Origin: a virus | Lineage: Duplodnaviria; Caudoviricetes | DNA length: 64,000 bases | Direction: 5' to 3' (one strand) | IMG/VR virus record: IMGVR_UViG_3300022876_000002 | Part shown: positions 1-64,000 of the stretch, one piece after another | Layout of the letters: every line of letters begins with the position of its first letter | Position numbering within the stretch: the stretch's first letter is position 1 | Program-made: the position numbers and the translations under genes | The notes under the pieces: model-generated | What the model was told of the DNA's origin: nothing | The model's input: only the letters and a program-made list of their open reading frames with translations | The model's database searches: none

Positions 1-240
1 CTTGTTGTTTTCTTCGTACTGCTTACGAGCGATCTGAGCTACCGCTTCGCGGACCTGGCCGGAAGTGTCATTGAGGAAGTTAACGTGAGTCTGCAGCGAC
101 TCGACGGTAACGTTCTCCGGGAACTCGACCTTGGATGCATCAAACGTTACGTGGTTGGAGCCTTTGTTGTAATCATGGTGCTCCACCAGCGAGGCCACAC
201 CGTTACCCATCAGTTTGGCGTATTCGTTATTCAGCGACAT
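1..240 (-). CDS. Hypothetical protein, partial (runs off the window edge)
   Basis: Hand-translated open frame from ATG at 240: MSLNNEYAKLMGNGVASLVEHHDYNKGSNHVTFDASKVEFPENVTVESLQTHVNF...; no stop before position 1; promoter-like motif at 337-344 upstream. Confidence 0.75.
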   Translation of the reverse strand, partial: MSLNNEYAKLMGNGVASLVEHHDYNKGSNHVTFDASKVEFPENVTVESLQTHVNFLNDTSGQVREAVAQIARKQYEENNK

Positions 241-336
241 AAGAGACTCACTTATACAAAATAGGGTTTAGTAAACTACCAAAGGAAGAGGAGTGCGTAC
301 ACGTCCCCTCAGGCATTTGCCTGTTTGGTCATCCTA

Positions 337-344
337 GTGATATA
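337..344 (-). promoter_or_regulatory. Early (virion-RNAP-type) promoter variant TATATCAC
   Basis: Minus strand reads tttcaagccTATATCAC; one mismatch to the phiKZ early consensus TATATTAC; intergenic, upstream of the ORF starting at 240. Confidence 0.55.
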
Positions 345-364
345 GGCTTGAAATATTCTTACTG

Positions 365-1093
365 TTAGATGTAGTAAGTCAGCAAGCGCAGCGGATCGAA
401 GATGTGGATGTGGTCATCGTCGGCCGGGGTGTCGAAGTGTTGCTGTGCTTCTACCAGGCGTTGTTCGAAGAACGCCGGGGTGAAACCTTGTACATCCAGC
501 AATGCATGGAAACAACCGATTTGTTGCGCGTAGCGCTCGATCAGTTCTTCCGCGGACTCACCCAGGTCGAAACGGCTACCCAGGTAAATCACCAACATTT
601 CGGCGATTTTCTCGTTGTCGGTGGACACCGCCATGTCAACCAGGGCGTCGTCGAAACCGATCAGACGAGTAGCGATCACCTTGAACAGTTCTTCATGGGT
701 CTCGAAGGTATGAGCAGCAGTGATGTTGCTGATAGCCTTGTTGGTGAAGTTTTCACCGCTAATGGTGTTCTTGGTCCAGGCAGTAGTACGCACACCACGC
801 GACTGCATGTAGGTTTTGATGATGTAAGCGATGTAGGTATAGACCGCATCGGTCTTGACCGTGCTTACCGCCACACCCTTGATCAGGTGCTCACCGGTTT
901 CAACGTTAGTGAAGCGCGCCCAGCGTTCCTTCGAGGTCTGCAACAGTGTGCGCAGAACCTGGATACCACCAACGACATCCCGCAATGCCAAGGCTACGGA
1001 AACTTGGTCCAACTTGGCATTCAGCAGGTTGTCTTTAGCGAATTGTTCGTCCATCTGTACTACTCCAATTTCGTTGAGTATTGTTGGGCCCAT
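365..1093 (-). CDS. Conserved jumbo-phage hypothetical protein (242 aa)
   Basis: Co-oriented with the protease operon, with phage-like codon usage; the + strand ORF over it is a shadow. Confidence 0.7.
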   Translation of the reverse strand: MGPTILNEIGVVQMDEQFAKDNLLNAKLDQVSVALALRDVVGGIQVLRTLLQTSKERWARFTNVETGEHLIKGVAVSTVKTDAVYTYIAYIIKTYMQSRGVRTTAWTKNTISGENFTNKAISNITAAHTFETHEELFKVIATRLIGFDDALVDMAVSTDNEKIAEMLVIYLGSRFDLGESAEELIERYAQQIGCFHALLDVQGFTPAFFEQRLVEAQQHFDTPADDDHIHIFDPLRLLTYYI

Positions 1094-1136
1094 TCACCGG
1101 GTAATACATTGTAGGCCCAGCTAAAAAATAAATATA

Positions 1137-1166
1137 CCTAAGGTGGAGGCGAACCCCCACCTTAGG
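1137..1166 (-). terminator. Intrinsic terminator after the protease operon
   Basis: 10-bp stem cctaaggtgg/ccaccttagg followed on the minus strand by tatatttattttttag. Confidence 0.7.
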
Positions 1167-1172
1167 CTACAA

Positions 1173-2021
1173 TCAGAACACGTTCAGCGAGCTGGTTACA
1201 CGCAGTTGTACTTTGTCGGTGTGACGATAAGTCTTTTTGATCTGTTCGATCATGTGGACCAGACCATCGTGCGACTCAGTACCAGCGAAACGCACCTGGA
1301 AGGCTTCCTTACGCATTTCACGGTCGCATACGTAGATAACCTCATCTACGGTAGCGGACATCTCAGCAGGCCCTTGGCGGAGCTGCTGTGCCATGTAATC
1401 TTCCAGACCAGCAGTACGGTGCTTACAGGCCATCAACATGCCTTGTTCCATAACCAGATCGTAGCCAGTGAAGTAATCCACCTCACGGACACGGTCACCG
1501 AGCTTCTGAGGCTTGGTAACAGTACGAATGGAGAAAGCAGTGTTCATGTCAGGGTCGGCAAGCGATTCCTTCAGAACATAGCTCAGAGGCCCCCACGGGC
1601 GTACTTCGATCTTGTTGTAGATAGGACCGGTTTCACCTTGGTCCATGATCCAGTGGATCTTGCGGATCGAACCACACACGTTCGCTTCCACGATAGTGCG
1701 CAGGCGATGGATCCATTGGAACACGTCGGTGATTGGGGTCTGCACGATGCGACCGTCACGCCATTCCCAGTAGTACTGAGGCGGGTGGCCGAGTTCACAC
1801 CACAACTGCTTCTCCGAGATCCGACGGTTGAGATCGGACTCAGGACGCATGCACTCACGCAGGTATTCGTTGAAGCGGTATTTGATACCACTCCGGTTCT
1901 CGATGTTGAAGCCCCCGGCGTTTACCAAGTAGTAATCACCACCTGGCTCCATCGGTTGCAACATACCGCGTTTACCCGTACCTTCTAATACCGTGCTGCC
2001 AAAACTGATAATTTGACTCAT
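1173..2021 (-). CDS. Prohead (head maturation) serine protease, phiKZ gp175-like
   Basis: ELGHP motif (catalytic His context of T4 gp21/gp175-type proteases) and AFSIRT (catalytic Ser context); 282 aa; syntenic position downstream of the vRNAP genes; ATGA overlap with the upstream gene. Confidence 0.85.
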   Translation of the reverse strand: MSQIISFGSTVLEGTGKRGMLQPMEPGGDYYLVNAGGFNIENRSGIKYRFNEYLRECMRPESDLNRRISEKQLWCELGHPPQYYWEWRDGRIVQTPITDVFQWIHRLRTIVEANVCGSIRKIHWIMDQGETGPIYNKIEVRPWGPLSYVLKESLADPDMNTAFSIRTVTKPQKLGDRVREVDYFTGYDLVMEQGMLMACKHRTAGLEDYMAQQLRQGPAEMSATVDEVIYVCDREMRKEAFQVRFAGTESHDGLVHMIEQIKKTYRHTDKVQLRVTSSLNVF

Positions 2022-2749
2022 GTCGGAATACCTCGCATAATCCGTTCGTAATCTGTAACCTTGGTATCCGGGTTGACAATAGCCGCAACGGTGTTGTCTT
2101 GCAGATAACCACTGGATATCTTAGCGAAGGTACCGTCGATCAACATGCTGCCGTTGTTGAGCCCAACAATCAGTGGTGGACGACCCTCCGCAATAGCCTT
2201 ACTGTAGCGATAAGGCTGGTCAGGGTTATCCGGGTCACGGAACATAATGGATGTGAGGACACGTGGGACCTGGAAAGTGCTGCCCACGTCTACACCGCAT
2301 TCAGCTTTGGCGTTGTCAAACAAGCCTTCGACTTCACGGTGCGACATGTACCAGGTGATCTTAGCGTAGTAGTAGAACTCGAGCATGTAGAAATACGGTT
2401 TGTTCGAATCCTGAATCACCTCCAAGGACTCAATAACCGTATCCCCTTTCTCAAACTCCAATACCAGATAAGGTACACCCTTGATGTTGACCTCACGAAT
2501 GTTCAGCGGTAGTAGGGTAATGTCCATCAACGCTACCAGAGGAGCATAACACTCATCCGGAATCACCAAACCTAATACAGCAGCTGTAGTAACTTTGTCA
2601 CTAACAGTAGCCATCCCGTTATCCACAAACCGCCTTGGGATATAAACTTCCAAGTAACGGTTTGCGATAACGGAACCATCAGGTAATTCAGTGAGTGCTT
2701 TAGCTTGAAAGCTAGCGCTGGGTTCCCTACGGAGCCCTTCTATACTCAT
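2018..2749 (-). CDS. phiKZ gp176-like protein, probable small virion RNAP beta'-C subunit
   Basis: Lies directly upstream of the protease, as in phiKZ-like phages; start moved to ATG 2749 (ATGA overlap with the upstream stop); RNAP-subunit role is recalled from SPN3US/phiKZ synteny, not from a motif. Confidence 0.55.
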   Translation of the reverse strand: MSIEGLRREPSASFQAKALTELPDGSVIANRYLEVYIPRRFVDNGMATVSDKVTTAAVLGLVIPDECYAPLVALMDITLLPLNIREVNIKGVPYLVLEFEKGDTVIESLEVIQDSNKPYFYMLEFYYYAKITWYMSHREVEGLFDNAKAECGVDVGSTFQVPRVLTSIMFRDPDNPDQPYRYSKAIAEGRPPLIVGLNNGSMLIDGTFAKISSGYLQDNTVAAIVNPDTKVTDYERIMRGIPT

Positions 2750-4284
2750 GCTACCAGACACTTACCAACGATAGTCTGTACGACCGCTACAGTCAGACGC
2801 TCGCGTTGTTGTTCCGGAGTGGCATCGGCTGCACACTCTTGGTAAGTACGGCTGAGGATCTCAGCGGCCAGGTCACACTTGAGCAGAGCCAGGAACTTTG
2901 GCACGATCTGCGACGCCATGACATGAGTAGTCAGGGAACCGCCGGTGTCGTCCAGCACACCACCGCTAAAGTTGTAACCGCTACCCAGCACACCGCGGAA
3001 GCACAGCTCCAGCTCTTTCTGGAAGTGGTTACGCACCCAGGTACCCAGCAACTCTTGGGACTGACCACGTACTTCAGCCAGACGTTCGCTCAGGTTCTCG
3101 TTGGTTACGATGAACTCACTGATAGCCGCCAGACCGGTAGTGATGAACCGATCTTTGGCGTGAACAGTCAGTTTCTCGTGAACGTGGTTGTAGTACACCT
3201 GCGAAGCCGACATGTACTTGGCTGGATTAGCCAGAATGTCTAAGACAGGCTTTGGATTGCCCAGCAGACGTTCCCAGTACCAACCCAACAGGCATTCGGT
3301 CAGCGAACCACCGGACTCACCCTGGGAGATTTGTTCCAGGGCCTTATCGGTGTAGAACACCATGGCATCTGCTTCAACGAAGCGAGCACCAGCTTGTTCA
3401 GCGCCCTTACCATCAGCCAGACGGACTGGACCGTTGTCGGACACCGACAGACCATTGGCGCGGTAGCCTTGCACTACCTTACGCAGGTTGACCATATGAC
3501 AGGTCAGCGCGTTCCACAGAGTAACCACGTACGCGCGGTAGTCTTCGATGGAACCAGCTTTCAGCCAAGGCACCAGGTCATCCGAAGTGTACATCTTGGT
3601 GAGTACGACGTACATTTTCAGGATGCGCTCGGAATCCAGCTGCTTAACACGGCTGAAGTCGAAGTTACCGTTGGCCGATTTAACGAACAGGTCGTTGAGG
3701 GTGGCGATGTCACCCAGGGCACCAGCAGCCCAAGCAGGCGAAGTGTCACGCTCGCGCATGACTTCTACTACGTCAGCGTGGTTCGAGTTGACGAACGCCA
3801 GTACTTGGTCGTTGGTAGGCCATTCGAAGTCCAGACGTTTCAGCATGTCCAGACCAACGTTGGTGTAGGTGAACGACTCGTCAGCTACCTTGGTTGGGTA
3901 GTTAGGCGAATCGAAGAACGGATCGTCCAACCAAACGAAGGTGTGCTTGAAATACTGCTGAGCAATGCTGCGCAGAGATTCCTTGCTGTAGCAGATATCT
4001 GCTTTCTGGCCGATAGCCAGCGCTAGTGGTTTGCCATAGGCACTGATGTTGTCCAGTGCGCCACGGATGATCTCACCCAGGCGATTACCAGCAGCTTCCA
4101 TGATGGTGGTGTGCTCCGATTCCGAAGAACCAGTTACATCCACGATCTCCTTACGGAATTGCTCACCGTAAGGTTCCAGGCCGTGGCTCACACCATTCAG
4201 ACCTTCAAGGATCTGTGTAGGGCGGAAAGTAGGGTTACCTACGGCGATCAGCTCGGCCAGACCGATACTCGATTGACGGATCAT
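2746..4284 (-). CDS. Virion (head) structural protein, phiKZ gp177-like (512 aa)
   Basis: Strong RBS (aaggagg); size and position between the endolysin/RNAP genes and the gp176/gp175 homologues. Confidence 0.55.
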   Translation of the reverse strand: MIRQSSIGLAELIAVGNPTFRPTQILEGLNGVSHGLEPYGEQFRKEIVDVTGSSESEHTTIMEAAGNRLGEIIRGALDNISAYGKPLALAIGQKADICYSKESLRSIAQQYFKHTFVWLDDPFFDSPNYPTKVADESFTYTNVGLDMLKRLDFEWPTNDQVLAFVNSNHADVVEVMRERDTSPAWAAGALGDIATLNDLFVKSANGNFDFSRVKQLDSERILKMYVVLTKMYTSDDLVPWLKAGSIEDYRAYVVTLWNALTCHMVNLRKVVQGYRANGLSVSDNGPVRLADGKGAEQAGARFVEADAMVFYTDKALEQISQGESGGSLTECLLGWYWERLLGNPKPVLDILANPAKYMSASQVYYNHVHEKLTVHAKDRFITTGLAAISEFIVTNENLSERLAEVRGQSQELLGTWVRNHFQKELELCFRGVLGSGYNFSGGVLDDTGGSLTTHVMASQIVPKFLALLKCDLAAEILSRTYQECAADATPEQQRERLTVAVVQTIVGKCLVA

Positions 4285-4455
4285 TTAGTTGCCCTCCTTA
4301 CCTGCAGCAACAATAGCCTTGCTGATCTGCTCGTCCAGAATGGACTCTTCCAGCGGGGCCAGGTAGACCAGGCCGATAGCCGCCAGAGTGTGTTTTACCA
4401 GCTCGATGGTGTTAGCACCGGTGATAATGTCATCAACCATTTTTTCTTTAGACAC
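4285..4455 (-). CDS. Small protein (56 aa) absent from the ORF track
   Basis: GGGAG RBS 7 nt before GTG 4455; MSKEKMVDDIITGANTIELVKHTLAAIGLVYLAPLEESILDEQISKAIVAAGKEGN*; exactly fills the gap between the endolysin and the next gene. Confidence 0.65.
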   Translation of the reverse strand: MSKEKMVDDIITGANTIELVKHTLAAIGLVYLAPLEESILDEQISKAIVAAGKEGN

Positions 4456-4471
4456 TTTACGACTCCCGGTA

Positions 4472-5380
4472 TCAGTAAAGCTGGTTAGACGTAACGCGGT
4501 TTGCAGGGAGCATCCCGTCGTAGTACGTAGTGTACAGACGAGTGTTGATCTCGCCTACAGTGATCATGCCATCGTTGTTGAAATCGAAGCCTCTGTTCTG
4601 CACATAGGACTTGATCTCAAGCGGAGTAGAACCGTCCTTACGGAACAGGACTTCATCCGGCTTCTTACCAACGGCAGCTGGATAGAAGATGGTCAGGTAG
4701 AAATCCTCGAGACGAGTGTACTTCTTACCACGACGCATCCACATTTCGAAATACTTGAACACCCATTCCAGCTGTTCGAGTTGCGACAGCTTGATCAGGT
4801 CTTCTACCGTAGTACCCAGGTCTTTTGCGGCATCTTTACCGAACTGGATCAGACCGAAGTAGTAGGCGCCAGCCTTGTTACGAATGGTAGGACTGAACGT
4901 ACCCGCCGACTCGAAGTGCATACAAGCCATAAGGGCCGATGGGGCTTCTGGCCACAGGTTGTGCTTACGACACCAGGCAGTAACCTTCTTGAGGAACTCT
5001 GCACCCACCAGCTTGGACCAACCCAAGTCGTAGTAAGCTACCTTGTTGTAGGCTTTGTAGTTGTTCACTACTTTCAAGAACCCACCCCAAGTACCAGAGC
5101 CCATCAGACCATCTGGCGCACCATCGTAAACCTTCAACAGGTTCAGGTTGGTCTGGATGATCTTGAGCGCTGCCTCTTCAGTCATTACTGGTGTAGGCAG
5201 TGGCAACGTAGTGTTGAACGTCCGGCTACCGTTCATGCGGTAATCGTAGTCCTTTAACAAGGTGGATACTGCTGCAGCCGATCCCTTGCCCCATTTACCG
5301 TCGATATCACCAAGATAAAGGCCGCACTCTTTCGAGGCGACCTGGATATCCCGGATTGCATTAAGCAACCGATAGTTCAT
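4472..5380 (-). CDS. Modular endolysin, EL188-like (N-terminal peptidoglycan-binding repeats plus lysozyme/transglycosylase domain)
   Basis: Two DGxxG PG-binding repeats (DIDGKWGKG, PDGLMGSGT); catalytic region MACMHFESAGTF..GLIQF..WVFKYFEMW..LEDFYLTIF closely matches my recollection of EL188. Confidence 0.88.
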   Translation of the reverse strand: MNYRLLNAIRDIQVASKECGLYLGDIDGKWGKGSAAAVSTLLKDYDYRMNGSRTFNTTLPLPTPVMTEEAALKIIQTNLNLLKVYDGAPDGLMGSGTWGGFLKVVNNYKAYNKVAYYDLGWSKLVGAEFLKKVTAWCRKHNLWPEAPSALMACMHFESAGTFSPTIRNKAGAYYFGLIQFGKDAAKDLGTTVEDLIKLSQLEQLEWVFKYFEMWMRRGKKYTRLEDFYLTIFYPAAVGKKPDEVLFRKDGSTPLEIKSYVQNRGFDFNNDGMITVGEINTRLYTTYYDGMLPANRVTSNQLY

Positions 5381-8300
5381 CTATTTACCCCTGTAGACTT
5401 TAATGGCCAATTTACTGAACCCACACATCAGTTCGTTACTGGCGGCTTCGTCACGCAGACTACACACCATCCGGTTAAGCATACCCTTGAAACTAGTCTT
5501 AACGTCAACCTTACGACCATCAGCAGTGTAGATGGGTTTAGGCATGACGTAACCAGTAGTGGCCTTCATCTGGTTACCGAGTACGAATTTGTCCGCAGTA
5601 GTACTGACGTCCAACGACTCGATCATTACAGTGACCAGAACCATTCCTGGCGGGATTACTGGTTTAGCAACGTTCAGGTTACTGTTGACACCGCCAGTTA
5701 CTGGCTGCTTGCCTTCAGTCTCCATGAAGCGCTTACGTTTACGGTCACCCTCTTTAACCAGCTTCTTAACAGTCTCGGACATCTCTTCTTGAGGAGAGTT
5801 GTACTTAACGTCGATATGAATAATTTTGCCGTGGTACTTACTGCGGATCTGACGAATACCCAAACGGTTAAGCTCGCTTAAGTTGTCATCACCCGCCCCG
5901 TCACTGAGGACGTGGCTGTCTTCGATTTCGCATAAAATCGTGTCATAATCGACCTCATCACCCACCTTAGCACGCATCACAAGCGACTGGTTAGCCATCA
6001 TTGTGAACCGAGCAGGGTTAAGGTAAGGAGTAACCGACTCTTCTACGAGATCACGCGACACAGCGATGGAGTCTTCGAAGGTGTCCTGGTCTTCGAGCAT
6101 CGCAATACGAACCATCTGGGCAGTTTTCAGTACCGCTTGCCCAGGGTTGAATGGATCGCGAGCAAACCATTCCTCGTCCCAACCGATTACGTCACCCTTA
6201 CGGAATGTGTCACCTACCTTGAGGTCGGTAGCACGAGTGTGACGGTGGTATTCACCACTAGCCTCACCAATCACCAGACCCAGTGGGTAAGTGTCCGTGG
6301 TACCGTCCTTGTAGGTAACCAACAGTCGGTCTTCCTCGACCGCGGTAACCTTACCCTCCTGTTGGGCTACCTTACTGTACAGTTCCGAAGTACGGTGGGG
6401 AACAATCGAGTCGTAACCAGTCCGAGTAATACCCCAAGTGTAGTTCCGCGCACTAACAGCCTGAGACCACTGTGTAGATACGAAGATCTGACGCTTGGCA
6501 TCGTCCTTGGTGATAGATGGCGACAAGTTACCAGTAACCGACAGCAAACCAGTGTAGCTAGCAGAACTGTGCAGATCCATGTTGCCACGGTAGTCCGCAA
6601 TCAGAGGGTCACTAGTAGTGTAGGTAGTGAAACCTACTTTACCACTATCCTTGTTCGCCTCAGAGATCCTGCCTTTATAACTAGGCAACTGCACACGAGC
6701 ACTTTGGGTAACCGTGATCTCACTACGACCACCAGTACCACCGAACGTCAACTCTTCCTGGTCTTTCAACTGGTGGACCGGACCTACTTCTTCCACCAAG
6801 TTAACCGACGTGTCCGTGAGGATACGCATAGTTACTGCGTCAGGGTTGATTTCCAGTTTGTGCTTACGGTCAGTACCTTTGTTGTTGTACTTACGAATGG
6901 CGTCACACAGCTCGCTGTAAATGTGACCAGCGAAACGCTCGTAGCCAACGAACCGTTGTTCTTCGACTTCAACCGGGTTACGGGTCTGATCGGTCTCCAA
7001 CAGGCTAACCGCATCCAGCAGCAAGTAGTGGAAGGAATCCGCGTACTTCATCTTGCGGAGTTCAGCCTTGGTTACTGGGTCAATGAACAGGTCGTACAGA
7101 CACTTCATTTCACGGAAATGACGAGTCTTAACTTTAGCATCGGCAATCAACGGACCCCAGATCCCTGGGTTGTTCAGATCGCTCTTACTGAAGTTACTGA
7201 TATTGCCCAAACCAGACAGACCACCAAACACCATCGACACGTGTTTGTCACGACGGTTGAACACCAGGTACTCGTCGTTGAAGGCGATAGCGAACTCGTC
7301 TTCAGCCAACTTAACACGGGTACCGCTAGGCACCGACCGGGTAACAGCTTTGGTAACACGCAGCAGCTCGTCAATACCGAAGTAGTAGCAGAGCAGCACG
7401 CCGATAGGGAACAAATACCCACCAACACTGATAGAGCAATACTCGATAGGTGCTTTAGCCACCGAGATCCCCATCAGGCCCTCAATGGTACCTTGTTCTA
7501 CACCATCCAGGTAAACGTTGCCGAAGCTATCCAGCGTCAGTGGTTTACCATTTTGCACACCCACCAAGAACGAGTCCTTCTTATCGTACTTGGCAAAATC
7601 TGGATGCTCTTTTACCAAGTTGTGGAACCGGAAGTCAAAAGTAAACTTCTCAGTTTTGATCCACTGGAACTTAGTGGCCAACGCACTGTAGATACGCGGT
7701 GCATGCAACGACTGGTCAAACTTACTACCACGGTTGAAGGTAAGGGTTTTCTCCCCACCTTTACGGATCACCTGTTTAGACAACCATACTGACAGGTTCT
7801 TGGCCATCTCCTGGCTGCGGGTTACCATCAAGCGGTTAGGGTAGTAACTACTCAGTGCTACGGTGTCTCGATCGATCTTGCGGATCGGGAGTTCACGACG
7901 TTGCAGCTGCATGTGGTTCTTAACCCCGTCTACCACAAACGTACCGTCAGGCTGAACCTTAGGGAAACGAATTGCGTGGGTAGACTGATCACCGTTAACG
8001 TGGTGCACCTGAATCGACATTACGTCGTAACTACCTTCAACGCTGTTGATCTCTTCCAGCTTGAAGTTGTTCAGGGCAAAGCCAGCGTTCTGGATACCCA
8101 AGGTCATACCGACTACGTCTTTATAAAGGAAACGTTTTACGTAACCCTTTTTCAACACATTGGCCTTGGACTCCAACATCGACTCATCCAAAATCGAAAT
8201 GAAGTTAGCTTCGATCTTAGCGTCGTTCTTTAACTCTTTCAGTTCCTCTGGGGAGATCTTGATGAAATCCTCCAGGGTCTGACCGTTCTCCATGCGAATG

Positions 8301-9748
8301 GTTTTGTACTGCTCACCTTTCTTCATGAAGAACTTTTGTTCGGCAACACTAAGGTTACCGTTACGTGCCCGTTCTTCCAGCGCCAGTGCGATACCAGCAG
8401 TAGGTGTGTCGAACGGGTCACGCTTGACGTTGATTACCTGCTCGACTTGTTCTTGCTCGAGCAGGGTATCGTCTACTGCGGAGTTCCAGTCTTGATCATC
8501 CTGAACAGGATTTCCGCTTCCCGCGCCTCCGGCGTCGTTATTACCAGATGCCACATCTCGGTCAGCGTCTTTGAGGACATCCAAGAGACCACCGCTAGGA
8601 CCAGGATTACCCACAGCGCCATTGTCCTTACCAACTTTTTCTTGGACACTGTGTGCTGGTGTTCGTCCTTGCTCCTCTTCAGATCCAACCGTTCCTGCAT
8701 CCAGATTGGAATTATTTTCTTCTTCCTCTCCATTTGGATTATCCTTCTCTTGTTCGCTGATCCCTCCGCGCGAGAGGTTAAGCAAGGCTAGGTAAAAGCG
8801 CTTCGCAGCGTTTAGTCGTTTTGGGCTACCAGTTCTGTGACTGGTTTGCTTTGATTTGTCTACCTTGGCCAGGTAGTTTTTATCGTTCTCCTGATCCAGC
8901 CAACCTTTAATGGTAGCCAGATTGATAATCAAGCAACGACTATCGAAAACAAAGATGATGTGCAGGTTTTGCAGCGCCTGCTCTTGCAACTTGTTGAACA
9001 GAGAATACTGGTAGTCACCGAATACAAATGCCATGAAGTCGATCAACCAATAGCTAGACTCAGCCTTGGTTAAACGTACAGACTGGTTATTCGGTACTGG
9101 TTTGTTATTAACCAGGTCGTACTGGTGGATAAAGTGATCGTAGTCAATCAACAACTCGTTGAAACCAGGGAAGTTGATTGGCAGATCAATACGGATAAAC
9201 TGTTGACGCTGGTGTACACCAGGGCGGTCCACTTCCTCGTTAATGCCTTTAATAAGCGCATTAAAGTGGTTGTAGTACCGTTCGTAGTTTACGAAGATCC
9301 CTGGGCGTTGGATAAACATCCGATCCAACAGACCATAACTCTTTACGATCAGGTTTTGTTCCCGATTGTAAACAGACTTGATCTCTTTGGTCCAGTTGTA
9401 GTTGTAGTGGGTAGCGCGATACGCCTGGATAGCTTTACGCACTTCCAGTGGCACGTTACGCCCACCACCCAGTACAGGCTCGTAGTGACTGACAAAATCA
9501 AGGAACACGTTACCGACGAAGTTACTTACAAAAGCTTCGCTACGGCTAGGACCGATCTCCAGTACTTCCTTAGGGAAATAATGGTACAGCGACATACGCG
9601 GTAAGGTGATCTCACTGATCGGCAGGAAAGCAGGGTTAACCAGTTCTTGCCGTTTACGCATTACGAACCAACGATGGAACTGCGGATACATCGCAGCCAT
9701 CGCTTCGGTTCCAGCAACCGCCGCTAACGGGTCGTTAACTTGCGTCAT
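5381..9748 (-). CDS. Virion RNA polymerase beta-like large subunit, phiKZ gp178-like (1455 aa)
   Basis: Beta-family motifs NKDSGKVG, DDAKRQIF...QWSQ, EDQDTFEDSIAVS, ADKFVLGNQMKAT; size and position beside the beta' gene. Confidence 0.92.
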   Translation of the reverse strand: MTQVNDPLAAVAGTEAMAAMYPQFHRWFVMRKRQELVNPAFLPISEITLPRMSLYHYFPKEVLEIGPSRSEAFVSNFVGNVFLDFVSHYEPVLGGGRNVPLEVRKAIQAYRATHYNYNWTKEIKSVYNREQNLIVKSYGLLDRMFIQRPGIFVNYERYYNHFNALIKGINEEVDRPGVHQRQQFIRIDLPINFPGFNELLIDYDHFIHQYDLVNNKPVPNNQSVRLTKAESSYWLIDFMAFVFGDYQYSLFNKLQEQALQNLHIIFVFDSRCLIINLATIKGWLDQENDKNYLAKVDKSKQTSHRTGSPKRLNAAKRFYLALLNLSRGGISEQEKDNPNGEEEENNSNLDAGTVGSEEEQGRTPAHSVQEKVGKDNGAVGNPGPSGGLLDVLKDADRDVASGNNDAGGAGSGNPVQDDQDWNSAVDDTLLEQEQVEQVINVKRDPFDTPTAGIALALEERARNGNLSVAEQKFFMKKGEQYKTIRMENGQTLEDFIKISPEELKELKNDAKIEANFISILDESMLESKANVLKKGYVKRFLYKDVVGMTLGIQNAGFALNNFKLEEINSVEGSYDVMSIQVHHVNGDQSTHAIRFPKVQPDGTFVVDGVKNHMQLQRRELPIRKIDRDTVALSSYYPNRLMVTRSQEMAKNLSVWLSKQVIRKGGEKTLTFNRGSKFDQSLHAPRIYSALATKFQWIKTEKFTFDFRFHNLVKEHPDFAKYDKKDSFLVGVQNGKPLTLDSFGNVYLDGVEQGTIEGLMGISVAKAPIEYCSISVGGYLFPIGVLLCYYFGIDELLRVTKAVTRSVPSGTRVKLAEDEFAIAFNDEYLVFNRRDKHVSMVFGGLSGLGNISNFSKSDLNNPGIWGPLIADAKVKTRHFREMKCLYDLFIDPVTKAELRKMKYADSFHYLLLDAVSLLETDQTRNPVEVEEQRFVGYERFAGHIYSELCDAIRKYNNKGTDRKHKLEINPDAVTMRILTDTSVNLVEEVGPVHQLKDQEELTFGGTGGRSEITVTQSARVQLPSYKGRISEANKDSGKVGFTTYTTSDPLIADYRGNMDLHSSASYTGLLSVTGNLSPSITKDDAKRQIFVSTQWSQAVSARNYTWGITRTGYDSIVPHRTSELYSKVAQQEGKVTAVEEDRLLVTYKDGTTDTYPLGLVIGEASGEYHRHTRATDLKVGDTFRKGDVIGWDEEWFARDPFNPGQAVLKTAQMVRIAMLEDQDTFEDSIAVSRDLVEESVTPYLNPARFTMMANQSLVMRAKVGDEVDYDTILCEIEDSHVLSDGAGDDNLSELNRLGIRQIRSKYHGKIIHIDVKYNSPQEEMSETVKKLVKEGDRKRKRFMETEGKQPVTGGVNSNLNVAKPVIPPGMVLVTVMIESLDVSTTADKFVLGNQMKATTGYVMPKPIYTADGRKVDVKTSFKGMLNRMVCSLRDEAASNELMCGFSKLAIKVYRGK

Positions 9749-11367
9749 TTACGATTCCTCATGCCGCTGGTGGCGGCTTTCAAAACAAACATTAACGGCT
9801 CGTTGACCGGGTCATACAGGAAGTTACCACTACCACTGATGTAGTATTCCCGCTTACCGAACAAGTCTACTACTTGAGCCTTGGTGTCTTCACCGCAAAG
9901 ACTGTTAGAGTTCAAGGCGTCACCATCGTGGTCAGAACCCAGTGCCTGCTCACGAGTAGGGTCTACCGACATAGCGTCAAAGTAGTCTACGCGTTCACCC
10001 TTAATAGGGTACTTAGGCAGTTCACCGATTACTGTGCCGTCTGGCTCGATTAGTGTACGCTTCTTGCTACCAACCGTAGTCAGCAGGTTTACCTTGGCTG
10101 GGAAAATGGAACCCAGACCAGTAACCGGATAACGTGTCTGTTGAGACATCTGTCGACGGATAGCTTCTTGGCAGGACAGGTAGTAAAGTTCCATGTACGT
10201 CATCGGTGTTACCAACTTACGATCCTTACCTTCAGGCAGGTCGTTGATATCACCCAGCACACAGACTTCTTTGCCATCGTCGTAAACCAGTGCCAAATAG
10301 TGGCCACTGATAATGATGGGCTTATTACGCAGGTTAACGTTAGAGAAACCGTTAAACAGTTTGCTGATACCAGTCGCTGTAGTCCATTTGTCTACCGTTG
10401 CCGGTTGGACCTCAGTGTACTCGTATTCCAGGGTTTTGGTATTTACCAACTTAGCCTGGTCGCTACCTGGGGTAAACACACCTTCCAGGTACTTGGTGGT
10501 CATGGCATGGATACAAACATACTGGTAGTTCAGCAATGCTTGCATCAGGCCCATGTCTACACTGTTCGGATCTACACCGTCGTCCTCAAATAGGTTACTA
10601 CGGGAAACCTTACGTGCAGTAATAACGTTACGAGTACCAGCCACTACACCGCGGGTAGACATACGACGTTGCAGGATACCACCCTTACCGCCCATCAGAC
10701 CAAAGATGTACTGGTCGATGTCGTTAAAGGACGATTGCAGCCCCCAACGTACAGTGTCGTATAGCGGGTTCTCAGCGTCACCAGCAGTACCAATGGATAC
10801 TACACGGGTACGGAACATCAACTTACGGTAGTACTCAGTGAACTCTGGTTCACTTGGCGCACCGTTAGGCATGAACTGGATATCGCGTAAGCCAGCAGGG
10901 ATTACCAAGACTTTGGTACCCAGTGCCGTGTTACGGAACATGTTGATAAACTTAACACGTTGCTTACGTTTGTACGAGTCGGTTACCGTTACCACCAAAT
11001 CGTAGAAATGCTTGACGAAAAAACTGTAACCAGTCTGTCCGTCGATGATGTTGGATTTTATGAAATCCTTGGCTCGGTCGTCCCAGACGGCATATTCCGA
11101 GCCTTTCAAAATCCCGATGTACAGAGATTTTATTTGACCAAGCGCTTTTAAGTAGCTCGGGTTAAAAATAGGAAGCTTGACGTCAATGTAAGCTTCAGTT
11201 TTATCACGCTCTTTAGACCCCATTTTGCCAAAGATTTCTAAAGAGTACAGACCCTCGTCGTTGAGGTTCTGAGTCATACCTTCGAAAGCATCGGTAGACG
11301 CCACAGGTTTGAAGATACCGGGGACGATCTCCCTGGTATCTAACAAGGTTATATTACTGGGTTTCAT
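9745..11367 (-). CDS. Virion RNA polymerase beta'-like catalytic subunit, phiKZ gp180-like (540 aa)
   Basis: Catalytic DxDGD motif (LGSDHDGD); GLYSLEIFG and GTRNVITA segments; ATGA-type overlap with the beta gene. Confidence 0.92.
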   Translation of the reverse strand: MKPSNITLLDTREIVPGIFKPVASTDAFEGMTQNLNDEGLYSLEIFGKMGSKERDKTEAYIDVKLPIFNPSYLKALGQIKSLYIGILKGSEYAVWDDRAKDFIKSNIIDGQTGYSFFVKHFYDLVVTVTDSYKRKQRVKFINMFRNTALGTKVLVIPAGLRDIQFMPNGAPSEPEFTEYYRKLMFRTRVVSIGTAGDAENPLYDTVRWGLQSSFNDIDQYIFGLMGGKGGILQRRMSTRGVVAGTRNVITARKVSRSNLFEDDGVDPNSVDMGLMQALLNYQYVCIHAMTTKYLEGVFTPGSDQAKLVNTKTLEYEYTEVQPATVDKWTTATGISKLFNGFSNVNLRNKPIIISGHYLALVYDDGKEVCVLGDINDLPEGKDRKLVTPMTYMELYYLSCQEAIRRQMSQQTRYPVTGLGSIFPAKVNLLTTVGSKKRTLIEPDGTVIGELPKYPIKGERVDYFDAMSVDPTREQALGSDHDGDALNSNSLCGEDTKAQVVDLFGKREYYISGSGNFLYDPVNEPLMFVLKAATSGMRNRK

Positions 11368-11388
11368 ATAGTGACCCTTGGGGTAGAT

Positions 11389-14300
11389 ATGTCAGATTAT
11401 GATGATTTCGAGAGTTACGATAACGACTGGGGGGATGATCCGTTCGAAGGTGACATGGACTTCGATTCGGACTTCGATAACCCAGGCGGTAAGAAAGGGT
11501 TCCTACGAAGCGCTGTAAGCGGCTTTTTAGACGGTATCGTCGAGCGCACGATCGGCAGTACCGATGCAAAGATCAACACGCTACAGAAGGTTCTGCCAGC
11601 CACCTGGAATCCTACCTTCCGTAACCTGCGTGATCTGAACCAACGTCGTCGCGACGTAATGGAACAGATTAAAAATGGTACCTTTACCACTGTGCAGGAT
11701 TTGCAGTATTTAGCAGACCGTGCGGCTAAAGCTGTTGGTAATAAGCTTCCTAATAAAATCTCCGAGACCCTTACTGATTTCAGTAAAAGGGACTTCTCGG
11801 ACTGGGAAAAAACCGATTACGACCGCGATGACACCGATAAGGCAGAAGGTGTATCGGACGAGGAAGTTAAAGCGTTAATCAGCAACGAAGACGCTAACGC
11901 TATCCTTACCCGAGAAACCTCCAAGTCGATCGGTAGACAAACCATCGGGATGATGGCTGAGATCGGTGGTCGGTCTATCGCTAACATCCAAGGTCTTAAC
12001 CAGACCGGTATGCGCACCAACCAGTTACTGGAACACTTGCTGGACTTCCAGCGTCGTGTAACCCAACGTAACGACCAGTTGATGATCAGCATCACTGCAC
12101 GGCAATACCTTACTAGCTCCAAGTACTACAAGTTCATGGAAGTTAGTAACCACCGCATCGTCACCGAGTTGAAACAGATCGGTGAGTACGTCAAGATGTC
12201 GGACTACGAGAAAACCTCGAACATGCAAGCTCTGAAAAAGAGTGTGCGTGAGTCTGTATTCGACAAAGCCAAGGGTCGTTTCGGTGGTATTGCTGATTTC
12301 TTGACTGAGCGTGTAGGTAAGGATGCTCTGGACGACAACATGTCCAACGTGTCGGACATCACCAGTAGCCTGCGTATGGTTGCTGAGATGACCGAAGGGA
12401 TGCCCCTTAACGTAGGTTCCATGCTCGGTAACGCGGCAGCCGGTATCTTCCTTAATAAGCTTCCCAAGATGATCGAGTCTGGGATGGCCCAAGGTTACAT
12501 TGCTAAGTTTAAGAAGCAATTCCCTAAACTTAGCAAATGGGCTGACGACGCTTACATCCGTCTTGGCGACCTCGGTAACGTAGCCACTTACGTTACTGGT
12601 AATGGCGAGGAGTTGGCTAATACCCTGCACCGTCATTACAAGCACGGTCAGTCTGAACTGGACGATATGACCTACGATGACTACGTAGATCAGTTGCCGA
12701 AAGACAAACCACCAATGCCTAAAGCAGTCTGGGTTGCCATGAAAATGGCACGCGGAATGTACAACAAGGGCGCTGGCGCAATCATGGATGACATGTGGGA
12801 GTCTAGCTATACCACATACAACCTGAAAAACCGCACCCTGGCAGATGGTGAAGAAAACGCTCTGTGGACCCGTCGTTCCGACCGTACGTTGAACGAAGAG
12901 ATCCCACGCTGGTTCAGCATGATCCACTTGTCCTTGGAGCAAATCCGGACTGGTAGTGACGACGTCAAGCGTTTGGCTTACGACTACGTTAAAGACGACT
13001 TCATTACCGACAAGCAGAAAGTAGCCACGGTTACCAATGCTGTGTTTGATCGTAGCCAGTTCTCCTCGCAAGCTACTTCGGCCCTTAACCTGGCTGAGTC
13101 GCTTGACAAAGAGGGTGGTGGCACAATGTCGGCTAAGGCCAAGCAAGACCTGGCTTACCAGTTGACCCGTGACGTAGACCGTAAGCAAGGCTTCAACCCG
13201 TACAACTTCCTGGCGTTAGAGGAAGAGGACGGGTTCTCCAAGAAGTCCGCTAAACAAATCCGTGAATCCATCATGGCGGCGTTTGGGATTACCCAAAACC
13301 ACATCGATGAGTTCCATGCTGGTGACGACGCTACGCGCACACGCATGCTGACGTACATGCCTACTGAGAAAGGTCGTAGACTGCTCCCAGGTATGGCTGA
13401 CGCAGCACGGTCGCTCGACACCTTCATGCCGGACATTACGGCTAACCTGGAAACTTACCGCAACAGTGGTTTCTGGAATGCGATGAAGGAAGCAGGGATT
13501 ATCACCAAGTCCGAGTGGGGTGGTGGTGACGAAGTCTCTGAGAAAAAGTTCTGGGAAGTCTACAAGCAATATTTGGCTGACCCAGAAATGAAGTCGTCAG
13601 TCCCTGTGCCTGAGACACAAGGACCGATTCCTACTCGCTCGTTTGGCACGTTTACACCTAACCCTATCAACCCGCTGGCGCAAGCCACTGTACCTAAGTT
13701 CACTTTCGGTGCGGCTGCTGGCGTCGCGCCTACTGCCACGACTGTTCCAGTCAAGGTAGAAGGGTTCGACGAACTGGTTAAAACGCTGGATGGTCTCAAG
13801 AACTTTGCTCAGTCCATGGGTGGGTTCGGCGATGCCATGAAAGCAGTTAGCGGGATTGACTTCCAGCCACTTAACACCAAAATGGATTTGTTGGTTAAGA
13901 ACACTGGCGACCTGCTGCAATTGGCTCAGACCCGTAACGAGACTCTCACCAAGATTTATGAGAATCAACCGGTACGTAAGAAACCCAAGGACAAGCAGGA
14001 AGAAGATGACATGCGGTCTGGTACACAACGTATCATGGATCGCATCAAAGAGTTCTCGTTCCAAGACTTCTACAACAAGGCAGTTGACACGGTACTCAAG
14101 AACGAGCCACTGATCCTGGGTGGTTTGTTAGGTGGTCTCGCTGGGTATGCGTTGCATAACCCTAAAGCTGCTGCGTTGATTGCAGGTGGTGCTGTAGCCG
14201 CTACTGCTTACGGCAAAATCCGTGGGATGGCTAAAGCCAAAACACCAGAGGACAATGAAGACCTCTATGAGGAAGGTTCTGACGAGCCATTACTCAGTGC

Positions 14301-17300
14301 GAAGAAGTTGCGTGACGGCGACTACTATGACCTGTCCAAGAAAGTGATCATCCAGTCGTGGAAGGATATCACGGGGAGCATCAAGGACATTAAAGACGGG
14401 ACCATCATTGGTGCTCGTAAGTTAGCCGGTAAACTGTTTACTGCTGAGAACAAGGAAGTATTCCTTAGCGGGTTGAACAAGGTGCGTGAATGGATTAGCA
14501 AAGCATTCCGTTGGGTAGATCCATGGGGTCGTGCGGTAGCTGCCAAGAACGCAGTAACCAAGCGCTTCTTCCAGATGGACGTATATAAGGAAGGAGCCAA
14601 AGCACCTACCCTGTTGGGCAAGTCGTTTGATGGTGGTGCGTATTACAAGGTTGGTCCAGACGGCAAAGCAGTAATGCTCACTGGATGGAATGAAATCGAC
14701 GGACCAGTATACGACCGTGAAGGTAATATGCTGATCTCCCAGGAAGACTACGACCGCGGTTTGGTTACGTCGATGGGTGTGTCGGTTAACAAGCTTGGTA
14801 AGCTGTCGAAGAAGTTTGGTAGTTGGGGTCTGGAGATCCTTAAAGGAGCTAAAGACCGTGCGATGCAATACGGTGGGGCTGCTGTAGATAAGTCGAAAGA
14901 AGTATTTAAAGCAGACTACACTCCGATTATCAACTCGATTGACCGTATCTACGACTTGCTGTTGCAACACTGGGGTTACGCCCCGGCTGCAATGGTCAAC
15001 GCACTGACTGGCACGGATGGTGTTGAGAAGCCTCTCGAGGCAGAGGGTGATCCTGAGACCCAACCAGCACCAGCTACCGGTAAGAAAGGTAAAAAGAAAA
15101 AGGCACCGAAAACCAAGGAAGACTCGGAGCCAGATTTCAACAAAGGCATTGACCCTGACACCCCTGGTCCATCCAAGGAAGAGGTTGCTAAGCGAGAAGA
15201 GCGTGCTGCAAACCCACCCGAGATGCGTAAGCATAACTTTGCTGAAGCCATCAAAGAGAAAATTGCAGCGGCTTATGGTGATCGTCCAGCGGCAGGTGAC
15301 CCTGCTCCAGAACCTAAACCTGGCGAACCTAAAGAACGACTCAACTCTCTTAAAGACCAAGAAGAGCAAAAGGAAAAGAAAAAGGCCGGTATGGTTCAGG
15401 ATGCGATCATCCGCATCGGTGAGTCCTTCGGTTTTGGTGAGAAGAAACCTGACACCAAACGTGCTGGTCTGTTTGGTTTGTTAGGTACCATGTTTGGTGG
15501 CGCGTTAAGTGTCTTGGGTGGGATCTCCACCTTTATCACCAAGACGTTGTTCTCTCCAATCAGGATGATGGGGACGTTCGCTACACTCGGTATCAAGTTA
15601 CTCCCTGTGATGGCCACTGGCGTTACGGCTATTGCTAAAGGGTTGTTCACGTTGCTCAAGACTAAGTCTTTGACTGACGCGGGCACCAGTGTGCTTGACA
15701 CCATTATGGACAACAAGGGCGAACATCCTGAAGTCCGTAAGAAACGTAAGGAGATGCGCAAAGAGCACCGTAGTAAACCTAGTACCAAACTCAAGAAAGC
15801 GGGCCTGGTTGGTGGTGTAGCCCTTGCGGGTGGCATGGCCGTGGACAGCATGATTGACAGCGGTATCGTGGAAGAAGACGGTCTGGTAGCTAACGTAGCC
15901 AATGTATTGGAAACCGGCGCACAGGTTTACGCTGGTTATCAATTGGCATCTGGTTTGGCAGGTTTGGCTGGTCTTAGTCTGCCGACTATGTTGGGTACTG
16001 CTGCTAGCGCTGCCGGTACTGGCTTTATGGTTGCTGCTGGTGGTGCCTTAACGGCCGCTGGTGCAATTATTACCAGTCCTGTAGTACTTGGTGCGGCTGC
16101 AATTGGTTTGGTTGGCTATGGTGCTTACAAGCTCTTCCAGAAGGGTAAGGGTACCCAGCTTAAACTACGCTTGACCCAGTATGGTGTTTCTGATGTAGAG
16201 TCTGATCTCGCTGAGACTATCGTTAAAGCAGAACAGATGTTAGAGAAATACGTTGTAATTGGTAACGGTAGAGCGTCGCTGTCTAAGGAAGCACCTATCG
16301 AAGAAGTGTTCCGTATGTTTGTGCCTGATGCGGCTGATAAAGGCGGCAAGGCTAAACTGGCGGAAGTATTCACTTGGTTCAATGGTCGTTTCAAACCTGT
16401 GTTCTTGACCTACATGGCTTGCTTGGATGCTGCTAAGTTTAAAGGTCTCCAGGAATACGACGAGTCGACTAAGCAAGAAGTCTACATGGTAGCGAAACAA
16501 GCACACACAGCCCTCGGTGGTGTGATGCCGTTCCCTTACACTGTAGTTGCCAAAATCGATAAGTCTGTTCCTATCCTCGGTGAGAAACAGACTACCATCC
16601 GAGTTGCCAATTACCTTACGACCCTCAAGACGTATCTGGATCGTAAGACGAGTAAGGAAGACCTGCAGCCTGTTGCGTTGCCCGCTGGTGTGAAAGCTCT
16701 GGAAGCAGAGAAGAAACACTTGGAGGAGCAACTTAACGAGGACGGTGGTAGTGTCGCTGGTCCTATCCGTAGTAAGGCGAAAGCTCGTATTGCGGATATC
16801 GACAAGCAACTGTCTGATCTGAACAGTAGCTTCAAGCTGGGCAAACAAGTTCAGGCAGTGTACATCAAAGACCTGCTCCCAGACGCTAAAGCAATGGATT
16901 TGCTTACTGCAATTCGTCTGGCGTGCTATGGTAATGATCAAGACATTCACTGGCGTATTGAGGCTGTACTGCGGTTAGAACGTTACTGTGAATCCCTCTT
17001 CGTATCCGACGGGAAAGAAGTTGTATTCCGTGGGGACATTGGGGAACTGTTTGATATCTTCCGTACGTCGTTCCGCCTGAAACGCGACGAAGGTGAGAAC
17101 TGGGCTAAGTGGTTCCGTGACCGCTTTGCTCCGGTAATGCGCAATTACGTGCAATTGGTTAACAACTATCGCAAGGGCAACCCTGGGGTGGTTTGGAAAT
17201 CGCTGTCGGTTACTGCACGTTACGAAATCGCTAAGGCATTGGTTGACACTCAGGTGCACATCACGAGTGCATTGGTAGTACCGATCTGGCGTGTACGGTC

Positions 17301-19530
17301 CTCACCGTTCTTGGATAGTCGTTCTGACGATCGTCCGGACAAAGTAGACCGCATGCTTAAACTGTTGGCTGATGCTAGCACACAGGCTAAGGTACTGGAC
17401 CCCGAGAAAGAGGCTGGTAAAACCAATACTCAGACTTGGGCTAATGCAATCAGTCCACACAAAGTAGGTGGTGGGTTTACCCCACATGCTGCCAACGTCC
17501 AGCAGCCCGACCAGTACAAGAACAAGCGTGACGTCGTTATGGGTGGACAGTTCGGCACCAACGTGTCTAGCGGCGCTGGTACTGGTAACATCTACAGCAT
17601 CAATGGTAACTACGGCACCCCTGAGAACAAGTATGGGTATAAAGCCCTAACTGGTGAATCCGACACTAGCCACCTGGACATGTCCGGTGTACAGAAGGAT
17701 ACCAGTGCTAAGGACTCTGGGGTTAAGGTACCCCGTAAGCTGGCAGAGCAGTTAGTAATCCGCGAGATGCTTAAGCAGGGCTTCACTGACCCGCGAGCTA
17801 TTGCAGAGATGCTGGCACTTACCAACTACGAGACCGGTGGCTATAACAAGACCGTAGAGAACCTTAAGTACTCCGACCCATCCAGACTGATGCGGACGTT
17901 CAAGGAAGTTACTTCCCTGGCCCAAGCACAGCAACTGGTACAGATGGGTGAGGTAGCAATCGGTAACGTGGTTTACGGCGGTGGTAAAGGCAAGTCCCTT
18001 GGTAACACCGAACAAGGGGATGGCTACAAATACCGTGGTCGTGGCTTCGTACAACTGACAGGTAAGAGTAATTACGCTAAGACCGGACAGGCTTTAGGTA
18101 TTGACTTGGTTGGGAAACCAGAGTTGCTGTCTGAAGACCCTAACGTCATGGCGGCCGTTGCGGTAGACTTCTACAAGAACTCCAAGCTCTTGCAGTCGAT
18201 TACCCAAGACGGTAACTTCGGGCGTGCTGCACGGGGGCTCAATGGCGGTAATGCATTGCCCGGTATGCCTGAGCGTCACAAACTCTACCTGAGCTACTTG
18301 GATCAGTTGAGTAAAGGCGAGTTAAAAGCTGACGAAGAAGCCGCAGCTAGTGCATCTGCCGATGTGGTGGGTAGTGCATCTGCACCGACTGCTCCTCCTG
18401 ACAGTGGAGCAATGATTGGTGGTGCTGGTGGTACTCCTCCACTGGGTGCTAGCGGTAGCGGTGGTCAGTTGGATCCAAGCGGAGGAGCTGCATACGGTAC
18501 GCCAGGTACTGATCCAAACACAGGGCAACCTGGTACTTGGTCTCAGTCTGGTCCTAATGTACCGATGGGTCCTGGTGTGCAGACTGGCTCTGGCGCACTT
18601 GGTGGTGGTTACACTGCTTCGACTTACGGTGCTGGTCCTTCTGTTGACGTAGATGGGCTTAAGGTTAAATCCGCTGAAACAACTGCTGGTGGTGGGCATC
18701 ATCCTGCTATCAAACGGTTGGGCCAGTTGATTATGACCAACGTCCAAAACTTCAACAGAATCACTGCGTTGAACGACGCATGGCACAAGCACAATAAGCC
18801 AAACTCCAAGCACACCCAAGGTCTGGCGATTGACTTCACCCTGACTAACGGTGCAGCTGGTAGTGATGCCGCAGTGGCTGTTGTTAAAGGCTTGCTGCAA
18901 CAAGCTGGTTTGACTCCTAACGAGTTCCTGGTACTCAACGAGTACAAGCGGATGTCGCGTGGGGCAACTGGTAATCACGTCCATGCTGGCTTCCAATCCG
19001 TAGCTGCTGCGGACAAGTTCATGAAGGCAAGTGGCGGTAACGCTACTAACGGACAAGACACTACCGCTGGTGGTGGACCTGTACAGCCGGTTGAACAAGA
19101 AGTTACATCGCCTCCGCAACAAGGAGTAGAGGCCCAGGCACCTCGTGGTATGGAAGACCCAGCTGCTAGCCCTAGTGGCCCTGCGGTACCGGGTAAGCCA
19201 AACATCCCTGGTCCCAAGCCTCCACAATCCGGTGGTAACACTGCACCGCAAGGTGGCGGTAATCCATTCGGGACGTCTCCTGGCGCTCCTTACCAGCAAC
19301 CTAATAACGGTTCTTACCAACCGCCCGCACCGCCTGCTACAAGACAGCCTCAGGCTGCTCCTGCACCAGCCCCTGTAGACAACGGTAACGTAGAACAGTT
19401 GTTAGGAGCATTGGTTGCAGCGGTTAACCAACAGGGCGGATCCCAGTCCCAACTGTTGGCACAGATCGCTAAACTGATCGCTGAAGGTAACAAAGGAGCT
19501 AAAGATCCATCTCAACGCGTTAAGGTTTGA
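11389..19530 (+). CDS. Giant tail/tape-measure-like virion protein with C-terminal peptidoglycan hydrolases (phiKZ gp181/EL gp183 position)
   Basis: About 2,713 aa from ATG 11389 (ggggt RBS); GH19 motifs YETGG...ENL and GDGYKYRGRGFVQLTGKSNY; M15-like SKHTQGLAID...HVH; hydrophobic Gly/Ala-rich segments mid-protein; divergent from the vRNAP genes. Confidence 0.88.
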   Translation: MSDYDDFESYDNDWGDDPFEGDMDFDSDFDNPGGKKGFLRSAVSGFLDGIVERTIGSTDAKINTLQKVLPATWNPTFRNLRDLNQRRRDVMEQIKNGTFTTVQDLQYLADRAAKAVGNKLPNKISETLTDFSKRDFSDWEKTDYDRDDTDKAEGVSDEEVKALISNEDANAILTRETSKSIGRQTIGMMAEIGGRSIANIQGLNQTGMRTNQLLEHLLDFQRRVTQRNDQLMISITARQYLTSSKYYKFMEVSNHRIVTELKQIGEYVKMSDYEKTSNMQALKKSVRESVFDKAKGRFGGIADFLTERVGKDALDDNMSNVSDITSSLRMVAEMTEGMPLNVGSMLGNAAAGIFLNKLPKMIESGMAQGYIAKFKKQFPKLSKWADDAYIRLGDLGNVATYVTGNGEELANTLHRHYKHGQSELDDMTYDDYVDQLPKDKPPMPKAVWVAMKMARGMYNKGAGAIMDDMWESSYTTYNLKNRTLADGEENALWTRRSDRTLNEEIPRWFSMIHLSLEQIRTGSDDVKRLAYDYVKDDFITDKQKVATVTNAVFDRSQFSSQATSALNLAESLDKEGGGTMSAKAKQDLAYQLTRDVDRKQGFNPYNFLALEEEDGFSKKSAKQIRESIMAAFGITQNHIDEFHAGDDATRTRMLTYMPTEKGRRLLPGMADAARSLDTFMPDITANLETYRNSGFWNAMKEAGIITKSEWGGGDEVSEKKFWEVYKQYLADPEMKSSVPVPETQGPIPTRSFGTFTPNPINPLAQATVPKFTFGAAAGVAPTATTVPVKVEGFDELVKTLDGLKNFAQSMGGFGDAMKAVSGIDFQPLNTKMDLLVKNTGDLLQLAQTRNETLTKIYENQPVRKKPKDKQEEDDMRSGTQRIMDRIKEFSFQDFYNKAVDTVLKNEPLILGGLLGGLAGYALHNPKAAALIAGGAVAATAYGKIRGMAKAKTPEDNEDLYEEGSDEPLLSAKKLRDGDYYDLSKKVIIQSWKDITGSIKDIKDGTIIGARKLAGKLFTAENKEVFLSGLNKVREWISKAFRWVDPWGRAVAAKNAVTKRFFQMDVYKEGAKAPTLLGKSFDGGAYYKVGPDGKAVMLTGWNEIDGPVYDREGNMLISQEDYDRGLVTSMGVSVNKLGKLSKKFGSWGLEILKGAKDRAMQYGGAAVDKSKEVFKADYTPIINSIDRIYDLLLQHWGYAPAAMVNALTGTDGVEKPLEAEGDPETQPAPATGKKGKKKKAPKTKEDSEPDFNKGIDPDTPGPSKEEVAKREERAANPPEMRKHNFAEAIKEKIAAAYGDRPAAGDPAPEPKPGEPKERLNSLKDQEEQKEKKKAGMVQDAIIRIGESFGFGEKKPDTKRAGLFGLLGTMFGGALSVLGGISTFITKTLFSPIRMMGTFATLGIKLLPVMATGVTAIAKGLFTLLKTKSLTDAGTSVLDTIMDNKGEHPEVRKKRKEMRKEHRSKPSTKLKKAGLVGGVALAGGMAVDSMIDSGIVEEDGLVANVANVLETGAQVYAGYQLASGLAGLAGLSLPTMLGTAASAAGTGFMVAAGGALTAAGAIITSPVVLGAAAIGLVGYGAYKLFQKGKGTQLKLRLTQYGVSDVESDLAETIVKAEQMLEKYVVIGNGRASLSKEAPIEEVFRMFVPDAADKGGKAKLAEVFTWFNGRFKPVFLTYMACLDAAKFKGLQEYDESTKQEVYMVAKQAHTALGGVMPFPYTVVAKIDKSVPILGEKQTTIRVANYLTTLKTYLDRKTSKEDLQPVALPAGVKALEAEKKHLEEQLNEDGGSVAGPIRSKAKARIADIDKQLSDLNSSFKLGKQVQAVYIKDLLPDAKAMDLLTAIRLACYGNDQDIHWRIEAVLRLERYCESLFVSDGKEVVFRGDIGELFDIFRTSFRLKRDEGENWAKWFRDRFAPVMRNYVQLVNNYRKGNPGVVWKSLSVTARYEIAKALVDTQVHITSALVVPIWRVRSSPFLDSRSDDRPDKVDRMLKLLADASTQAKVLDPEKEAGKTNTQTWANAISPHKVGGGFTPHAANVQQPDQYKNKRDVVMGGQFGTNVSSGAGTGNIYSINGNYGTPENKYGYKALTGESDTSHLDMSGVQKDTSAKDSGVKVPRKLAEQLVIREMLKQGFTDPRAIAEMLALTNYETGGYNKTVENLKYSDPSRLMRTFKEVTSLAQAQQLVQMGEVAIGNVVYGGGKGKSLGNTEQGDGYKYRGRGFVQLTGKSNYAKTGQALGIDLVGKPELLSEDPNVMAAVAVDFYKNSKLLQSITQDGNFGRAARGLNGGNALPGMPERHKLYLSYLDQLSKGELKADEEAAASASADVVGSASAPTAPPDSGAMIGGAGGTPPLGASGSGGQLDPSGGAAYGTPGTDPNTGQPGTWSQSGPNVPMGPGVQTGSGALGGGYTASTYGAGPSVDVDGLKVKSAETTAGGGHHPAIKRLGQLIMTNVQNFNRITALNDAWHKHNKPNSKHTQGLAIDFTLTNGAAGSDAAVAVVKGLLQQAGLTPNEFLVLNEYKRMSRGATGNHVHAGFQSVAAADKFMKASGGNATNGQDTTAGGGPVQPVEQEVTSPPQQGVEAQAPRGMEDPAASPSGPAVPGKPNIPGPKPPQSGGNTAPQGGGNPFGTSPGAPYQQPNNGSYQPPAPPATRQPQAAPAPAPVDNGNVEQLLGALVAAVNQQGGSQSQLLAQIAKLIAEGNKGAKDPSQRVKV

Positions 19531-19536
19531 CCATTT

Positions 19537-19582
19537 TAGGAGAGGGGGCAGGGGCTTCGGCCTCTGTCCTCATCCTATTTTT
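19537..19582 (+). terminator. Intrinsic terminator (TTCG loop)
   Basis: taggagagggggcaggggc-ttcg-gcctctgtcctcatccta followed by a T run. Confidence 0.7.
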
Positions 19583-19596
19583 ACAGGTATTTACTG

Positions 19597-21759
19597 ATGG
19601 CCACGACGACTACTACCAGAGACAGGGACATCATTAGTAAGTCCTTTCGTCTCTTAACACGCGGCGTACAACCAACCGAAGTATTGGACCGGATGGATTG
19701 GGACAAGTACTTTAACGTATTCAGCAGCGCTACGGGTGACAATCGATACGTTAACCCTGTGGCGCAATCTAGCCCTTATACCGACCCACGTTACGGTCGC
19801 TTCATGCAAACCCGTGAAGGCGGTATGGGTTCTGTGTATAAAGAGTCCATTGAAGACAACGTAACCCTTTTAACCATTGTGCCTAGCGTACCGCAGTTTG
19901 CTGGTTTGCTCCAGTTCATTGCGAACATGTTCCGTCCTAGTGCTGCGATCATTGCTAACAAAGGTCGTGCACCAGGCTTGGCGTTTTACATGGCCCAAGC
20001 AGTTACGTCCATCGTGTTTATTCCCATGCAGTTGATTTCTGCTGGGGTACAGTTCCTCAACTTCTTTATGGATAACCCGGTAAACAGCTTCTGGTCTTGT
20101 AAGCCAGCAGTTGGTGCATTTACCATGGCGTCCACAGGGGTACTGAACGACCTGATGTATCGCTTGGGTTATATCGACCCACTGCTGCCTAAACGTGTTC
20201 AGGAACAGAATGACCCGCTGTACGGTCTGAAACCTGACTACGATAATACCAAAGCTATTGCTGACCTGCGTCTGCTGATTCCTGACTCCGTCAACGATGA
20301 CGGGACAGTGGACTTGATGCGTCTGGTAATGAAAGGTACTCGTAAACACCGTGTCATGCTCCGTGAGCTGGCTAAGTTGGATAACGAGACCATCCTTACT
20401 GTGGATCAGAAAGTTGCCCGTAGTCGACAAGTCCTGGAAGAAGTTGAATTCGATGCGGCTACCTGGGACGGTTCGCCTAGCCAGGATTACGTGCAACAGG
20501 AAATGAGCACGGTAGGTCGTTATCGTGAAGGTGAGGAGAACTATGTAGAGCAAGACTCCGCATGGTACAAACAGAAAGCCTATGAATCTACCAATAACCC
20601 AGAATACGGTGTAACTGGTGTCGGTAGCGTGGCTAGCAAAGATGGTCGGTCGTTAGACACCATCATGGGCGAACTTGCTACATCGAGTACTAGTGGTAGT
20701 TTCGGCACTGGTAACCCTAACGAACCAGCGGGGCGTCCTAAACCTGCTACACAACCCAACGTAGGCGCTACTGGCCAACCACAGGTGTTTTATGAAGACA
20801 ACCCTGATGATAGATCATGGGCAGGCGACATATTTGATTTGGCTCGTACTGCTGCCTATGGCGGCATGGACGGGATCACTTGGCGAGTCGATGGTAGCGC
20901 TGGGCCTACAACCGATTCATTCTCCAACTCTAAGGCTCAGTCTCCACTGGCAAGCAAGTTCAACTCCGTCGTAAAAGCGGCGAACGACTTCCGTTTTGAC
21001 ATTGCTGGTGGTGCCACAGGCGTTGATATCATCGACGGTGTGGTCAGCATGATTAAAGAGTCTGCTATCGGTGCGCTGTCCGGTAGTGTGATCGGTAACA
21101 TCCCCTTAGCGCTGACCAACAACTCGTATATCAAGATTGCCGACCACTGGGACGGTTCCACTACCAACCTGCACAAAGAGTCTTACTCGATTTTCTTCAA
21201 CTGTAACTACGCTCACCCGTATGAACAGATCATGAAAATCTGGGTACCGTTTGCTCTGTTCCTGCCGTTGGTGGCTCCGTTCACTACTGGTGGTGGTTCG
21301 TATACCTCGCCGTTCATGTGTAAAGCTTTCTGCCAAGGTCGTTCGATCATTCGTACCGGCATGGTAGAGAACGCTACCTTTACTTGGGGTGCTGGTGAAC
21401 GTGGTTGGACTCGTGATCGTAAGCCACTGAACTTACGTATCGATTTCAGCATCGTAGATCTGGACAACATTATCTCGGTTCCAATCGATCGTTCGATTAG
21501 CCTGCTGGAAGTACCAAACCTCAACGGTATTGCCAACAAGCTGTTCAACGACGACACCGGGTATAACAACTTCCTTGGTCGTGTTACTGGCGTTACGTTC
21601 CTGGACACCTTCCTTAAATACTCGCGTATGAACCGTGGTCTTACTGGCATGGCATTGGATGTGGAAACTAGCATCCGTGCAGACAACATTGCTAGCAAGA
21701 TCTCCGACTCTATCGCTGGTAGCTTCGCAACACTCTTTGCTCGCCCTATGCAGCGTTGA
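19597..21759 (+). CDS. Virion structural protein (tail tip/baseplate), phiKZ gp182-like (720 aa)
   Basis: Directly follows the giant tail gene, as in phiKZ-like phages; function inferred from synteny and size. Confidence 0.6.
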   Translation: MATTTTTRDRDIISKSFRLLTRGVQPTEVLDRMDWDKYFNVFSSATGDNRYVNPVAQSSPYTDPRYGRFMQTREGGMGSVYKESIEDNVTLLTIVPSVPQFAGLLQFIANMFRPSAAIIANKGRAPGLAFYMAQAVTSIVFIPMQLISAGVQFLNFFMDNPVNSFWSCKPAVGAFTMASTGVLNDLMYRLGYIDPLLPKRVQEQNDPLYGLKPDYDNTKAIADLRLLIPDSVNDDGTVDLMRLVMKGTRKHRVMLRELAKLDNETILTVDQKVARSRQVLEEVEFDAATWDGSPSQDYVQQEMSTVGRYREGEENYVEQDSAWYKQKAYESTNNPEYGVTGVGSVASKDGRSLDTIMGELATSSTSGSFGTGNPNEPAGRPKPATQPNVGATGQPQVFYEDNPDDRSWAGDIFDLARTAAYGGMDGITWRVDGSAGPTTDSFSNSKAQSPLASKFNSVVKAANDFRFDIAGGATGVDIIDGVVSMIKESAIGALSGSVIGNIPLALTNNSYIKIADHWDGSTTNLHKESYSIFFNCNYAHPYEQIMKIWVPFALFLPLVAPFTTGGGSYTSPFMCKAFCQGRSIIRTGMVENATFTWGAGERGWTRDRKPLNLRIDFSIVDLDNIISVPIDRSISLLEVPNLNGIANKLFNDDTGYNNFLGRVTGVTFLDTFLKYSRMNRGLTGMALDVETSIRADNIASKISDSIAGSFATLFARPMQR

Positions 21760-21765
21760 CATACA

Positions 21766-21798
21766 CCCTACCCCTAGCCTTAACGGCTAGGGGTAGGG
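21766..21798. terminator. Bidirectional terminator hairpin
   Basis: Perfect 14-bp stem ccctacccctagcc/ggctaggggtaggg between convergent genes. Confidence 0.8.
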
Positions 21799-21809
21799 GT
21801 ATAGGGTTA

Positions 21810-22931
21810 TTAACGAGGGAACTCTGCAGCACCACGGAACTGGGTCCGTAGTTCCACCAAACAACTTACTTCTTGGAACTTACCAGCGGTAGCCAGTAGA
21901 GGGATAATCGGTTGGTAACCACTAAGCAAGGTAACCATGTCCTTACTTACCCGCGTCATGATAGCGAGGTTCTGCGCCATACCAAACTCGGTGTAAGTCA
22001 GCCACCATTGTTGCCCGATGATTTTCTCCAGCACTGCTAACATCTTTTCCAGCAATGCAGGGTAATCTTCAGGGAACACGTCGTCGTCGAACTTGAAGTT
22101 ACTGAACAAAGTAGAAACCAAGTTAGGGTACTTCGACATCAGGATCTTGCTGTTAGCACCCGTGCCACCATCGTCTTCATCCAGTAACTTGAGGACTTCG
22201 GTCATCGACTCGATATCCCCGTTGATGATCATGTACTGGAAAGCTTCCAGTGTGGCATCCCGGCGAGCGAAGCCAAAACCATTCGGATAACTGTTCCAGA
22301 TAGACCGGTAACTACCCGACATACCAAACATGGCAGTGTTGTAGTACAGACTGTTATAAACCGAAGCAGTCACGCTACGGTCTACGAATTCGTCAATACC
22401 AGTTAACTTACCAAGCATGCGCATGGTCTCAGCGCCCATCTTGCCGCGCCAGTTCTTGGTAACCCGAAAGGTTTCCCCGTCACTGGTAATGAGACCACCA
22501 ATGTTCAGCCCAGTGATGCGTTTGAACTCCTGGCTGATATCACCAGCAATCTTGCGCATTGCGCCTTCTGGGCTATTGACTGGATAACCCATACGACGAC
22601 TAGCAGCCGCGAGGATACCATTCTCGTCAAACACCACACCGTCACGACCAACCTTAACTGCTTTGGTTAAGTCCTTGGTGTTGAGCAAACCACCAGACAA
22701 CATACCGACAATACCATCCAGTACGTCTACCACACTGTCACGGTATTCGGTGATCGTCCCTTTAAGCCCGGTGTCACGTGCAGTCTTGGTAGCGATACCA
22801 GTCTGCATGCGGTTTTGTGTAACGTTGTAAGGGGTTAAGTTGTCACCCTTAACCCGCTGCATCGACGTATTGGTGTTTTTCTTAAACGCCGTTAAGTCCG
22901 GTGCTAAGTTAATACCACTAAAAGCATCCAT
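21810..22931 (-). CDS. Hypothetical protein, probable virion component (373 aa)
   Basis: Long ORF with RBS (gggag); in the structural region; no motif recognised. Confidence 0.6.
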   Translation of the reverse strand: MDAFSGINLAPDLTAFKKNTNTSMQRVKGDNLTPYNVTQNRMQTGIATKTARDTGLKGTITEYRDSVVDVLDGIVGMLSGGLLNTKDLTKAVKVGRDGVVFDENGILAAASRRMGYPVNSPEGAMRKIAGDISQEFKRITGLNIGGLITSDGETFRVTKNWRGKMGAETMRMLGKLTGIDEFVDRSVTASVYNSLYYNTAMFGMSGSYRSIWNSYPNGFGFARRDATLEAFQYMIINGDIESMTEVLKLLDEDDGGTGANSKILMSKYPNLVSTLFSNFKFDDDVFPEDYPALLEKMLAVLEKIIGQQWWLTYTEFGMAQNLAIMTRVSKDMVTLLSGYQPIIPLLATAGKFQEVSCLVELRTQFRGAAEFPR

Positions 22932-22944
22932 TAATAAACTCCCG

Positions 22945-23001
22945 AAAACAAAAAATAAAAGAAGGTAAGGAGATTAAGGGACTTGGTCCCCTAACCTCCC
23001 C
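22945..23001 (-). terminator. Probable intrinsic terminator
   Basis: Imperfect GC stem at 22967-23001 followed on the minus strand by a long T tract. Confidence 0.5.
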
Positions 23002-23005
23002 TCCA

Positions 23006-23458
23006 TCATTTCTTTTGTTTCTCTGCGTCTTTGGCTAGCTTCTCGTTGATCTGTTCTTTCCGATCACGACTAACCATTCTGATCTTGTCTGAAACCCTTA
23101 TGATGTTTCCGTGTATATCCTTAGCGGTAACTTCGATCTCACACTCTTCAATTTCCAGAATCGACAAACCCTCCAAGAACTTACCAAAGCTCAAGTTGGG
23201 TTTGTGGAAATAAGTATCCCGAATATTGCCAGTACGAGTCTGCCTCTCGTCCTTGGCTTTTTCGGGATCTGGATTCGTTACGATCCAATCCAAGTAACGA
23301 CCCAAATAGTTGGACCACTTAAATGGATTCATTTCAAGCTTGTTAAGGATCCGCCTATACAACCTGGCCGGTGGATCCTCTAGCTTTTCGTCTGGAACAA
23401 ACTTCTTTGATATGCGATCAAGTCGGTTAGCTGGAATGTCATCTTTCTGCTTTGTCAT
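23006..23458 (-). CDS. Conserved hypothetical protein (150 aa)
   Basis: gaggagg RBS; overlaps the end of the upstream gene. Confidence 0.7.
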   Translation of the reverse strand: MTKQKDDIPANRLDRISKKFVPDEKLEDPPARLYRRILNKLEMNPFKWSNYLGRYLDWIVTNPDPEKAKDERQTRTGNIRDTYFHKPNLSFGKFLEGLSILEIEECEIEVTAKDIHGNIIRVSDKIRMVSRDRKEQINEKLAKDAEKQKK

Positions 23459-24053
23459 TTAACCTCCTCAACTGGGAGTCTATCGCTACTTGCACGATAG
23501 TAATAAAGTCATCAAGTACTAAACGGAAGTAACTCGAGTTAAAGAACTCCAACGTTGGACCAGTGATCACTGTACGGTGTTCTTTAAACGTGTCGCCTTC
23601 CTGCTCGTTTATCGGGTTTTCTAAACAGTATAATTGCAACAACTGCAAGAACCCCCAAATGAAATGCATTGCGGAATCAGAGTTACTATACCAAGCCAGG
23701 AAGTCGGTCTCTTTACTGGAGACATGGAATTCCTTAAAGAACGGATCAAACTTAAAGTGATGCTTTTCTTCTAGTGCGTAAACGAACGCCAGGGCGTCTC
23801 TCGCGGTCTTTGTATGGGCAGTAATACCTAAGGTCATAAACCAGTCGAAGTCTTCACAGATCGCAATTGGCGCACCGACCAGGCAATCGTATAGACCATG
23901 GATCATCTGGTCAAATTTAACTGTGGGTTTGTTAACCCGCTTTTCAAAGTTGGCTAGATACTCCATCAACGAATTGTAGTAATCGATCTGCACACGTTTG
24001 CCGACAAACGGCAGGTTACCAAGCATTTTGAATTTGAGCAGCGCTAAGTTCAT
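23439..24053 (-). CDS. Conserved hypothetical protein (204 aa)
   Basis: aagga RBS; first gene after a perfect TATATTAC promoter. Confidence 0.7.
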   Translation of the reverse strand: MNLALLKFKMLGNLPFVGKRVQIDYYNSLMEYLANFEKRVNKPTVKFDQMIHGLYDCLVGAPIAICEDFDWFMTLGITAHTKTARDALAFVYALEEKHHFKFDPFFKEFHVSSKETDFLAWYSNSDSAMHFIWGFLQLLQLYCLENPINEQEGDTFKEHRTVITGPTLEFFNSSYFRLVLDDFITIVQVAIDSQLRRLNDKAER

Positions 24054-24081
24054 AACGAATCCTTTGTACCTTACTAGCCTG

Positions 24082-24089
24082 GTAATATA
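24082..24089 (-). promoter_or_regulatory. Early promoter TATATTAC
   Basis: Exact phiKZ early consensus on the minus strand (ttttaaaccTATATTAC), intergenic, about 30 nt upstream of ATG 24053. Confidence 0.75.
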
Positions 24090-24102
24090 GGTTTAAAAAA
24101 TT

Positions 24103-24630
24103 ATGGAAAGTCCATTTGTCTTAGAGTCCGATGAATCGGCGACCCCATTCGTCGACAAGAAACGTAAAATAGATGACGAGAACCTTAACGAGGTTTTGGC
24201 TCTATTACAACAAACTTTAACCCCTACCGAAGAAGACCAAGAACAAGTCAGCTTCGTTACGGCACTGCAAAAGAATCGCCAGTTCTTGCTCCAGTACGCT
24301 ATGAAAGCCTACATGGAAAAACCAGGTAGCGCTAGTCTGCTGGAAGGTGTTACGTCGTTGCTTGCTCATATGGAGAAAGCAATCCGTGATGACCGTAAGG
24401 AGCGGATGAAGAAACAAGAGAACCAAGACAACAAGCTGTCGTTCAATCAGATGCTTGAAGCTATGTCGATGATTAAGACTGGGGCTATCCAGATCCCAGT
24501 ATTCGACGTAAGTAGCTTTATGCTGGACCCTAGCGTGTCGCTGACTGATGGGTTGGATGTCAAGCCCATCAATGAAGCCGAGCTGGTACAGGGTAACCAG
24601 ATTATCAGTATCGACGGCACACCCGTTTAA
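24103..24630 (+). CDS. Conserved hypothetical protein (175 aa)
   Basis: Helical ORF ending at a perfect palindromic terminator. Confidence 0.7.
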   Translation: MESPFVLESDESATPFVDKKRKIDDENLNEVLALLQQTLTPTEEDQEQVSFVTALQKNRQFLLQYAMKAYMEKPGSASLLEGVTSLLAHMEKAIRDDRKERMKKQENQDNKLSFNQMLEAMSMIKTGAIQIPVFDVSSFMLDPSVSLTDGLDVKPINEAELVQGNQIISIDGTPV

Positions 24631-24643
24631 AATAGACTATAAG

Positions 24644-24671
24644 CCCTACTGCACCCTAGGGTGCAGTAGGG
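24644..24671. terminator. Bidirectional terminator palindrome
   Basis: ccctactgcaccc-ta-gggtgcagtaggg between convergent genes. Confidence 0.8.
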
Positions 24672-24690
24672 TATAGGAATTATTCCGCCT

Positions 24691-25428
24691 TTACTCATAG
24701 TCGTAGAGACTATGTTCAATAGGCAGTAACTTGATAGCAGGAGCCATCATCAACAGGCTAGCCATCATCCAGTCCTTGTGCGGACCAGCAAAGGTCTCGT
24801 TAGGACGTACCAATACATCAGGAATAACGAAGTTGGTTTCAGGGATTGGATTCCCCATGAACGTTTCAGACAGTGCAGTAAACGACTCATCCAACAACAG
24901 GTTGTAGCGGAACACGTAGTTGTACTGGCCATAGAACTTGGCATCGTGTGCACTAGGATCGGAATAGATCGCTTGTACCTTAACCAGGCCCTTCAGACCA
25001 TAACGAATACACTCGACTAGTTCGGCAGTTTGCTCTGCATCGAACTGGTACGGGAAAGTGTTTACATACAGACGGACTTCCTTGATGTCCATCGGCTTGT
25101 CAGTCAGACCTTCGATGTCAATGATCCGAGCAATCATGGTCTTGATCAACTTGGTGGGGTAGTACATCCCAGTACCCCAATGCTCCAAGCTACGTTGTGC
25201 GAAAATAGCCTTAAAGCGTTCTTCGTCGATACCGATGTGTGTATAGTTGTAAGTATCGAACTTACGATCGCGGTAGTTACGCTCGATGTACAGAGCCCAC
25301 AACCGATCCCCTTCTGCTTTACGCTGATCAGGATCGGTGATGTGGTCGGTCATCAAGCACTGTAACAGCCCACGACGGTAATCAAAGAACGCTTCTGCGT
25401 CAGCATAGACGTCTAATACACGATTCAT
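24691..25428 (-). CDS. Hypothetical protein, possibly a degenerate HAD-like fold (245 aa)
   Basis: N-terminal VYADAEAFFDYR loosely resembles HAD motif I; the function call is weak. Confidence 0.55.
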   Translation of the reverse strand: MNRVLDVYADAEAFFDYRRGLLQCLMTDHITDPDQRKAEGDRLWALYIERNYRDRKFDTYNYTHIGIDEERFKAIFAQRSLEHWGTGMYYPTKLIKTMIARIIDIEGLTDKPMDIKEVRLYVNTFPYQFDAEQTAELVECIRYGLKGLVKVQAIYSDPSAHDAKFYGQYNYVFRYNLLLDESFTALSETFMGNPIPETNFVIPDVLVRPNETFAGPHKDWMMASLLMMAPAIKLLPIEHSLYDYE

Positions 25429-25436
25429 TTAAACAC

Positions 25437-25961
25437 CTATTGCTGGGCTGGTTGTGACTCAGGACGAATGGAAGCACCGTAAACACGGATAGCCAATAAC
25501 AACGCGTAATCAAACGGTGTCTTACTGGTTTTAGCGTTACTGTTGCTGACCCAGTTCTCGCTTTTACGTAGCTTGGCCGGGATCAGGTTTTCACCGCCAG
25601 GAGAACCAGCCATGATCTGCGACGCCATGTCACAAAACGCAATCATGGTAGAGTCAGCTTCGGTGTTCAACTCGGTCCACACAACCATTTGGAAAGCACG
25701 CCAGTGGTCGCCCACCTTGTTGGATCCTGCGCCTTCGGTACAGTGCTTACAGAACACGTCATAAGCTTTATCAAAGCTGACGAGTGGTGCCAGGAATATC
25801 TGCCGCAGTGAGTCCATGAAACTAACTACGGAAGGGTCGCCCTGGTCCTTGGACCACTCGAAAAACAAACCAGTTACCAGGTTACGCAGGAATGGTAGCC
25901 CTGTCAGGTTCTCTTCTAAGATCACCGGTGCAGGAGCTGGTGGTGGAGCTTGCTCAGCCAT
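25437..25961 (-). CDS. Hypothetical protein (174 aa)
   Basis: Tightly packed in the operon; Pro-rich N-terminus. Confidence 0.65.
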   Translation of the reverse strand: MAEQAPPPAPAPVILEENLTGLPFLRNLVTGLFFEWSKDQGDPSVVSFMDSLRQIFLAPLVSFDKAYDVFCKHCTEGAGSNKVGDHWRAFQMVVWTELNTEADSTMIAFCDMASQIMAGSPGGENLIPAKLRKSENWVSNSNAKTSKTPFDYALLLAIRVYGASIRPESQPAQQ

Positions 25962-25964
25962 AAG

Positions 25965-26648
25965 TTACCCAAGCCTTTTGTTAAAGTTAGAGTCCAAGTG
26001 CCGCCCACGGAAAAGATGGTAGACCGAAGACAATACCTTGGCGATTGTGCCACGCTGCAAGCTAGCGTTGGTGTTGGTCTTACCAGTGGTCAACAGTTCG
26101 TTCTTGTAATGCTTCAACGCATCCAAGTCACCGCCCTTAACGTTGTACAGTTCGTTAGCCATGATATCCAACCCCAAGTTACGGAGTACGGTAATCTCTG
26201 GCTGACTGATACCAGTAGAACGGGAATCACCCATTACCTGACCGGTGAGGTCGTCGATGCTGTAATCGTTCGCGGCAGCACCAAACTTGGTAACCTGCAT
26301 CTGACGTTGCTTACGGAAACGTACCAGACCAGTAATAGCCGTGTGTGGAGTCATCGACTTGATGCCGGTGTCTGCGTCGTAAACGATCAACTGCTGTTCG
26401 ATAATCACACCGTATTGCTTGGACAACCGCAAGATACGTTCGTATTCGATCATTTCTTTACGGTTCCAGTTAGAAACCCAGATGCTCAGAGGCATGCCCT
26501 GTTCCATCTTTACTACAAGGGCTTCTAACTGTTCGTTGTTGAGGGCTTTAAACAAGCGCTCGTAAATAACCTTGTTACCGCCACCCTTGGTTACTTCGCC
26601 CATGAAGTCTAGCACGTAGGCTTCAAAGGCCTTGCGGTTACTGGCCAT
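25965..26648 (-). CDS. Virion RNA polymerase beta C-terminal subunit, phiKZ gp149-like (227 aa)
   Basis: LTGQVMGDSRSTGISQPEITVL corresponds to RpoB TQQP..GGQRFGEME; ELYNVKGGD corresponds to EMLTVKSDD. Confidence 0.85.
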   Translation of the reverse strand: MASNRKAFEAYVLDFMGEVTKGGGNKVIYERLFKALNNEQLEALVVKMEQGMPLSIWVSNWNRKEMIEYERILRLSKQYGVIIEQQLIVYDADTGIKSMTPHTAITGLVRFRKQRQMQVTKFGAAANDYSIDDLTGQVMGDSRSTGISQPEITVLRNLGLDIMANELYNVKGGDLDALKHYKNELLTTGKTNTNASLQRGTIAKVLSSVYHLFRGRHLDSNFNKRLG

Positions 26649-27019
26649 TATTGCTTTCTCCGGTAACCGTAGGTAGTGATGGTTTTGTGTGCGTTACCCA
26701 TTGCTTCTTTGGCAACGTTGATATACGGATCGCTTACGGTGTTGGTCAGTACCAGGAGCTCGTCGAACAGACCGGAAATGTTTTCCAGGTTTTGACCGAA
26801 CACAGTTTTGTTCTTGTCATCCACTGGCAGAGCACTAACGGTTTCATCCAACGCACTGATACCGTACTTACCGCTTACAGTCATCAGCGTATAAGCGGAC
26901 TGTCGATCGGACAACACCTTGTGCAGGCGAACGATATAGTCGTCCACGTTTTCGCACAGACTACAGAAGTTGCTATCAGCAACCACCAGGATTACGTTAC
27001 TACTTTGGACAGGTGTCAT
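26648..27019 (-). CDS. Small protein, possibly a degenerate SLOG/DUF2493-like Rossmannoid (123 aa)
   Basis: Strand/helix pattern VILVVADS...LMTVSGKYG...FDELLVL resembles DUF2493 by eye; TAATG-coupled to the next gene. Confidence 0.55.
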   Translation of the reverse strand: MTPVQSSNVILVVADSNFCSLCENVDDYIVRLHKVLSDRQSAYTLMTVSGKYGISALDETVSALPVDDKNKTVFGQNLENISGLFDELLVLTNTVSDPYINVAKEAMGNAHKTITTYGYRRKQ

Positions 27020-27045
27020 CCTAAACCCCCAAACAAAAATAAAAG

Positions 27046-27084
27046 TATAGTAGGGACCCGGTAAATAAACACGGATCCCCCTAT
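27046..27084 (-). terminator. Possible terminator after uvsX
   Basis: Imperfect stem tatag-tagggacccg/cggatcccc-ctata followed by a T-rich run on the minus strand. Confidence 0.4.
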
Positions 27085-27096
27085 AAAAGGTCCGCC

Positions 27097-28575
27097 TTAC
27101 TTGATCCAGTAAGGCTTACGCTCACCGATTGCAATTTTCAGCAGCTCCATAGTGGACAAGGAGTGCTTCTTAATACGTGGGTTGGTGTGCCAGTAATCTA
27201 CGGTGTTTTCCAGGATGTCATTCCAGTCGTAGCCTTGCTCTTTGATTTTTTCGTAGAGCTCTTTAGGCGTGATCCGGTATTTCTTATCCAGGTCCAACCA
27301 GATCTGTTGCATGTGTGCCATCTGGTAGCAGATGGTCAGTGCACGATACAACTTGGCGTCAGACAAGGTCTTATCCCAAATAGTAGTACGACCTACTTTA
27401 AGTTCAGGATACAGTACGTTCCAGTGGCTGATTGCACTACCCTCAAAACCCCACATCTTCGAGGTCTTGCAGGCGTGGTACATAGTCAGACCAATTTGTA
27501 CTCCGAGGCTTTGAGAGCCAATAAAGAAAAAGTCGCCACCAGAAAGGCCACTCTTATTGCGGAATACGTTAAATGGGTAATAAAGAAGATCGGGGTTTTC
27601 TTTTGCATTTGGGTCAAGTTGTACGTCGGGTCCGAATGGATTAGGGTACATCCACTCCTGGTTGTTTTTCATTGCACTACCGCTAACGATACGAATACCG
27701 GTTTGCGGAATACGCAGCATCGAGCGCGGTGCTTTCAGTTTCTTGCCAGGCGAGATGAATACAGTTTCTTTCTCTTGTGGCCGACCACTCATGTTGATCA
27801 CGTCGGTGATCTGAGCAGTCCACCATTGCAGCATACCGATTTCGCCACCGAGGTTGTCTGCGTCTTCATACACGATCCGACGCATGTTACCGATCTGCAT
27901 GTCACGGGTACGCTTCTCGCCACCTTCGTCCACGTCACCTTCTTGGAAGTGAGCCGACACTTTGTGGAAAGGCATCTCCGAGATCGAGTCGACGAACGAC
28001 ATGATCGGTGTGATGTGTTGCAGTGGCTTACCGTCGTTACCCAGGTAAGGCAGGTCCATGTAGATACCTGGCTTCTTAGCCTTGATATCTGCCTTAACCA
28101 TGGCATTCAGGTCTTTGAACAGATGGTGTACCCAGGTACCGTCAACACCAGCAATGGTGCCCATCAGTGCAGGGTTCTTGAACGGGTTGGCGTTGGTGTC
28201 GTTCTTGTTGAAATAGAAGAAGCGTTTGTTGAACACTTCTGCCATGAACTCACCAGGCACCCCACTGTGTCGGTCGTAAGCTTTCGCAATACGAGTCATC
28301 TGCAGAGTAGCCTCGATATCCACCACGAATGCAACCGAAGTAGGGATACGCCACAGTACCGCTACAATGTCTTCAATGGTGCTACCGGTTTTCTGCGTGT
28401 TGCTACCACCAGTCTTTGCGTTGTTGTGTACAGCCCCGCCGTTGAGGAAGGTAATCCCGTCTTTACCAACAACGTATTCCCCGTTGATCATGTCGGATAC
28501 AGGGTTTACGTTAAACGCCGGAATAATAGAATCCGACGACTCAACTTCCTCAATAAAGCTAAAAGGGGTGGTCAT
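27097..28575 (-). CDS. uvsX: UvsX/RecA-like recombinase, phiKZ gp152-like (about 492 aa)
   Basis: Start moved to ATG 28575 (MTTPFSF); Walker A variant GGSNTQKT; FVVDIE; Walker B FVDSISE; RNKSG. Confidence 0.82.
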   Translation of the reverse strand: MTTPFSFIEEVESSDSIIPAFNVNPVSDMINGEYVVGKDGITFLNGGAVHNNAKTGGSNTQKTGSTIEDIVAVLWRIPTSVAFVVDIEATLQMTRIAKAYDRHSGVPGEFMAEVFNKRFFYFNKNDTNANPFKNPALMGTIAGVDGTWVHHLFKDLNAMVKADIKAKKPGIYMDLPYLGNDGKPLQHITPIMSFVDSISEMPFHKVSAHFQEGDVDEGGEKRTRDMQIGNMRRIVYEDADNLGGEIGMLQWWTAQITDVINMSGRPQEKETVFISPGKKLKAPRSMLRIPQTGIRIVSGSAMKNNQEWMYPNPFGPDVQLDPNAKENPDLLYYPFNVFRNKSGLSGGDFFFIGSQSLGVQIGLTMYHACKTSKMWGFEGSAISHWNVLYPELKVGRTTIWDKTLSDAKLYRALTICYQMAHMQQIWLDLDKKYRITPKELYEKIKEQGYDWNDILENTVDYWHTNPRIKKHSLSTMELLKIAIGERKPYWIK

Positions 28576-28656
28576 ACTACGATCATCCTGTATTTTATGA
28601 AAATTCCACAGAAGGGCAATTTGCCCTACCCGACATATACCTATTAAGAGGTAGTT

Positions 28657-29523
28657 ATGAAACAATCCGCCATGGGTAAGGCTAATCCCATCGTTACTGA
28701 CTTCACCGCAGCCGAACGAGCCGAACTGATCGTTGCAGTAAAGTATCCAAATCAAGTAGCATTGGCTGGCTTTGAAGCCCTCGGTATTGGTGAACGCTTC
28801 GGTCTGTTTTTCAAAGAGGTCTCGACTGCCATCGACAAACGTATGGCGGTGCTGGCTAAAAGCATCCACACGGTTGATTTCGCACCAACCCAGAAACACC
28901 TGGAACGTAACGAAATCCTCTTCGTTAAAAACACCCACATCGAGCTCCTGGCCCCGATCAACTACCACCCGGGCCTGGGCAACATGATGGCTCACACCAA
29001 GGCTGTTGTCGATGGTGTGTATATCATCAGTAGCCTCAAAACAGAAGCATCGAGACTATATGATTGGTTAAAACAGATCCTCACCAAAGGCCGTATGGAC
29101 ACTGATTTCAAGTGGACAATTGGTGAGTTTGGTATGGCTGTAAACCGGTCGGAAGAGTTCATCAAGAACCTGCCAGAGACCGGTCGTAACCTCAATTACA
29201 ACATGGGTCAGCTCTACGTCAGCTACGACGAAATCTGGAGCTGCATGAACACGTACAACCAGTCTGTGCGTACCATGGGTGCTCGTGACGCTGAGATCAC
29301 CGCTAAGGTCCTCAGCGACGTTTACGACTTGGGTCGTATCCTGGTGCAGAAAATCCATGCCAACGACATCATGTTTGATCAGAAGGCTGTAGACGACATC
29401 GAAGCTATCGTCAACAAGTTTGCTGAGCTTACTAACGTAGCTGGCGTGATGATGGTCCTGCTCAACGAACTGACTGCTGTGTTCAACTCGCAGCTGAAAA
29501 CGTTGCAAGGACTTAAGTACTAA
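28657..29523 (+). CDS. Virion structural protein, phiKZ gp153-like (288 aa)
   Basis: gaggt RBS; divergent from uvsX as in phiKZ-like phages; A/G-x-E site (GFE) near the N-terminus. Confidence 0.55.
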   Translation: MKQSAMGKANPIVTDFTAAERAELIVAVKYPNQVALAGFEALGIGERFGLFFKEVSTAIDKRMAVLAKSIHTVDFAPTQKHLERNEILFVKNTHIELLAPINYHPGLGNMMAHTKAVVDGVYIISSLKTEASRLYDWLKQILTKGRMDTDFKWTIGEFGMAVNRSEEFIKNLPETGRNLNYNMGQLYVSYDEIWSCMNTYNQSVRTMGARDAEITAKVLSDVYDLGRILVQKIHANDIMFDQKAVDDIEAIVNKFAELTNVAGVMMVLLNELTAVFNSQLKTLQGLKY

Positions 29524-29530
29524 GCAACTA

Positions 29531-29573
29531 TAACCCCCTACCCCAGTCCACTAAGGGCCGGGGTAGGGGGTTA
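29531..29573. terminator. Bidirectional terminator hairpin
   Basis: taaccccctacccc...ggggtagggggtta between convergent genes. Confidence 0.8.
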
Positions 29574-29576
29574 TGC

Positions 29577-31088
29577 TTATTTCTTTTGACCCAACTCAGC
29601 CAGGTTCAATACTCGCAGGTTAGCTACTGCTGACGTATGGATGTAAATCCAATCAGTAGTCTCTACCAACGTGCAGTAACGCAGACCTTTGCTGTTACGC
29701 GTGTCTACTGCTACCCAAACCTTTACCTCGGGGTCTTCCACTGAGTTGAAGGCATTGCGCTCAGGGATGTCATAACCAACATTAATAGTCAATGGTACAG
29801 GCTTAACCGCGTTAGGGTGTTCTACCGGTACTTTAAACACTGACTTGAGTTGATTAAAGTCAGAATGCAACTTGACCTTAACGTCACCCTTCTTGTTGGC
29901 TTCCTTGGTATAGATCAAATCCGTGATCTCGTAGAACTTCAAGTAACCAAAGACATTGGACTCATCTTTAGCCTTGTACGAGTTAAGGATCACATCGAGC
30001 TCTGCCAAAGCGTCACGAATACGGTAAGACATCAACACCGGACTGATCAGTTCAATCAATACCGGCTTACCGTTGCCCTTAGTAACAGGCGACACCAAGT
30101 TGTTGCCCTCACGGATAGCAGGATGTGTGTCAACCATCCGCGCTACTTCTTTACTGGTCAGGTGGTTAAGATCACCAGCTACCAGGTAACCGTCAGGGTT
30201 GTCGATCTTGCGTCTGGTAAACTCATAGAGCTTGTCCAGCAGCGCAATCGGCTCCTTGGTGAACAATGCCGAATAAGTAACGTCGGGAGTCTGCTTACCA
30301 TAGTAGTTCTTGTCTGGCTCTACCTTACCAAACCCGTACTTACGGTACCCGTGTTGCTTATCGTAAAACTCCTCAGCACTCACGCTACCGAAATACCAAC
30401 GGCTAGCCGAGACGATCTTGTTGAAGTCCGATTCAGGGTTCTCGTAGACCTTGCGCGGGATTACATGCAAGTCGGTAGTGTTAGGTTCACCAAACAAACT
30501 GATGACCTCGGCGATCTCCAAACACTTGTGTGCTTGTTTATTACCAGTACCACCTTCCGCACTACCACTAAAGTCAAAGATAATCCTGCTGTCGGTCTCC
30601 TTGAACTTACCAATCGTAACCAAAAGCTCTTGCAGTACGTCTACATCCTTCTGCGTGAGCTCCATACGGTTGATTCGGTAACCAACCTGTACTTTGTCAT
30701 CCTTTAGCTTCCAAACCTCTTGTAGCTCCTTGTGGGGCGTAATAATGCAAAGGTTCTTATAAGGGGACTCTGGTTCCAGGTACAGTGCGACCACGGCCTC
30801 AAATGCACGCAGTACCGCCGTGAACACTGAGCGTGTGTTAGCTACTGTCAGACTAAGGATGTCGTCTACCACTACTACGGTGTTAGCGCGCTGGTTGTTA
30901 CCAGTGTAGTACCCACTTGTAGTAGCGACGTCTTTAGCCAGCTTTTTCTTGCCTTCGTTGGCGATGGTATAACTGTAACCATGTGCCCCAGCATAATTCA
31001 GGTGTTTCCTGCCTCGTTGCAAGGACCGAGCAGTCATGTAGACTACTAGGTTCTTACTGCCTTTGAGGTCTTCGGGCTTATCTGCCAT
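29577..31088 (-). CDS. RNase H-like protein (phiKZ gp155 position), catalytic residues apparently lost (503 aa)
   Basis: Retains the GAHGY, TTSGY and GNxxA family hallmarks and the size/synteny, but VVYMTA, NTRSVF, IITPH and GNKQAH stand where YTDG, NNxAE, xDS and GNxxAD are expected. Confidence 0.6.
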   Translation of the reverse strand: MADKPEDLKGSKNLVVYMTARSLQRGRKHLNYAGAHGYSYTIANEGKKKLAKDVATTSGYYTGNNQRANTVVVVDDILSLTVANTRSVFTAVLRAFEAVVALYLEPESPYKNLCIITPHKELQEVWKLKDDKVQVGYRINRMELTQKDVDVLQELLVTIGKFKETDSRIIFDFSGSAEGGTGNKQAHKCLEIAEVISLFGEPNTTDLHVIPRKVYENPESDFNKIVSASRWYFGSVSAEEFYDKQHGYRKYGFGKVEPDKNYYGKQTPDVTYSALFTKEPIALLDKLYEFTRRKIDNPDGYLVAGDLNHLTSKEVARMVDTHPAIREGNNLVSPVTKGNGKPVLIELISPVLMSYRIRDALAELDVILNSYKAKDESNVFGYLKFYEITDLIYTKEANKKGDVKVKLHSDFNQLKSVFKVPVEHPNAVKPVPLTINVGYDIPERNAFNSVEDPEVKVWVAVDTRNSKGLRYCTLVETTDWIYIHTSAVANLRVLNLAELGQKK

Positions 31089-31107
31089 TGCCGGTGCTCT
31101 TCTTAAG

Positions 31108-31139
31108 TAACCTACCCATTAAGATAACGGGTAGGGTTA
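31108..31139. terminator. Possible hairpin/terminator
   Basis: taacctaccc...gggtagggtta inverted repeat in the intergenic gap. Confidence 0.4.
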
Positions 31140-31607
31140 AAGTTTATTTGGATAGCTGGCACTACACATACGCATAAAGAACTGGTTGTTCTCCCGCAAC
31201 AACTTAGATTCCTGTAACGTACGATTTAGTGTAACCTGGATCCAGTAGTTCTCGTGGGTAAGTGCTACGTTGGATTCCAGCAGCTTGGTGTTCTCATTAC
31301 GTAACTTATTATTGGAGTCGTTGATGCTAGCGGACAGTTTGCTTATTTCCTCCGCTGCGCCAGCCATAGATTGAGGCTTAAGCAACACACCCAATTTAGC
31401 AGATACGGACTTGTAATCTGCCAATTGCGTACGCATATTTAAGTTCTCAGCCAGTAGGCTAATCACAGCAAAAACCAACACGCTAATCAGGAAAACCGTA
31501 GACTTCAAAACAGAGGTGAGTTTCGCTTCAGACGATTCACCTTTAGACATCCGTAGGAGGAATTCTATGAATCTGTCAACTAGCTCTTTTAAGAGCGTGA
31601 ACAACAT
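31137..31607 (-). CDS. Membrane protein: N-terminal TM helix plus coiled coil (156 aa)
   Basis: Hydrophobic VFLISVLVFAVISLLA segment followed by a heptad-rich helix. Confidence 0.7.
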   Translation of the reverse strand: MLFTLLKELVDRFIEFLLRMSKGESSEAKLTSVLKSTVFLISVLVFAVISLLAENLNMRTQLADYKSVSAKLGVLLKPQSMAGAAEEISKLSASINDSNNKLRNENTKLLESNVALTHENYWIQVTLNRTLQESKLLRENNQFFMRMCSASYPNKL

Positions 31608-31637
31608 ATATGACCCTTATTTACTGAGGTGTAAGTG

Positions 31638-32981
31638 ATGGCTGCTAAGAATTATTTGTCTTTCGCTGCGATAGCGGAATTCGCTAACAACGGGGTCAAA
31701 GCTGTATCACCTATTGGTGAGATCTCCAACAAATCGAAGACCTACTCCAAAGACCAGGGTATTTTCACCCTGACTGATCAAGCTTCTGCCACTGTATTGC
31801 ATAATTTCATTAGCCTGGATGGTACTACTGAGATCAGTATGCCAGTTACCATTGCTAATAAGCAACTTGAGATTAGCAACTGGTTAGTCGATCAAACCAA
31901 ACTTGGTAATATCACTGACTCCCGCCCCAACACGCTTGCACTCTTAAAGGCGCAATTCAGTTCCGGTATCGAGATCCTCGATGTCGGTGAGATGGTTACC
32001 AACAACCGTTACTACCTCCCCAGTTTCGTAACGGGTAACCATATCGTTGGTTCAGAGAAACAAACGTTTTATCTGTGGTTCGCTGACGAGTATTTCAAGC
32101 GTCAGTACCCACGCGTGGTCTTCGGTGTAGTACATCCATTAGCTCTGGCCTCCATGGACGATCTGATGCCGATGAACTACGAGCAGATGGCTGCCCGTCT
32201 GGCTCTTGAGACCCCAGACGTAATCGACAAGCGTTTGCATGCCCTCACTGACAACGCCGCATGGCCTGTTACTGACGGTACTACGATGTCGTTCCAGATC
32301 ATGGACCTGATCAACACACCTAAGTCGGTAACCGGCTGGTGGCGCTATATCTGGTGGGGTAACGGTGTCGATGCCGAAGACCTGCTGTTCGACCAGATGC
32401 GTAACGAGATCCTGGCCAACACCAAGTACACGTTGCAGCAATGGGAAGAGAAAATCCCAGATCTGTTCAACCCGATCGAGTTCTACGTTATCCCTAACTG
32501 GAACCGTTACGGCCTGACAAACAAAACCAACGGTGCGCGTGAGTACAGCCCAATCATCGATGAAGAAACCCGGCTGCTCCTCGTTAATAAATATCTGACG
32601 CCTAATATGACGTCGGCCCATGTCATAAAATCCACCCAGCACGTGCCTTTCCTGTACAAGAGTCTGGCTTGTGCGTTCGTGGCTAAGGTCAACAACAGCG
32701 ACGCTACCAAGAAGATTCTCCAGCTTTATCCTGACTACGCTCTGCGTGTTTCGACTGACTCTGATTTCGATCAGATGAACCCGGAGACCATGGAGTTCAT
32801 TCGTCAGATGGAGAACCTGCTGGCTGCTGCTGAAGTAATGACCGACGTTAGCCTGCCTTTGCCTGGCACTACTCGGGTTATTCGCTTTGGCAAGATGTAT
32901 GCTTCCAAACGTGTTGGTCGTGCGCGTTACTTGGTGCTTACCAAGTGGCAAATGATCCAGGATAAGGTGACAGGTATCTGA
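31638..32981 (+). CDS. Virion structural protein, phiKZ gp157-like (447 aa)
   Basis: gaggt RBS 7 nt before ATG 31638; synteny and size. Confidence 0.55.
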   Translation: MAAKNYLSFAAIAEFANNGVKAVSPIGEISNKSKTYSKDQGIFTLTDQASATVLHNFISLDGTTEISMPVTIANKQLEISNWLVDQTKLGNITDSRPNTLALLKAQFSSGIEILDVGEMVTNNRYYLPSFVTGNHIVGSEKQTFYLWFADEYFKRQYPRVVFGVVHPLALASMDDLMPMNYEQMAARLALETPDVIDKRLHALTDNAAWPVTDGTTMSFQIMDLINTPKSVTGWWRYIWWGNGVDAEDLLFDQMRNEILANTKYTLQQWEEKIPDLFNPIEFYVIPNWNRYGLTNKTNGAREYSPIIDEETRLLLVNKYLTPNMTSAHVIKSTQHVPFLYKSLACAFVAKVNNSDATKKILQLYPDYALRVSTDSDFDQMNPETMEFIRQMENLLAAAEVMTDVSLPLPGTTRVIRFGKMYASKRVGRARYLVLTKWQMIQDKVTGI

Positions 32982-32982
32982 T

Positions 32983-33618
32983 ATGGCATCTAACACTATT
33001 ATCCCGTCGATTGACGCACGTGGGCGCTTTGAAGCAGAAGCGCCTTTCGACCTGGTGGTTAAGCCGGAGGTTTACTACACTGTAGAGGCCATCCGCAACA
33101 TCCACGAAATGGAAGCACTTAAACTCGATCTGTTCGAGCTCGTGTTTAAGCCAGCTGGGTTCACTGCAGATACCTTCCCTGCTGCTCTGGAACGTGCACG
33201 TAAAGACGGTGCTAAGGTCCTCAGTCTGTTAGACCGGGCCGACGTAGCTACTTACGTGCTCACCAACTACCTCAAGAGCTGGCCTCTGGTAGACGGTGTT
33301 AGTTACGAGCACATGGTGATTATCGCTGACATGGGTCCTGTGCCTCCAGGCATGGCCGATATCTTGGCCAAAGAAATTGCCCATATCAAGGATCACATTG
33401 AAGCCAACGTAGGGATCACTACCACTGTTACTATTGGTACGATCCCTACTATTGGTTATGTCAGTAAGGAACAAGCCGATGCGTACGAGAACGTGCGTAA
33501 GAGCAAGATCACTGACAGTGGTAATGATGTAGCACGTATTCGCGAACTCGAAGCACAAGCTATCCGGGACCACGCGTATATCCAACAATTAGAAGCCGCT
33601 CTGGCTGCCCGCCCTTAA
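32983..33618 (+). CDS. Probable virion structural protein (211 aa)
   Basis: Co-transcribed between structural genes. Confidence 0.55.
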   Translation: MASNTIIPSIDARGRFEAEAPFDLVVKPEVYYTVEAIRNIHEMEALKLDLFELVFKPAGFTADTFPAALERARKDGAKVLSLLDRADVATYVLTNYLKSWPLVDGVSYEHMVIIADMGPVPPGMADILAKEIAHIKDHIEANVGITTTVTIGTIPTIGYVSKEQADAYENVRKSKITDSGNDVARIRELEAQAIRDHAYIQQLEAALAARP

Positions 33619-33633
33619 ACCCAGGACACTACC

Positions 33634-34809
33634 ATGGAACCAAACTTCAACGAGCTCAACAATACCGACCATGAAGACGCCCCGCACTTGTTCGAGACGT
33701 TGTCGCCAGAGTATACGGATATCCCAGACCCAGAGCACTTCGACACCATCTGTGAAGGCGCCCTGGACACCGTTAAGGGCATGGAGTCCATGTCCACCAC
33801 CTACACCAAGGCTCAGTCCTATCTGTTCGCCTGCATGTCCGCAGCAGACCATATCGACTACAAGCAACAACGTGCTGGTATGGAAGGCGGGTTCTTCTCC
33901 GCCATTGGTGATGGCCTGGGCGCTGCATGGGACTTCATCAAGAAAATGTTCACTGCTGTGTGGCGCGCGTTCTTCGGCGGTGGGGATAACACCGTAGAAA
34001 GCAAGGTCGAAAAAGCCGAGAAGAAAGTCAAAAAGGACAAGGAGGACGTACAAGAAGACGTCAAGCCTGGTAAGTCCGAGGAAGTTGTTGAGAAACAACG
34101 TAAGAAGGCTAAGGATAAAGCTAACAAGGTTAAGAAAGACCCGAAAGCTTCTTCCAGTGACAAAGCCATTGCCGACCAGATGATCAAGAAGATCGACGAA
34201 GGTAATGTCAAGTCTACTAAGCAGAAAGAAGACGATCTTAAAGTAATTAAGGAAAACTACTTCAAGATCAGCAAGGATACTCGCGAGACCATCATCAAGA
34301 ACGTTGGTGAAGCAGAGTCCCTGCGTCGTAAGTACAAAGAGTACGTCGAGAAAGACCGTTCCAGCGAAGTTACTTCTGATCGTTGGAAGAAATGCTACGC
34401 AACGTTCAAGTCTAGCGTATTTGGTAAACTGTTGGATCACCCGATTAACCAAATCGTTAAGGTCGACGCTATCAAGAACCTTGGTCAGGGCGTGGATGTA
34501 TTCAGCCAACTGGAACAAGTGCTCTCTGGCCACCGTGGTGTAGCTGAGACTATCAGCAATCAGAAAGCTACTGTTGAGTCGGAGATCAAGGAACTGGAAG
34601 AAGCCATTCGTAAGAAAGGCAAGGGTTCTAACAGTGGTGAAGTCCATGGTGAGAAATACAACACCAAAGACCAAGTCCGTGAGCGCCTGGCTTCGGCTAA
34701 AGTGGTACTGGGTATCATCAACGCCACTGCTGGCTACCAGACTAAAGCCGTGCAATCGGTAGAACGTCTGAGCGCTAACGTGAAAGAGCACTTCTGCCCG
34801 TTCATGTAA
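33634..34809 (+). CDS. Head (inner body/ejection-type) protein with a protease-cleaved propeptide, phiKZ gp162/163-like family (391 aa)
   Basis: Acidic N-terminus with GME-S and GME-G sites, then an amphipathic helix (FFSAIGDGLGAAWDFIKKMFTAVWRAFFG) and a Lys/Glu-rich body. Confidence 0.65.
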   Translation: MEPNFNELNNTDHEDAPHLFETLSPEYTDIPDPEHFDTICEGALDTVKGMESMSTTYTKAQSYLFACMSAADHIDYKQQRAGMEGGFFSAIGDGLGAAWDFIKKMFTAVWRAFFGGGDNTVESKVEKAEKKVKKDKEDVQEDVKPGKSEEVVEKQRKKAKDKANKVKKDPKASSSDKAIADQMIKKIDEGNVKSTKQKEDDLKVIKENYFKISKDTRETIIKNVGEAESLRRKYKEYVEKDRSSEVTSDRWKKCYATFKSSVFGKLLDHPINQIVKVDAIKNLGQGVDVFSQLEQVLSGHRGVAETISNQKATVESEIKELEEAIRKKGKGSNSGEVHGEKYNTKDQVRERLASAKVVLGIINATAGYQTKAVQSVERLSANVKEHFCPFM

Positions 34810-34820
34810 TAACGCAAACA

Positions 34821-34862
34821 TAACCCCTACCCCAGCCTGGTAAGGGCTTGGGGTAGGGGTTA
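34821..34862. terminator. Bidirectional terminator hairpin
   Basis: taacccctacccc...ggggtaggggtta between convergent genes. Confidence 0.8.
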
Positions 34863-34869
34863 TAACTGG

Positions 34870-36513
34870 TTACGCGTCGGATTCATCCTTACCAGCCGGT
34901 TCATCATCCACTACCGGAGTAGGGATATCACTTACCTTGATCTGACGGATGCTACCGATTGGGATACCGTCTTTGAGGTCGGCTACCACACGGTTGGCAT
35001 ACGGACGCAGGTATGGAGACTTGATACCGAACATGTAAGCGTAGATGATCTCTACCATACGGTCGGTGTGTACGTCGAATACCTTCTTACGGAAGTTCAG
35101 TTCATCCTTGACCAGAGGGATGGCTGGAGAACCATCTTCAGGGTACTCGTATACACGCCAGCTGTTGAGGTCGAGACCGATGTTACCACCATGCTCGTGC
35201 AAGGCCGTCATAACGTCGTTAGCGACCTTTTCCACGTAACCCTGTACATCGCGTGGGCTGATCTGGTAAAGCTCCTTCATGAAGTGGCTAGAGGCCAACA
35301 GACGGGTCTTAACAACCTTGTCGAATGCTTCCTCGGCATAAGCACAGTTTGGCAGCGCTTTGAGGGACTCTTCGATCAGTTGGTCAACCCACTGGCTAAC
35401 CTTGGTCAGCTTACGGACAGCAACCAGTACATCGTTACCCAGGTGCGACCACTCAGCCAGATCGATTGGACGGTCACCCAGGCTGTACTCACCGTTGTCA
35501 GGCAGACGACCAGGTACACGATCCAGACCGATAACCAAACGGGTAAGTGTGTCGTTACCTTTGAACACCAGCATCAGAGCATGGTCGCGTACGGTAACGT
35601 GTGGGGCAATACGCTCAGCTTGCTTGGTAGCAATGGCGATGAAGCGATCGAAACGACCATTGAAGGCAGCGATTACGTCGTCAGTACGTTTGAAGTCACC
35701 ATTGAGCATGTCATCCCACTTGTGGGTTGGCTCGATTGGACGAAGCCAGCTCAGAGGCCACTCACGAGAAAGCTGAGTGATCATTTTCTTGTTACCGCGA
35801 GCGATCATGCCTGGAGAGTTGTTATCCTCACGGCACCAGTCACCAGCAGTGCGTTGACGAACTGGATTGGTAAGACCGTCGTACCACATGCTGATAAAGA
35901 AGTCGAAACTGTCAGCGCGCAATACGTAAGTCATCGGGCTGATGTGATCACGCTCGAAACGGATGTAGGTAACTTCGGTGTCACCTTGGAAACCGTTGTA
36001 GGTCATCACACAACCCATTGCCGGCACACCTGGATTGACCGAGGTGAAGAAGTTATGCAGGGCAATGGAGACCTTGGTGTAGTCGTGCTGCTTCTCGCCG
36101 TGGATGTTTCGTTGCTCGGGGAAGTCTTCTGGGCCGTTGTCCCGTGTCAGATTAACCTTAAAACTAATGTCGGGAGCGAACGGGTAGTAGTGGTTGAAAC
36201 TACCAAAGTCCATGTTGCTCACGAAGTACGGGTCAACATACTCGTATACATTACCCGCCCATTCGGATGCAGGTTTACCAAGCACATCGTCAAGTTTGGA
36301 TACCCCCACTTCCTGAACTGGTTCTGGACCTTGTTCGGTAAACAGTAAAGTGTCACCCGGTTCTACAGCACCAGAATGATCAGTAGTTCCGACATAGCTA
36401 GGAATCCCGCCGTAGCCTTCATTAATGATCGGCCGGGTGTTCACATCCAAGGCTTGTACAAACGGATCGTCCTTGGACAACAGGACATCGTTACGGCCAG
36501 TGGTATCACTCAT
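34870..36513 (-). CDS. Large hypothetical protein (547 aa)
   Basis: aagga RBS before ATG 36513 (MSDTTG), overlapping the upstream stop; no motif recognised. Confidence 0.7.
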   Translation of the reverse strand: MSDTTGRNDVLLSKDDPFVQALDVNTRPIINEGYGGIPSYVGTTDHSGAVEPGDTLLFTEQGPEPVQEVGVSKLDDVLGKPASEWAGNVYEYVDPYFVSNMDFGSFNHYYPFAPDISFKVNLTRDNGPEDFPEQRNIHGEKQHDYTKVSIALHNFFTSVNPGVPAMGCVMTYNGFQGDTEVTYIRFERDHISPMTYVLRADSFDFFISMWYDGLTNPVRQRTAGDWCREDNNSPGMIARGNKKMITQLSREWPLSWLRPIEPTHKWDDMLNGDFKRTDDVIAAFNGRFDRFIAIATKQAERIAPHVTVRDHALMLVFKGNDTLTRLVIGLDRVPGRLPDNGEYSLGDRPIDLAEWSHLGNDVLVAVRKLTKVSQWVDQLIEESLKALPNCAYAEEAFDKVVKTRLLASSHFMKELYQISPRDVQGYVEKVANDVMTALHEHGGNIGLDLNSWRVYEYPEDGSPAIPLVKDELNFRKKVFDVHTDRMVEIIYAYMFGIKSPYLRPYANRVVADLKDGIPIGSIRQIKVSDIPTPVVDDEPAGKDESDA

Positions 36514-36880
36514 CGTCTTTTTCCTTAGCAACGGTAAACGGGGTTGGGTACAAAGTATATTTTACATCAGGTTCTTTATGCAGCGGGCGAATAACGATGT
36601 TCTTGCTATCGTCTCGATTGGCAATAACAGCCAAAGCCATTTCAGCCGGATCCCATTCATTCAGTGCGGCGATATCTTCTTGACTAATCCAGTACTCAAA
36701 GAAACCACGGTGCTCGGTATGTACGGTAAACATCATGCCTCGGAGTGGTGTCCCTAACACACTATGTACCGCCATCTTGGCGGACATGGTTTTAGTCGCA
36801 CCAATACCTTGACTAAATAAAGCATGCCCAAACAGAATACGGAAGTTATCCATTTCCAACTGATCAGGATATACCATCAA
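36506..36880 (-). CDS. Hypothetical protein (124 aa)
   Basis: gaggt RBS; coupled to the downstream gene. Confidence 0.65.
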   Translation of the reverse strand: MMVYPDQLEMDNFRILFGHALFSQGIGATKTMSAKMAVHSVLGTPLRGMMFTVHTEHRGFFEYWISQEDIAALNEWDPAEMALAVIANRDDSKNIVIRPLHKEPDVKYTLYPTPFTVAKEKDDE

Positions 36881-36901
36881 TACAACCTCTAAAAAGGACT
36901 T

Positions 36902-37738
36902 GTGGTTATTATGGACTCTAAACTATACAATATGTCTACGATTAATAAATACACTGCACGCCCAGGTCTGGCAATGCCGCTTCACACCAGAGTAAAAATC
37001 CCTGGTGGTTGGACCACTTTAGGTTTACTGAAACTCAATGACTTGGTAGTTACTCCGGATGGCAACTACGTACCCGTTACTGGTATTTACCCCCAGGGGG
37101 TCACCGATAACTACAAGTTCCTGTTCGAAGACGGCAGGGAAGCCGAGTCTCATCCACTACACCAGTGGGCGGTTTACGAAGACAACCAGCTTACCCCCAT
37201 GGTCACTACCACCTTGGATATCTTGAACCACTTTAGTGACTTCGAGTACAGTATTCCTCTGGTAGGTCGCCTTGGTGTACAGCAAGCTTGCTTGAGTGAC
37301 CAAGAGCTAATAGATATAGCTCACCAGTTATTAACTGGCATAATCACGTTCCCCAAAGTGGAAGAGCTGCATTACGAAGACCGGTTAACGATCGCCCTAA
37401 CAATGATCGAATACCAGGATGCCACCCACACTGACAATGGCGTCTTGATCTCCACTACGTCAGACACAGCCGCATACACCCTGAGAGACCTGATCTGGTC
37501 ATTAGGTGGGATTGTGTATATGGAAGCACAGGACCCATATATCCTGCGTGTGCTGCAACGAGATATCCGTAACCCAGAGAACCTGGTTAGTGATACCATA
37601 CATCAGCGCACCAAGTCACTGAAACTGACAGGCATTACCAGAGACGACCCGGTAGAAACTGTGTGCATTAGCATCGGTGACGACCAAAAGCTTTATGTGA
37701 TTGGTAGTTACCTAGTCACGCATAACGGCGAATGCTAA
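36902..37738 (+). CDS. Stand-alone intein-like Hint protein with class-3 WCT signature and a degenerate LAGLIDADG remnant
   Basis: Block A AMPLHTRVKIPGGWTTLG..L.D.V.TPDG; block B DGREAESHPLHQW; block F VCISI; block G LVTHN, then GEC-stop; true start may be 36902, 36911 or 36932. Confidence 0.85.
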   Translation: MVIMDSKLYNMSTINKYTARPGLAMPLHTRVKIPGGWTTLGLLKLNDLVVTPDGNYVPVTGIYPQGVTDNYKFLFEDGREAESHPLHQWAVYEDNQLTPMVTTTLDILNHFSDFEYSIPLVGRLGVQQACLSDQELIDIAHQLLTGIITFPKVEELHYEDRLTIALTMIEYQDATHTDNGVLISTTSDTAAYTLRDLIWSLGGIVYMEAQDPYILRVLQRDIRNPENLVSDTIHQRTKSLKLTGITRDDPVETVCISIGDDQKLYVIGSYLVTHNGEC

Positions 37739-37759
37739 ACAAAAATAAACCATTAGTAG

Positions 37760-37791
37760 CTTACCCTCTAGCCCTAGGGCTAGAGGGTAAG
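37760..37791. terminator. Bidirectional terminator palindrome
   Basis: cttaccctctagccctagggctagagggtaag is a perfect palindrome between convergent genes. Confidence 0.8.
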
Positions 37792-37793
37792 TA

Positions 37794-37952
37794 TTACGGG
37801 TATTTCTCAAAAGCACGTACCAAGTTTTCGAGGATCATGATTTGGTTATCTACCAAGTACACTAACTCGTCTTCCGGATGCAATTGCTCTTTCTGTCTAA
37901 CAGCGCCCTCCAGTAATTGGAGAGCTTCCTGCTTCGTCATTTTAACGCGCAT
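37794..37952 (-). CDS. Small helical protein (52 aa), absent from the ORF track
   Basis: ggagag RBS; MRVKMTKQEALQLLEGAVRQKEQLHPEDELVYLVDNQIMILENLVRAFEKYP*. Confidence 0.65.
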   Translation of the reverse strand: MRVKMTKQEALQLLEGAVRQKEQLHPEDELVYLVDNQIMILENLVRAFEKYP

Positions 37953-37970
37953 GGCGCTCTCCCATCCTGG

Positions 37971-38321
37971 TTAGGGTGATGGCTCGTTGGTAAGGTCTAC
38001 AGACACACAACCAGTTGTATTGATTGTTAACCCGCCGTCTTGGGAAGTCAGTGCATTTGCAGTGCGACTCAACACGACGTGCTTAGAAACAAATCTGTAA
38101 GCACCTTTAATCGACGGACTAAGCTGCATAGCCTCTTCAGTCAATTCCTGGTAACGTTTGTACATTGCCAGACCAATAGCCCGTTCGTTGGAACCGACAG
38201 CAGCATTAAGATGAAGATCACGGTAATCCAGGTATTCTTCCATTTTGGCGTCAGCTTGCTTAAGCAGATCGGTGATCTTCTTCCGCAAAGCCTTATCGGC
38301 AAAATCAACTACAACACCCAT
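37971..38321 (-). CDS. Small protein with N-terminal motif MGVVVDF (116 aa)
   Basis: Start at ATG 38321 via TAATG overlap with the upstream stop. Confidence 0.7.
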   Translation of the reverse strand: MGVVVDFADKALRKKITDLLKQADAKMEEYLDYRDLHLNAAVGSNERAIGLAMYKRYQELTEEAMQLSPSIKGAYRFVSKHVVLSRTANALTSQDGGLTINTTGCVSVDLTNEPSP

Positions 38322-38515
38322 TACAACTGCCAATGCGCTTCCAGCGCTTCGATCAACTCTTCAAAACCATCGCACGGATCAGTGAGCTGCTCTTCGCCAT
38401 CCCAGGCAACCCACTTGTCAGGGATCGGATCGTAACCCATATCGAGGGAAACGTGGTTCTCACGAGAGTATTGTTGGATTGCGGCAAAACGATCTTCCAA
38501 GGATTTCTTAACCAT
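38321..38515 (-). CDS. Small hypothetical protein (64 aa)
   Basis: TAATG-coupled on both sides. Confidence 0.7.
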   Translation of the reverse strand: MVKKSLEDRFAAIQQYSRENHVSLDMGYDPIPDKWVAWDGEEQLTDPCDGFEELIEALEAHWQL

Positions 38516-38838
38516 TACTCGTTCTCCAGTTCAGCCAAGTAGGAATGGATGGCGGTATTATTGGGAGTCTTTTTGATACCATCCCAATCTACCTTTTTGG
38601 TAACAGGTTGCGTAGGGTTACCGTGGTAGTCCAACTGGGCTTCTACCAAGTAACGGGCAAACGACGTACTAACTTCGTTCTTACGTTGCTGAGCATAAGC
38701 CAGCCCGTACTTGGCGCAGTTGTCGTTGTAGAAGTCACCACCTTCCTGGAAGCGGCGGTACCACGAGGACTTCTCGTCAAACAACTCACGCTTACGCGCC
38801 AGCGCTTCCTGTTGTTTCTGTTCTTTACTTTTACGCAT
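38515..38838 (-). CDS. Small hypothetical protein (107 aa)
   Basis: TAATG-coupled. Confidence 0.7.
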   Translation of the reverse strand: MRKSKEQKQQEALARKRELFDEKSSWYRRFQEGGDFYNDNCAKYGLAYAQQRKNEVSTSFARYLVEAQLDYHGNPTQPVTKKVDWDGIKKTPNNTAIHSYLAELENE

Positions 38839-39032
38839 TATTTACGCCCCATAGCTTCGAGAGCCAAAGCAAAACGTTCATTACTAAGACGACCGTACTC
38901 ATCATGCAAACGCTGACGTTCAACCGGATCTTTCTCTTGACGGTACTTAGCCAAGAGCTCAGCCTGCTGGTTCTCCAGCTTACGCATTTCAGCACGGAAA
39001 TTGTCGCCGGTAAATTGCAGGACCTTACCCAT
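38838..39032 (-). CDS. Small helical-hairpin protein with motif MGKVLQF (64 aa)
   Basis: TGATG-coupled; coiled-coil-like body. Confidence 0.7.
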   Translation of the reverse strand: MGKVLQFTGDNFRAEMRKLENQQAELLAKYRQEKDPVERQRLHDEYGRLSNERFALALEAMGRK

Positions 39033-39370
39033 CAGGTAATAACCTTTTCCTTGATGTGCTGAATAACCTCAGCCAGGCTGTTGTGTTGAGTAATTACCCG
39101 ATCACCAAGGAAAGCATTTTTGCGCCCCATCATGCATTGCCAAGTAACGTCACACTTGCTGAACACGCGAATGGTAACCCCATGGGATTCCATAACCTGG
39201 CAGTTAGGGCGTACTTGATGATCTACCTGCACGCCAACCCCGTGCTTAAAGCACTCGATTATCAGATCATTGAGTTCCGGGTCGTGCTTTTTCAGCTCTT
39301 CCAAAACTTTCTGATGCGCTTCAATCCAACGCTCTACGTAGCTGATGTGGTTACGGATTTCAGGACCCAT
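39032..39370 (-). CDS. Small hypothetical protein (112 aa)
   Basis: TAATG-coupled. Confidence 0.7.
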   Translation of the reverse strand: MGPEIRNHISYVERWIEAHQKVLEELKKHDPELNDLIIECFKHGVGVQVDHQVRPNCQVMESHGVTIRVFSKCDVTWQCMMGRKNAFLGDRVITQHNSLAEVIQHIKEKVIT

Positions 39371-39579
39371 TACTTAATCCCCAATTGACTTTTGATTTCA
39401 CCGATCTCGATTTTGATTTGGCCGCCACGAATAGCCGCCTGCTCACGCGTGTGCACATCAGGCGACGTACGCAGGATACGATCCCAGTAAGCAACCGTAC
39501 GCTCGAGTTCTTCAATACGGCTAAGCGCTACTACATTACGCTTCCTACGAAAAGCATCCATCTGGACAACTTGGCCCAT
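39370..39579 (-). CDS. Small helical-hairpin protein with motif MGQVVQMDAFRRK (69 aa)
   Basis: gaggt RBS before ATG 39579. Confidence 0.72.
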   Translation of the reverse strand: MGQVVQMDAFRRKRNVVALSRIEELERTVAYWDRILRTSPDVHTREQAAIRGGQIKIEIGEIKSQLGIK

Positions 39580-39586
39580 ACACACC

Positions 39587-39889
39587 TCAAATGTTGGTAT
39601 AAGGGATCTCGTTGTCGTAATCCCGTTTGAACTTTGCACCCAAGTCTTCGAAAGCTTGGAGCATCCCTTCGTTTTCTTCTACAGCAGTACTGACAATAGA
39701 CTGGAACTCATCGGAGATAACCGCGTCCCCTTGCATAGAGCGCCAGCAACCCAAAGCATACTTGACTGAAATTATCCGGGTCTCTACCAGATCCGGTAAA
39801 AGGAATCCTGGTAGCCCGCCGTACTCTGCCAAGATACGGTTGATTTCACGCCTGGCCTTCGCCGTGTAAATACTCAGTACGTTACCCAT
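39587..39889 (-). CDS. Small protein with motif MGNVLSI (100 aa)
   Basis: Overlaps the upstream stop (ATGGGTAA). Confidence 0.7.
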   Translation of the reverse strand: MGNVLSIYTAKARREINRILAEYGGLPGFLLPDLVETRIISVKYALGCWRSMQGDAVISDEFQSIVSTAVEENEGMLQAFEDLGAKFKRDYDNEIPYTNI

Positions 39890-40136
39890 GACGGTTCATC
39901 CACGGACAAGTAGGAGAGATAAATGCTTTAGGGAACTTAGTCCAGAAAGCATCACGAATTTGATTAGCCTTGTTTACACAAACAGTACCTTGTTTATGCA
40001 ACTCAGCTGCGAGCTCAGGGTCCGATGTCATAGTCGACTGGACGTAATACGAATTACCAGAAATAGTTAGCGCCATCACTTGGCTAACCATACGGGCACG
40101 TTCAAGAGACTCGTTAATATCAATTACCGGGTACAT
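39882..40136 (-). CDS. Small protein with motif MYPVIDI (84 aa)
   Basis: taaggag RBS before ATG 40136. Confidence 0.7.
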   Translation of the reverse strand: MYPVIDINESLERARMVSQVMALTISGNSYYVQSTMTSDPELAAELHKQGTVCVNKANQIRDAFWTKFPKAFISPTCPWMNRHG

Positions 40137-40159
40137 ACTGCTACTCCTTAGCTGTATAC

Positions 40160-40185
40160 AAAAAATTGAGGACCCGAAGGTCCCC
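40160..40185 (-). terminator. Intrinsic terminator (TTCG loop) inside the small-gene array
   Basis: Minus strand: ggggacc-ttcg-ggtcctc-aattttttg. Confidence 0.65.
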
Positions 40186-40192
40186 AAGCTTA

Positions 40193-40516
40193 CTACAGAC
40201 CGCGCCTGGCTTTCACATCATCGTGATGAGCCATTAACTCGCGGAACTCCTCGCGCAAGGCATCGTTAATAGCCCTACCCTCAGCAACCACCTTTTGAGC
40301 TTCTTCTTGAGCTTCGGCGTACTGAGGGGACAAAGCACCAAATGCTTTCAAAGCCGCACAAGACTTCTTAGCAGCTTCGATTTGGCGTTCAAGGATCTCG
40401 TTACGCACCCTTGTGGACTTTTCACGGTAGGCTCGTTGTGCATCCCTTACCGTGATCATTTCGTTCTTGGCACTGTGTAGCGAAAGATCAGTACCGATGT
40501 TAACTACTTTACCCAT
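40193..40516 (-). CDS. Small coiled-coil protein with motif MGKVVNI (107 aa)
   Basis: gaggt RBS; long amphipathic helices. Confidence 0.72.
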   Translation of the reverse strand: MGKVVNIGTDLSLHSAKNEMITVRDAQRAYREKSTRVRNEILERQIEAAKKSCAALKAFGALSPQYAEAQEEAQKVVAEGRAINDALREEFRELMAHHDDVKARRGL

Positions 40517-40530
40517 TACGATTACCTCGA

Positions 40531-40791
40531 TTACATAGCAGCCAGTTGTTGACGGAGTTCAGCCAGTTTACGACGTTCGTCATTGGCCATGGACAGCGCA
40601 ATGAACTTATCGTCCGCACGGGTAAACTCTTTGCTGAGATCCATGAAAGTCTGGATCTGATGCTCAACCCTTTCGATATCGCAGTTCAGTTCATACACTG
40701 CGATAACCCGATCACGGCGTGCTACGCGTGCGGCTTCTTTAGCCATAGCCATTGCATTTACACGATCAGCAAAATTGATTACGTTGGTCAT
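40531..40791 (-). CDS. Small coiled-coil protein with motif MTNVINF (86 aa)
   Basis: First gene after the promoter at 40847. Confidence 0.72.
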   Translation of the reverse strand: MTNVINFADRVNAMAMAKEAARVARRDRVIAVYELNCDIERVEHQIQTFMDLSKEFTRADDKFIALSMANDERRKLAELRQQLAAM

Positions 40792-40846
40792 TACCTTACC
40801 CTCAAGTGATTAGTAGATCAAATGATCTACTGCTACATTCATCCAG

Positions 40847-40854
40847 GTAATATA
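40847..40854 (-). promoter_or_regulatory. Early promoter TATATTAC
   Basis: Exact consensus (tcttggaccTATATTAC), intergenic, upstream of ATG 40791. Confidence 0.75.
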
Positions 40855-40874
40855 GGTCCAAGACTTTCCAGAAA

Positions 40875-41135
40875 TTAACCGGTCGTAATTCTGGCCATTA
40901 CGATTAACGGTTGTTTGTATTGACTGTTGTACAACGCTATAGCTTTTTTGATGTTACTCATTATCTTGCTAGCCTCCTGTATTAAGAAAGTGCGTTTACC
41001 TGGACGCCACCAAGGGCAATCAGCTGCTTCCTTAGCTAATCTAAGGTATTCAAACTGTGCCTCAGCAATATCCTTTAATAGCACTGTACGGTGTTCTAAC
41101 GTATACCTGTTCCTGAGTGATACAACTGAGCTCAC
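40875..41135 (-). CDS. Small protein with motif MSSVVSL (86 aa)
   Basis: GTG start with gggggt RBS. Confidence 0.65.
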   Translation of the reverse strand: MSSVVSLRNRYTLEHRTVLLKDIAEAQFEYLRLAKEAADCPWWRPGKRTFLIQEASKIMSNIKKAIALYNSQYKQPLIVMARITTG

Positions 41136-41286
41136 TATAAAACCCCCTACCCCGACAAAATTAGTCTAAAGAATTATAACACGGTTTTTAAATATTACTT
41201 TTATTTTTTAACCCTAATAACCAATTCTATTTTTAAGCAATGTTATGCCCAAACCCTTAAGGCGACCAGCAATCAGGAAAACCACT

Positions 41287-41853
41287 ATGGCCATCCCCAA
41301 CCAACAATTGGTGCTGGATAAATTTATCGAAGTAAACGTCGAACGCTACGCCGATAAACCAGCACTCGTGCAAATGTTTCAGACACTTACCCTCGGTGAT
41401 ATTGTTATCACTAACGGTAAGCGTGTCACAGGACCACAGGGGCAAGTTGCTGTTTCGTATGACATCGAAAAGGCCGGTGTATTCACCAGTAAGAACCAAA
41501 TGTTCTACGCTGCTGATGTCGCCATCCATGATGTCATGCAATGGACAGCAAATACCCCTGTCGCGGTAGACGATCTCCCGAAACAAACGGAAGGTTTATA
41601 CCTCGACACGGAAGGTAAAGCACACATCGTAGTAATGAAGGGCAAGAAAGAGGCAGAACACGTCCTAGACGTATTCATGGCCGGTGCTCTTTATGAAATT
41701 GGTAATGACGACACCGAAGTAAGCCCAGAGACCTTTGCTGTAACGGTTGACGGCCTTAATATCATTGGTGCTATCGAGACCACTGAAAGTCTCTATGACG
41801 ATATCCCTCGTTACAACGGCCAGTTCCGCTACGACGGTACCATCCGCTACTAA
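41287..41853 (+). CDS. Tail/baseplate-associated protein (188 aa)
   Basis: Start at ATG 41287 (agga RBS); C-terminal RYNGQFRYDGTIRY motif like baseplate/tail proteins; leads the fibre operon. Confidence 0.6.
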   Translation: MAIPNQQLVLDKFIEVNVERYADKPALVQMFQTLTLGDIVITNGKRVTGPQGQVAVSYDIEKAGVFTSKNQMFYAADVAIHDVMQWTANTPVAVDDLPKQTEGLYLDTEGKAHIVVMKGKKEAEHVLDVFMAGALYEIGNDDTEVSPETFAVTVDGLNIIGAIETTESLYDDIPRYNGQFRYDGTIRY

Positions 41854-41869
41854 TCCAAGGAGACCTTAA

Positions 41870-44800
41870 ATGGCCTTTAATGACGAAAACGTAGTCCCAG
41901 GCGACCTGCCGGCTATCGTCGAAGAAGCAAAATGGGAAGAGCACTTACCCGCCATTATCACCGACGTTATCGTCCGTGGTGGCGACGACGGTAAGGGCGC
42001 TTCCAACTTCCACGCTCGTGCACTCGATGCTCGTACCCGTTGGCTGAAAGAGCAACTGGAAGCACTGTCGCTCAATGGTCTGGTCCTGAAAGGTTACCTG
42101 CCTGACGAAGACACCCTGCTGGCCATTCCTACTGAAGATCTGCAGATTGGTACCTGCTACTTCGTAGACTTCGCTCTGCGTGCGTGGAACGGTACTGAGT
42201 GGGCTTCCTCGGGTTCCCTGCGCGGTGAGCGCGGCCTGAACCTCTTGGGTGTATGGCCTAATGGCGTGCCGCTGCCAGAAGTAGAAGATAACTTCGTAGG
42301 CGACGCCTACATTTGGAATAACGACCTGTGGATCCTGGTCCCACAACCTAACCGTTGGGAAGGCCTGGGTATCCGTGGTCCAGAAGGTGCTTCGGCATAC
42401 GAAGTCTGGTTGACTGTCCCCGGCAACGAGGGCAAGACCCAGGCTCAATACCTGAAGTCCCTGGAAGGTAAAGACGCCTACCAAGTAGCCGTGCGTAACG
42501 GCTTTGTTGGTACCGAGACCGAATGGTTGGCCAGCATTCGTGCTAAGTCCAACTACGAGATCTGGCTGCAACAAGGTAACGTAGGCACTGAGTCGGACTT
42601 CTTGGCTACCCTGAAATCTACCGAGCCGGGCCCTAAGGGCGACAGCATCAAAGGTGACAAAGGTGACCCAGGTGAAGACGGTCGCAGCGTAGCTGTTAAA
42701 GGCACTGTTGCTACCGAAGCTGAACTGGCCGGCATCGCAGATCCTGTTGACCAGGACGCTTACGTTGCCCAAGACACCAACCACCTGTGGATGTTCATCC
42801 AACCAGGCCCGGGCTGGACTGACCTTGGTAAGTTCAACGGTAAGGATGGCATCGTTGGTAAAGACGGTCGTAACCTGATCCTCACCGGTGCGGTTGACAC
42901 CTTTGCTGATCTCCCAGGTGATCCAGAAGACCAAGACATCTACTCGGTACGTGATACCAACACTATCTACGGCTTTATTGTAGACAAGTGGGAAGAACTG
43001 GGTAGCTTCAAAGGGACCGACGGCACCAATGGCACTAATGGTACCAACGGCACTAACGGTATCAACATCGTTCTGACCGGTACCGTGGCTACCATGGAAG
43101 AACTGCCAGAAGTGGCAGACGACCAGGAAGTTTACTCGGTAACCACCACCAACAGTCTGTACGGTCGCATCAAAGGTGTCTGGTCTTTCCTGGGCAAGTT
43201 CCAGGGTGAGAAAGGTGAACCAGGTGAGTCCATCAAGGGCGACAAAGGTGATCCAGGTGAAGACGCCAAGTACGTCACCCTGAAAGGTACTGTTGAAACC
43301 CTGGCTGATCTGGCACTGATTGCCGATCCACAGGATCAACAGTCCTACGCCGTACGCGAAGAGAACGCCATCTACACCCGTATCAACGGTGCGTGGGAAA
43401 AGATCGGTAAGTTCAAGGGCGAAGACGGTATCGTAGGTAAAGATGGTACCAACATTATCCTCAAGGATGTGGTGGCTACCTTCGAAGACCTGCCTGGTAA
43501 CCCTGTAGACCAGGACGTCTATGGTGTCCGTGACGAGAACGCGGTGTATGCCTTCGTCAAGGGCGCATGGGCCAACATGGGTGTCTTCAAAGGTGCCGAT
43601 GGTGAGAACGGCACCGATGGTACCGATGGTAAAGACGGCAAGTCCGTTGAGATCATTGAAGTACTCACTCCAGAGAACCCAACCCCTCCGGTAGCTGATG
43701 AATCCAACCGTGGTAAGTCCTATGTGGACCAAGACGGTCAAATGTGGATCAACGTCAACGACGAGTGGAAGAAAGCTGGTGCGCTGTCCGTTGGTGAAAA
43801 GGGTGCTATGGGCCCTGCCCTGAAACCACGTGGTACTGTTGCTACGGTAGCAGACCTGCCTCCACTTGGAGAAGTGGAAGAAGGTGACATGTGGTTTACT
43901 GCTGACACCAAACTGGCTTACGTCAAGGTGGATGACCAGTGGTCTGATCCGATCGACATGATTGGTGAAGAAGGTCCGGAAGGTAAACAAGGTACCCCTG
44001 GTGCCCTGATGCCTATCCTGGGTCTCTACAACACCATGGGTGAACTGACTGCTGCACACCCAACCGGTGTTCGTGGTGACGCTTACCTGATCGTTACTGC
44101 CGAAGGCCGTGACCTGGTTATCTGGAACGTTGACACCAACTCCTGGCAGAACACTGGTCCGGCCGGTCTGCGTGGTGAGAAAGGTGACACCGGTGAAGGT
44201 CTTCCAGGTAAGCAAGGTGATAAGGGTGAGAAAGGTAGTCAGTGGCTGATTCTCCCAGAGGGCCAGGACGAACCATCCAACGCCTTCAATGGTCGTGTGG
44301 GTGACTGGGCTGTTACCAAGAACCTGAAGGTCTGGTACAAAACTGCTGCTTCTGGCTGGGTGTTCTGGAACACCTTGGTGGCTGGTGACGTTAACTCGCC
44401 GCTGTTGTCGCAAGGTAAGGTGTTGCGTTATGGTTCTGAGTGGGTTCGCCCAGACGTCGAAGAAGTAGAAGGGCCTGTGGCTGGTGGTCTGTATGCTCGC
44501 CAATTGAAAGAAGGTTCTGAAGACGAAACCGAGTGGGTACTGATTGCCTTCCCTGAGTTCCCAGATGTACCAACCGCTGACGGTAAGCAATACGTCCGTG
44601 TGTGGGAGATCGGTGCTGATGAACCGACCTACAAGGAAATCGTTTTCCCTGAGTCGATTGCTGACCTGACGTTGAAAGACGACAAGCAGTATGTGCGTAT
44701 TTTCCCAGTTGGTTCGCAGAAACCAGAATGGCGTGAAATCGTGTTCCCTACTGGGGTAGCCGATCCAGCTGATCCAGAAGCCAACGCCACTTACTTGCGT

Positions 44801-45205
44801 AAGCCAAGCGATAAAACCTGGGTCAAGTTCCTGCTGCCTCCCGCCACTGCTGGTCTGCAGTTTGTGCAAATCGCTGGTGAGTGGAAGTCCTTCGACCGCT
44901 ACGACTTGCTGATCAAAACGGCCAACGCTACGCTGACCATCGATCCTGCAAAGGAACAGTTCGTGAAACTGGATAACTCCGGTGCCACGGCCAAAGTCGT
45001 TAGCATCAACAACCACGGTGCCACTCGTGGCATGTGCGTGGTGTTGGAAGTAGTGGGTGTGGCTGGTGCAATCAGCTACGGTGGTACCAACATCAAGTGG
45101 GATCAGAACACCATCCCTAGCTTGACTGGTACCAAGAACCTCATCCTGTTCACCTGGGATGGCGAAGTCTGGATCGGTTCCAAAGGTCCTGGTCTGCTCA
45201 ACTAA
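41870..45205 (+). CDS. Long tail fibre with collagen-like linkers and repeated beta modules, phiKZ gp146-like (1111 aa)
   Basis: aaggag RBS; G-X-Y runs (GPKGDSIKGDKGDPG, GTNGTNGTNG); six or more GTVxT..LP..DQDxY modules; DGKQYVR repeats near the C-terminus. Confidence 0.85.
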   Translation: MAFNDENVVPGDLPAIVEEAKWEEHLPAIITDVIVRGGDDGKGASNFHARALDARTRWLKEQLEALSLNGLVLKGYLPDEDTLLAIPTEDLQIGTCYFVDFALRAWNGTEWASSGSLRGERGLNLLGVWPNGVPLPEVEDNFVGDAYIWNNDLWILVPQPNRWEGLGIRGPEGASAYEVWLTVPGNEGKTQAQYLKSLEGKDAYQVAVRNGFVGTETEWLASIRAKSNYEIWLQQGNVGTESDFLATLKSTEPGPKGDSIKGDKGDPGEDGRSVAVKGTVATEAELAGIADPVDQDAYVAQDTNHLWMFIQPGPGWTDLGKFNGKDGIVGKDGRNLILTGAVDTFADLPGDPEDQDIYSVRDTNTIYGFIVDKWEELGSFKGTDGTNGTNGTNGTNGINIVLTGTVATMEELPEVADDQEVYSVTTTNSLYGRIKGVWSFLGKFQGEKGEPGESIKGDKGDPGEDAKYVTLKGTVETLADLALIADPQDQQSYAVREENAIYTRINGAWEKIGKFKGEDGIVGKDGTNIILKDVVATFEDLPGNPVDQDVYGVRDENAVYAFVKGAWANMGVFKGADGENGTDGTDGKDGKSVEIIEVLTPENPTPPVADESNRGKSYVDQDGQMWINVNDEWKKAGALSVGEKGAMGPALKPRGTVATVADLPPLGEVEEGDMWFTADTKLAYVKVDDQWSDPIDMIGEEGPEGKQGTPGALMPILGLYNTMGELTAAHPTGVRGDAYLIVTAEGRDLVIWNVDTNSWQNTGPAGLRGEKGDTGEGLPGKQGDKGEKGSQWLILPEGQDEPSNAFNGRVGDWAVTKNLKVWYKTAASGWVFWNTLVAGDVNSPLLSQGKVLRYGSEWVRPDVEEVEGPVAGGLYARQLKEGSEDETEWVLIAFPEFPDVPTADGKQYVRVWEIGADEPTYKEIVFPESIADLTLKDDKQYVRIFPVGSQKPEWREIVFPTGVADPADPEANATYLRKPSDKTWVKFLLPPATAGLQFVQIAGEWKSFDRYDLLIKTANATLTIDPAKEQFVKLDNSGATAKVVSINNHGATRGMCVVLEVVGVAGAISYGGTNIKWDQNTIPSLTGTKNLILFTWDGEVWIGSKGPGLLN

Positions 45206-45254
45206 GTAGGTTGGGGGTAGTAACCCTACCCCCGCCTTAACACAAGAGGTTTCT

Positions 45255-45911
45255 ATGACCATTGTAACTGCAAACACCCGCCTGATCTGCGTAGCGACCG
45301 GTGAGTACCCGGTGTTCCTGGGGCAGATGGGTTCCCGTTTGGTTGGTTCGTTCGGTGAACAAACCGAATCTGATCTGTTGGAAGAGTTCGGCTACCATGT
45401 GGTGGTTGACACTCCAGTTCCAGCAGGTGACGTTGTCATCGAGGGTGCCCCTGAACTGGTAGATGACGAATGGCGTCGTACTTACATCGTGCGTGCCTTC
45501 GACGAGATGGAAGTAAGTGCGCAGCTATCCAGCGAGCGCGCCCAACACCTGTCCAACATTGAACAGTTCCGGATTACCAATTTCGAAAAAGGGTTTCCTT
45601 GCCTGTTCAACGGCGGTACTGATCTTTACTACGTTCAGATTCGTAATAAGGATCTGACTTTCATTACTGCTCTGCGTGTACTGGCTAAGGAAGCACTCGA
45701 AGAAGCTACTCCGTTCAGTGTGGACTTCCGTGTATACGAAGACGTAGGGGTAACCCTGGATGCGGAAGAAGTAGTGCGCGTGTCGAACCTGGCTAACATC
45801 CATGTTCAAGAAGGCATGCGCAAGTACTGGGACCTGAAAGACGCTACTAAAGCAGCGACCAGTAAAGAAGCATTCCCGGAGATCCCTGCCGAGATGTTTG
45901 AACTGAAATAG
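45255..45911 (+). CDS. Tail fibre assembly/chaperone-like protein (218 aa)
   Basis: Follows the fibre gene; C-terminal helical segment ending in an acidic P..F tail, like fibre-assembly proteins. Confidence 0.6.
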   Translation: MTIVTANTRLICVATGEYPVFLGQMGSRLVGSFGEQTESDLLEEFGYHVVVDTPVPAGDVVIEGAPELVDDEWRRTYIVRAFDEMEVSAQLSSERAQHLSNIEQFRITNFEKGFPCLFNGGTDLYYVQIRNKDLTFITALRVLAKEALEEATPFSVDFRVYEDVGVTLDAEEVVRVSNLANIHVQEGMRKYWDLKDATKAATSKEAFPEIPAEMFELK

Positions 45912-45932
45912 CCCATCACTCCGTACCAAAAA

Positions 45933-45966
45933 TAAGGAGCTAGGTGGGTGCCCACCTAGCTCCTTA
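45933..45966. terminator. Hairpin/terminator
   Basis: Perfect 16-bp stem taaggagctaggtggg-tg-cccacctagctcctta. Confidence 0.65.
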
Positions 45967-45978
45967 GAGGGTTTTTGT

Positions 45979-48003
45979 ATGATTGAAGCATTACTACCAC
46001 GGAAAAGTGATATCTACCCTTGGCCGGGTGATCAGTATTTAGGCGAAGTTACCAGTGTTAATTTCATTGATGGTGTCGCTTTGGCATCAATGTTGGGATT
46101 AACTAGCGGACAGGTCTCTAACAGTGACGCAGGCTGGTTGAAGTTTAAAAAGCAAGAAGGCGAAACCCTCCTCGTTGCTAAGAAAACTTTACGCTACCGT
46201 TTGTCATGGAACCAATTAGAAGCAGCGCTGATCATGTACGGCGAACGTTTGATTAGCGTTCAGGGTAACACCTACAAAGTACGGTTGTTGCGCGGGGCCG
46301 AGAAAGACCCCACCGACTGGAACACGTCCATGTCACAGAACAACCCTCCAGAAGCAGCACCTTCTGAGTGGAACCGTTTAATCCACCGGGTAGCTGTAGG
46401 TAACCCTGGGTTAGCACCGAACTTTGTGGCATTCCCTTTGTCAGACTTGAGCATTGCAGTGTCCGCCACCGGGCGCATGACCCTGTGCCAAGAAGCCCTT
46501 GTCGAGAACGCTGGTAACGCGGTTGCTCGTGGCAATACCAACTTATCCGTATTTAACTACGTGCTTAAGTCCGATGGGGCTGCCTCAGCTGCACAAGATC
46601 ATTACGGCTGGCGCCCGGTGTTAGAGCTGGTAGGTCCTACCAAGTACTACCCTGGTTCTGGACCTGGTAGCAAGACGTTGGCATTTGGTAATGAACAGTT
46701 AGGCTTCTTCGGTGAAGTAGCTGCTTCGGAGATGGTGACCAATGCCCAATTGAAAACTCACTTGGGTCATGCGACAGGTACTACTCGTGCGGACCAAGGG
46801 TGGTTAAAGTTCTTCTATAAAGGTAAGGTTATCTTTATTGGGAAAAACACTTACTGTTCTGGGCTGACTTGGAACAACCTGTATGCGGCTGGCGGTATTT
46901 ACGGGACCAACGACAACGGCAAGTACCCAGCAGCTACTCCAGTAAATCAGTACAAACCACTGACCTGGAATAGCGAGAACAAAGTATTCAAGTTGATCCC
47001 TCGCGCCACGACTATGTCGGCTGACCCGTTTGAAAACGGTGACCCAGTTGCTTCGGATAACGAGTACTCTGATCTGCTGGGTCGGTTGATGGTGAACGTT
47101 GCGTTCCAGGGAAGTGGTCAGTGGGGACGGTATACCGCGGCACAGCTTAACATGAACATTGTTCATATGGGCCCTGGTACTCGCGGCTCTGCTCCTACCT
47201 TCGCGGCAATTCGTGGTTATACTGGTGGTACTAACTACACCAGTTTGCTGAGCCTTACTAAGGCAGATGCTAGCGGTTACAACCAACACTTCCGGATGAC
47301 CTTAGTCGTCGAGGGGGACCCTAACGTTGAGCCCATCTCAAGTAACTGGAATGATTCCTTTACTTTTGATCCAGGTAGCAGCGGGGTTTCTCTTAGCGGG
47401 AAAGCTAACGTTACTTCCGGCGTCATTCGAGAAGAGCCGCCATCCATTGGTGATGTAACGGTGTCCTTGCCGCTTGGTAACTTGGACAACATTACCTGGG
47501 AGTTTGATCAACCGCTTGATTTGTCGGCACGTGACTGGACTCTTGAATGGTCTTCTCGTAACGAGGCTAGTGTGCTGGCAGGCTACGTAGCGGATACTGC
47601 CTTGTTATCTACGGCAGGTTTAGAAGCTGTTTGCGCACGCTATGGTAACTCTGGGTATGGCGAACGCTTCCAGTTAGGTGGCAACATGGCTACGGCAGCA
47701 GTAGTCTGGAACAGTCGGTTTACTAAATCAGCTGTTAACGGGGTACTGAAAAACTACGCCTTGGTTTCGGTTGCTGGACAGATCTCTCTGTACGTCGATG
47801 GCGTGAAAGAGATATTAGCCAACGGAACAAGTTCGAACTACACTGCCGCCTCGTTTGCTTCTAACGCTTCCCTGACTGCAGTTAAGTATATTAGACTGGG
47901 TGGTTACGGTGCAAACGCCATTACCATGCCAGCTAAACGTGGTAAAGCACGGTTCAGCCTGTTTGCTCGTTATAGTGACAACTACACCCCAACCCCTTTC
48001 TAG
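45979..48003 (+). CDS. Tail-tip/fibre protein with two gp131-like domains and a C-terminal LamG/concanavalin-like domain (674 aa)
   Basis: Repeated GPG..L..G....GFFGEV / WLKF / GWRPVLEL domain; C-terminal WTLEW...YALVSVAGQISLYVDGVK...IRLGG lectin-like pattern. Confidence 0.7.
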   Translation: MIEALLPRKSDIYPWPGDQYLGEVTSVNFIDGVALASMLGLTSGQVSNSDAGWLKFKKQEGETLLVAKKTLRYRLSWNQLEAALIMYGERLISVQGNTYKVRLLRGAEKDPTDWNTSMSQNNPPEAAPSEWNRLIHRVAVGNPGLAPNFVAFPLSDLSIAVSATGRMTLCQEALVENAGNAVARGNTNLSVFNYVLKSDGAASAAQDHYGWRPVLELVGPTKYYPGSGPGSKTLAFGNEQLGFFGEVAASEMVTNAQLKTHLGHATGTTRADQGWLKFFYKGKVIFIGKNTYCSGLTWNNLYAAGGIYGTNDNGKYPAATPVNQYKPLTWNSENKVFKLIPRATTMSADPFENGDPVASDNEYSDLLGRLMVNVAFQGSGQWGRYTAAQLNMNIVHMGPGTRGSAPTFAAIRGYTGGTNYTSLLSLTKADASGYNQHFRMTLVVEGDPNVEPISSNWNDSFTFDPGSSGVSLSGKANVTSGVIREEPPSIGDVTVSLPLGNLDNITWEFDQPLDLSARDWTLEWSSRNEASVLAGYVADTALLSTAGLEAVCARYGNSGYGERFQLGGNMATAAVVWNSRFTKSAVNGVLKNYALVSVAGQISLYVDGVKEILANGTSSNYTAASFASNASLTAVKYIRLGGYGANAITMPAKRGKARFSLFARYSDNYTPTPF

Positions 48004-48008
48004 GATAA

Positions 48009-48476
48009 ATGAGTATGAGCACATTCACGCGTTTCAGTGCAGAAGAACAGTTGGTTTACCAGCGGAGTCTTAGCCACGCAGTAGGGAAAGCGTTGTATGC
48101 TGCTCTACCTGGGTACCGCTACTACATTGGATCGGAGAACTCTAACCGCTGGGTAGACGTGGAGACCGGGTTTATTACTGACGGCGCAACTATCCCACGG
48201 ATATTCTGGTGGTTACTCCCGCCAATTGAAGAGTATACCCAGTGTACTACTTTGCATGACAAGCTGTGCACCACGTACTACATCATTGAAATGCGTGACG
48301 GTGTAGAACACCAGGTGCCAGTTACCCGTGCGGTGATCGATGAGATTCTGAAAGAGTCCATGGACGTGTTGGAAGTAACTCCATGGAAGAAGAAGTTTAT
48401 TATGTTTGGGGTTAACTTAAACCGACTGATCAAGAAACCAACTAAGCCAAAACCAGTCTACTCTTTGGCTGCATAA
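48009..48476 (+). CDS. DUF1353-family protein (155 aa)
   Basis: GFITDGATIPRIFWWLLPP...LHDKL is the family signature. Confidence 0.75.
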   Translation: MSMSTFTRFSAEEQLVYQRSLSHAVGKALYAALPGYRYYIGSENSNRWVDVETGFITDGATIPRIFWWLLPPIEEYTQCTTLHDKLCTTYYIIEMRDGVEHQVPVTRAVIDEILKESMDVLEVTPWKKKFIMFGVNLNRLIKKPTKPKPVYSLAA

Positions 48477-48491
48477 GGCTGGGGTGCTGAC

Positions 48492-49418
48492 ATGATTGAA
48501 TTATTGAATCACCGCAACAAAGTAGGGGGTGGTTCCCAAGAAAGTGGCGAACAGTTGGTCTGGACATCGGCCCCAACGGAACCAGAACGCTACGGCCACA
48601 GTTTATTAGCTGTGGGGGATGAAATGTTTATGGCGGGCGGTCTCAACGGCAGCGGGGCCTACCCAACCACTTTCCAAAAATATAATTTCCTTACCAAACA
48701 ATGGGCCGTGCTGGCACCGTTACCTACTACTGGGTTGCGTTATTCTGCTTTGATTGCGGTTAATGGTGACATTCGACCAGTTGGGTTGAGTAACCGTAAA
48801 GAAGCATATGCGTTAACAGGAAACGCTTGGCGCTCTTTAGGAACAGCCCCTGAATGGGTTTGCTACGGATATGTTTCTGGTTGGTACAATGGTAAGTTTT
48901 ATCAGATTGGCGGAGATGGAACAACCGTAAACGGTGTCACGAGGACTAGACAAACTTTCGTTGAATGGGATCCTGCCACAGATAAATGGACAATATTACC
49001 AAATATACCTTTCACCTCGATGTATGCAGCTGGCGGTGTTGTTGGTAATAAATTCTGGGTTTATGGGGGTAACGGAACATTGGCTGGGACCCCGTATATG
49101 TGGACTTACGACTTCATTACCAAAGTCTGGTCACAAGGACCTATGCATCCAAGTGGACAGAGTCGTGCACAAACGTTCAGCGGTAGTCTAGGTAATCGAA
49201 TAATTGTTGGTGGTGGAACTGATGCAGTAAATGGTCGGTCCAAAGAAGTTTATGTTTTCGACTTAGGCGCAATGGGTTGGGAACGCCTCAAGGATTTAGA
49301 ATCTGGTATTAGCGCGACATGTGCTGTTGTGTACGATGACAAAATTTGGGTGCACGGAGGACAGGCTGCTGCTGGTATCCTTAGTAAGTTTTTCTCCTAC
49401 GATATCAAAAGGAGTTAA
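48492..49418 (+). CDS. Kelch-repeat beta-propeller protein (308 aa)
   Basis: About six repeats with GG...Y/F...W (MFMAGG, FYQIGG, FWVYGG, IIVGGG, IWVHGG). Confidence 0.85.
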   Translation: MIELLNHRNKVGGGSQESGEQLVWTSAPTEPERYGHSLLAVGDEMFMAGGLNGSGAYPTTFQKYNFLTKQWAVLAPLPTTGLRYSALIAVNGDIRPVGLSNRKEAYALTGNAWRSLGTAPEWVCYGYVSGWYNGKFYQIGGDGTTVNGVTRTRQTFVEWDPATDKWTILPNIPFTSMYAAGGVVGNKFWVYGGNGTLAGTPYMWTYDFITKVWSQGPMHPSGQSRAQTFSGSLGNRIIVGGGTDAVNGRSKEVYVFDLGAMGWERLKDLESGISATCAVVYDDKIWVHGGQAAAGILSKFFSYDIKRS

Positions 49419-49423
49419 CAAAC

Positions 49424-50329
49424 GTGATTGAACTATTAGCAGGAGGTGGGGCAAAAGGTAAAACCTACTTCCCCGACTCCGGTCCCGGAGAGAAGACCCT
49501 CGTTTATGGTAACGAGGAACTGGGGTACTTCGGTACCCTTACTGTTGACGAGTTCATGGACTACAGTGAACTCCGTCGGCAATTGAAGTTCTTTTTAGGT
49601 AATGCGCAGAACTCAATTAATAACGAATGGGTTAAAGCCATTTACAACAAGAAAGTCATCTTCTTCCCCCGGAAATATATTGCCAGCAGTATCGGGTGGA
49701 ACATGCTGTATGACAACGGCTTAATCCATGGTGTTGATAACAACGGTGCGTTCCAATCAGTTAACGGTCCCGTTAACCAACAGCGATTGGTGAGTGCTAA
49801 AGGTAGTACTTTCAGGGTCCGTGTGTTTGCATCAGATAAATCAGATCCTACTGCCTTATCGGGAAGCTTTAACTGGGGGAACCCCACCACCCAACCTCAA
49901 ATTGATATCAACTTGTCTGAATTGGGGTGCATGGTGAACTCCCTAAGATCCAGTGCCCCGATAAATTACCCTGGTCCTAAATGGAAGGTGCTTGACGCTG
50001 GTGATTTGTTCAACGGAGTAACTGGGGTAGCTAAACAAACTGTGGGTAGTAATAATCTCAACTTTTTGGCGGCGAGTTCGTCAATAGGGGTTAGCCCGTA
50101 TACCAAAGCTACTAACAGTTATGCGTGGCTCCCTGTATTGGAATTGGTACCTTCCACCGAAGTGATCATTCAACCGGCGGTAGACGTCGAATCGCGTAAC
50201 GCACTCATACTGGAACCTGTGGTAATAACTGAGGTAATCCAGAACGTTGGTCTACGGGCTATCCGTAACCCAAGTGTTGTTAGTGTTGGACCGGAGCCTG
50301 TTCATTCGGTCTCGGTTACGTACAGTTAA
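49424..50329 (+). CDS. Tail-tip protein, gp131-like paralogue (301 aa)
   Basis: GPGEKTLVYGNEELGYFG...WLPVLELV. Confidence 0.7.
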   Translation: MIELLAGGGAKGKTYFPDSGPGEKTLVYGNEELGYFGTLTVDEFMDYSELRRQLKFFLGNAQNSINNEWVKAIYNKKVIFFPRKYIASSIGWNMLYDNGLIHGVDNNGAFQSVNGPVNQQRLVSAKGSTFRVRVFASDKSDPTALSGSFNWGNPTTQPQIDINLSELGCMVNSLRSSAPINYPGPKWKVLDAGDLFNGVTGVAKQTVGSNNLNFLAASSSIGVSPYTKATNSYAWLPVLELVPSTEVIIQPAVDVESRNALILEPVVITEVIQNVGLRAIRNPSVVSVGPEPVHSVSVTYS

Positions 50330-50338
50330 GGAATCCTC

Positions 50339-51298
50339 ATGGACATTAAACTTAAGTGGGTTAACCGGAACACTACTCCGGTGACCATAAAGATCTACCG
50401 CAACGAAACCCAAGTCCCTAACGAGCAGTTGGGTGATCCCATAGCGACGTTGGTTGGGACGGCGACTGAATGGACTGATACCACAGCAGTTCGTCGAAAG
50501 ACGTATTACTACACCATCGAGACCACTGATGGTAACGTGCGTAGTTATTCCTTGCCCCGGAAGGTGTTTGCTGATTTCAACAACGGCCCTGGCCCGCGCG
50601 ATTTGATCTGGGGTAACAGTGATTACGGTTACTTTGGTATCGTGGACTCTATTGATTTTTTCAGTGCTTCTGAAGTAGCGGCGCTGGCACAGACTACTTT
50701 AAACTCGCCGCCTTCCAACCCTGTCCCAACCTGGCATAAATGGATACGACGCGGTAAGATCTGTTTCGTACCAGCCCAACCACTCGCCAATACTGTTACT
50801 GTGATACAGCTTTACCAGGCTGGTTTGGTGCACGGCATGGACAACCCCGGTCCTTGGAATCCTGGTTTGGGTACTGCTGGTAACGTTAACCAGCTGCGTA
50901 CCATCGAACGCGGCTATGATAAATTCATTGTCCGATTGCCCACTGCTTCGGATGACCGTAATAATCCCAGTCGCGCCATTCCGACAGGGCAAACCCCAGC
51001 GGTTCGTCGTTACAGTGAAGTCTCGGACCTCATCTATCCAGGCGTGCGTGGTTTTGTGCCTTCATCCCAACGAACACCTAACACCGAGTATTATGTAGTG
51101 CCTGGCCAGCAGAACGCTGGTCGCCAAACAGCGACTTGCACCATGTTCGGCACCACAGGCACACTACAGGGTACTCCTTCAACTGGTGCTACTTCTGGAG
51201 TAGAACTTGAAGCGATTGGTAACCCGGTATCTTGGGCTACTGCCGTATCTTGGACCCCTATCTTGGAAATGGTACCACAGTTGACAGTGGAGATTTAA
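50339..51298 (+). CDS. Tail-tip protein: FnIII/Ig-like N-domain plus gp131-like domain (319 aa)
   Basis: LKWVN..IKIYR..WTD..YYY.I FnIII-like pattern; GPGPRDLIWGNSDYGYFG...WTPILEM. Confidence 0.7.
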   Translation: MDIKLKWVNRNTTPVTIKIYRNETQVPNEQLGDPIATLVGTATEWTDTTAVRRKTYYYTIETTDGNVRSYSLPRKVFADFNNGPGPRDLIWGNSDYGYFGIVDSIDFFSASEVAALAQTTLNSPPSNPVPTWHKWIRRGKICFVPAQPLANTVTVIQLYQAGLVHGMDNPGPWNPGLGTAGNVNQLRTIERGYDKFIVRLPTASDDRNNPSRAIPTGQTPAVRRYSEVSDLIYPGVRGFVPSSQRTPNTEYYVVPGQQNAGRQTATCTMFGTTGTLQGTPSTGATSGVELEAIGNPVSWATAVSWTPILEMVPQLTVEI

Positions 51299-51301
51299 AA
51301 C

Positions 51302-52177
51302 ATGAGCAACACTTTAAAGTGGACCAACCCAAACATATCGTTTGACGAGGTCCAGATCTATCGGTCGGAAGTTAAACCCACTGCCAACGAAATCCCCACC
51401 AACAAAGTAGCTACTATCACCGACGGTGCTACCACGTGGACGGACGACACAGCAGCGCTCAACAAGTACTACTGGTACTGGGTTGCTGTAAAAATAGGTA
51501 CGGAAATCGTTTACGGCTACCCGACCATGGCAATCAATATGCCCTATACTGGCCCCGGTCCTCAGGAACTGCTGACGGGTGACTGGAGTCGTGGTTACTT
51601 TGGGTCTGTAACCAGTACAGACTTCCTTACTAACCAAGAGTTGGTCAGCTGGTTAGGCATCGGGTCTTTGTACAACATTACACATGCCTGGCACAAATTC
51701 ATACTTAACGGCAAGATCCTGTTTTATCCTGAGCGGTACGTAGCATCTAACTTGAGTTGGAACACGTTGTACTCGGCAGGTGTTATGTATGGAGTAGATG
51801 GTAACGGCCCCGCTACTGGTCACGGACTTACCCCAGTCAACCAGAAACGTGTCATTACCAAGGGTGAACACAGTTTCATTGTCCGCTTGCCCCGCTGCCA
51901 GAATACTCCAGACTACTCGTATGCTGCACGACAGGTGTTCGACAGTGAGTGGTATTTGACCCTGGGTTCCGCATTCGGTGTGTTTAACCCTGCCCCTGCA
52001 CTTGACTTGGCAGAGATCAGTCCTGTGCCATTCCCCGCAGGGTTTGCTCCATTTGTTGAGTTCAATGTTGTTGGTCCTGCTTACCTTTCTGTTACCACGC
52101 CAGCCACACCTAGCAGTGGTAGCACACGAACAACTAACGGCCTATGGCGACCGGTGTTGGAGTTGGTGTTGTTATGA
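51302..52177 (+). CDS. Tail-tip protein: FnIII/Ig-like N-domain plus gp131-like domain (291 aa)
   Basis: LKWTN..VQIYR..WTDD..YYWY; GPGPQELLTGDWSRGYFG...WRPVLELV. Confidence 0.7.
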   Translation: MSNTLKWTNPNISFDEVQIYRSEVKPTANEIPTNKVATITDGATTWTDDTAALNKYYWYWVAVKIGTEIVYGYPTMAINMPYTGPGPQELLTGDWSRGYFGSVTSTDFLTNQELVSWLGIGSLYNITHAWHKFILNGKILFYPERYVASNLSWNTLYSAGVMYGVDGNGPATGHGLTPVNQKRVITKGEHSFIVRLPRCQNTPDYSYAARQVFDSEWYLTLGSAFGVFNPAPALDLAEISPVPFPAGFAPFVEFNVVGPAYLSVTTPATPSSGSTRTTNGLWRPVLELVLL

Positions 52178-52207
52178 TTTAAACAAGGCAATAAAGGAGG
52201 GTAATGT

Positions 52208-52600
52208 ATGATGCGATTGTTAAAAGACGAACCGCGATTTGAGGATGTACCTCATGTCGTGCTACGTCTCCCCATGTCCAGTGCAAAGGCCAACAAGCCC
52301 ATTCAGGTACTTGCGGATCGCACCGCGTATCTGAAGGAATGGTTGGAACGGCTACAGTTAGGATCAGGCGGTAAGGGCATCCATTTTATTGGGACATTGC
52401 CTGACCAAGAAGCCTTAGCTGGTATTGATACCGCCGCTCTTCCGGATGGTAGTGCTTACTTTGTAGGTCCTACCATTGCTGTATGGAATCTGTCGGAATG
52501 GGTCGTATCGGAGTCACTTCAGGGTAAACCTGGAGAAGGCATCGACGAACTCAATGACCTTGATTTACTAACTGCCTATCAAACAGCTAAACAAGGGTAA
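52208..52600 (+). CDS. Short paralogue of the long tail fibre N-terminal domain (130 aa)
   Basis: LADRTAYLKEWLE..GTLPDQEAL..AYFVG..VWNLSEW..SLQG aligns with fibre LDARTRWLKEQLE..GYLPDEDTL..CYFVD..AWNGTEW..SLRG. Confidence 0.7.
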   Translation: MMRLLKDEPRFEDVPHVVLRLPMSSAKANKPIQVLADRTAYLKEWLERLQLGSGGKGIHFIGTLPDQEALAGIDTAALPDGSAYFVGPTIAVWNLSEWVVSESLQGKPGEGIDELNDLDLLTAYQTAKQG

Positions 52601-52605
52601 ATACC

Positions 52606-53166
52606 ATGTCCATTTCTGCAAATCTGATTCTGCTCGCCCAGGCACTCGGTGCCGACGTCAAAGCCCTGACCGCCGCCCAAGGTGACCTGGCTTCCCTTCC
52701 AACCACCAACAAGACCAGCCTGGCTGCCGCCCTGGCTGAAATCCACGGCCTGGTCCAGGCTGGTGGCGCTCAGATCGACGACGCTGCCGGTAACGGTGAC
52801 GTAGACGTCGTCTGGTCGGCTGACAAGGTGTTCGACAGCATCGAAGCTGCCAAGACCGCTGTCAAGAACGAACTCCTGGACGGTGCCGGTGGTGCATATG
52901 ACACCTTCAAGGAACTGCAAGACCTCCTGGTTGGCCAGGACGATGCCGTTGCGGCTCTGACTGCTCTGATCGGCAATGCCGTGCGCTTCGACCAGCCTCA
53001 GGTCCTGACCCCCGAGCAACGTGATTTCGCTCTTGGCAACATCGGGGCTGCAAGCAACGTCGAATTGACCGCCCTGTCCGGTCAGGTCAACGCGATCGAC
53101 CAAGCCATCGGCGACGCCGACGCTGACTTGGTTGCCGCCTACAACGCCGCCAAAGCTGCGGAGTAA
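52606..53166 (+). CDS. Ala-rich helical virion (fibre/decoration-like) protein (186 aa)
   Basis: GDLASLPTTNKTSLAAAL..EI and YDTFKEL motifs common in phage fibre/head-decoration proteins; visibly GC-richer than its neighbours. Confidence 0.65.
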   Translation: MSISANLILLAQALGADVKALTAAQGDLASLPTTNKTSLAAALAEIHGLVQAGGAQIDDAAGNGDVDVVWSADKVFDSIEAAKTAVKNELLDGAGGAYDTFKELQDLLVGQDDAVAALTALIGNAVRFDQPQVLTPEQRDFALGNIGAASNVELTALSGQVNAIDQAIGDADADLVAAYNAAKAAE

Positions 53167-53170
53167 GTAA

Positions 53171-53359
53171 GTGAGCGCCAGCGCAAATGCACTGGCGTTG
53201 GCCGAGGTGGTTGGGGGTGACATCAAGGCACTTACAGCCCAGTTGCAAGAGGCTCAAAGCACCATCGCTACTTTGCAGACAGACTTGGGTGCTGCGTTGC
53301 AGCAAATCCAGGACCTGACGGATCAAGTAGCCGCGTTGCAAAACCCACCCCCGGGTTGA
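53171..53359 (+). CDS. Small coiled-coil protein (62 aa), N-terminus paralogous to the upstream gene
   Basis: MSASANALALAEVVGGDIKALTA versus MSISANLILLAQALGADVKALTA. Confidence 0.65.
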   Translation: MSASANALALAEVVGGDIKALTAQLQEAQSTIATLQTDLGAALQQIQDLTDQVAALQNPPPG

Positions 53360-53379
53360 AACAAAAAAGAAAGACGGAA

Positions 53380-53412
53380 TAGTACCCTACTCCCAATGGG
53401 AGTAGGGTACTA
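53380..53412. terminator. Bidirectional terminator
   Basis: tagtaccctactccca-a-tgggagtagggtacta between convergent genes. Confidence 0.8.
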
Positions 53413-53418
53413 GACCTA

Positions 53419-53748
53419 TTAATGCAATTTACGTTTTACAGCCCACCACCAACGCTGGTAGAACTTAGGTTTACGGGTAGCTTTGGTTTTCAGCTCAACG
53501 TATTCCTTCGCTATCTCTTTTAGCAGTTCAGCAGCATGCGTAGCAGCAATCATCGCCATAGCTGTGCGGAAGTCAACGCGACGTAGGTAACCCACCACTT
53601 CCTCAGCAGTGGTCTCTGGACGTTCGATCCGGAGACCCGCTAAGACTGCTTCCATCATGCCGACTGAGTCAGCGATTACGTTATCCGCTGCATCGACAGA
53701 TGGTTTGCTTTTAATCAGGAAGTTAACGAATTGTTCAGTTGGAGTCAC
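53419..53748 (-). CDS. Hypothetical protein (about 109 aa) with a basic/aromatic C-terminus
   Basis: Likely GTG start at 53748 (gaggg upstream); the track start at 53805 overlaps the upstream gene. Confidence 0.6.
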   Translation of the reverse strand: MTPTEQFVNFLIKSKPSVDAADNVIADSVGMMEAVLAGLRIERPETTAEEVVGYLRRVDFRTAMAMIAATHAAELLKEIAKEYVELKTKATRKPKFYQRWWWAVKRKLH

Positions 53749-54025
53749 TGCACTTACCCTCGCTCTGCTCTGTATAGAACAGCTCGTCATCGTCTTCTTC
53801 TTCATTCCAACCAGCCTCGTCAGAGACTACTACCATGTCGCGGCGTACCGCGCGGAGTTCCGACTCGGTCTGACGGATCTGTTTCCAGATATCGGCAGTG
53901 TCTTTCTTGGCGCGATAGAGAGAGTGACGTTCTTCTTCCTCATCAGCCAAACGGATTTCCAGCGCCCGCTCTTTAACTTCGAGGTCGGCGTATTCTGCTT
54001 CGTACTGCTTTTGAGACTTACTCAT
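53735..54025 (-). CDS. Coiled-coil protein with acidic tail (96 aa)
   Basis: aagga RBS; heptads; EEEDDDE tail. Confidence 0.7.
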   Translation of the reverse strand: MSKSQKQYEAEYADLEVKERALEIRLADEEEERHSLYRAKKDTADIWKQIRQTESELRAVRRDMVVVSDEAGWNEEEDDDELFYTEQSEGKCSDSN

Positions 54026-54035
54026 GTTATTTTCC

Positions 54036-54353
54036 TTACACGTAACGGGAATAGAACTGCGGGTCTTCCGACATCAGCTTGAGCAGCGATGGACTATTGC
54101 GAACCATGTCGCTAATCTCTACAGAGATCTGTCCACCCTTGCGCATACGCATGATGCCCAACTGCCACCCGAATTCGATACTGCTGAATTCAATGAAATC
54201 ACCTTCGTTGCAGTAGGTCATAGCCAGCTGCAACATACGCGGCATCGCGGTGTCCATGTAACTGTAAGTACGCACCATGACTGGATCTTTAGATTGGGCA
54301 CGCATCATTACAGCTTTAACACGACGGCTTGGGGTTTGGATTTCGATAGTCAT
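54036..54353 (-). CDS. Hypothetical protein (105 aa)
   Basis: aagga RBS; tight packing. Confidence 0.7.
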   Translation of the reverse strand: MTIEIQTPSRRVKAVMMRAQSKDPVMVRTYSYMDTAMPRMLQLAMTYCNEGDFIEFSSIEFGWQLGIMRMRKGGQISVEISDMVRNSPSLLKLMSEDPQFYSRYV

Positions 54354-54365
54354 TGTCGTAGGTCC

Positions 54366-54857
54366 TTATTCTTCTTCGTCAAACATGGATGGGTCGATAT
54401 CGTCTTCGTCGTGCTCATCAGCAGGATCACCGTAATAGGCTTCATCCTCCTGATGGCCGAACTCGGCAACGTAATCGGCATTATCCCTTTCCACACGTTT
54501 GATGTGCGTAGGCAAGACTGCACACGCTTTGCAGATGATTACTGGTTCATCACCTTGCGCGGCGTAGAAGTCATACCACTTCCAAGCAATAGTGTCTTTA
54601 ACCAACACCGTAAGCTTGCAGTCGTGACAGCAGGTAGGCTGATTACCCTCAGCCTCTTCACCCTCCTGACGACACTCAGCACAAACGATATAACGACCTA
54701 CGGGACCGTGACTGTCGTTCTCGTAGAAATACCCTACAGCCTTGGACAGGTCCTCAGCGGAGCAGTGCTCACAGTAGTCGGACTCTGCCAGGCAGTTGAA
54801 AGTCTTAGTAGCGCGGAAACCAGTTGCGTTGGCCATTGCCTTATTCCTTTTACCCAA
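54366..54857 (-). CDS. Cys-rich putative zinc-binding protein with acidic tail (163 aa)
   Basis: Four CxxC pairs (CEHC, CAEC, CHDC, CKAC); D/E-rich C-terminus. Confidence 0.7.
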   Translation of the reverse strand: MGKRNKAMANATGFRATKTFNCLAESDYCEHCSAEDLSKAVGYFYENDSHGPVGRYIVCAECRQEGEEAEGNQPTCCHDCKLTVLVKDTIAWKWYDFYAAQGDEPVIICKACAVLPTHIKRVERDNADYVAEFGHQEDEAYYGDPADEHDEDDIDPSMFDEEE

Positions 54858-54871
54858 TGAGAATTAATACA

Positions 54872-55396
54872 TTAAGCTGCTTGTTTGAAACGCTCTTTGA
54901 TAGTCTCCAGGAAGAAAGCAACACCCTCTTCCTGTGTACTACCGTTAACGTAAGCAGCCTGAGCACCGTAAGCTTCGATCTCCCAAGGGGTAGTCGCGTA
55001 AGCTTCGCTTATGGTGGTTTGTGGTGCAACAGGTTCACCTTCCCAATAGACCTGGTCGCCAATAGCAGACAGTCGTCCGTCAAGGTACTGCTTGACGTGA
55101 GTCAGCTCGTGTACCAAGTAACTACGGAGAATAGTGAAACGCATGTCCGAAGCACGCTCCAAGTCATTCATGGTAGCGTAAATCGCGCTAGGGTTGATGA
55201 TCAGAGTCAGTACTGGACCCTTACCATCTTTGAAATCATAACCAGTAACGCCACCGGCATAACCAGTTGCATCCAGCTCCGGCATAAACCCAGCTTCAAC
55301 GACGAGTACATTAACATCATACCCTTTCACCAGATCGTAACCTTCTTTACCGAAAATGGCTTTGAAGTCTTTCTTGGAAATATTGCGCAGTTCCAT
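54872..55396 (-). CDS. Zincin-like metallopeptidase (174 aa)
   Basis: VHELTHVKQY (HExxH) plus downstream PWEIEAY third-ligand motif. Confidence 0.75.
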   Translation of the reverse strand: MELRNISKKDFKAIFGKEGYDLVKGYDVNVLVVEAGFMPELDATGYAGGVTGYDFKDGKGPVLTLIINPSAIYATMNDLERASDMRFTILRSYLVHELTHVKQYLDGRLSAIGDQVYWEGEPVAPQTTISEAYATTPWEIEAYGAQAAYVNGSTQEEGVAFFLETIKERFKQAA

Positions 55397-55451
55397 GGTG
55401 TTACTCCTAATGTAGTTAGTAAGCCAAATGACTTACTGTCTATACACCCAA

Positions 55452-55459
55452 GTAATATA
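55452..55459 (-). promoter_or_regulatory. Early promoter TATATTAC
   Basis: Exact consensus (tctcaggccTATATTAC), intergenic, upstream of ATG 55396. Confidence 0.75.
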
Positions 55460-55543
55460 GGCCTGAGATCTCCCAAAATTTAAAACGCAAGTAAGTTATA
55501 TAACACACTGTGGTAAATTACTTAAAAACAAAATAGGTTAAGT

Positions 55544-55572
55544 ACCTACTGCACCCAATGGGTGCAGTAGGT
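55544..55572 (-). terminator. Intrinsic terminator
   Basis: acctactgcaccca-a-tgggtgcagtaggt; T-rich run follows on the minus strand. Confidence 0.75.
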
Positions 55573-55577
55573 TACCT

Positions 55578-55976
55578 TTAGAACGTACGTACTACGCTGG
55601 TAGGAGTGTCAGACAGATCGCCGTTATTCATGTAGACCTTACGGCAAATAACACCCAGCAGGTTATAGAAGTCGGTGATTATCGTTTTGCGGCTCAATAG
55701 TAATTTTTGATCTTCGGTTAACTCCGGGATCTCCAACAACGTTAAGCGCATCTGGATAAGATCGTCTTCCTTATAAGGACGTCCTTCCACCTTGTAGCAG
55801 AGCACGCCACTATGGTAGTAAGACAACGTCACCGACTTCCGGTCTTCAGCCCAGTCAAAACACACTTGGGCATCCAGGTAGTCGTATTTCAGATACAACG
55901 GCCCAAGTCTGAGGATACCCAGCGTAAGTGCCAGGACCTCCTCGTTCTTGGTTATCTTGATACGTGGGATTGGCAT
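55578..55976 (-). CDS. Hypothetical protein (132 aa)
   Basis: Abuts the upstream stop. Confidence 0.65.
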   Translation of the reverse strand: MPIPRIKITKNEEVLALTLGILRLGPLYLKYDYLDAQVCFDWAEDRKSVTLSYYHSGVLCYKVEGRPYKEDDLIQMRLTLLEIPELTEDQKLLLSRKTIITDFYNLLGVICRKVYMNNGDLSDTPTSVVRTF

Positions 55977-57152
55977 TTAACCACCGATCAGTTTGGCGGC
56001 CTCGCGACGTGCTTCAACCTGCATATCGGAGTTACCGCCAGCTACCCAAGGAGTCCAGCCATCCTTGCTGGACCAGCTGTCGTAGATGTCTTCAGCCATG
56101 GCTTCGATGGCTTCCTTCTTGAGATCCAGGTTTTCGGCAGGTACCGGGGTCGGCTCATGGAAGAACTGGTCCTGGATCCGGTGTGTGGCATCCACCACCG
56201 CAGCTGGTAGAACAGTATTCTGTGGACCCTTCTGGCCAGGCTCGATGCGGATACGGACCTTGTACTGTCGACCAGCGCCGTGGTACTTGGATGACTTGAT
56301 GTGCACCAAGCCTTTTGGATCCACCACGTAGGCGTCGTCGTAGAACGGGATGTAGATACCCTGTTTAAGCAGATCCCGCATCAGTGACACATATACCTGC
56401 CAGCGCTTGCCGAATTGGCCCTTGGTGGAGAAACCGACTACCAGACCGACCTTCATTGCATCGACCTTGACGTTATGCAGTGCCAGGGCCTCTACGAGCT
56501 CTTTGTGGGTGGTTTTCTCGGTGATGCCAAGCCAACCTACCAGCAAAGGAATTTGTTGCTGTAAACGAGCCTCAGCGATGTACTCCTGGAGCATCTCCGG
56601 CGAGTCGATTGGTTCGCGTGGGACATACAACGGTTCGTCTGCACGGATGATGGTATCCGGATGCGCAGCCTGGATGGCTTCGATAACAGCATCCACCAGA
56701 GCAGGCAATGTGTACACACCATCTACCCACTGGGATACCCAGCCAGCATGTTGGTGACTGTAGGACAGATCCAGGTGCAGCGCTTTCTCTTTGCAGAGAG
56801 CCTGGAGTTGTTCCATGGTAGCGCCCTTGGGTTTATCCGACCCAGGGTAACGACCTTCCAGTACCGCGATGCGGCGCGACAGCCAACGGATACGATCCTT
56901 GGCTATTTCACCCAGCAAACTCTTGTGGATGTAGTCACCGCCGTTGCGATGCGAGTATACCATCCGTGCGGCGTCTTGCTCGTCGCTGATGGTCGACATC
57001 ATGGACAGACTGTAGGCCAGTTCGTCGTCGCTCAGTAGATGAGCGCCAGCCAGGTCGTCACGACCAATTTCTACATAACGAGGATGTGGATCTTCCTCGC
57101 CCTCAGCCAGCCACTTCAAATCTACAACAGTACGATCTTGAGACATAATCAA
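55977..57152 (-). CDS. Mosaic hypothetical protein (391 aa)
   Basis: Appears to chain small phage modules (YVEI..DDELA..AKDRIRWLSR; C-terminal WTPWVAGGNSDMQ). Confidence 0.7.
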   Translation of the reverse strand: MIMSQDRTVVDLKWLAEGEEDPHPRYVEIGRDDLAGAHLLSDDELAYSLSMMSTISDEQDAARMVYSHRNGGDYIHKSLLGEIAKDRIRWLSRRIAVLEGRYPGSDKPKGATMEQLQALCKEKALHLDLSYSHQHAGWVSQWVDGVYTLPALVDAVIEAIQAAHPDTIIRADEPLYVPREPIDSPEMLQEYIAEARLQQQIPLLVGWLGITEKTTHKELVEALALHNVKVDAMKVGLVVGFSTKGQFGKRWQVYVSLMRDLLKQGIYIPFYDDAYVVDPKGLVHIKSSKYHGAGRQYKVRIRIEPGQKGPQNTVLPAAVVDATHRIQDQFFHEPTPVPAENLDLKKEAIEAMAEDIYDSWSSKDGWTPWVAGGNSDMQVEARREAAKLIGG

Positions 57153-57175
57153 ATTCCAAAATAGAGTGAAAGATT

Positions 57176-57207
57176 AGTACCCTACCAGCCTGGGCTGGTA
57201 GGGTACT
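57176..57207 (-). terminator. Terminator hairpin
   Basis: agtaccctaccagcc-tg-ggctggtagggtact directly after the 309-aa gene. Confidence 0.75.
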
Positions 57208-57223
57208 TACCGAGTATTACAGC

Positions 57224-58153
57224 TTAGGCCTTTTTCTTGGCCTTCTGTGCAGCCGGCGCGGCAGCTTTCGGTGCAGCCTTGGCAGCTTGTGCAGCGGCAC
57301 GTTTCGCGTCACCAGCTTTCTCGGCCGGGGTGCGCTCGTGGATCACCAGTTGCTCGGACAGGGGTTTCAGACCCAGCGAAGCGATGTCAACGCGTGCCGG
57401 ACGTTTTTCCTTGTCCTTGTTGCCCTTCTTTACCAGCAGGCTACCGATGGATACCACACCGCTGGAGGTCTGACGTTTGCGTTGTTCAGCCGACCAGGCA
57501 CCCAGGCCCTTGTTGATCGACTCGCGTGGGAACACGTTCAGATCGTAGTGGTAGCACAGGCCACCGGCCGACAGGGTCAGGTCGTGCGGACGGGTCGGGT
57601 CGAAGTACACGCGGGAAGAAACGTACTGCTGGTCCTTGTTGTACAGGCCGATCTCGATGACGGTCGGTTCCGGGTATACAGCGGTCAGGACGTGCTGCCA
57701 GAAGTCGGCAACGATGGTAGCGTTCTTATCGTAGACGCGCGGGCCGCGCACCAGAGCGTTGTTGAACATGGTGCGGATCACGTCACAGGCGTCGGTACCG
57801 GTGCCGTCGATAACGAAGGACCAGACTTTCTTGCCGTTGACCACGGTGAAGTGAATGGAGCGACGAGTGGCCAGGAAAATCAGAGCGAACTCCTTGTCCT
57901 TGGATTCGAGCGCACCGAAAGAAACGATCTCGCCTTCGATGCGGAGATCGGTCCAGTTGCCGTAGCCAGCTTCGTCTTTGGACGTCGCCTTGTAGTTGCG
58001 GATGTCCAAGGTGACCAGGCGCTCTTGCTTGGCGCGTTGGAACTCGCGGTCGAAACCGAGTTCAGCCAGACGGGCTTCGTTGGCGGTGGTGTCAACTTTA
58101 ACTACCAGGGACTTCTTCGAAACTGCACGGGCGACGATCGATGCTTGAGTCAT
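57224..58153 (-). CDS. Early protein with an Ala/Lys/Pro-rich (histone H1/AlgP-like) C-terminal tail (309 aa)
   Basis: Tail AEKAGDAKRAAAQAAKAAPKAAAPAAQKAKKKA; GC3-rich codon bias; has its own promoter and terminator. Confidence 0.8.
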   Translation of the reverse strand: MTQASIVARAVSKKSLVVKVDTTANEARLAELGFDREFQRAKQERLVTLDIRNYKATSKDEAGYGNWTDLRIEGEIVSFGALESKDKEFALIFLATRRSIHFTVVNGKKVWSFVIDGTGTDACDVIRTMFNNALVRGPRVYDKNATIVADFWQHVLTAVYPEPTVIEIGLYNKDQQYVSSRVYFDPTRPHDLTLSAGGLCYHYDLNVFPRESINKGLGAWSAEQRKRQTSSGVVSIGSLLVKKGNKDKEKRPARVDIASLGLKPLSEQLVIHERTPAEKAGDAKRAAAQAAKAAPKAAAPAAQKAKKKA

Positions 58154-58279
58154 GACAATTACCTTCTTGGTTAACCGAATACGGTTTGTTATGGAAGTAA
58201 GAGTGAGGAAGTGTTTTGGTGGACTTCCTCATACTTATTAAAACCCAGTAACGATAAAATTAACTAGCGTTACACCTTA

Positions 58280-58287
58280 GTAATGTA
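58280..58287 (-). promoter_or_regulatory. Early promoter variant TACATTAC
   Basis: agttggatcTACATTAC; one mismatch; upstream context resembles the 40847 promoter. Confidence 0.55.
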
Positions 58288-58307
58288 GATCCAACTTTAT
58301 CTACAAG

Positions 58308-58874
58308 TTAACGACGACCACGGTGGATGTGAGCGTACGCTTGCATGTTGTGGACGTACTCTTCCGAAGAACTTGGTGACATCACACGTTGTTCCAGCAA
58401 ACGACCGGATTGATCAGCAGTGTAGACATTGATCTGCCGAGTCTCACGGTCTTCCACGTAATAGGTCACGATTGCGCCAGTGTGGAGTACCTGGAAGTCG
58501 ATCAGTTCCGACTTGTTGAGTTTGTCGGCTGGAACGAATTCCTTCCAGTTAGAGACTTCCACGTTGGCCTTGGTCAGACGCATCGCCGCAACACGCAACA
58601 TAGCAGCTGCCCGCGAGCTTTCGCCTACGCCGTAGGAAGCAATCTTGGCGAGTTCTGCAGCGATCTCGGCGTTAGTGAAGTCACGCAGGTCGGTGTTATG
58701 TTCGACCTGCTCACCGAGACCGATGATGTATGCAGTCTCGGGCTCACACCACTGGGGGTTTTGCACTTTGCGGGTTGCGCCGAGTGGCTTGGCCAGCGGA
58801 TCACGTTGTTCTGGGTCACGGCGTTCTTCGCTGTGTGCACCACGTTCGTCGTTGATACCGTCACGTATTGGCAT
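58308..58874 (-). CDS. Hypothetical protein (about 188 aa)
   Basis: Start chosen at ATG 58874 (agga RBS); 58931 is an alternative; the track start overlaps the upstream gene. Confidence 0.6.
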   Translation of the reverse strand: MPIRDGINDERGAHSEERRDPEQRDPLAKPLGATRKVQNPQWCEPETAYIIGLGEQVEHNTDLRDFTNAEIAAELAKIASYGVGESSRAAAMLRVAAMRLTKANVEVSNWKEFVPADKLNKSELIDFQVLHTGAIVTYYVEDRETRQINVYTADQSGRLLEQRVMSPSSSEEYVHNMQAYAHIHRGRR

Positions 58875-58974
58875 ATCTTTATTCCTTTTACTAAGTTCTG
58901 AGAGATGATCCACGAATTCTGGTACGGTCATATCTCGTGGATGTTGGATAATGGATTCAAAGGCACTATTGTTG

Positions 58975-59532
58975 TTACTTGCGGGCGATCCACTCGTACC
59001 GGATGACAGCAGGTCCGACACTTTCCAACGGGTTCTTTGGATCACCGAATGGATGGACAAACATAGTTGGAGAAGCATTGGTATTGAAGATCCTCACTCG
59101 TCCAGTAAACTGCATCCAGACTGAGTCGAGGATACAGTGCTCTTCTGTTACACATGCATCCCACACTATCCGTTGCGACGTCAACTCACTAGGGAGTATC
59201 ATGCGCTCAGTGCCTTTAAACTTAGGCTGGAATACAGAGTACTCCATGTACGGATAGTTTTTCTCCTCGAACAACTTGGAGACATTAGGGAACACCCCAC
59301 GAAAGCACTGGTCGATCGTAGGACCTACCGAGATGCGTGGGAGGTTAGGTTCAGGGTAAGGGAACGACTGATCCCCTACCACCCCTGGAGCCGACTCTTG
59401 CGACTCCTCAAAGCCAGCCGGGTTATCTGGATGCCACATCCCCTGGTACGTATGGTTCTTGAAGGAGATGTGGAACAGATCCTGGATACCAGGCTTAGCC
59501 TTGGTTGTTTTGTAGGCCAAAGGTTTATTCAT
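58975..59532 (-). CDS. Hypothetical protein, possible ADP-ribosyltransferase-like fold (185 aa)
   Basis: LFHIS...PRISVGPTIDQCF...WDACVTEEHCIL pattern; start overlaps the upstream stop; the function call is tentative. Confidence 0.6.
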   Translation of the reverse strand: MNKPLAYKTTKAKPGIQDLFHISFKNHTYQGMWHPDNPAGFEESQESAPGVVGDQSFPYPEPNLPRISVGPTIDQCFRGVFPNVSKLFEEKNYPYMEYSVFQPKFKGTERMILPSELTSQRIVWDACVTEEHCILDSVWMQFTGRVRIFNTNASPTMFVHPFGDPKNPLESVGPAVIRYEWIARK

Positions 59533-59719
59533 GCAAACCCTCGTCTTCAACGTGCTTGATAAATTCCTCTACCGCCTCGTTCAGACTAGTGAACTCCTCG
59601 GACAAACCAGGGTTACCATCACTCTGGAAAGTGGTGAGCATAGAACGCAACTCACCCTTAGCCCGCTCCCAAGCCATGTGACGCATTGTCCGTAGCACCA
59701 CGGAATCATTATTACTCAT
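59525..59719 (-). CDS. Small hypothetical protein (64 aa)
   Basis: RBS and tight packing. Confidence 0.7.
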   Translation of the reverse strand: MSNNDSVVLRTMRHMAWERAKGELRSMLTTFQSDGNPGLSEEFTSLNEAVEEFIKHVEDEGLHE

Positions 59720-59728
59720 AACGATTAC

Positions 59729-60517
59729 CTATTTAGATTTACCAAAGAACAACCCACCAATAGTTGGGCGTTGTTTTGCTGGATCATTCGCTTCTAACCA
59801 ATCACGCGCCCACTCCTGGTATTCCTCGATATTCTGAGGCCCACGAGCGCTATGCACATACTGTTCAACAGTCGCGTGATCAAGCATCTGTTTAAAACTA
59901 GTTAGTGCGTCATGCACCGCCATGTCTTTGTAGTTAAGACGACCGGTGAACTGGATAAACCCTGGTCGACTAATGTCCACGTGCCCGACAGTTCCCACAT
60001 TCGCATAAGGGAACGCTACCTCGTGGTAAGGATCGTAAGTGCTACGACTCATCCCCATCTGGTACATCAATTGTTCTACCCAGGTTTCCCGTTCGTCGTT
60101 ATGGGGGACAGGCCACTTTGGATCCTTCTCGGCTTCTTTCTCCAAACGACGCATTTCTTTCTTGGAGTTATAAAGTCGGTTGACCTCATCTACCATAAGG
60201 CCAGCAAGTGCATCAAAACGCATTTGCTCAATGACAGGATCTGCCAGTAGCGCTTCAATGAAATCATTGCTGAGCAGCGGGGTAAACTTAGGCAACGGCA
60301 CACGACTGATGTAACTATTAGCGTTAGGGCCCGGATTAACAACAAAGCTAGCGTGTCGCCAACCACCCCACAAACCCAGTTCACGGTATTTGGCAGGGAT
60401 GTCCTCCATCAATGTAATCTTGGGCGGGTGCATCCAGACGTCTACATAGGGGTTATCATCAACCAGGATTTTCCCCACGTATTCGTTCCAGTTGTCGTAA
60501 ATCCATTTACCGGCCAC
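59729..60517 (-). CDS. Hypothetical protein (262 aa)
   Basis: GTG start overlapping the upstream gene end. Confidence 0.65.
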   Translation of the reverse strand: MAGKWIYDNWNEYVGKILVDDNPYVDVWMHPPKITLMEDIPAKYRELGLWGGWRHASFVVNPGPNANSYISRVPLPKFTPLLSNDFIEALLADPVIEQMRFDALAGLMVDEVNRLYNSKKEMRRLEKEAEKDPKWPVPHNDERETWVEQLMYQMGMSRSTYDPYHEVAFPYANVGTVGHVDISRPGFIQFTGRLNYKDMAVHDALTSFKQMLDHATVEQYVHSARGPQNIEEYQEWARDWLEANDPAKQRPTIGGLFFGKSK

Positions 60518-61850
60518 GTTTCTTTCTCCCAGTGTCTAGTTGGTTGGCGTCTTGCAAGCGTTTGCGAGCACGCATTTTCTCGTAGTACACCATGGTACCT
60601 TGAAGCACGCCATTAGGGCGCAACACACCCCATTCCTTACGACCAGGGTTCCAAATCTTAGGCAAGGTCCCATACATGCGCTGGTAGATCATGCTGTCGA
60701 TAGCCTCCTCAGCCCACTGCTCGCGCGGCTGGCTTGGCAGTAGTTTCAGATACATTGGGCTGTACGAGTATTGGCTGATCTGCCCGCGCGCACCATACTG
60801 ACCAATACGACTGTAGTAATCACCACCACGCATGTAATACTTGTTTTCATGTTGGTCGTAACGGATGTTGTAAATACCCACAACTGGTTTGCCGCCCACG
60901 TAACCGTCGCCACCAATGATAGTCAACAAAGGCTCGTGTCTGCTGTGCTTAGCAATAGCACGGCCAGTAGTTACCCAACCAGGATGTTTGAACTCCTTAA
61001 CGAAATGGTGTACGTTACCATCCACGTCTACTTCAGTGTCATACACTGAGAACGACGGTTGATAACGCATGCCACGGATCTGGTCAAAGAAGCTCGGTGT
61101 TTCCAGGGAGATCAAGCCAATACGACTGTGGTTCTTGAGGCTAGTCAGCGCATCAGCCAGAACGTTACTACGTGGCCGGTCATACGGTGTGCGTGTAGTA
61201 AACGCAGCATGATTGAAATACTCACCACGACGCAGACCACCAGACATACCCAAACCCCTCATTTGTTTACCCAAAGCAATTGGAATAGTAGGCGCCCGAC
61301 GCTCAACCTGGGTCGAGCCAAGAACACCACTCAACATCAAGTCGCGTTTAACAATACAGCTAATGCAACGCCCGCAACTACCGGAAGGATAGCACACAGG
61401 GTTACCATCCTCATTTATTACCACGAAGACGCCTTTACGCTGGAGATCGAACATGTAGGCATTGGCTTCTGCTTTACGTTTTTCCCAAGCACATGTTGCT
61501 TCCGGGTAGTACAGATCAATGTCATTATCTTCATACATGTGCTTACCCTCCAGTATGGGTTTAGCAGCAACGAATTCAATACCGGCTGTGCGCATCATGT
61601 GCTCACCCATGATACCTTCTTCGGTAACAGGGGATTGGGTGTCATTATCTCGGTACATGGGTTTACCAGCGGAGTCAAAGCCATACATGTAACCGCGGTT
61701 AGGGGACTTGGACGCGAGGATGGAGTCGATAGTCAAAGCAATATTCCCCTTAACACGGCCTGCCATCACTTCCTTGTAATACGCCATCAGATCAATTGCG
61801 TTAGGATGTGGTCTGAAAACAGGCATCGGTGGAATCTTCTTATCGGACAT
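60507..61850 (-). CDS. Mosaic hypothetical protein with a DnaB-like remnant segment (447 aa)
   Basis: Contains CGRCISC and GGLRRGE...LISLE. Confidence 0.65.
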   Translation of the reverse strand: MSDKKIPPMPVFRPHPNAIDLMAYYKEVMAGRVKGNIALTIDSILASKSPNRGYMYGFDSAGKPMYRDNDTQSPVTEEGIMGEHMMRTAGIEFVAAKPILEGKHMYEDNDIDLYYPEATCAWEKRKAEANAYMFDLQRKGVFVVINEDGNPVCYPSGSCGRCISCIVKRDLMLSGVLGSTQVERRAPTIPIALGKQMRGLGMSGGLRRGEYFNHAAFTTRTPYDRPRSNVLADALTSLKNHSRIGLISLETPSFFDQIRGMRYQPSFSVYDTEVDVDGNVHHFVKEFKHPGWVTTGRAIAKHSRHEPLLTIIGGDGYVGGKPVVGIYNIRYDQHENKYYMRGGDYYSRIGQYGARGQISQYSYSPMYLKLLPSQPREQWAEEAIDSMIYQRMYGTLPKIWNPGRKEWGVLRPNGVLQGTMVYYEKMRARKRLQDANQLDTGRKKRGR

Positions 61851-61872
61851 AACAATTACCCTAGAGTGAAAT

Positions 61873-61892
61873 GGGGTAGGTCACCCTACCCC
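61873..61892. terminator. Possible terminator hairpin
   Basis: ggggtagg-tcac-cctacccc, intergenic. Confidence 0.5.
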
Positions 61893-61900
61893 GACGTTAG

Positions 61901-62473
61901 TTACAAACCCATTTCCAGCAATGGGTGTTTATCAAAACCACACAGGCGAGTCTTACCATCTACCACTACGTACACCTGTTTGGTAAACCACGCCTCTTTA
62001 CGCACTTTAATGTGCACCAGGTCGTTGCACCACTTACCACTCAGATCGTATTCGAACTCGACGTCTTTAAGCGTTCGCAGGTACTCCAGCACGAACTGTT
62101 TCAGTACGTCATACATCAGCAACGTACTAGCCCGCCCATCCAGCATAAACGACTTGAACAGGTGGTTCCAGGCTTCACCCAGATCACTACTGCCAGCCGG
62201 TACCTTGTAGCTGTAACGACGTTTACGCGTAAACCAGTAGTATCGTGTGGCCGTTGCCGAACTAAATACTACCATTTGCATTTGACGCCCGTGGGTGACA
62301 CCGAACAGACGGATGTCATCACCGATACCAGGTTTGACTACATGACACCCGGCTTTAATAGCAGCCGTACGGTTCATGGTAGTCGGAATAAGACGATCGC
62401 GGTCCAGGTACACAGTTCCCTCTTCCATATCGAAAGGGAATTCGTTCTTGAGTTCAAAGGCTTTGATCAACAT
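61901..62473 (-). CDS. Hypothetical protein (190 aa)
   Basis: ggag RBS. Confidence 0.7.
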   Translation of the reverse strand: MLIKAFELKNEFPFDMEEGTVYLDRDRLIPTTMNRTAAIKAGCHVVKPGIGDDIRLFGVTHGRQMQMVVFSSATATRYYWFTRKRRYSYKVPAGSSDLGEAWNHLFKSFMLDGRASTLLMYDVLKQFVLEYLRTLKDVEFEYDLSGKWCNDLVHIKVRKEAWFTKQVYVVVDGKTRLCGFDKHPLLEMGL

Positions 62474-62512
62474 GTGAAAACTCCAAATTAGAGTGCAGCA
62501 GTACGATATTAG

Positions 62513-62884
62513 TTAATTGTTTACTTCGCTAACCAGCCAGTTCCAGATACGGCGTTTGAAATCACCAATACCTTGCGTGCGTGGTTCTTCCAGGACGTCC
62601 ATCAACACATCACGGGCATCGCTAACACTGACGCAATGGTGCTCGGACGTTACAGTCCCGCGATACATACCAGTGAACAAGTAGAAGCGACTGGCTTTAC
62701 CATCGGACATCATGATCAGCATACCCACGTCTTTGATACGCTGAGCTACGTAGAAGGTAATGCTACCCAAACCAGGACGTACAGAAACAACACCACCCTT
62801 ACGCGAGATCACTGGGGTGCCGCTATCCTTGTTAATGAACATGGTGCGACCGTTAGCGATCTTTGGGTTTACTACGTTAATCAT
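62513..62884 (-). CDS. Hypothetical protein (123 aa)
   Basis: Start moved to ATG 62884 (aagga RBS). Confidence 0.65.
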   Translation of the reverse strand: MINVVNPKIANGRTMFINKDSGTPVISRKGGVVSVRPGLGSITFYVAQRIKDVGMLIMMSDGKASRFYLFTGMYRGTVTSEHHCVSVSDARDVLMDVLEEPRTQGIGDFKRRIWNWLVSEVNN

Positions 62885-62941
62885 TAGGATCCTTTCCTTT
62901 ATTAGTTTTGAAAGGGGAGTGTTACCTCCCCCGTTGCGCAA

Positions 62942-63763
62942 TTAGCAGCCCAAGCCACCATTAGGCGCCAACGAACCAGCGCCGACTACGTTGAACTCTT
63001 TCGGAGCAGTTACCGGTGCCTTGCGTTCCCAGTTATGCGGGGCCAGGTACTGGAAGATCGGATTGTCGTCCGACAGTTCGAACGAAGAGAGTTGAACACG
63101 TTCCTCGTTGTCGCGGTCGAAACCTTCCACTTCGTGGATCCAACCCTCGCTGTCCATGTGCAGGACAACTTCTTCGCCGTTGTGGTCCGTAACTGTTACG
63201 TGGATCAGATCAGCAGTTTCGATTCGGAACTGGCCATCGACACCGATGTGTAGCACTACTTCTTCCCACTCAGCGGTGGCACGATTGAACCCAACCCACT
63301 TGCCGGCTTCGTCGCGCTTGAACATTACTGGTTCGCCGCGAAGTTCTTCGAAGGTCACTACTTCGTTATCGCCGAGGGCGAGGTAGTTGCTACCTACCTG
63401 GTCAGCGGATTTAACCTTAAGCTCGAAACCAGCCGGGTAACTTTCTTTGAGCGAGTCCAGGTGTTCAGCCAGAGTCCGCACCGCTGCACGTGGGTGGTCC
63501 TTGCTGAGTACGAAGCTCCCGTCATTAGTGAGCCACATGACAGGGTTGTTGGCAGTCTGGAACAGGTTACTGCCACCCATAGGTGTCAGGGAGCGAATAC
63601 CTGGATGAGCCTTCGTCTGAGAACTGATCAGGGTGGCCAGGTTGTTTACACCGCCGGAACGAAGAAACCCACGCGGCACGGTCAATGGGTTACCGTTGTA
63701 TTCCACCAGGTCGACGTTGGTGATATTGAAACGTGTAGCGTGTACGGTCAAATTGACAATCAT
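62942..63763 (-). CDS. Hypothetical protein, beta-rich (273 aa)
   Basis: gagg RBS; GC3-rich codon bias. Confidence 0.7.
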   Translation of the reverse strand: MIVNLTVHATRFNITNVDLVEYNGNPLTVPRGFLRSGGVNNLATLISSQTKAHPGIRSLTPMGGSNLFQTANNPVMWLTNDGSFVLSKDHPRAAVRTLAEHLDSLKESYPAGFELKVKSADQVGSNYLALGDNEVVTFEELRGEPVMFKRDEAGKWVGFNRATAEWEEVVLHIGVDGQFRIETADLIHVTVTDHNGEEVVLHMDSEGWIHEVEGFDRDNEERVQLSSFELSDDNPIFQYLAPHNWERKAPVTAPKEFNVVGAGSLAPNGGLGC

Positions 63764-63782
63764 GATATTTCCTCGTTTACAA

Positions 63783-63998
63783 TTAGTGACAGAATTCGTT
63801 GTAGTTGACCAGCGTGGTACGGTCGTTGTTACCTACGAACCAGTATTGATCAGACGGCTTGAGAATGGCGGTGCCATAGTCACCTTTTACGTAGGTAAGA
63901 CGCCATGGCTTGGCCTTCTCGTCATCACGACCCAGGATAGTCAGATCGCTACCTGGGAGTTTGACTTCAGTACGCTCGGTGGTGATGTCGTTGTCACT
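63783..63998 (-). CDS. Hypothetical protein, C-terminal part only (starts beyond the window)
   Basis: Hand translation ...SDNDITTERTEVKLPGSDLTILGRDDEKAKPWRLTYVKGDYGTAILKPSDQYWFVGNNDRTTLVNYNEFCH*. Confidence 0.65.
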   Translation of the reverse strand, partial: SDNDITTERTEVKLPGSDLTILGRDDEKAKPWRLTYVKGDYGTAILKPSDQYWFVGNNDRTTLVNYNEFCH

Positions 63999-64000
63999 AC

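Follow-up and report, generated by a model that had tools for sequence, protein, structure and literature searches.

The open reading frame at 36,902..37,738 (+) of the window, a 64-kb stretch of phage DNA analysed as a whole, is predicted to encode little more than a class 3 intein. Comparison with related jumbo phages identifies this orphan gene as the remnant of a gene for an SNF2 helicase, from which almost the entire N- and C-exteins were deleted in place; its patterns of divergence are those of a phage gene that is inherited vertically and held under strong purifying selection. An intein that stays intact under selection after the deletion of its helicase suggests a useful function of the intein by itself.

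An intein with two short terminal peptides

The ORF is present as described at the outset and counts 278 amino acids (aa) from GTG 36902. Since its orthologues begin with MDSK or MSSK, the true start is probably ATG 36911, located 12 nt 3′ of a putative ribosome-binding site (AAGGA, 36,894..36,898, +), which would give a 275-aa protein. The preliminary description had spoken of a 12–23 aa N-peptide; its shortness holds, and its length can now be put at 20 aa from this ATG (36,911..36,970, +), or 23 aa from the GTG. The N-terminal half of the Hint domain (36,971..37,264, +) starts at Ala24, intein residue 1, directly after the sequence ...RPGL, and includes block B (His87-Gln-Trp89). It is followed by a middle domain (residues 122–238; 37,265..37,615, +) and by the C-terminal Hint half (37,616..37,726, +), which harbors Cys255 (block F:4, within ETVCISI) and Thr273-His274-Asn275 (block G). 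The tripeptide Gly-Glu-Cys and a TAA stop (37,727..37,738, +) close the ORF, the final Cys being invariant within the clade; both Gly at +1 and the GEC tail, as first noted, are present in the sequence.

According to PMC3196547, class 3 inteins are defined by the absence of a nucleophile at residue 1 together with a WCT triplet. Ala24, which provides no Ser, Thr or Cys nucleophile at this position, is invariant in the nine alignment rows of the orphan clade (9/9), as is the triplet formed by W89, C255 and T273, which is also invariant in 37/37 rows when the helicase-embedded relatives are included. His B:10 (H87) and the C-terminal H274-N275 are kept in the orphan clade and in the embedded relatives alike. 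The complete set of A24, H87, W89, C255, T273, H274, N275 and C278 is invariant in 9/9 rows of a clade in which 47% of all alignment columns are invariant. The +1 residue (Gly276) is Gly in 8/9 clade rows and Ser in 1/9; all embedded inteins that were checked carry Thr there (20/20), whereas the orphan lineages have G/S, L/R or S. At −2, none of the four short lineages has lost the Gly.

Outside the clade, the intein of the helicase gp166 of Pseudomonas phage EL matched residues 19–275 with 35% identity (tblastn, E about 1e-36). The AlphaFold model of the orphan protein (pLDDT 89.1) superposes on class 3 DnaB inteins and PI-SceI, with 6riz_A (Z 19.1, 127 aligned, rmsd 1.8) and 6riy_A (Z 18.8) as matches of the Hint fold and the class 3 split intein 6zgq_B at Z 17.2. 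Residues, tblastn and model agree with the initial view of an ORF that is nearly all intein, with Ala in block A, the WCT triad and a terminal His-Asn. Pfam and NCBIfam searches of the protein gave no match, even at E 10, and the PADLOC search returned nothing; its PHROGs matches, over residues 7–107, were only to intein-bearing families.

Origin from an SNF2 helicase gene

The gene order of the window matches that from gp171 to gp167 of phage EL, and the orphan ORF occupies the place of gp166, next to a gp167 homologue (553 aa; 34,870..36,513, −) that serves as syntenic marker of the helicase position. In related jumbo phages, namely EL (gp166) and the phage of contig L007, an SNF2 helicase carries this intein in its P-loop. 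At this site L007 presents an intact 955-aa helicase, an intein 58% identical to the orphan ORF, and the same small divergent neighbour (124 aa; 36,506..36,880, −, outside the gene itself). The AAGGA motif is common to the L007 helicase gene, and AAAGGACTT precedes both its start and the orphan ORF. Within the N-peptide, which is modelled with a pLDDT under 50 over residues 1–16, SKLYNMSTINKY aligns to helicase residues about 31–44 and is identical to the helicase P0011 at 9/11 positions, RPGL aligns to the P-loop GSGK, and all 12 nucleotides encoding KLYN are identical between the window and L007. With the N-peptide thus derived from the helicase that relatives encode at this genome position, the alignments indicate a deletion in place, which retained the ribosome-binding site and start of the helicase gene, two short N-extein scraps, the complete intein and three codons.

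Embedded helicase relatives comprise 54 metagenomic clusters of 912–957 aa, and helicase lengths group at 680–714, 912–959 and 989–1044 aa. The orphan shares with the EL-like SNF2 P-loop inteins full-length homology, Ala1, His B:10, Trp B:12, Cys F:4, Thr-His-Asn, a single LAGLIDADG-fold insert and the genome position; unlike them it has lost its exteins, has Leu instead of Lys at −1 and Gly instead of Thr at +1, and ends three codons past the intein.

That no host protein surrounds the intein had been noticed from the sequence, and agrees with the 20-aa N-peptide, the 3-aa tail and the lack of any extein match in all frames of the 64-kb window and in the 99-kb record G001 (rated 41% complete), which also gave no Helicase_C match; the helicase origin had gone unnoticed. 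A helicase may be encoded elsewhere, in the remaining ~59% of this phage's genome. P0071, an intein-free helicase of 680 aa, was considered for this role and tentatively set aside as probably belonging to another phage: it shares 79% identity with the helicase of Erwinia phage RisingSun, while the RNA polymerase of this phage is only about 52% identical to that of RisingSun, and it occurs on 3 contigs vs 50 for the orphan protein.

In the intein tree, the orphan clade (SH-aLRT 100) is nested among helicase-embedded inteins, as sister to those of the 927-aa helicases. P0149 represents a second orphan lineage at the same site, on a contig rated 100% complete and devoid of helicase exteins; a helicase C-extein query found a match in 3/3 complete control genomes and in 0/1 for the P0149 genome. 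The intein tree needs 4 changes, of which at least 3 are forced by its starred branches, and three flanking genes place the helicase-bearing L007 nearer to the window than the P0149 phage. Based on this tree and these flanking genes, the helicase was probably lost twice, the intein surviving each time; joining the window clade with P0149 as a single origin was not rejected by the AU test (p 0.165). Two further short lineages may be genuine: P0150 is represented by one contig of 2,061 nt, and P0151/P0297 lie on short contigs. The latter ends in THS without a tail, indicating that the C-terminal chemistry is not kept everywhere.

It could be argued that a frameshift, a misassembly or the splitting of a gene conceals exteins into which the ORF really runs on, as contigs of several runs break at a perfect palindrome just downstream (37,760..37,791). 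The same stop and flanks were found in the window, in G001/L005, in L006 and in contigs of four runs, so that independent assemblies agree on the end of the ORF; in L006 the frame past the stop closes after 10 codons, the flanking genes are on the opposite strand, and no frame of the window contains extein-like sequence. An artefact of assembly or annotation is therefore exceedingly improbable.

The palindrome, located between convergent genes, had been described as a terminator closing a gene that sits alone on the + strand. It is real, with a 14-bp perfect stem inside a predicted fold of −33.7 kcal/mol (z −6.4), but has no T-run and was not reported by the terminator scan. The solitary position applies to the strain of the window, whereas in the 97%-identical strain L006 and in run X10 a co-oriented 360-aa gene lies between the ORF and the same palindrome. 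The PHROGs search assigned no function to the neighbouring genes, and no near-identical DNA was found in the phage collection. The stretch is contained in 17 RNA-labelled soil runs, in which DNA carry-over is possible as the phage contigs, compared as Logan contigs for four of these runs, span 60–237 kb; in two of the RNA runs the sequencing depth of adjacent contigs differs 1.5–4 fold, which was not taken as evidence.

Inheritance and selection

A search among proteins of 152 aa or more yielded orthologues with 22 distinct sequences in 8 clusters (62–99% identity), all of them full length (268–298 aa) and with every catalytic residue. Compared with L006, the ORF shows 34 nucleotide differences (30 synonymous, 4 non-synonymous), and no more than 2 residues of the protein are changed. 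The resulting dN of 0.0063 and dS of 0.1775 give a dN/dS of 0.036 for this one strain pair; the binomial probability of so few non-synonymous changes is 1.2e-15. When contigs of equal nucleotide size are taken as the same contig, the percent identities to the window of the orphan ORF vs the 553-aa neighbour are 89 vs 87, 78 vs 69, 73 vs 68 and 65 vs 51, showing that the ORF co-diverges with its neighbour at a slower rate. Its dS is 2–3 times that of the neighbouring genes, and strain-to-strain breakpoints flank its 3′ end.

Retention of extein-less orthologues at this locus, with a dN/dS below 1, had been proposed as a check on the preliminary description, and sporadic, frameshifted or neutrally evolving orthologues as grounds for abandoning it; what was found is a conserved family of complete proteins. 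The decaying relic that it had offered as alternative does not survive this result. A precedent for such a relic, the pseudogene of an intein from a dead host gene on its way to deletion, comes from Arthrobacter sp. FB24, where Arth_1007, a phage-derived class 3 intein between exteins of 52 and 14 aa, is without Cys F:4 and His B:10, neither spliced nor cleaved, and was called a decayed pseudogene (PMC3196547). The orphan resembles it in being a class 3 intein with only extein scraps and no +1 nucleophile, and one short lineage ending in THS might be seen in the same light. However, the orphan differs from Arth_1007 by its full catalytic set, its occurrence in many phage genomes and its dN/dS of 0.036, and its rate of divergence is below that of the gene next to it, which makes a relic highly improbable.

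The middle domain and possible functions

The middle domain (pLDDT 85.7 in the model) adopts an alpha-beta-beta-alpha-beta-beta-alpha fold, and the chain is predicted to hold one LAGLIDADG unit only. Ten of its first 13 fold matches are LAGLIDADG proteins, with moderate Z values: PI-SceI ranks best (Z 8.2, 104 aligned, rmsd 3.2), I-DmoI (Z 6.1) and I-Tsp061I (Z 5.8) follow, and WhiA, a LAGLIDADG protein that does not cut, is among the best (Z 7.4, 83 aligned). At the level of family models, no LAGLIDADG family of Pfam matched the orphan protein (0 at E up to 10); the larger inteins of some relatives do carry PF14528. The middle had been read as a LAGLIDADG region, which stands as regards the fold, but “LIWSLGG” is the second helix of a single domain rather than part of a second motif. 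Its WSLGG is nearly invariant in the family, and all 58 embedded relatives have kept the domain, none of them having been reduced to a mini-intein.

The acids of this motif had been reported as lost. The canonical acid is indeed absent, its position being occupied by Gln/Leu172, but the orphan clade has Asp173 at the helix tip, one position past the catalytic place, where relatives carry a helix-capping Gly (12/12 clade rows vs 0/58 embedded inteins). Asp173 was considered as a regained catalytic residue and rejected, as it represents one substitution on one stem branch with the register off by one. The net charge is −8 for the middle domain and −17 for the whole protein (pI 4.7). Being acidic and without the canonical acid, the domain is, as sequence and model indicate, a poor nuclease candidate, so that “dead nuclease” was roughly right for what is one acidic LAGLIDADG-fold domain.

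In a paper on jumbo phages, an intron nuclease is reported to serve in competition between them. The orphan might be a free-standing homing or competition nuclease: as a dimer formed through its one LAGLIDADG helix, it would cut the helicase allele without intein in co-infecting phages and in this way spread or keep rivals out. The clade-specific Asp173 would fit such a role, relatives have alleles that lack the intein and in which the GSGK|T site is intact, and the raised dS with 3′ breakpoints is a pattern typical of nuclease genes (PMC10448857). We nevertheless consider this reading quite doubtful: the domain is acidic and present as one unit only, Asp173 is off the canonical catalytic position, co-divergence with the neighbouring gene gives no sign of horizontal movement, and, with the exteins gone, hardly any homologous flanking sequence is left that could direct homing to a helicase gene.

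We lean, with modest confidence, towards a remnant selected for a job of its own in which the self-cleavage chemistry is still used. Cys255 (block F:4) would attack the Leu23-Ala24 bond and take the 20-aa N-peptide onto its thiol. As +1 is Gly, the usual hand-over to this residue is not possible; the acyl group would be lost to water or handed to another nucleophile, for which the invariant Cys278 is a candidate acceptor. Asn275 would cyclise and free the C-terminal tripeptide. Release or transfer of the N-peptide via the block-F Cys, or an action in trans, had already been proposed in the preliminary description; these mechanisms have the conserved residues as their basis. The end product would be an acidic Hint-plus-LAGLIDADG-fold protein, the same that splicing releases in helicase-bearing relatives, and its charge makes a protein rather than DNA the more plausible partner. 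An unlikely extension of this idea is that all EL-like jumbo phages use the excised intein as a working protein, the helicase being a mere carrier that was deleted at least twice once it had become dispensable, whereas the intein was needed and stayed. In this scenario Cys F:4 would pass the N-peptide on to a new acceptor, the C-terminal Cys (+3 here, +2 for P0149 and its lineage).

The Gly at +1 may instead stall the reaction, with no cleavage at all: when nothing but the +1 nucleophile was exchanged in Bvi IcmO, another class 3 intein, only unreacted precursor remained (PMC5222942). The catalytic residues, sited in the structural core, could be conserved for folding, and conservation of the N-peptide could reflect the promoter of the divergent gene contained in the same DNA. 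A rival possibility is a domesticated acidic scaffold without chemistry, in which the Hint and LAGLIDADG-fold parts bind a protein or mimic DNA, the catalytic residues serve the fold only and the terminal peptides are harmless leftovers. The charge and low pI, the middle domain kept in all embedded relatives with its WSLGG, the likeness to the non-cutting WhiA and a possible block by the +1 Gly are all consistent with it. On the other hand, the domesticated HO and WHO proteins lost motif G (PMC7282813), whereas the orphan has preserved it together with Cys F:4 and the −2 Gly, and a mere leftover would hardly account for a tail of 3 aa whose last Cys is invariant. We regard such a scaffold as possible, if rather unlikely.

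HO and WHO of yeast are, according to PMC7282813, stand-alone genes derived from inteins, without exteins and retained by selection or homing, that are without motif G, have a zinc finger and encode active LAGLIDADG nucleases. The orphan is likewise a stand-alone gene without exteins, but it keeps motif G (THN), has no domain added and carries an acidic single LAGLIDADG-fold unit. It further resembles Hedgehog/BIL domains in its Hint fold (1at0 Z 16.7, 2lwy Z 16.4, 6tmm Z 15.3), a comparison made by fold only. These domains cleave or transfer by means of some of the splicing steps: the nucleophile, a Cys or Ser at residue 1, forms a (thio)ester at the N-terminal junction, and what is processed is a large functional domain, N-terminal or C-terminal. 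In the orphan, by contrast, residue 1 is Ala, the putative nucleophile is internal (Cys F:4) and only 20 aa would be carried. WhiA, a transcription factor with two LAGLIDADG units and a helix-turn-helix, binds DNA in a non-nuclease role; the orphan shares with it a LAGLIDADG fold without catalytic acids, a likeness of fold only with no sequence relationship shown, and differs in having a single, acidic domain. In the literature, as covered by titles and the opening parts of abstracts, no description of an extein-less phage intein like this case was found.

Inteins are usually seen as parasites that persist only since they are difficult to remove precisely from host genes that cannot be lost. 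A useless intein without its host gene would tolerate deletion, stop codons or frameshifts; none of these is found here, which makes this locus close to a natural experiment on the value of an intein in its own right. The old question whether inteins benefit their carriers can now be put to a direct test on a single small protein that looks soluble. Should the unlikely extension with a C-terminal Cys as acceptor be true, the gene would make a thioester-activated or ligated 23-residue peptide, or a target tagged with the N-peptide, in addition to the mature intein protein; no earlier intein would have had a function demonstrably its own, and the Hint-domain reaction would be new. A natural class 3 Hint enzyme acting on a 20-residue peptide, if active, would be of interest to protein engineering. 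For the jumbo phages themselves, the finding shows that a widely conserved SNF2 helicase is dispensable in some lineages.

A class 3 intein without its host protein

The open reading frame (ORF) at 36902..37738 (+) was recovered as the preliminary description gave it, with 278 aa counted from GTG and a TAA stop. Because orthologues start with MDSK or MSSK and AAGGA lies 12 nt 5′ of the ATG at 36911, the true protein probably has 275 aa and starts at that ATG, although residues are numbered here from the GTG, as in that description. The layout of the protein is ...TARPGL/AMPL...SHPLHQW...ETVCISI...YLVTHN/GEC-stop. The class 3 signature already named for it, as defined in the available text of PMC3196547, was found: Ala24 (intein residue 1, without a nucleophile), H87 (His B:10), W89 (Trp B:12), C255 (Cys F:4) and T273 (Thr G:5), followed by His-Asn.

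Pfam and NCBIfam gave no match to the protein, and intein-containing families were its sole matches in PHROGs. By tblastn, 204 of 50,697 phage records were matched (44 with at least 80% query coverage), the best matches being inteins from the SNF2-type helicases of Pseudomonas phage EL and related phages (EL-type intein: 35% identity, residues 19-275, E about 1e-36). Sequence searches with a profile built from the family recover class 3 and gp41-1 inteins of solved structure (E 1.9e-06 to 6e-04). The AlphaFold model (pLDDT 89.1, below 50 at residues 1-16 only; pTM 0.86) resembles gp41-1 (6riz_A; Z 19.1, 127 aligned, rmsd 1.8), MchDnaB-1 (6riy_A; Z 18.8), a class 3 split intein (6zgq_B; Z 17.2) and PI-SceI (1jva_A; Z 20.1, 254 residues, rmsd 3.1).

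Origin from the helicase gene

Window 29577 to 36531 is collinear with EL gp171 to gp167, and the ORF, divergent from the gp167 homologue, occupies the precise place of EL gp166, a 940-aa helicase with its intein at residues 145-413, within the Walker A loop (...AKPGSGK/AMPL...VTHN/TFTS). L007, a 233-kb metagenome contig and a closer relative of the window than EL, carries in order the gp167 homologue, a small divergent ORF (equivalent to window 36506-36880), an intact helicase of 955 aa (...VGSGK/AMPY...VTHN/TFTA; intein 58% identical to the ORF) and a 361-aa gene, followed by the same minus-strand genes as those after the ORF in the window. The N-peptide SKLYNMSTINKY aligns with helicase residues about 31-44 (GKLYNTSLINKY in the helicase protein P0011; 9/11 identical) and its RPGL with the helicase P-loop; on these alignments the N-peptide is built from helicase scraps. 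Upstream of the start, AAAGGACTT is common to the ORF and the L007 helicase gene. The remaining gp166 and L007 helicase sequence has no match within the window (other matches E 1.2 or worse), nor do the helicase exteins match the 99-kb record G001, whose ORF is 100% identical to that of the window; window and G001 together span about 41% of this phage's genome. Since the N-peptide is helicase-derived, the start region is common with L007 and the other helicase parts are absent, both exteins were deleted in place, with the helicase translation start retained.

The KLYN codons are identical (12/12 nt) between the orphan N-peptide (window 36920-36931) and the L007 helicase gene (approximately 9644-9655). 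Rich in A+T and placed 40-75 nt 5′ of where the divergent gene begins, this stretch may also serve as a promoter.

Several strain differences surround the locus. Directly 3′ of the ORF there is a presence/absence difference of 1.13-1.16 kb (window 37739-37759; 10838-11965 in the near-identical strain contig L006): L006 and the DNA run X10 have a 360-aa gene between ORF and palindrome, which is absent from the window and from runs X1, X5 and X12. The L006 gene belongs to the phrog_21850 family and is a paralogue of window 33634-34809 and EL gp165. Window 33900-35000, in which the 3′ half of gene 33634-34809 (391 aa) lies, diverges from L006 by 11-38% against a background of 1-2%, and is probably a swapped or hypervariable segment. 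At window 37962-38317, 354 nt are exchanged for 328 others in L006, X10 and one X5 contig, in which an unrelated 107-aa ORF replaces the 120-aa ORF 37971-38333. The metatranscriptome-labelled soil runs X1, X5 and X12 (window 35500-38500) yielded phage contigs of 63-237 kb, which would reflect either DNA carry-over or near-complete transcription, and every one of their assemblies is interrupted at the palindrome 37760-37791 (32 nt). About 15 kb ahead of where the window begins, at G001 19040-19915, the phage has another class 3-like intein within a 1100-aa frame.

Inheritance, selection and the middle domain

A search of 5.8 billion proteins, taking in those of 152-487 aa, returned eight orthologue clusters (272-298 aa, 62-99% identity), which with their members comprise 22 distinct sequences, every one 268-298 aa; the window's exact protein is present on 50 contigs. 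A24, H87, W89, C255, T273, H274, N275 and the terminal C278 are kept in all nine aligned rows. A tree built from 70 intein segments groups these rows in one clade (SH-aLRT 100), which falls within the helicase-embedded inteins as sister to those of 927-aa helicases. When clusters were paired with those of the 553-aa neighbour through equal-sized contigs, each assumed to be one contig, identity to the window for ORF and neighbour was 89% and 87% (242,048 nt), 78% and 69% (7,751 nt), 73% and 68% (239,532 nt), and 65% and 51% (76,966 nt). This pattern points to an ORF that is inherited with the genome and evolves at a lower rate than a typical conserved gene next to it.

Around the ORF, L006 (243.6 kb) and the window share 97-98% identity. 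Within the ORF, 34 of 825 nt differ, changing 2/275 residues (S269K, E277D); for this one strain pair, representing one of the eight clusters, dN is 0.0063 and dS 0.1775 (ratio 0.036), with 30 synonymous versus 4 non-synonymous steps (binomial P 1.2e-15). The corresponding ratios are 0 for the 124-aa ORF (5 differences) and 0.087 for the 553-aa ORF (30 differences). Extein-less orthologues, about which the preliminary description had asked, thus exist at full length, with dN/dS below 1 in this pair, and its alternative, a decaying relic, is ruled out by these codon data, which show strong purifying selection. Sixteen of the 35 nt differences fall in the last 60 nt (window 37678-37738), where just 2 residues change, and the ORF has a dS of 0.18 (0.12 if the last 20 codons are left out) against 0.064-0.067 for the neighbours, a 2-3-fold difference; a recombination boundary seems to lie at the ORF 3′ end.

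The middle domain (residues 122-238) is predicted to fold as helix-helix-strand-strand-helix-strand-strand. Modelled separately (pLDDT 85.7), it gave LAGLIDADG proteins as 10 of the 13 top fold matches: the PI-SceI nuclease domain (Z 8.2, 104 aligned), TliVMA (7.8), WhiA (7.4/6.9/6.7), PI-TkoII (6.3), PI-PfuI (6.1), I-DmoI (6.1), I-Tsp061I (5.8) and E-DreI (5.1), moderate values whose weight rests on their mutual agreement. The domain holds a single LAGLIDADG unit, of which LIWSLGG, earlier taken for a second motif, is helix 2. The reported loss of the LAGLIDADG acids holds for the canonical catalytic position, which has Gln or Leu, but Asp173 follows one residue later. It sits where relatives have the capping Gly (12/12 clade rows versus 0/58 embedded inteins); being a single change on one branch, it supports nothing firm. 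Net charge is -17 for the intein part (pI 4.7) and -8 for the middle domain, which would speak against DNA binding. A nuclease, as the LAGLIDADG fold might suggest, is therefore unlikely given the single unit, the Gln/Leu and the acidic charge. Mean pairwise identity of the N-terminal Hint half, middle domain and C-terminal Hint half is 0.82, 0.70 and 0.74 in the window clade versus 0.75, 0.50 and 0.79 in the embedded sister group, so the middle domain is, if anything, more tightly constrained in the stand-alone gene.

Other orphans and a proposed function

An exhaustive representative search (5,589 matches at E 0.001 or better) yielded three further short intein proteins: P0149 (279 aa, tail LCIN; cluster mate P0296, RCID), P0150 (287 aa; MLNLFS...VGNGK/AMPL...THN/SFT) and P0151 with P0297 (278 aa, C-terminal end THS). 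P0149 is encoded on G002, a viral contig of 236,430 nt with a completeness rating of 100%, where it adjoins gp167, gp168 and gp169 homologues. Against G002, neither the L007 helicase C-extein (522 aa) nor the intein-free helicase P0071 had a match, and the full helicase matched inteins only; as a control, the C-extein search found the helicase in 3/3 complete genomes (56%, 49% and 34% identity). On the strength of these queries, at least one complete phage genome has the intein without the helicase. The intein tree needs four changes, at least three forced by well-supported branches; a topology uniting the window clade and P0149 is not rejected by an AU test (p 0.165). The helicase-bearing L007 is nearer the window than the P0149 phage in gp167 (51 versus 37%), gp168 (75 versus 69%), gp169 (77 versus 72%) and the intein (58 versus 42%). 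Two independent helicase losses are likely.

On G002, 11 nt separate the end of the P0149 ORF (G002 12-851; L013 8001-8840) from the terminus of the contig, which is rated complete and linear, and strain variation or a repeat may have caused the assembly to break there. G002 also has a second class 3-like intein (1212-aa frame at 52540-52713). P0071 is a 680-aa helicase with an intact GSGK/T site, 79% identical to that of Erwinia phage RisingSun, on a 243,621-nt contig. The window phage's contigs fall in the same size class (243,585-243,724 nt), which makes P0071 a candidate helicase of this phage, though it probably belongs to another.

Thr occupies +1 in 20/20 embedded inteins checked, whereas the orphans have G/S, L/R or S. 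In two orphan lineages a conserved Cys lies in a very short tail, at +3 (GDC/GEC/SDC) or +2 (LCIN/RCID). Each of the four short lineages retains the -2 Gly and has 14 or more residues ahead of Ala1, although the intein's Met2 could serve as a start. Hedgehog and BIL domains, which use a first-residue nucleophile, have the fold and the idea of partial chemistry in common with the ORF protein. The nearest published case, as far as the available text of PMC3196547 describes it, is the class 3 intein of Arthrobacter Arth_1007 (exteins of 52 and 14 aa), which is inactive, was called the first decayed intein pseudogene and lacks Cys F:4 and His B:10, both present in the ORF. Yeasts have HO and the WHO elements, intein-derived stand-alone genes whose products act as nucleases, having lost motif G and gained a zinc finger (PMC7282813). 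We found no description in the literature of an intein kept under selection after host-gene loss.

In the proposed chemistry, Cys F:4 would attack the bond before residue 1 and hold the N-extein as a thioester, as in the class 3 scheme of PMC3196547. Gly at +1 would block normal acyl transfer, leaving the acyl group to be lost by hydrolysis or handed to another nucleophile, the obvious candidate being the invariant terminal Cys, and Asn cyclisation would release the tripeptide. Caution comes from the Bvi IcmO class 3 intein, in which a +1 Ala mutant alone gave precursor only and N-terminal cleavage was seen only with Asn G:7 changed too, according to the available text of PMC5222942. A non-catalytic acidic binding protein is rated next. 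The comparisons demonstrate, at the level of sequence, the origin, vertical inheritance, strong purifying selection and full class 3 residue set of the ORF, and we infer that its protein serves an independent function for which intein chemistry is still used.

Follow-up and report, generated by a model that had tools for sequence, protein, structure and literature searches.

Eight of the 12 small, tightly packed genes in an operon-like array of a soil phage begin with the same short peptide, which is under selection at the protein level and stands in front of bodies that have no detectable homology to one another. This uncultured jumbo phage is related to phage EL and forms a nucleus, and the array occupies positions 37794-41135 on the minus strand of the window, by which we mean the whole stretch of 64,000 nucleotides that was analysed (IMG/VR record IMGVR_UViG_3300022876_000002). 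The shared peptide, M-x-x-V-[VIL]-polar-[FILM], is six to seven residues long and is made up of Met, a small residue, V, a branched hydrophobic residue, a polar residue and a hydrophobic residue. Together, the data show a conserved, modular tag that lies outside the fold in the two proteins modelled; that some common partner reads it is marginally favoured, and the identity of this partner as ClpX, or as some other AAA+ protease of the host, is a tentative proposal.

RESULTS

Layout of the array

An earlier note on this DNA had described 12 minus-strand open reading frames and eight related N-termini, and all of them are present where it placed them. The array opens with gene A (40875-41135; 86 aa), which is tagged (MSSVVSL) and has a GTG start. 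Between genes A and B lies the promoter-like element TATATTAC (40847-40854, minus strand), also pointed out earlier, which may belong to the early-promoter class known from the phiKZ literature and which is kept as CTATATTAC in six related contigs, with varying flanks in L025, L026, L027, L029 and L031. The tagged gene B (40531-40791; 86 aa; MTNVINF; orthologues MTKVINL, MSNVISF, MCKVTGI and MSDNILRF) is followed by the tagged, lineage-specific gene H (40193-40516; 107 aa; MGKVVNI), which was found in G001 and in whose place L025-L029 carry an untagged 137-aa gene; after gene H there is an intrinsic-terminator-like hairpin with a T run (40166-40187, minus strand). Gene C (39882-40136; 84 aa; MYPVIDI) is the weakest of the tagged cases, and gene D (39587-39889; 100 aa; MGNVLSI) is tagged with orthologues that begin MGRVADF, MGKVLDY, MGKVLDI and MTAKVLDF. 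The tagged gene E (39370-39579; 69 aa; MGQVVQM), which belongs to one family with gp160 of phage EL, precedes an untagged 112-aa gene (39032-39370; MGPEIRN) and the tagged gene F1 (38838-39032; 64 aa; MGKVLQF), whose slot is filled in relatives by MGKVVNLDDYR-type genes. Two untagged genes, of 107 aa (38515-38838; MRKSKEQ) and 64 aa (38321-38515; MVKKSLE), separate F1 from the tagged gene G (37971-38321; 116 aa; MGVVVDF), and an untagged 52-aa gene (37794-37952; MRVKMTK) is the last of the array.

Many of these genes are translationally coupled, and the overlaps reported earlier were recovered as five TAATG/TGATG junctions; one further overlap measures 8 nt. The slot of gene G is polymorphic: its orthologues begin MGVITVDF, MGVVIDF and MGIVIDF, G001 has an unrelated 107-aa gene there that starts MGMVKAV, and breaks in metagenome contigs fall at 37933-37962 and 38388-38417. 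At the end of the array, where assemblies also break, a palindrome with a perfect 13-bp stem is followed by a T-rich run (37761-37790, minus strand); judging from its sequence, this is probably the terminator of the array.

The tag is enriched and conserved as a peptide

The tag starts at residue 1-2 in all eight proteins, that is, at the free N-terminus, with N, D, Q or S at position 6 throughout; several families have an aromatic residue and a basic cluster further along. Its enrichment is far above chance, whatever the definition of the motif. With starts set by a gene caller that uses codon usage and ribosome-binding sites and is blind to the motif, the pattern was found in 7 of 12 array genes versus 1 of the 57 other called genes in the window (Fisher p = 5e-6), and a binomial calculation on N-terminal composition gave a probability of 1e-16 for at least 8 of 12. 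A motif-agnostic test led to the same result, the mean pairwise BLOSUM62 score over residues 2-7 being 1.09 versus a null of -4.57 +/- 0.94; none of 20,000 random gene sets equalled the array, and 16 of 20,000 did so when blind starts were used. The pattern is absent from four array genes and, but for the one just counted, from the other genes of the phage, structural genes included.

The start codons on which the motif depends were chosen by the blind gene caller for seven of the eight tagged genes, gene A alone being given a later start; orthologues of gene A have ATG starts at the same place as its GTG at 41135 (MSAQILPL, MSGQIVPL), and gene predictions made independently by the database for five related contigs agree on these starts. 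Across the eight genes, Val-4 is encoded by GTT, GTA, GTA, GTA, GTA, GTT, GTC and GTA and never by GTG, a bias that is merely mild because GTA makes up 31% of Val codons genome-wide. All four Gly codons are used at position 2 among orthologues of gene E, and codons 2, 4 and 5 (G2, V4 and V5) vary synonymously among orthologues with the amino acid unchanged. This argues that selection acts on the peptide, in line with the protein-level constraint that had been suspected from the Val-4 codons.

The exact register claimed for the motif holds inside the window but not among relatives, in which some orthologues are off by one residue (MSAQILPL, MGVITVDF, MTAKVLDF). Each family keeps the tag as far as homologues can be detected, with the exception of the gene C family, whose orthologues include MFPVSDV and MQRVVNV and whose distant relatives have an eroded tag (MDSVKVE, MVPDTKV, MEVPNVQ).

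In family E, the widest of the tagged families, all 34 cluster representatives align from residue 1. G2, V4, M7 and aromatic-10 carry 3.3-4.5 bits, a conservation equal to that of the invariant core R45/E46, and V4 is kept in 32 of the 34 representatives; this near-fixed register from a free N-terminus would suit a reader that recognises the chain end itself. The 39579 gene belongs to the gp160 family by a full-length HMM match that includes the conserved R-E-Q-A-x-I helix. EL gp160, a hypothetical protein, matches the family E HMM (E = 1e-10) and is a true homologue of this gene, with the tag MSNVIDM...W-R and a place in the syntenic array. In phage EL, however, only gp160 and gp162 are tagged, versus eight genes here, and gp160 has no recorded function.

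The bodies are unrelated and the tag is predicted to be free

When the first 12 residues were removed, the highest hhalign probability for any profile pair was 21%, and all-against-all blastp of the array proteins gave nothing below E = 0.1; the bodies are thus without detectable homology, and the tag is the sole shared part. The homology along the bodies that would mark a paralogous multigene family was thus not found, the only longer resemblance being that of families E, F2 and G, whose first 27-33 residues are alike (91% hhalign probability, as between family E and the N-terminal 27 residues of the genes in the F1 slot of relatives). It is through this N-terminus that F2-type and MGTVTSIAEFRKKK-type genes come within reach of the family E HMM, and plain common descent also fits the roughly 30 shared residues. 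The tagged bodies range from 64 to 116 aa and differ in architecture, gene G having a non-helical tail.

The two proteins that were modelled with AF2, out of the eight described earlier as helical hairpins, agree with that description. The gene E model (pLDDT 88) has coil at residues 1-6 and helices at 7-14, 16-38 and 42-66, and the gene B model has coil at 1-6, a pLDDT of 64 over the first ten residues and helices at 7-55 and 59-85. In both models residues 1-6 are predicted as a free coil of lowest confidence outside the folded core, which, placed ahead of a helical hairpin, gives the tag the appearance of a docking peptide. The earlier picture of a constant peptide on divergent bodies therefore stands in so far as the tag is under protein-level selection and the bodies are without detectable mutual homology.

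Two further identities were rejected. A ribbon-helix-helix fold is contradicted by the lack of a Pfam match, by a coil followed by two long helices (23-49 residues) and by hydrophobic residues that are adjacent instead of alternating, and a signal peptide or lipoprotein by a tag of three hydrophobic residues followed by charged helices, where a core of at least 10 is required. Relatives carry a 126-aa gene (MIKVIGIAALIL...) with a hydrophobic core of this kind, which is distinct from the tag.

Searches of Pfam and PHROGs gave no match for the eight tagged proteins, and in the array matched only the untagged gene at 38515-38838 (phrog_38094). Megablast, blastn and tblastn against cultured phages left the array and family E unmatched, a Foldseek search of the PDB with the family E model returned generic helical hairpins only (E of at least 0.5), and a feature search of the ESM Atlas gave nothing but unnamed clusters, none scoring above 0.84. 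A literature search on early-protein motifs of phiKZ, on EL gp160 and on jumbo phages with ClpX found nothing relevant.

The tag belongs to one phage lineage

On the sequences compared, the tag occurs only within a single lineage of phages. Tagged genes number 2 of 209 in EL, 2 of 250 in G002 (strict count) and six to eight in the present clade, and the presence of only two in EL places the expansion within that clade; the syntenic place in RisingSun holds no equivalent array. The stretch is present in 19 'metatranscriptome' runs (soil metagenomes), in contigs of up to 135 kb, and contigs of this length indicate that the 'RNA' libraries probably contain DNA.

DISCUSSION

A host protease as the candidate reader

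In our tentative proposal, the tag acts as a short linear motif, free at the N-terminus, through which six to eight unrelated early proteins may engage one host AAA+ protease. We infer a single reader, of which the likeliest would be ClpXP, acting via the N-terminal zinc-binding domain of ClpX and/or its pore. The simplest consequence would be that the tagged proteins are treated as a single class, which might be removed together after early infection or might compete for or occupy the protease; in a less likely version, the tagged proteins would tether to the protease whatever their helical bodies bind.

The pattern of two branched hydrophobic residues, a polar residue and a hydrophobic residue is generic and resembles several other docking peptides. 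Hydrophobic-polar-hydrophobic termini also occur in Lon degrons and in the GroES mobile loop, so that likeness of pattern does not tell readers apart. The class of motif represented by lambda O and Dps has the consensus polar-T/hydrophobic-hydrophobic-basic-hydrophobic, with a basic residue that is absent from the tag, and occurs singly, whereas the tag is found on clustered unrelated proteins. As far as the summary of Flynn et al. 2003 in PMC5415555 goes, these N-terminal ClpXP motifs are nevertheless alike in having a free N-terminus, a hydrophobic-polar pattern and a phage protein among their bearers. The motifs by which ClpX recognises its substrates lie at the N- or the C-terminus, and its N-domain serves as a binding site for certain substrates and adaptor tails (PMC5415555).

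The C-terminal XB peptide of SspB (PDB 2DS8), as far as it is described in PMC12373786, has a short V-V-type hydrophobic core outside the folded domain and attaches its bearer to ClpX, different bearers using a single docking site. It binds the zinc-binding domain at any position in a chain, and tethering through it suffices for degradation of a bound target (PMC12373786). The tag likewise has a V-[VIL] core in a coil (residues 1-6) outside the fold in the two models, but XB is C-terminal and follows a long flexible linker, whereas the tag lies at the extreme N-terminus, at a near-fixed distance from the free end and about 6 residues from the hairpin, with helices that begin at residue 7 in both models and hence no such linker. 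SspB (PF04386) and proteasome/HslV (PF00227) family matches were both absent from G001 and G002. EL gp086, whose annotation reads stringent starvation protein, matched neither a Pfam family nor a PDB sequence, and neither G001 nor G002 has a counterpart of it.

The ClpX N-domain had been the earlier note's best guess for the docking site, and complex prediction gives it weak support. With a dimer of P. aeruginosa ClpX 1-62 plus zinc as a stand-in for the ClpX of the host, the 69-aa gene E protein scored 0.45 versus 0.02 for the best control. This score passes the mark of the tool but lies in a weak band where passes are more often wrong than right (in the calibration, scores of up to 0.60 came from only 5 of 78 solved complexes and from all four mismatches that passed; the mark itself had been cleared by 51 of the 78 solved complexes, as against 2 of 108 mismatches). 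The score of 0.45 was obtained in three runs, with contact agreement of at least 88% and partner pLDDT of at least 85; as no interface was reported, the contact may lie outside the tag.

Other readings of the tag

The same evidence for a free, modular tag names no reader, and the tag could also address its bearers to some other shared partner, such as Lon, another host chaperone, a GroEL-like chaperonin of the kind encoded by EL-like phages, or part of the phage nucleus or of the machinery of early infection. Confinement of the tag to one lineage would fit a lineage-specific partner; moreover, G002 encodes a chaperonin, EL gp146 is annotated as GroEL, and G-x-V-V-x-hydrophobic resembles the contact made by the GroES mobile loop. 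However, small helical hairpins are improbable chaperonin clients, and we know of no linear import signal for phage nuclei; we therefore consider a partner of this kind rather unlikely.

The tagged genes might instead stem from one EL gp160-like ancestor that was duplicated in tandem and whose copies diverged rapidly, the N-terminal segment being retained for a structural role such as capping the hairpin or forming a dimer-pairing strand. This reading would dispense with an external reader and is likewise doubtful. It would account for tagged genes that stand in tandem on a single strand, for the match among E, F2 and G and the reach of the family E HMM, and for the growth from two tagged genes in EL, and in family E the residues V4, M7 and aromatic-10 with the short helix 7-14 could pack on the hairpin. 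Yet no pair is alike past the first 12 residues, body lengths and architectures are unlike, residues 1-6 are an unpacked coil in both models, and the unrelated gene that was swapped into the slot of gene G again starts MG-x-V.

The array might instead be a set of natural bifunctional degraders, in which the constant anchor would grip ClpXP, or a different AAA+ protease of the host, and eight helical bodies would each seize a different host protein, but we consider this full form of the earlier proposal very improbable. It recalls CLIPPERs, engineered ClpXP-recruiting degraders that combine a constant protease anchor with a variable bait and show that tethering by itself can cause degradation (PMC12373786); CLIPPERs are synthetic, whereas the phage bodies are putative binders of host targets. 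If such a set did exist, host proteolysis would be re-aimed at several targets simultaneously early in infection. Selection of codons 2-7 to make initiation or the first steps of elongation efficient in strongly expressed early genes, to which the lock on the start codon, the GTA at Val-4 in five of eight genes and the translational coupling might point, is scarcely credible given the synonymous variation at codons 2, 4 and 5, register shifts of one residue that preserve the peptide and not the codon position, untagged genes within the array and elsewhere in the phage, and conservation that reaches the aromatic residue at position 10 and the basic cluster.

Implications

Terminal peptides that are read by one machine are well known as degrons, adaptor tails and clamp-binding motifs. 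What is new, within the libraries and literature searched, is a single N-terminal tag that one phage carries on six to eight unrelated, presumably early proteins and that is deeply kept and has expanded within its lineage. The question can be tested in laboratory strains of P. aeruginosa, because the cultured relative EL carries the tag on gp160 and gp162. Should the reader prove to be a host protease, the array would show a nucleus-forming jumbo phage timing or directing proteolysis, and the tag would provide a short, portable element for use in Pseudomonas-like hosts.

The phage and its relatives

The window is part of a phiKZ/EL-type jumbo phage, encoding a 1455-aa virion-RNA-polymerase beta-like protein and a 2719-aa tail fibre/lysin together with collagen-like fibres. 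Its only cultured relatives are Pseudomonas phage EL and its kin and the Erwinia phages RisingSun and Joad (25-35% protein identity), and because EL encodes a nuclear shell protein and PhuZ, the lineage of the window is nucleus-forming. The comparison also drew on an IMG/VR fragment (G001, 98% identity to the window), a complete 238-kb relative (G002, 39-53% protein identity), five metagenomic contigs of ~240 kb (L025-L029), whose homologue of the 69-aa product of gene E (start 39579) is 63-71% identical to that of the window, and more distant arrays in L031-L034. All runs holding window sequence came from soil or rhizosphere; for window 34000-46000, runs X1, X2, X3 and X5 hold the phage as 46-136 kb contigs of even depth in soil libraries labelled metatranscriptomic, so phage DNA is probably present and these libraries are unusable as expression evidence.

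The array and its N-termini

The array (37794-41135) consists of 12 small minus-strand genes, eight of which begin with a tag, M-x-x-V-[VIL]-polar-[FILM]: A (start 41135, MSSVVSL), B (40791, MTNVINF), H (40516, MGKVVNI), C (40136, MYPVIDI), D (39889, MGNVLSI), E (39579, MGQVVQM), F1 (39032, MGKVLQF) and G (38321, MGVVVDF). The untagged genes start at 39370 (MGPEIRN), 38838 (MRKSKEQ), 38515 (MVKKSLE) and 37952 (MRVKMTK). These starts are sound: a gene caller blind to the motif, combining codon log-odds with an RBS score, reproduced seven of the eight tagged starts claimed by the earlier note, the eighth (gene A) is a GTG whose site is ATG in the orthologues MSAQILPL and MSGQIVPL, and database gene calls on related contigs give identical starts for the tagged genes. 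The TAATG/TGATG coupling described there is likewise present, at five junctions. A promoter-like element, CTATATTAC (40847-40854, -), lies 3' of the first array gene and is kept in six relatives, a terminator hairpin follows the third gene (H), and the array ends in a perfect palindrome and a T run. All four copies of the element (TATATTAC; window 11350, 24082, 40847 and 55452) stand 36-63 nt upstream of a same-strand called gene start, and as one precedes the tail fibre/lysin gene, the element may not be limited to early genes. The 278-aa gene adjoining the array (36902-37738, +) has PHROG matches confined to the N-terminal parts of the terminase, primase and DnaC-like loader families, a pattern that points to a free-standing Hint/intein-like protein; a 274-aa counterpart is kept beside the array in L025-L029.

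The shared N-termini exceed chance. With starts called blind, the strict motif occurs in 7/12 array genes versus 1/57 other called genes (Fisher p = 5e-6), and the probability of 8/12 from N-terminal composition is ~1e-16. Because the motif had been defined after inspection, we added a motif-independent statistic, the mean pairwise BLOSUM62 score over residues 2-7 of the 12 array genes, with 20,000 random 12-gene sets drawn from 490 genes of the window phage, G002 and EL as the null. The array mean of 1.09 (null, -4.57 +/- 0.94) was reached by none of these sets, or by 16 of 20,000 with blind starts, and the top-scoring run of 12 consecutive genes is the array itself in the window and its syntenic counterpart in G002. 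The array N-terminal observation is confirmed and robust. The sole strict-motif gene outside the array (24691-25428, -; 245 aa, MNRVLDV) compares with ~0.3-0.6 expected by chance among 57 genes.

A common terminus on dissimilar bodies

No match below E = 0.1 was obtained in an all-against-all blastp comparison of the array proteins, and the HMM of family E (orthologues of gene E) reaches other tagged genes solely via the N-terminus. Profile-profile comparison of the family alignments paired E with F2 (the MGKVVNLDDYR genes in the 39032 slot of relatives) and E with G, each at 91% probability over only the first 27-33 residues; once the first 12 residues were removed, no family pair exceeded 21%. 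By sequence comparison, the eight tagged genes are not detectably paralogues, and this confinement of similarity to the N-terminus indicates that the shared part is a module of ~7 residues; in a subset it extends to ~12-30 and includes an aromatic at position 10 together with a basic cluster. Modelling of genes E and B in AlphaFold2 with family alignments gave confidently predicted helical hairpins for E (pLDDT 88; helices 7-14, 16-38 and 42-66) and B (pLDDT 90; helices 7-55 and 59-85); a Foldseek search with the E model returned generic hairpins only. The earlier description of the bodies as mostly helical hairpins holds for these two models; judged by sequence, D, C and G are not simple hairpins. 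Both models show residues 1-6 as coil, and confidence is lowest over the first ten residues (75 in E, 64 in B). Docking motifs and degrons have this anatomy, a free and conserved peptide fixed to the terminus of otherwise unrelated bodies, and reading the tag as modular is supported.

The genes might instead descend from a common ancestor, their N-terminus having been retained as a structural cap or as a strand for pairing that has no external reader. Such descent is favoured by the tandem gene arrangement and by the ~30 N-terminal residues over which E, F2 and G are alike, whereas the unrelated bodies and the N-terminal coil, predicted to be unpacked, argue against it, and we regard it as possible but doubtful. 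Two consecutive called genes at L025:6210-6955 have identical first 26 residues (MAFELRNNTSAVVHQIEALQKVLEEL), a partial tandem duplication whose second gene continues into a frame with an internal (V)GKVVNLDDYR start; the duplication reflects a recent rearrangement or else an artefact of assembly.

Candidate readers of the tag

As a reader of the modular tag, ClpX had been the earlier best guess. Complex prediction with two copies of P. aeruginosa ClpX residues 1-62, zinc and the 69-aa gene E product scored 0.45, 0.45 and 0.43 in three runs, against 0.02 for the best of three controls, with contact agreement of at least 88% and partner pLDDT of at least 85; this is a whole-protein score, not located to the tag. 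In calibration the mark was reached by 51/78 solved complexes and 2/108 mismatches, and at ≤0.60, the band into which these scores fall, by only 5/78 solved complexes and all 4 mismatches that passed. The counts give a likelihood ratio of ~3, which lifts ClpX from a low prior to a tentative possibility, and the tool rates the prediction as 'weak support'; ClpX is accordingly a candidate reader, weakly supported by modelling. That the tagged proteins form a library of adaptors, as the earlier note proposed, is a speculative reading. ClpX recognizes substrates through N- or C-terminal motifs, with its N-domain serving as a binding site for certain substrates and adaptor tails (PMC5415555); docking of the XB peptide on the zinc-binding domain does not depend on where the peptide lies, and XB tethering is enough for degradation (PMC12373786). 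This background fits the tag reading and does not discriminate among readers. Lon degrons and the GroES mobile loop show a similar hydrophobic-polar pattern, and EL-like phages encode their own chaperonin; that another common partner reads the tag is conceivable, if somewhat improbable.

Three known systems come closest: the SspB XB tail that docks on the ClpX N-domain, the N-terminal ClpXP motifs found in lambda O and Dps, and synthetic degraders that combine an anchor with a bait. Since the tag lacks the linker feature of the XB class and departs from the lambda O consensus, we group it, by its apparent way of working, with terminal docking tags and degrons and assign it to neither family. 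Neither the tag nor family E, nor its EL member gp160, is described in the libraries and papers searched. EL also encodes gp086 (L036:47597-48064), annotated 'putative bacterial stringent starvation protein', in which a ~110-aa folded part, a Pro/Glu/Lys-rich linker and the end F-K-V-I-E-G-G-K-D recall the layout of SspB and the tail by which it binds ClpX; no Pfam family or PDB sequence matches gp086, and G001 and G002 lack a counterpart.

Constraint on the peptide and spread of the tag

Val-4 is encoded in the eight tagged genes by GTA (five), GTT (two) and GTC (one), GTA making up 31% of Val codons overall. Among orthologues of gene E all four Gly codons occur at Gly-2, with synonymous variation at Val-4 and Val-5, and one-residue register shifts in relatives (MSAQILPL, MGVITVDF, MTAKVLDF) keep the peptide and not the codon position. 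Synonymous variation and register shifts thus agree with the earlier claim of a protein-level constraint, placing it on the peptide. A translation-level effect behind the pattern is unlikely, and we give it very little credence, given this variation among orthologues, these shifts and the near absence of the pattern from other genes (strict motif in 1/57).

A search of 1.8 billion cluster representatives yielded 34 for family E, and in every match the alignment starts at residue 1 in query and hit alike; EL gp160 also belongs to the family (HMM E = 1e-10). The family consensus at the N-terminus reads M-G-[QE]-V-[VI]-x-M-x-D-[WFY]-[RK]-K-R-[RK], in which G2, V4, M7 and the aromatic reach 3.3-4.5 bits, equal to the invariant R45/E46 in the second helix. 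Family B retains V-[IT]-x-[FLI] down to 25% identity (MCKVTGI, MSDNILRF) and family G retains MG-[VI]-V-[VI]-D-F; family C is the weak case, its tag eroding in distant relatives. One of the rare departures from the fixed register is a gene of a distant relative, L034:1060-1284, where MGAVTG precedes the extended tag N-V-V-S-L-D-D-H-R-R-K-K, six residues in. L026 (6568-6948), L027 (6565-6945) and L028 (1598-1978) carry an extra 126-aa array gene, absent from the window, that begins M-[ILS]-K-V-I-G followed by a hydrophobic stretch of signal-peptide type (…AALILSSFAVQA); this gene matches the motif expression and was rejected as tagged because its N-terminus is of secreted or lipoprotein type.

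The gene G slot (window 37933-38417) is a polymorphic cassette: at 73284-73607, G001 has an unrelated 107-aa gene, MGMVKAVLNG..., again MG-x-V, and soil assemblies break on both sides (37933-37962 and 38388-38417), with one loose end running into other sequence. Across the lineage, EL has two tagged genes among 209 called, both within the syntenic array, G002 has two that fit the strict motif plus two or three looser ones, and in the window clade the number is six to eight. The tag is of old origin and has spread recently.
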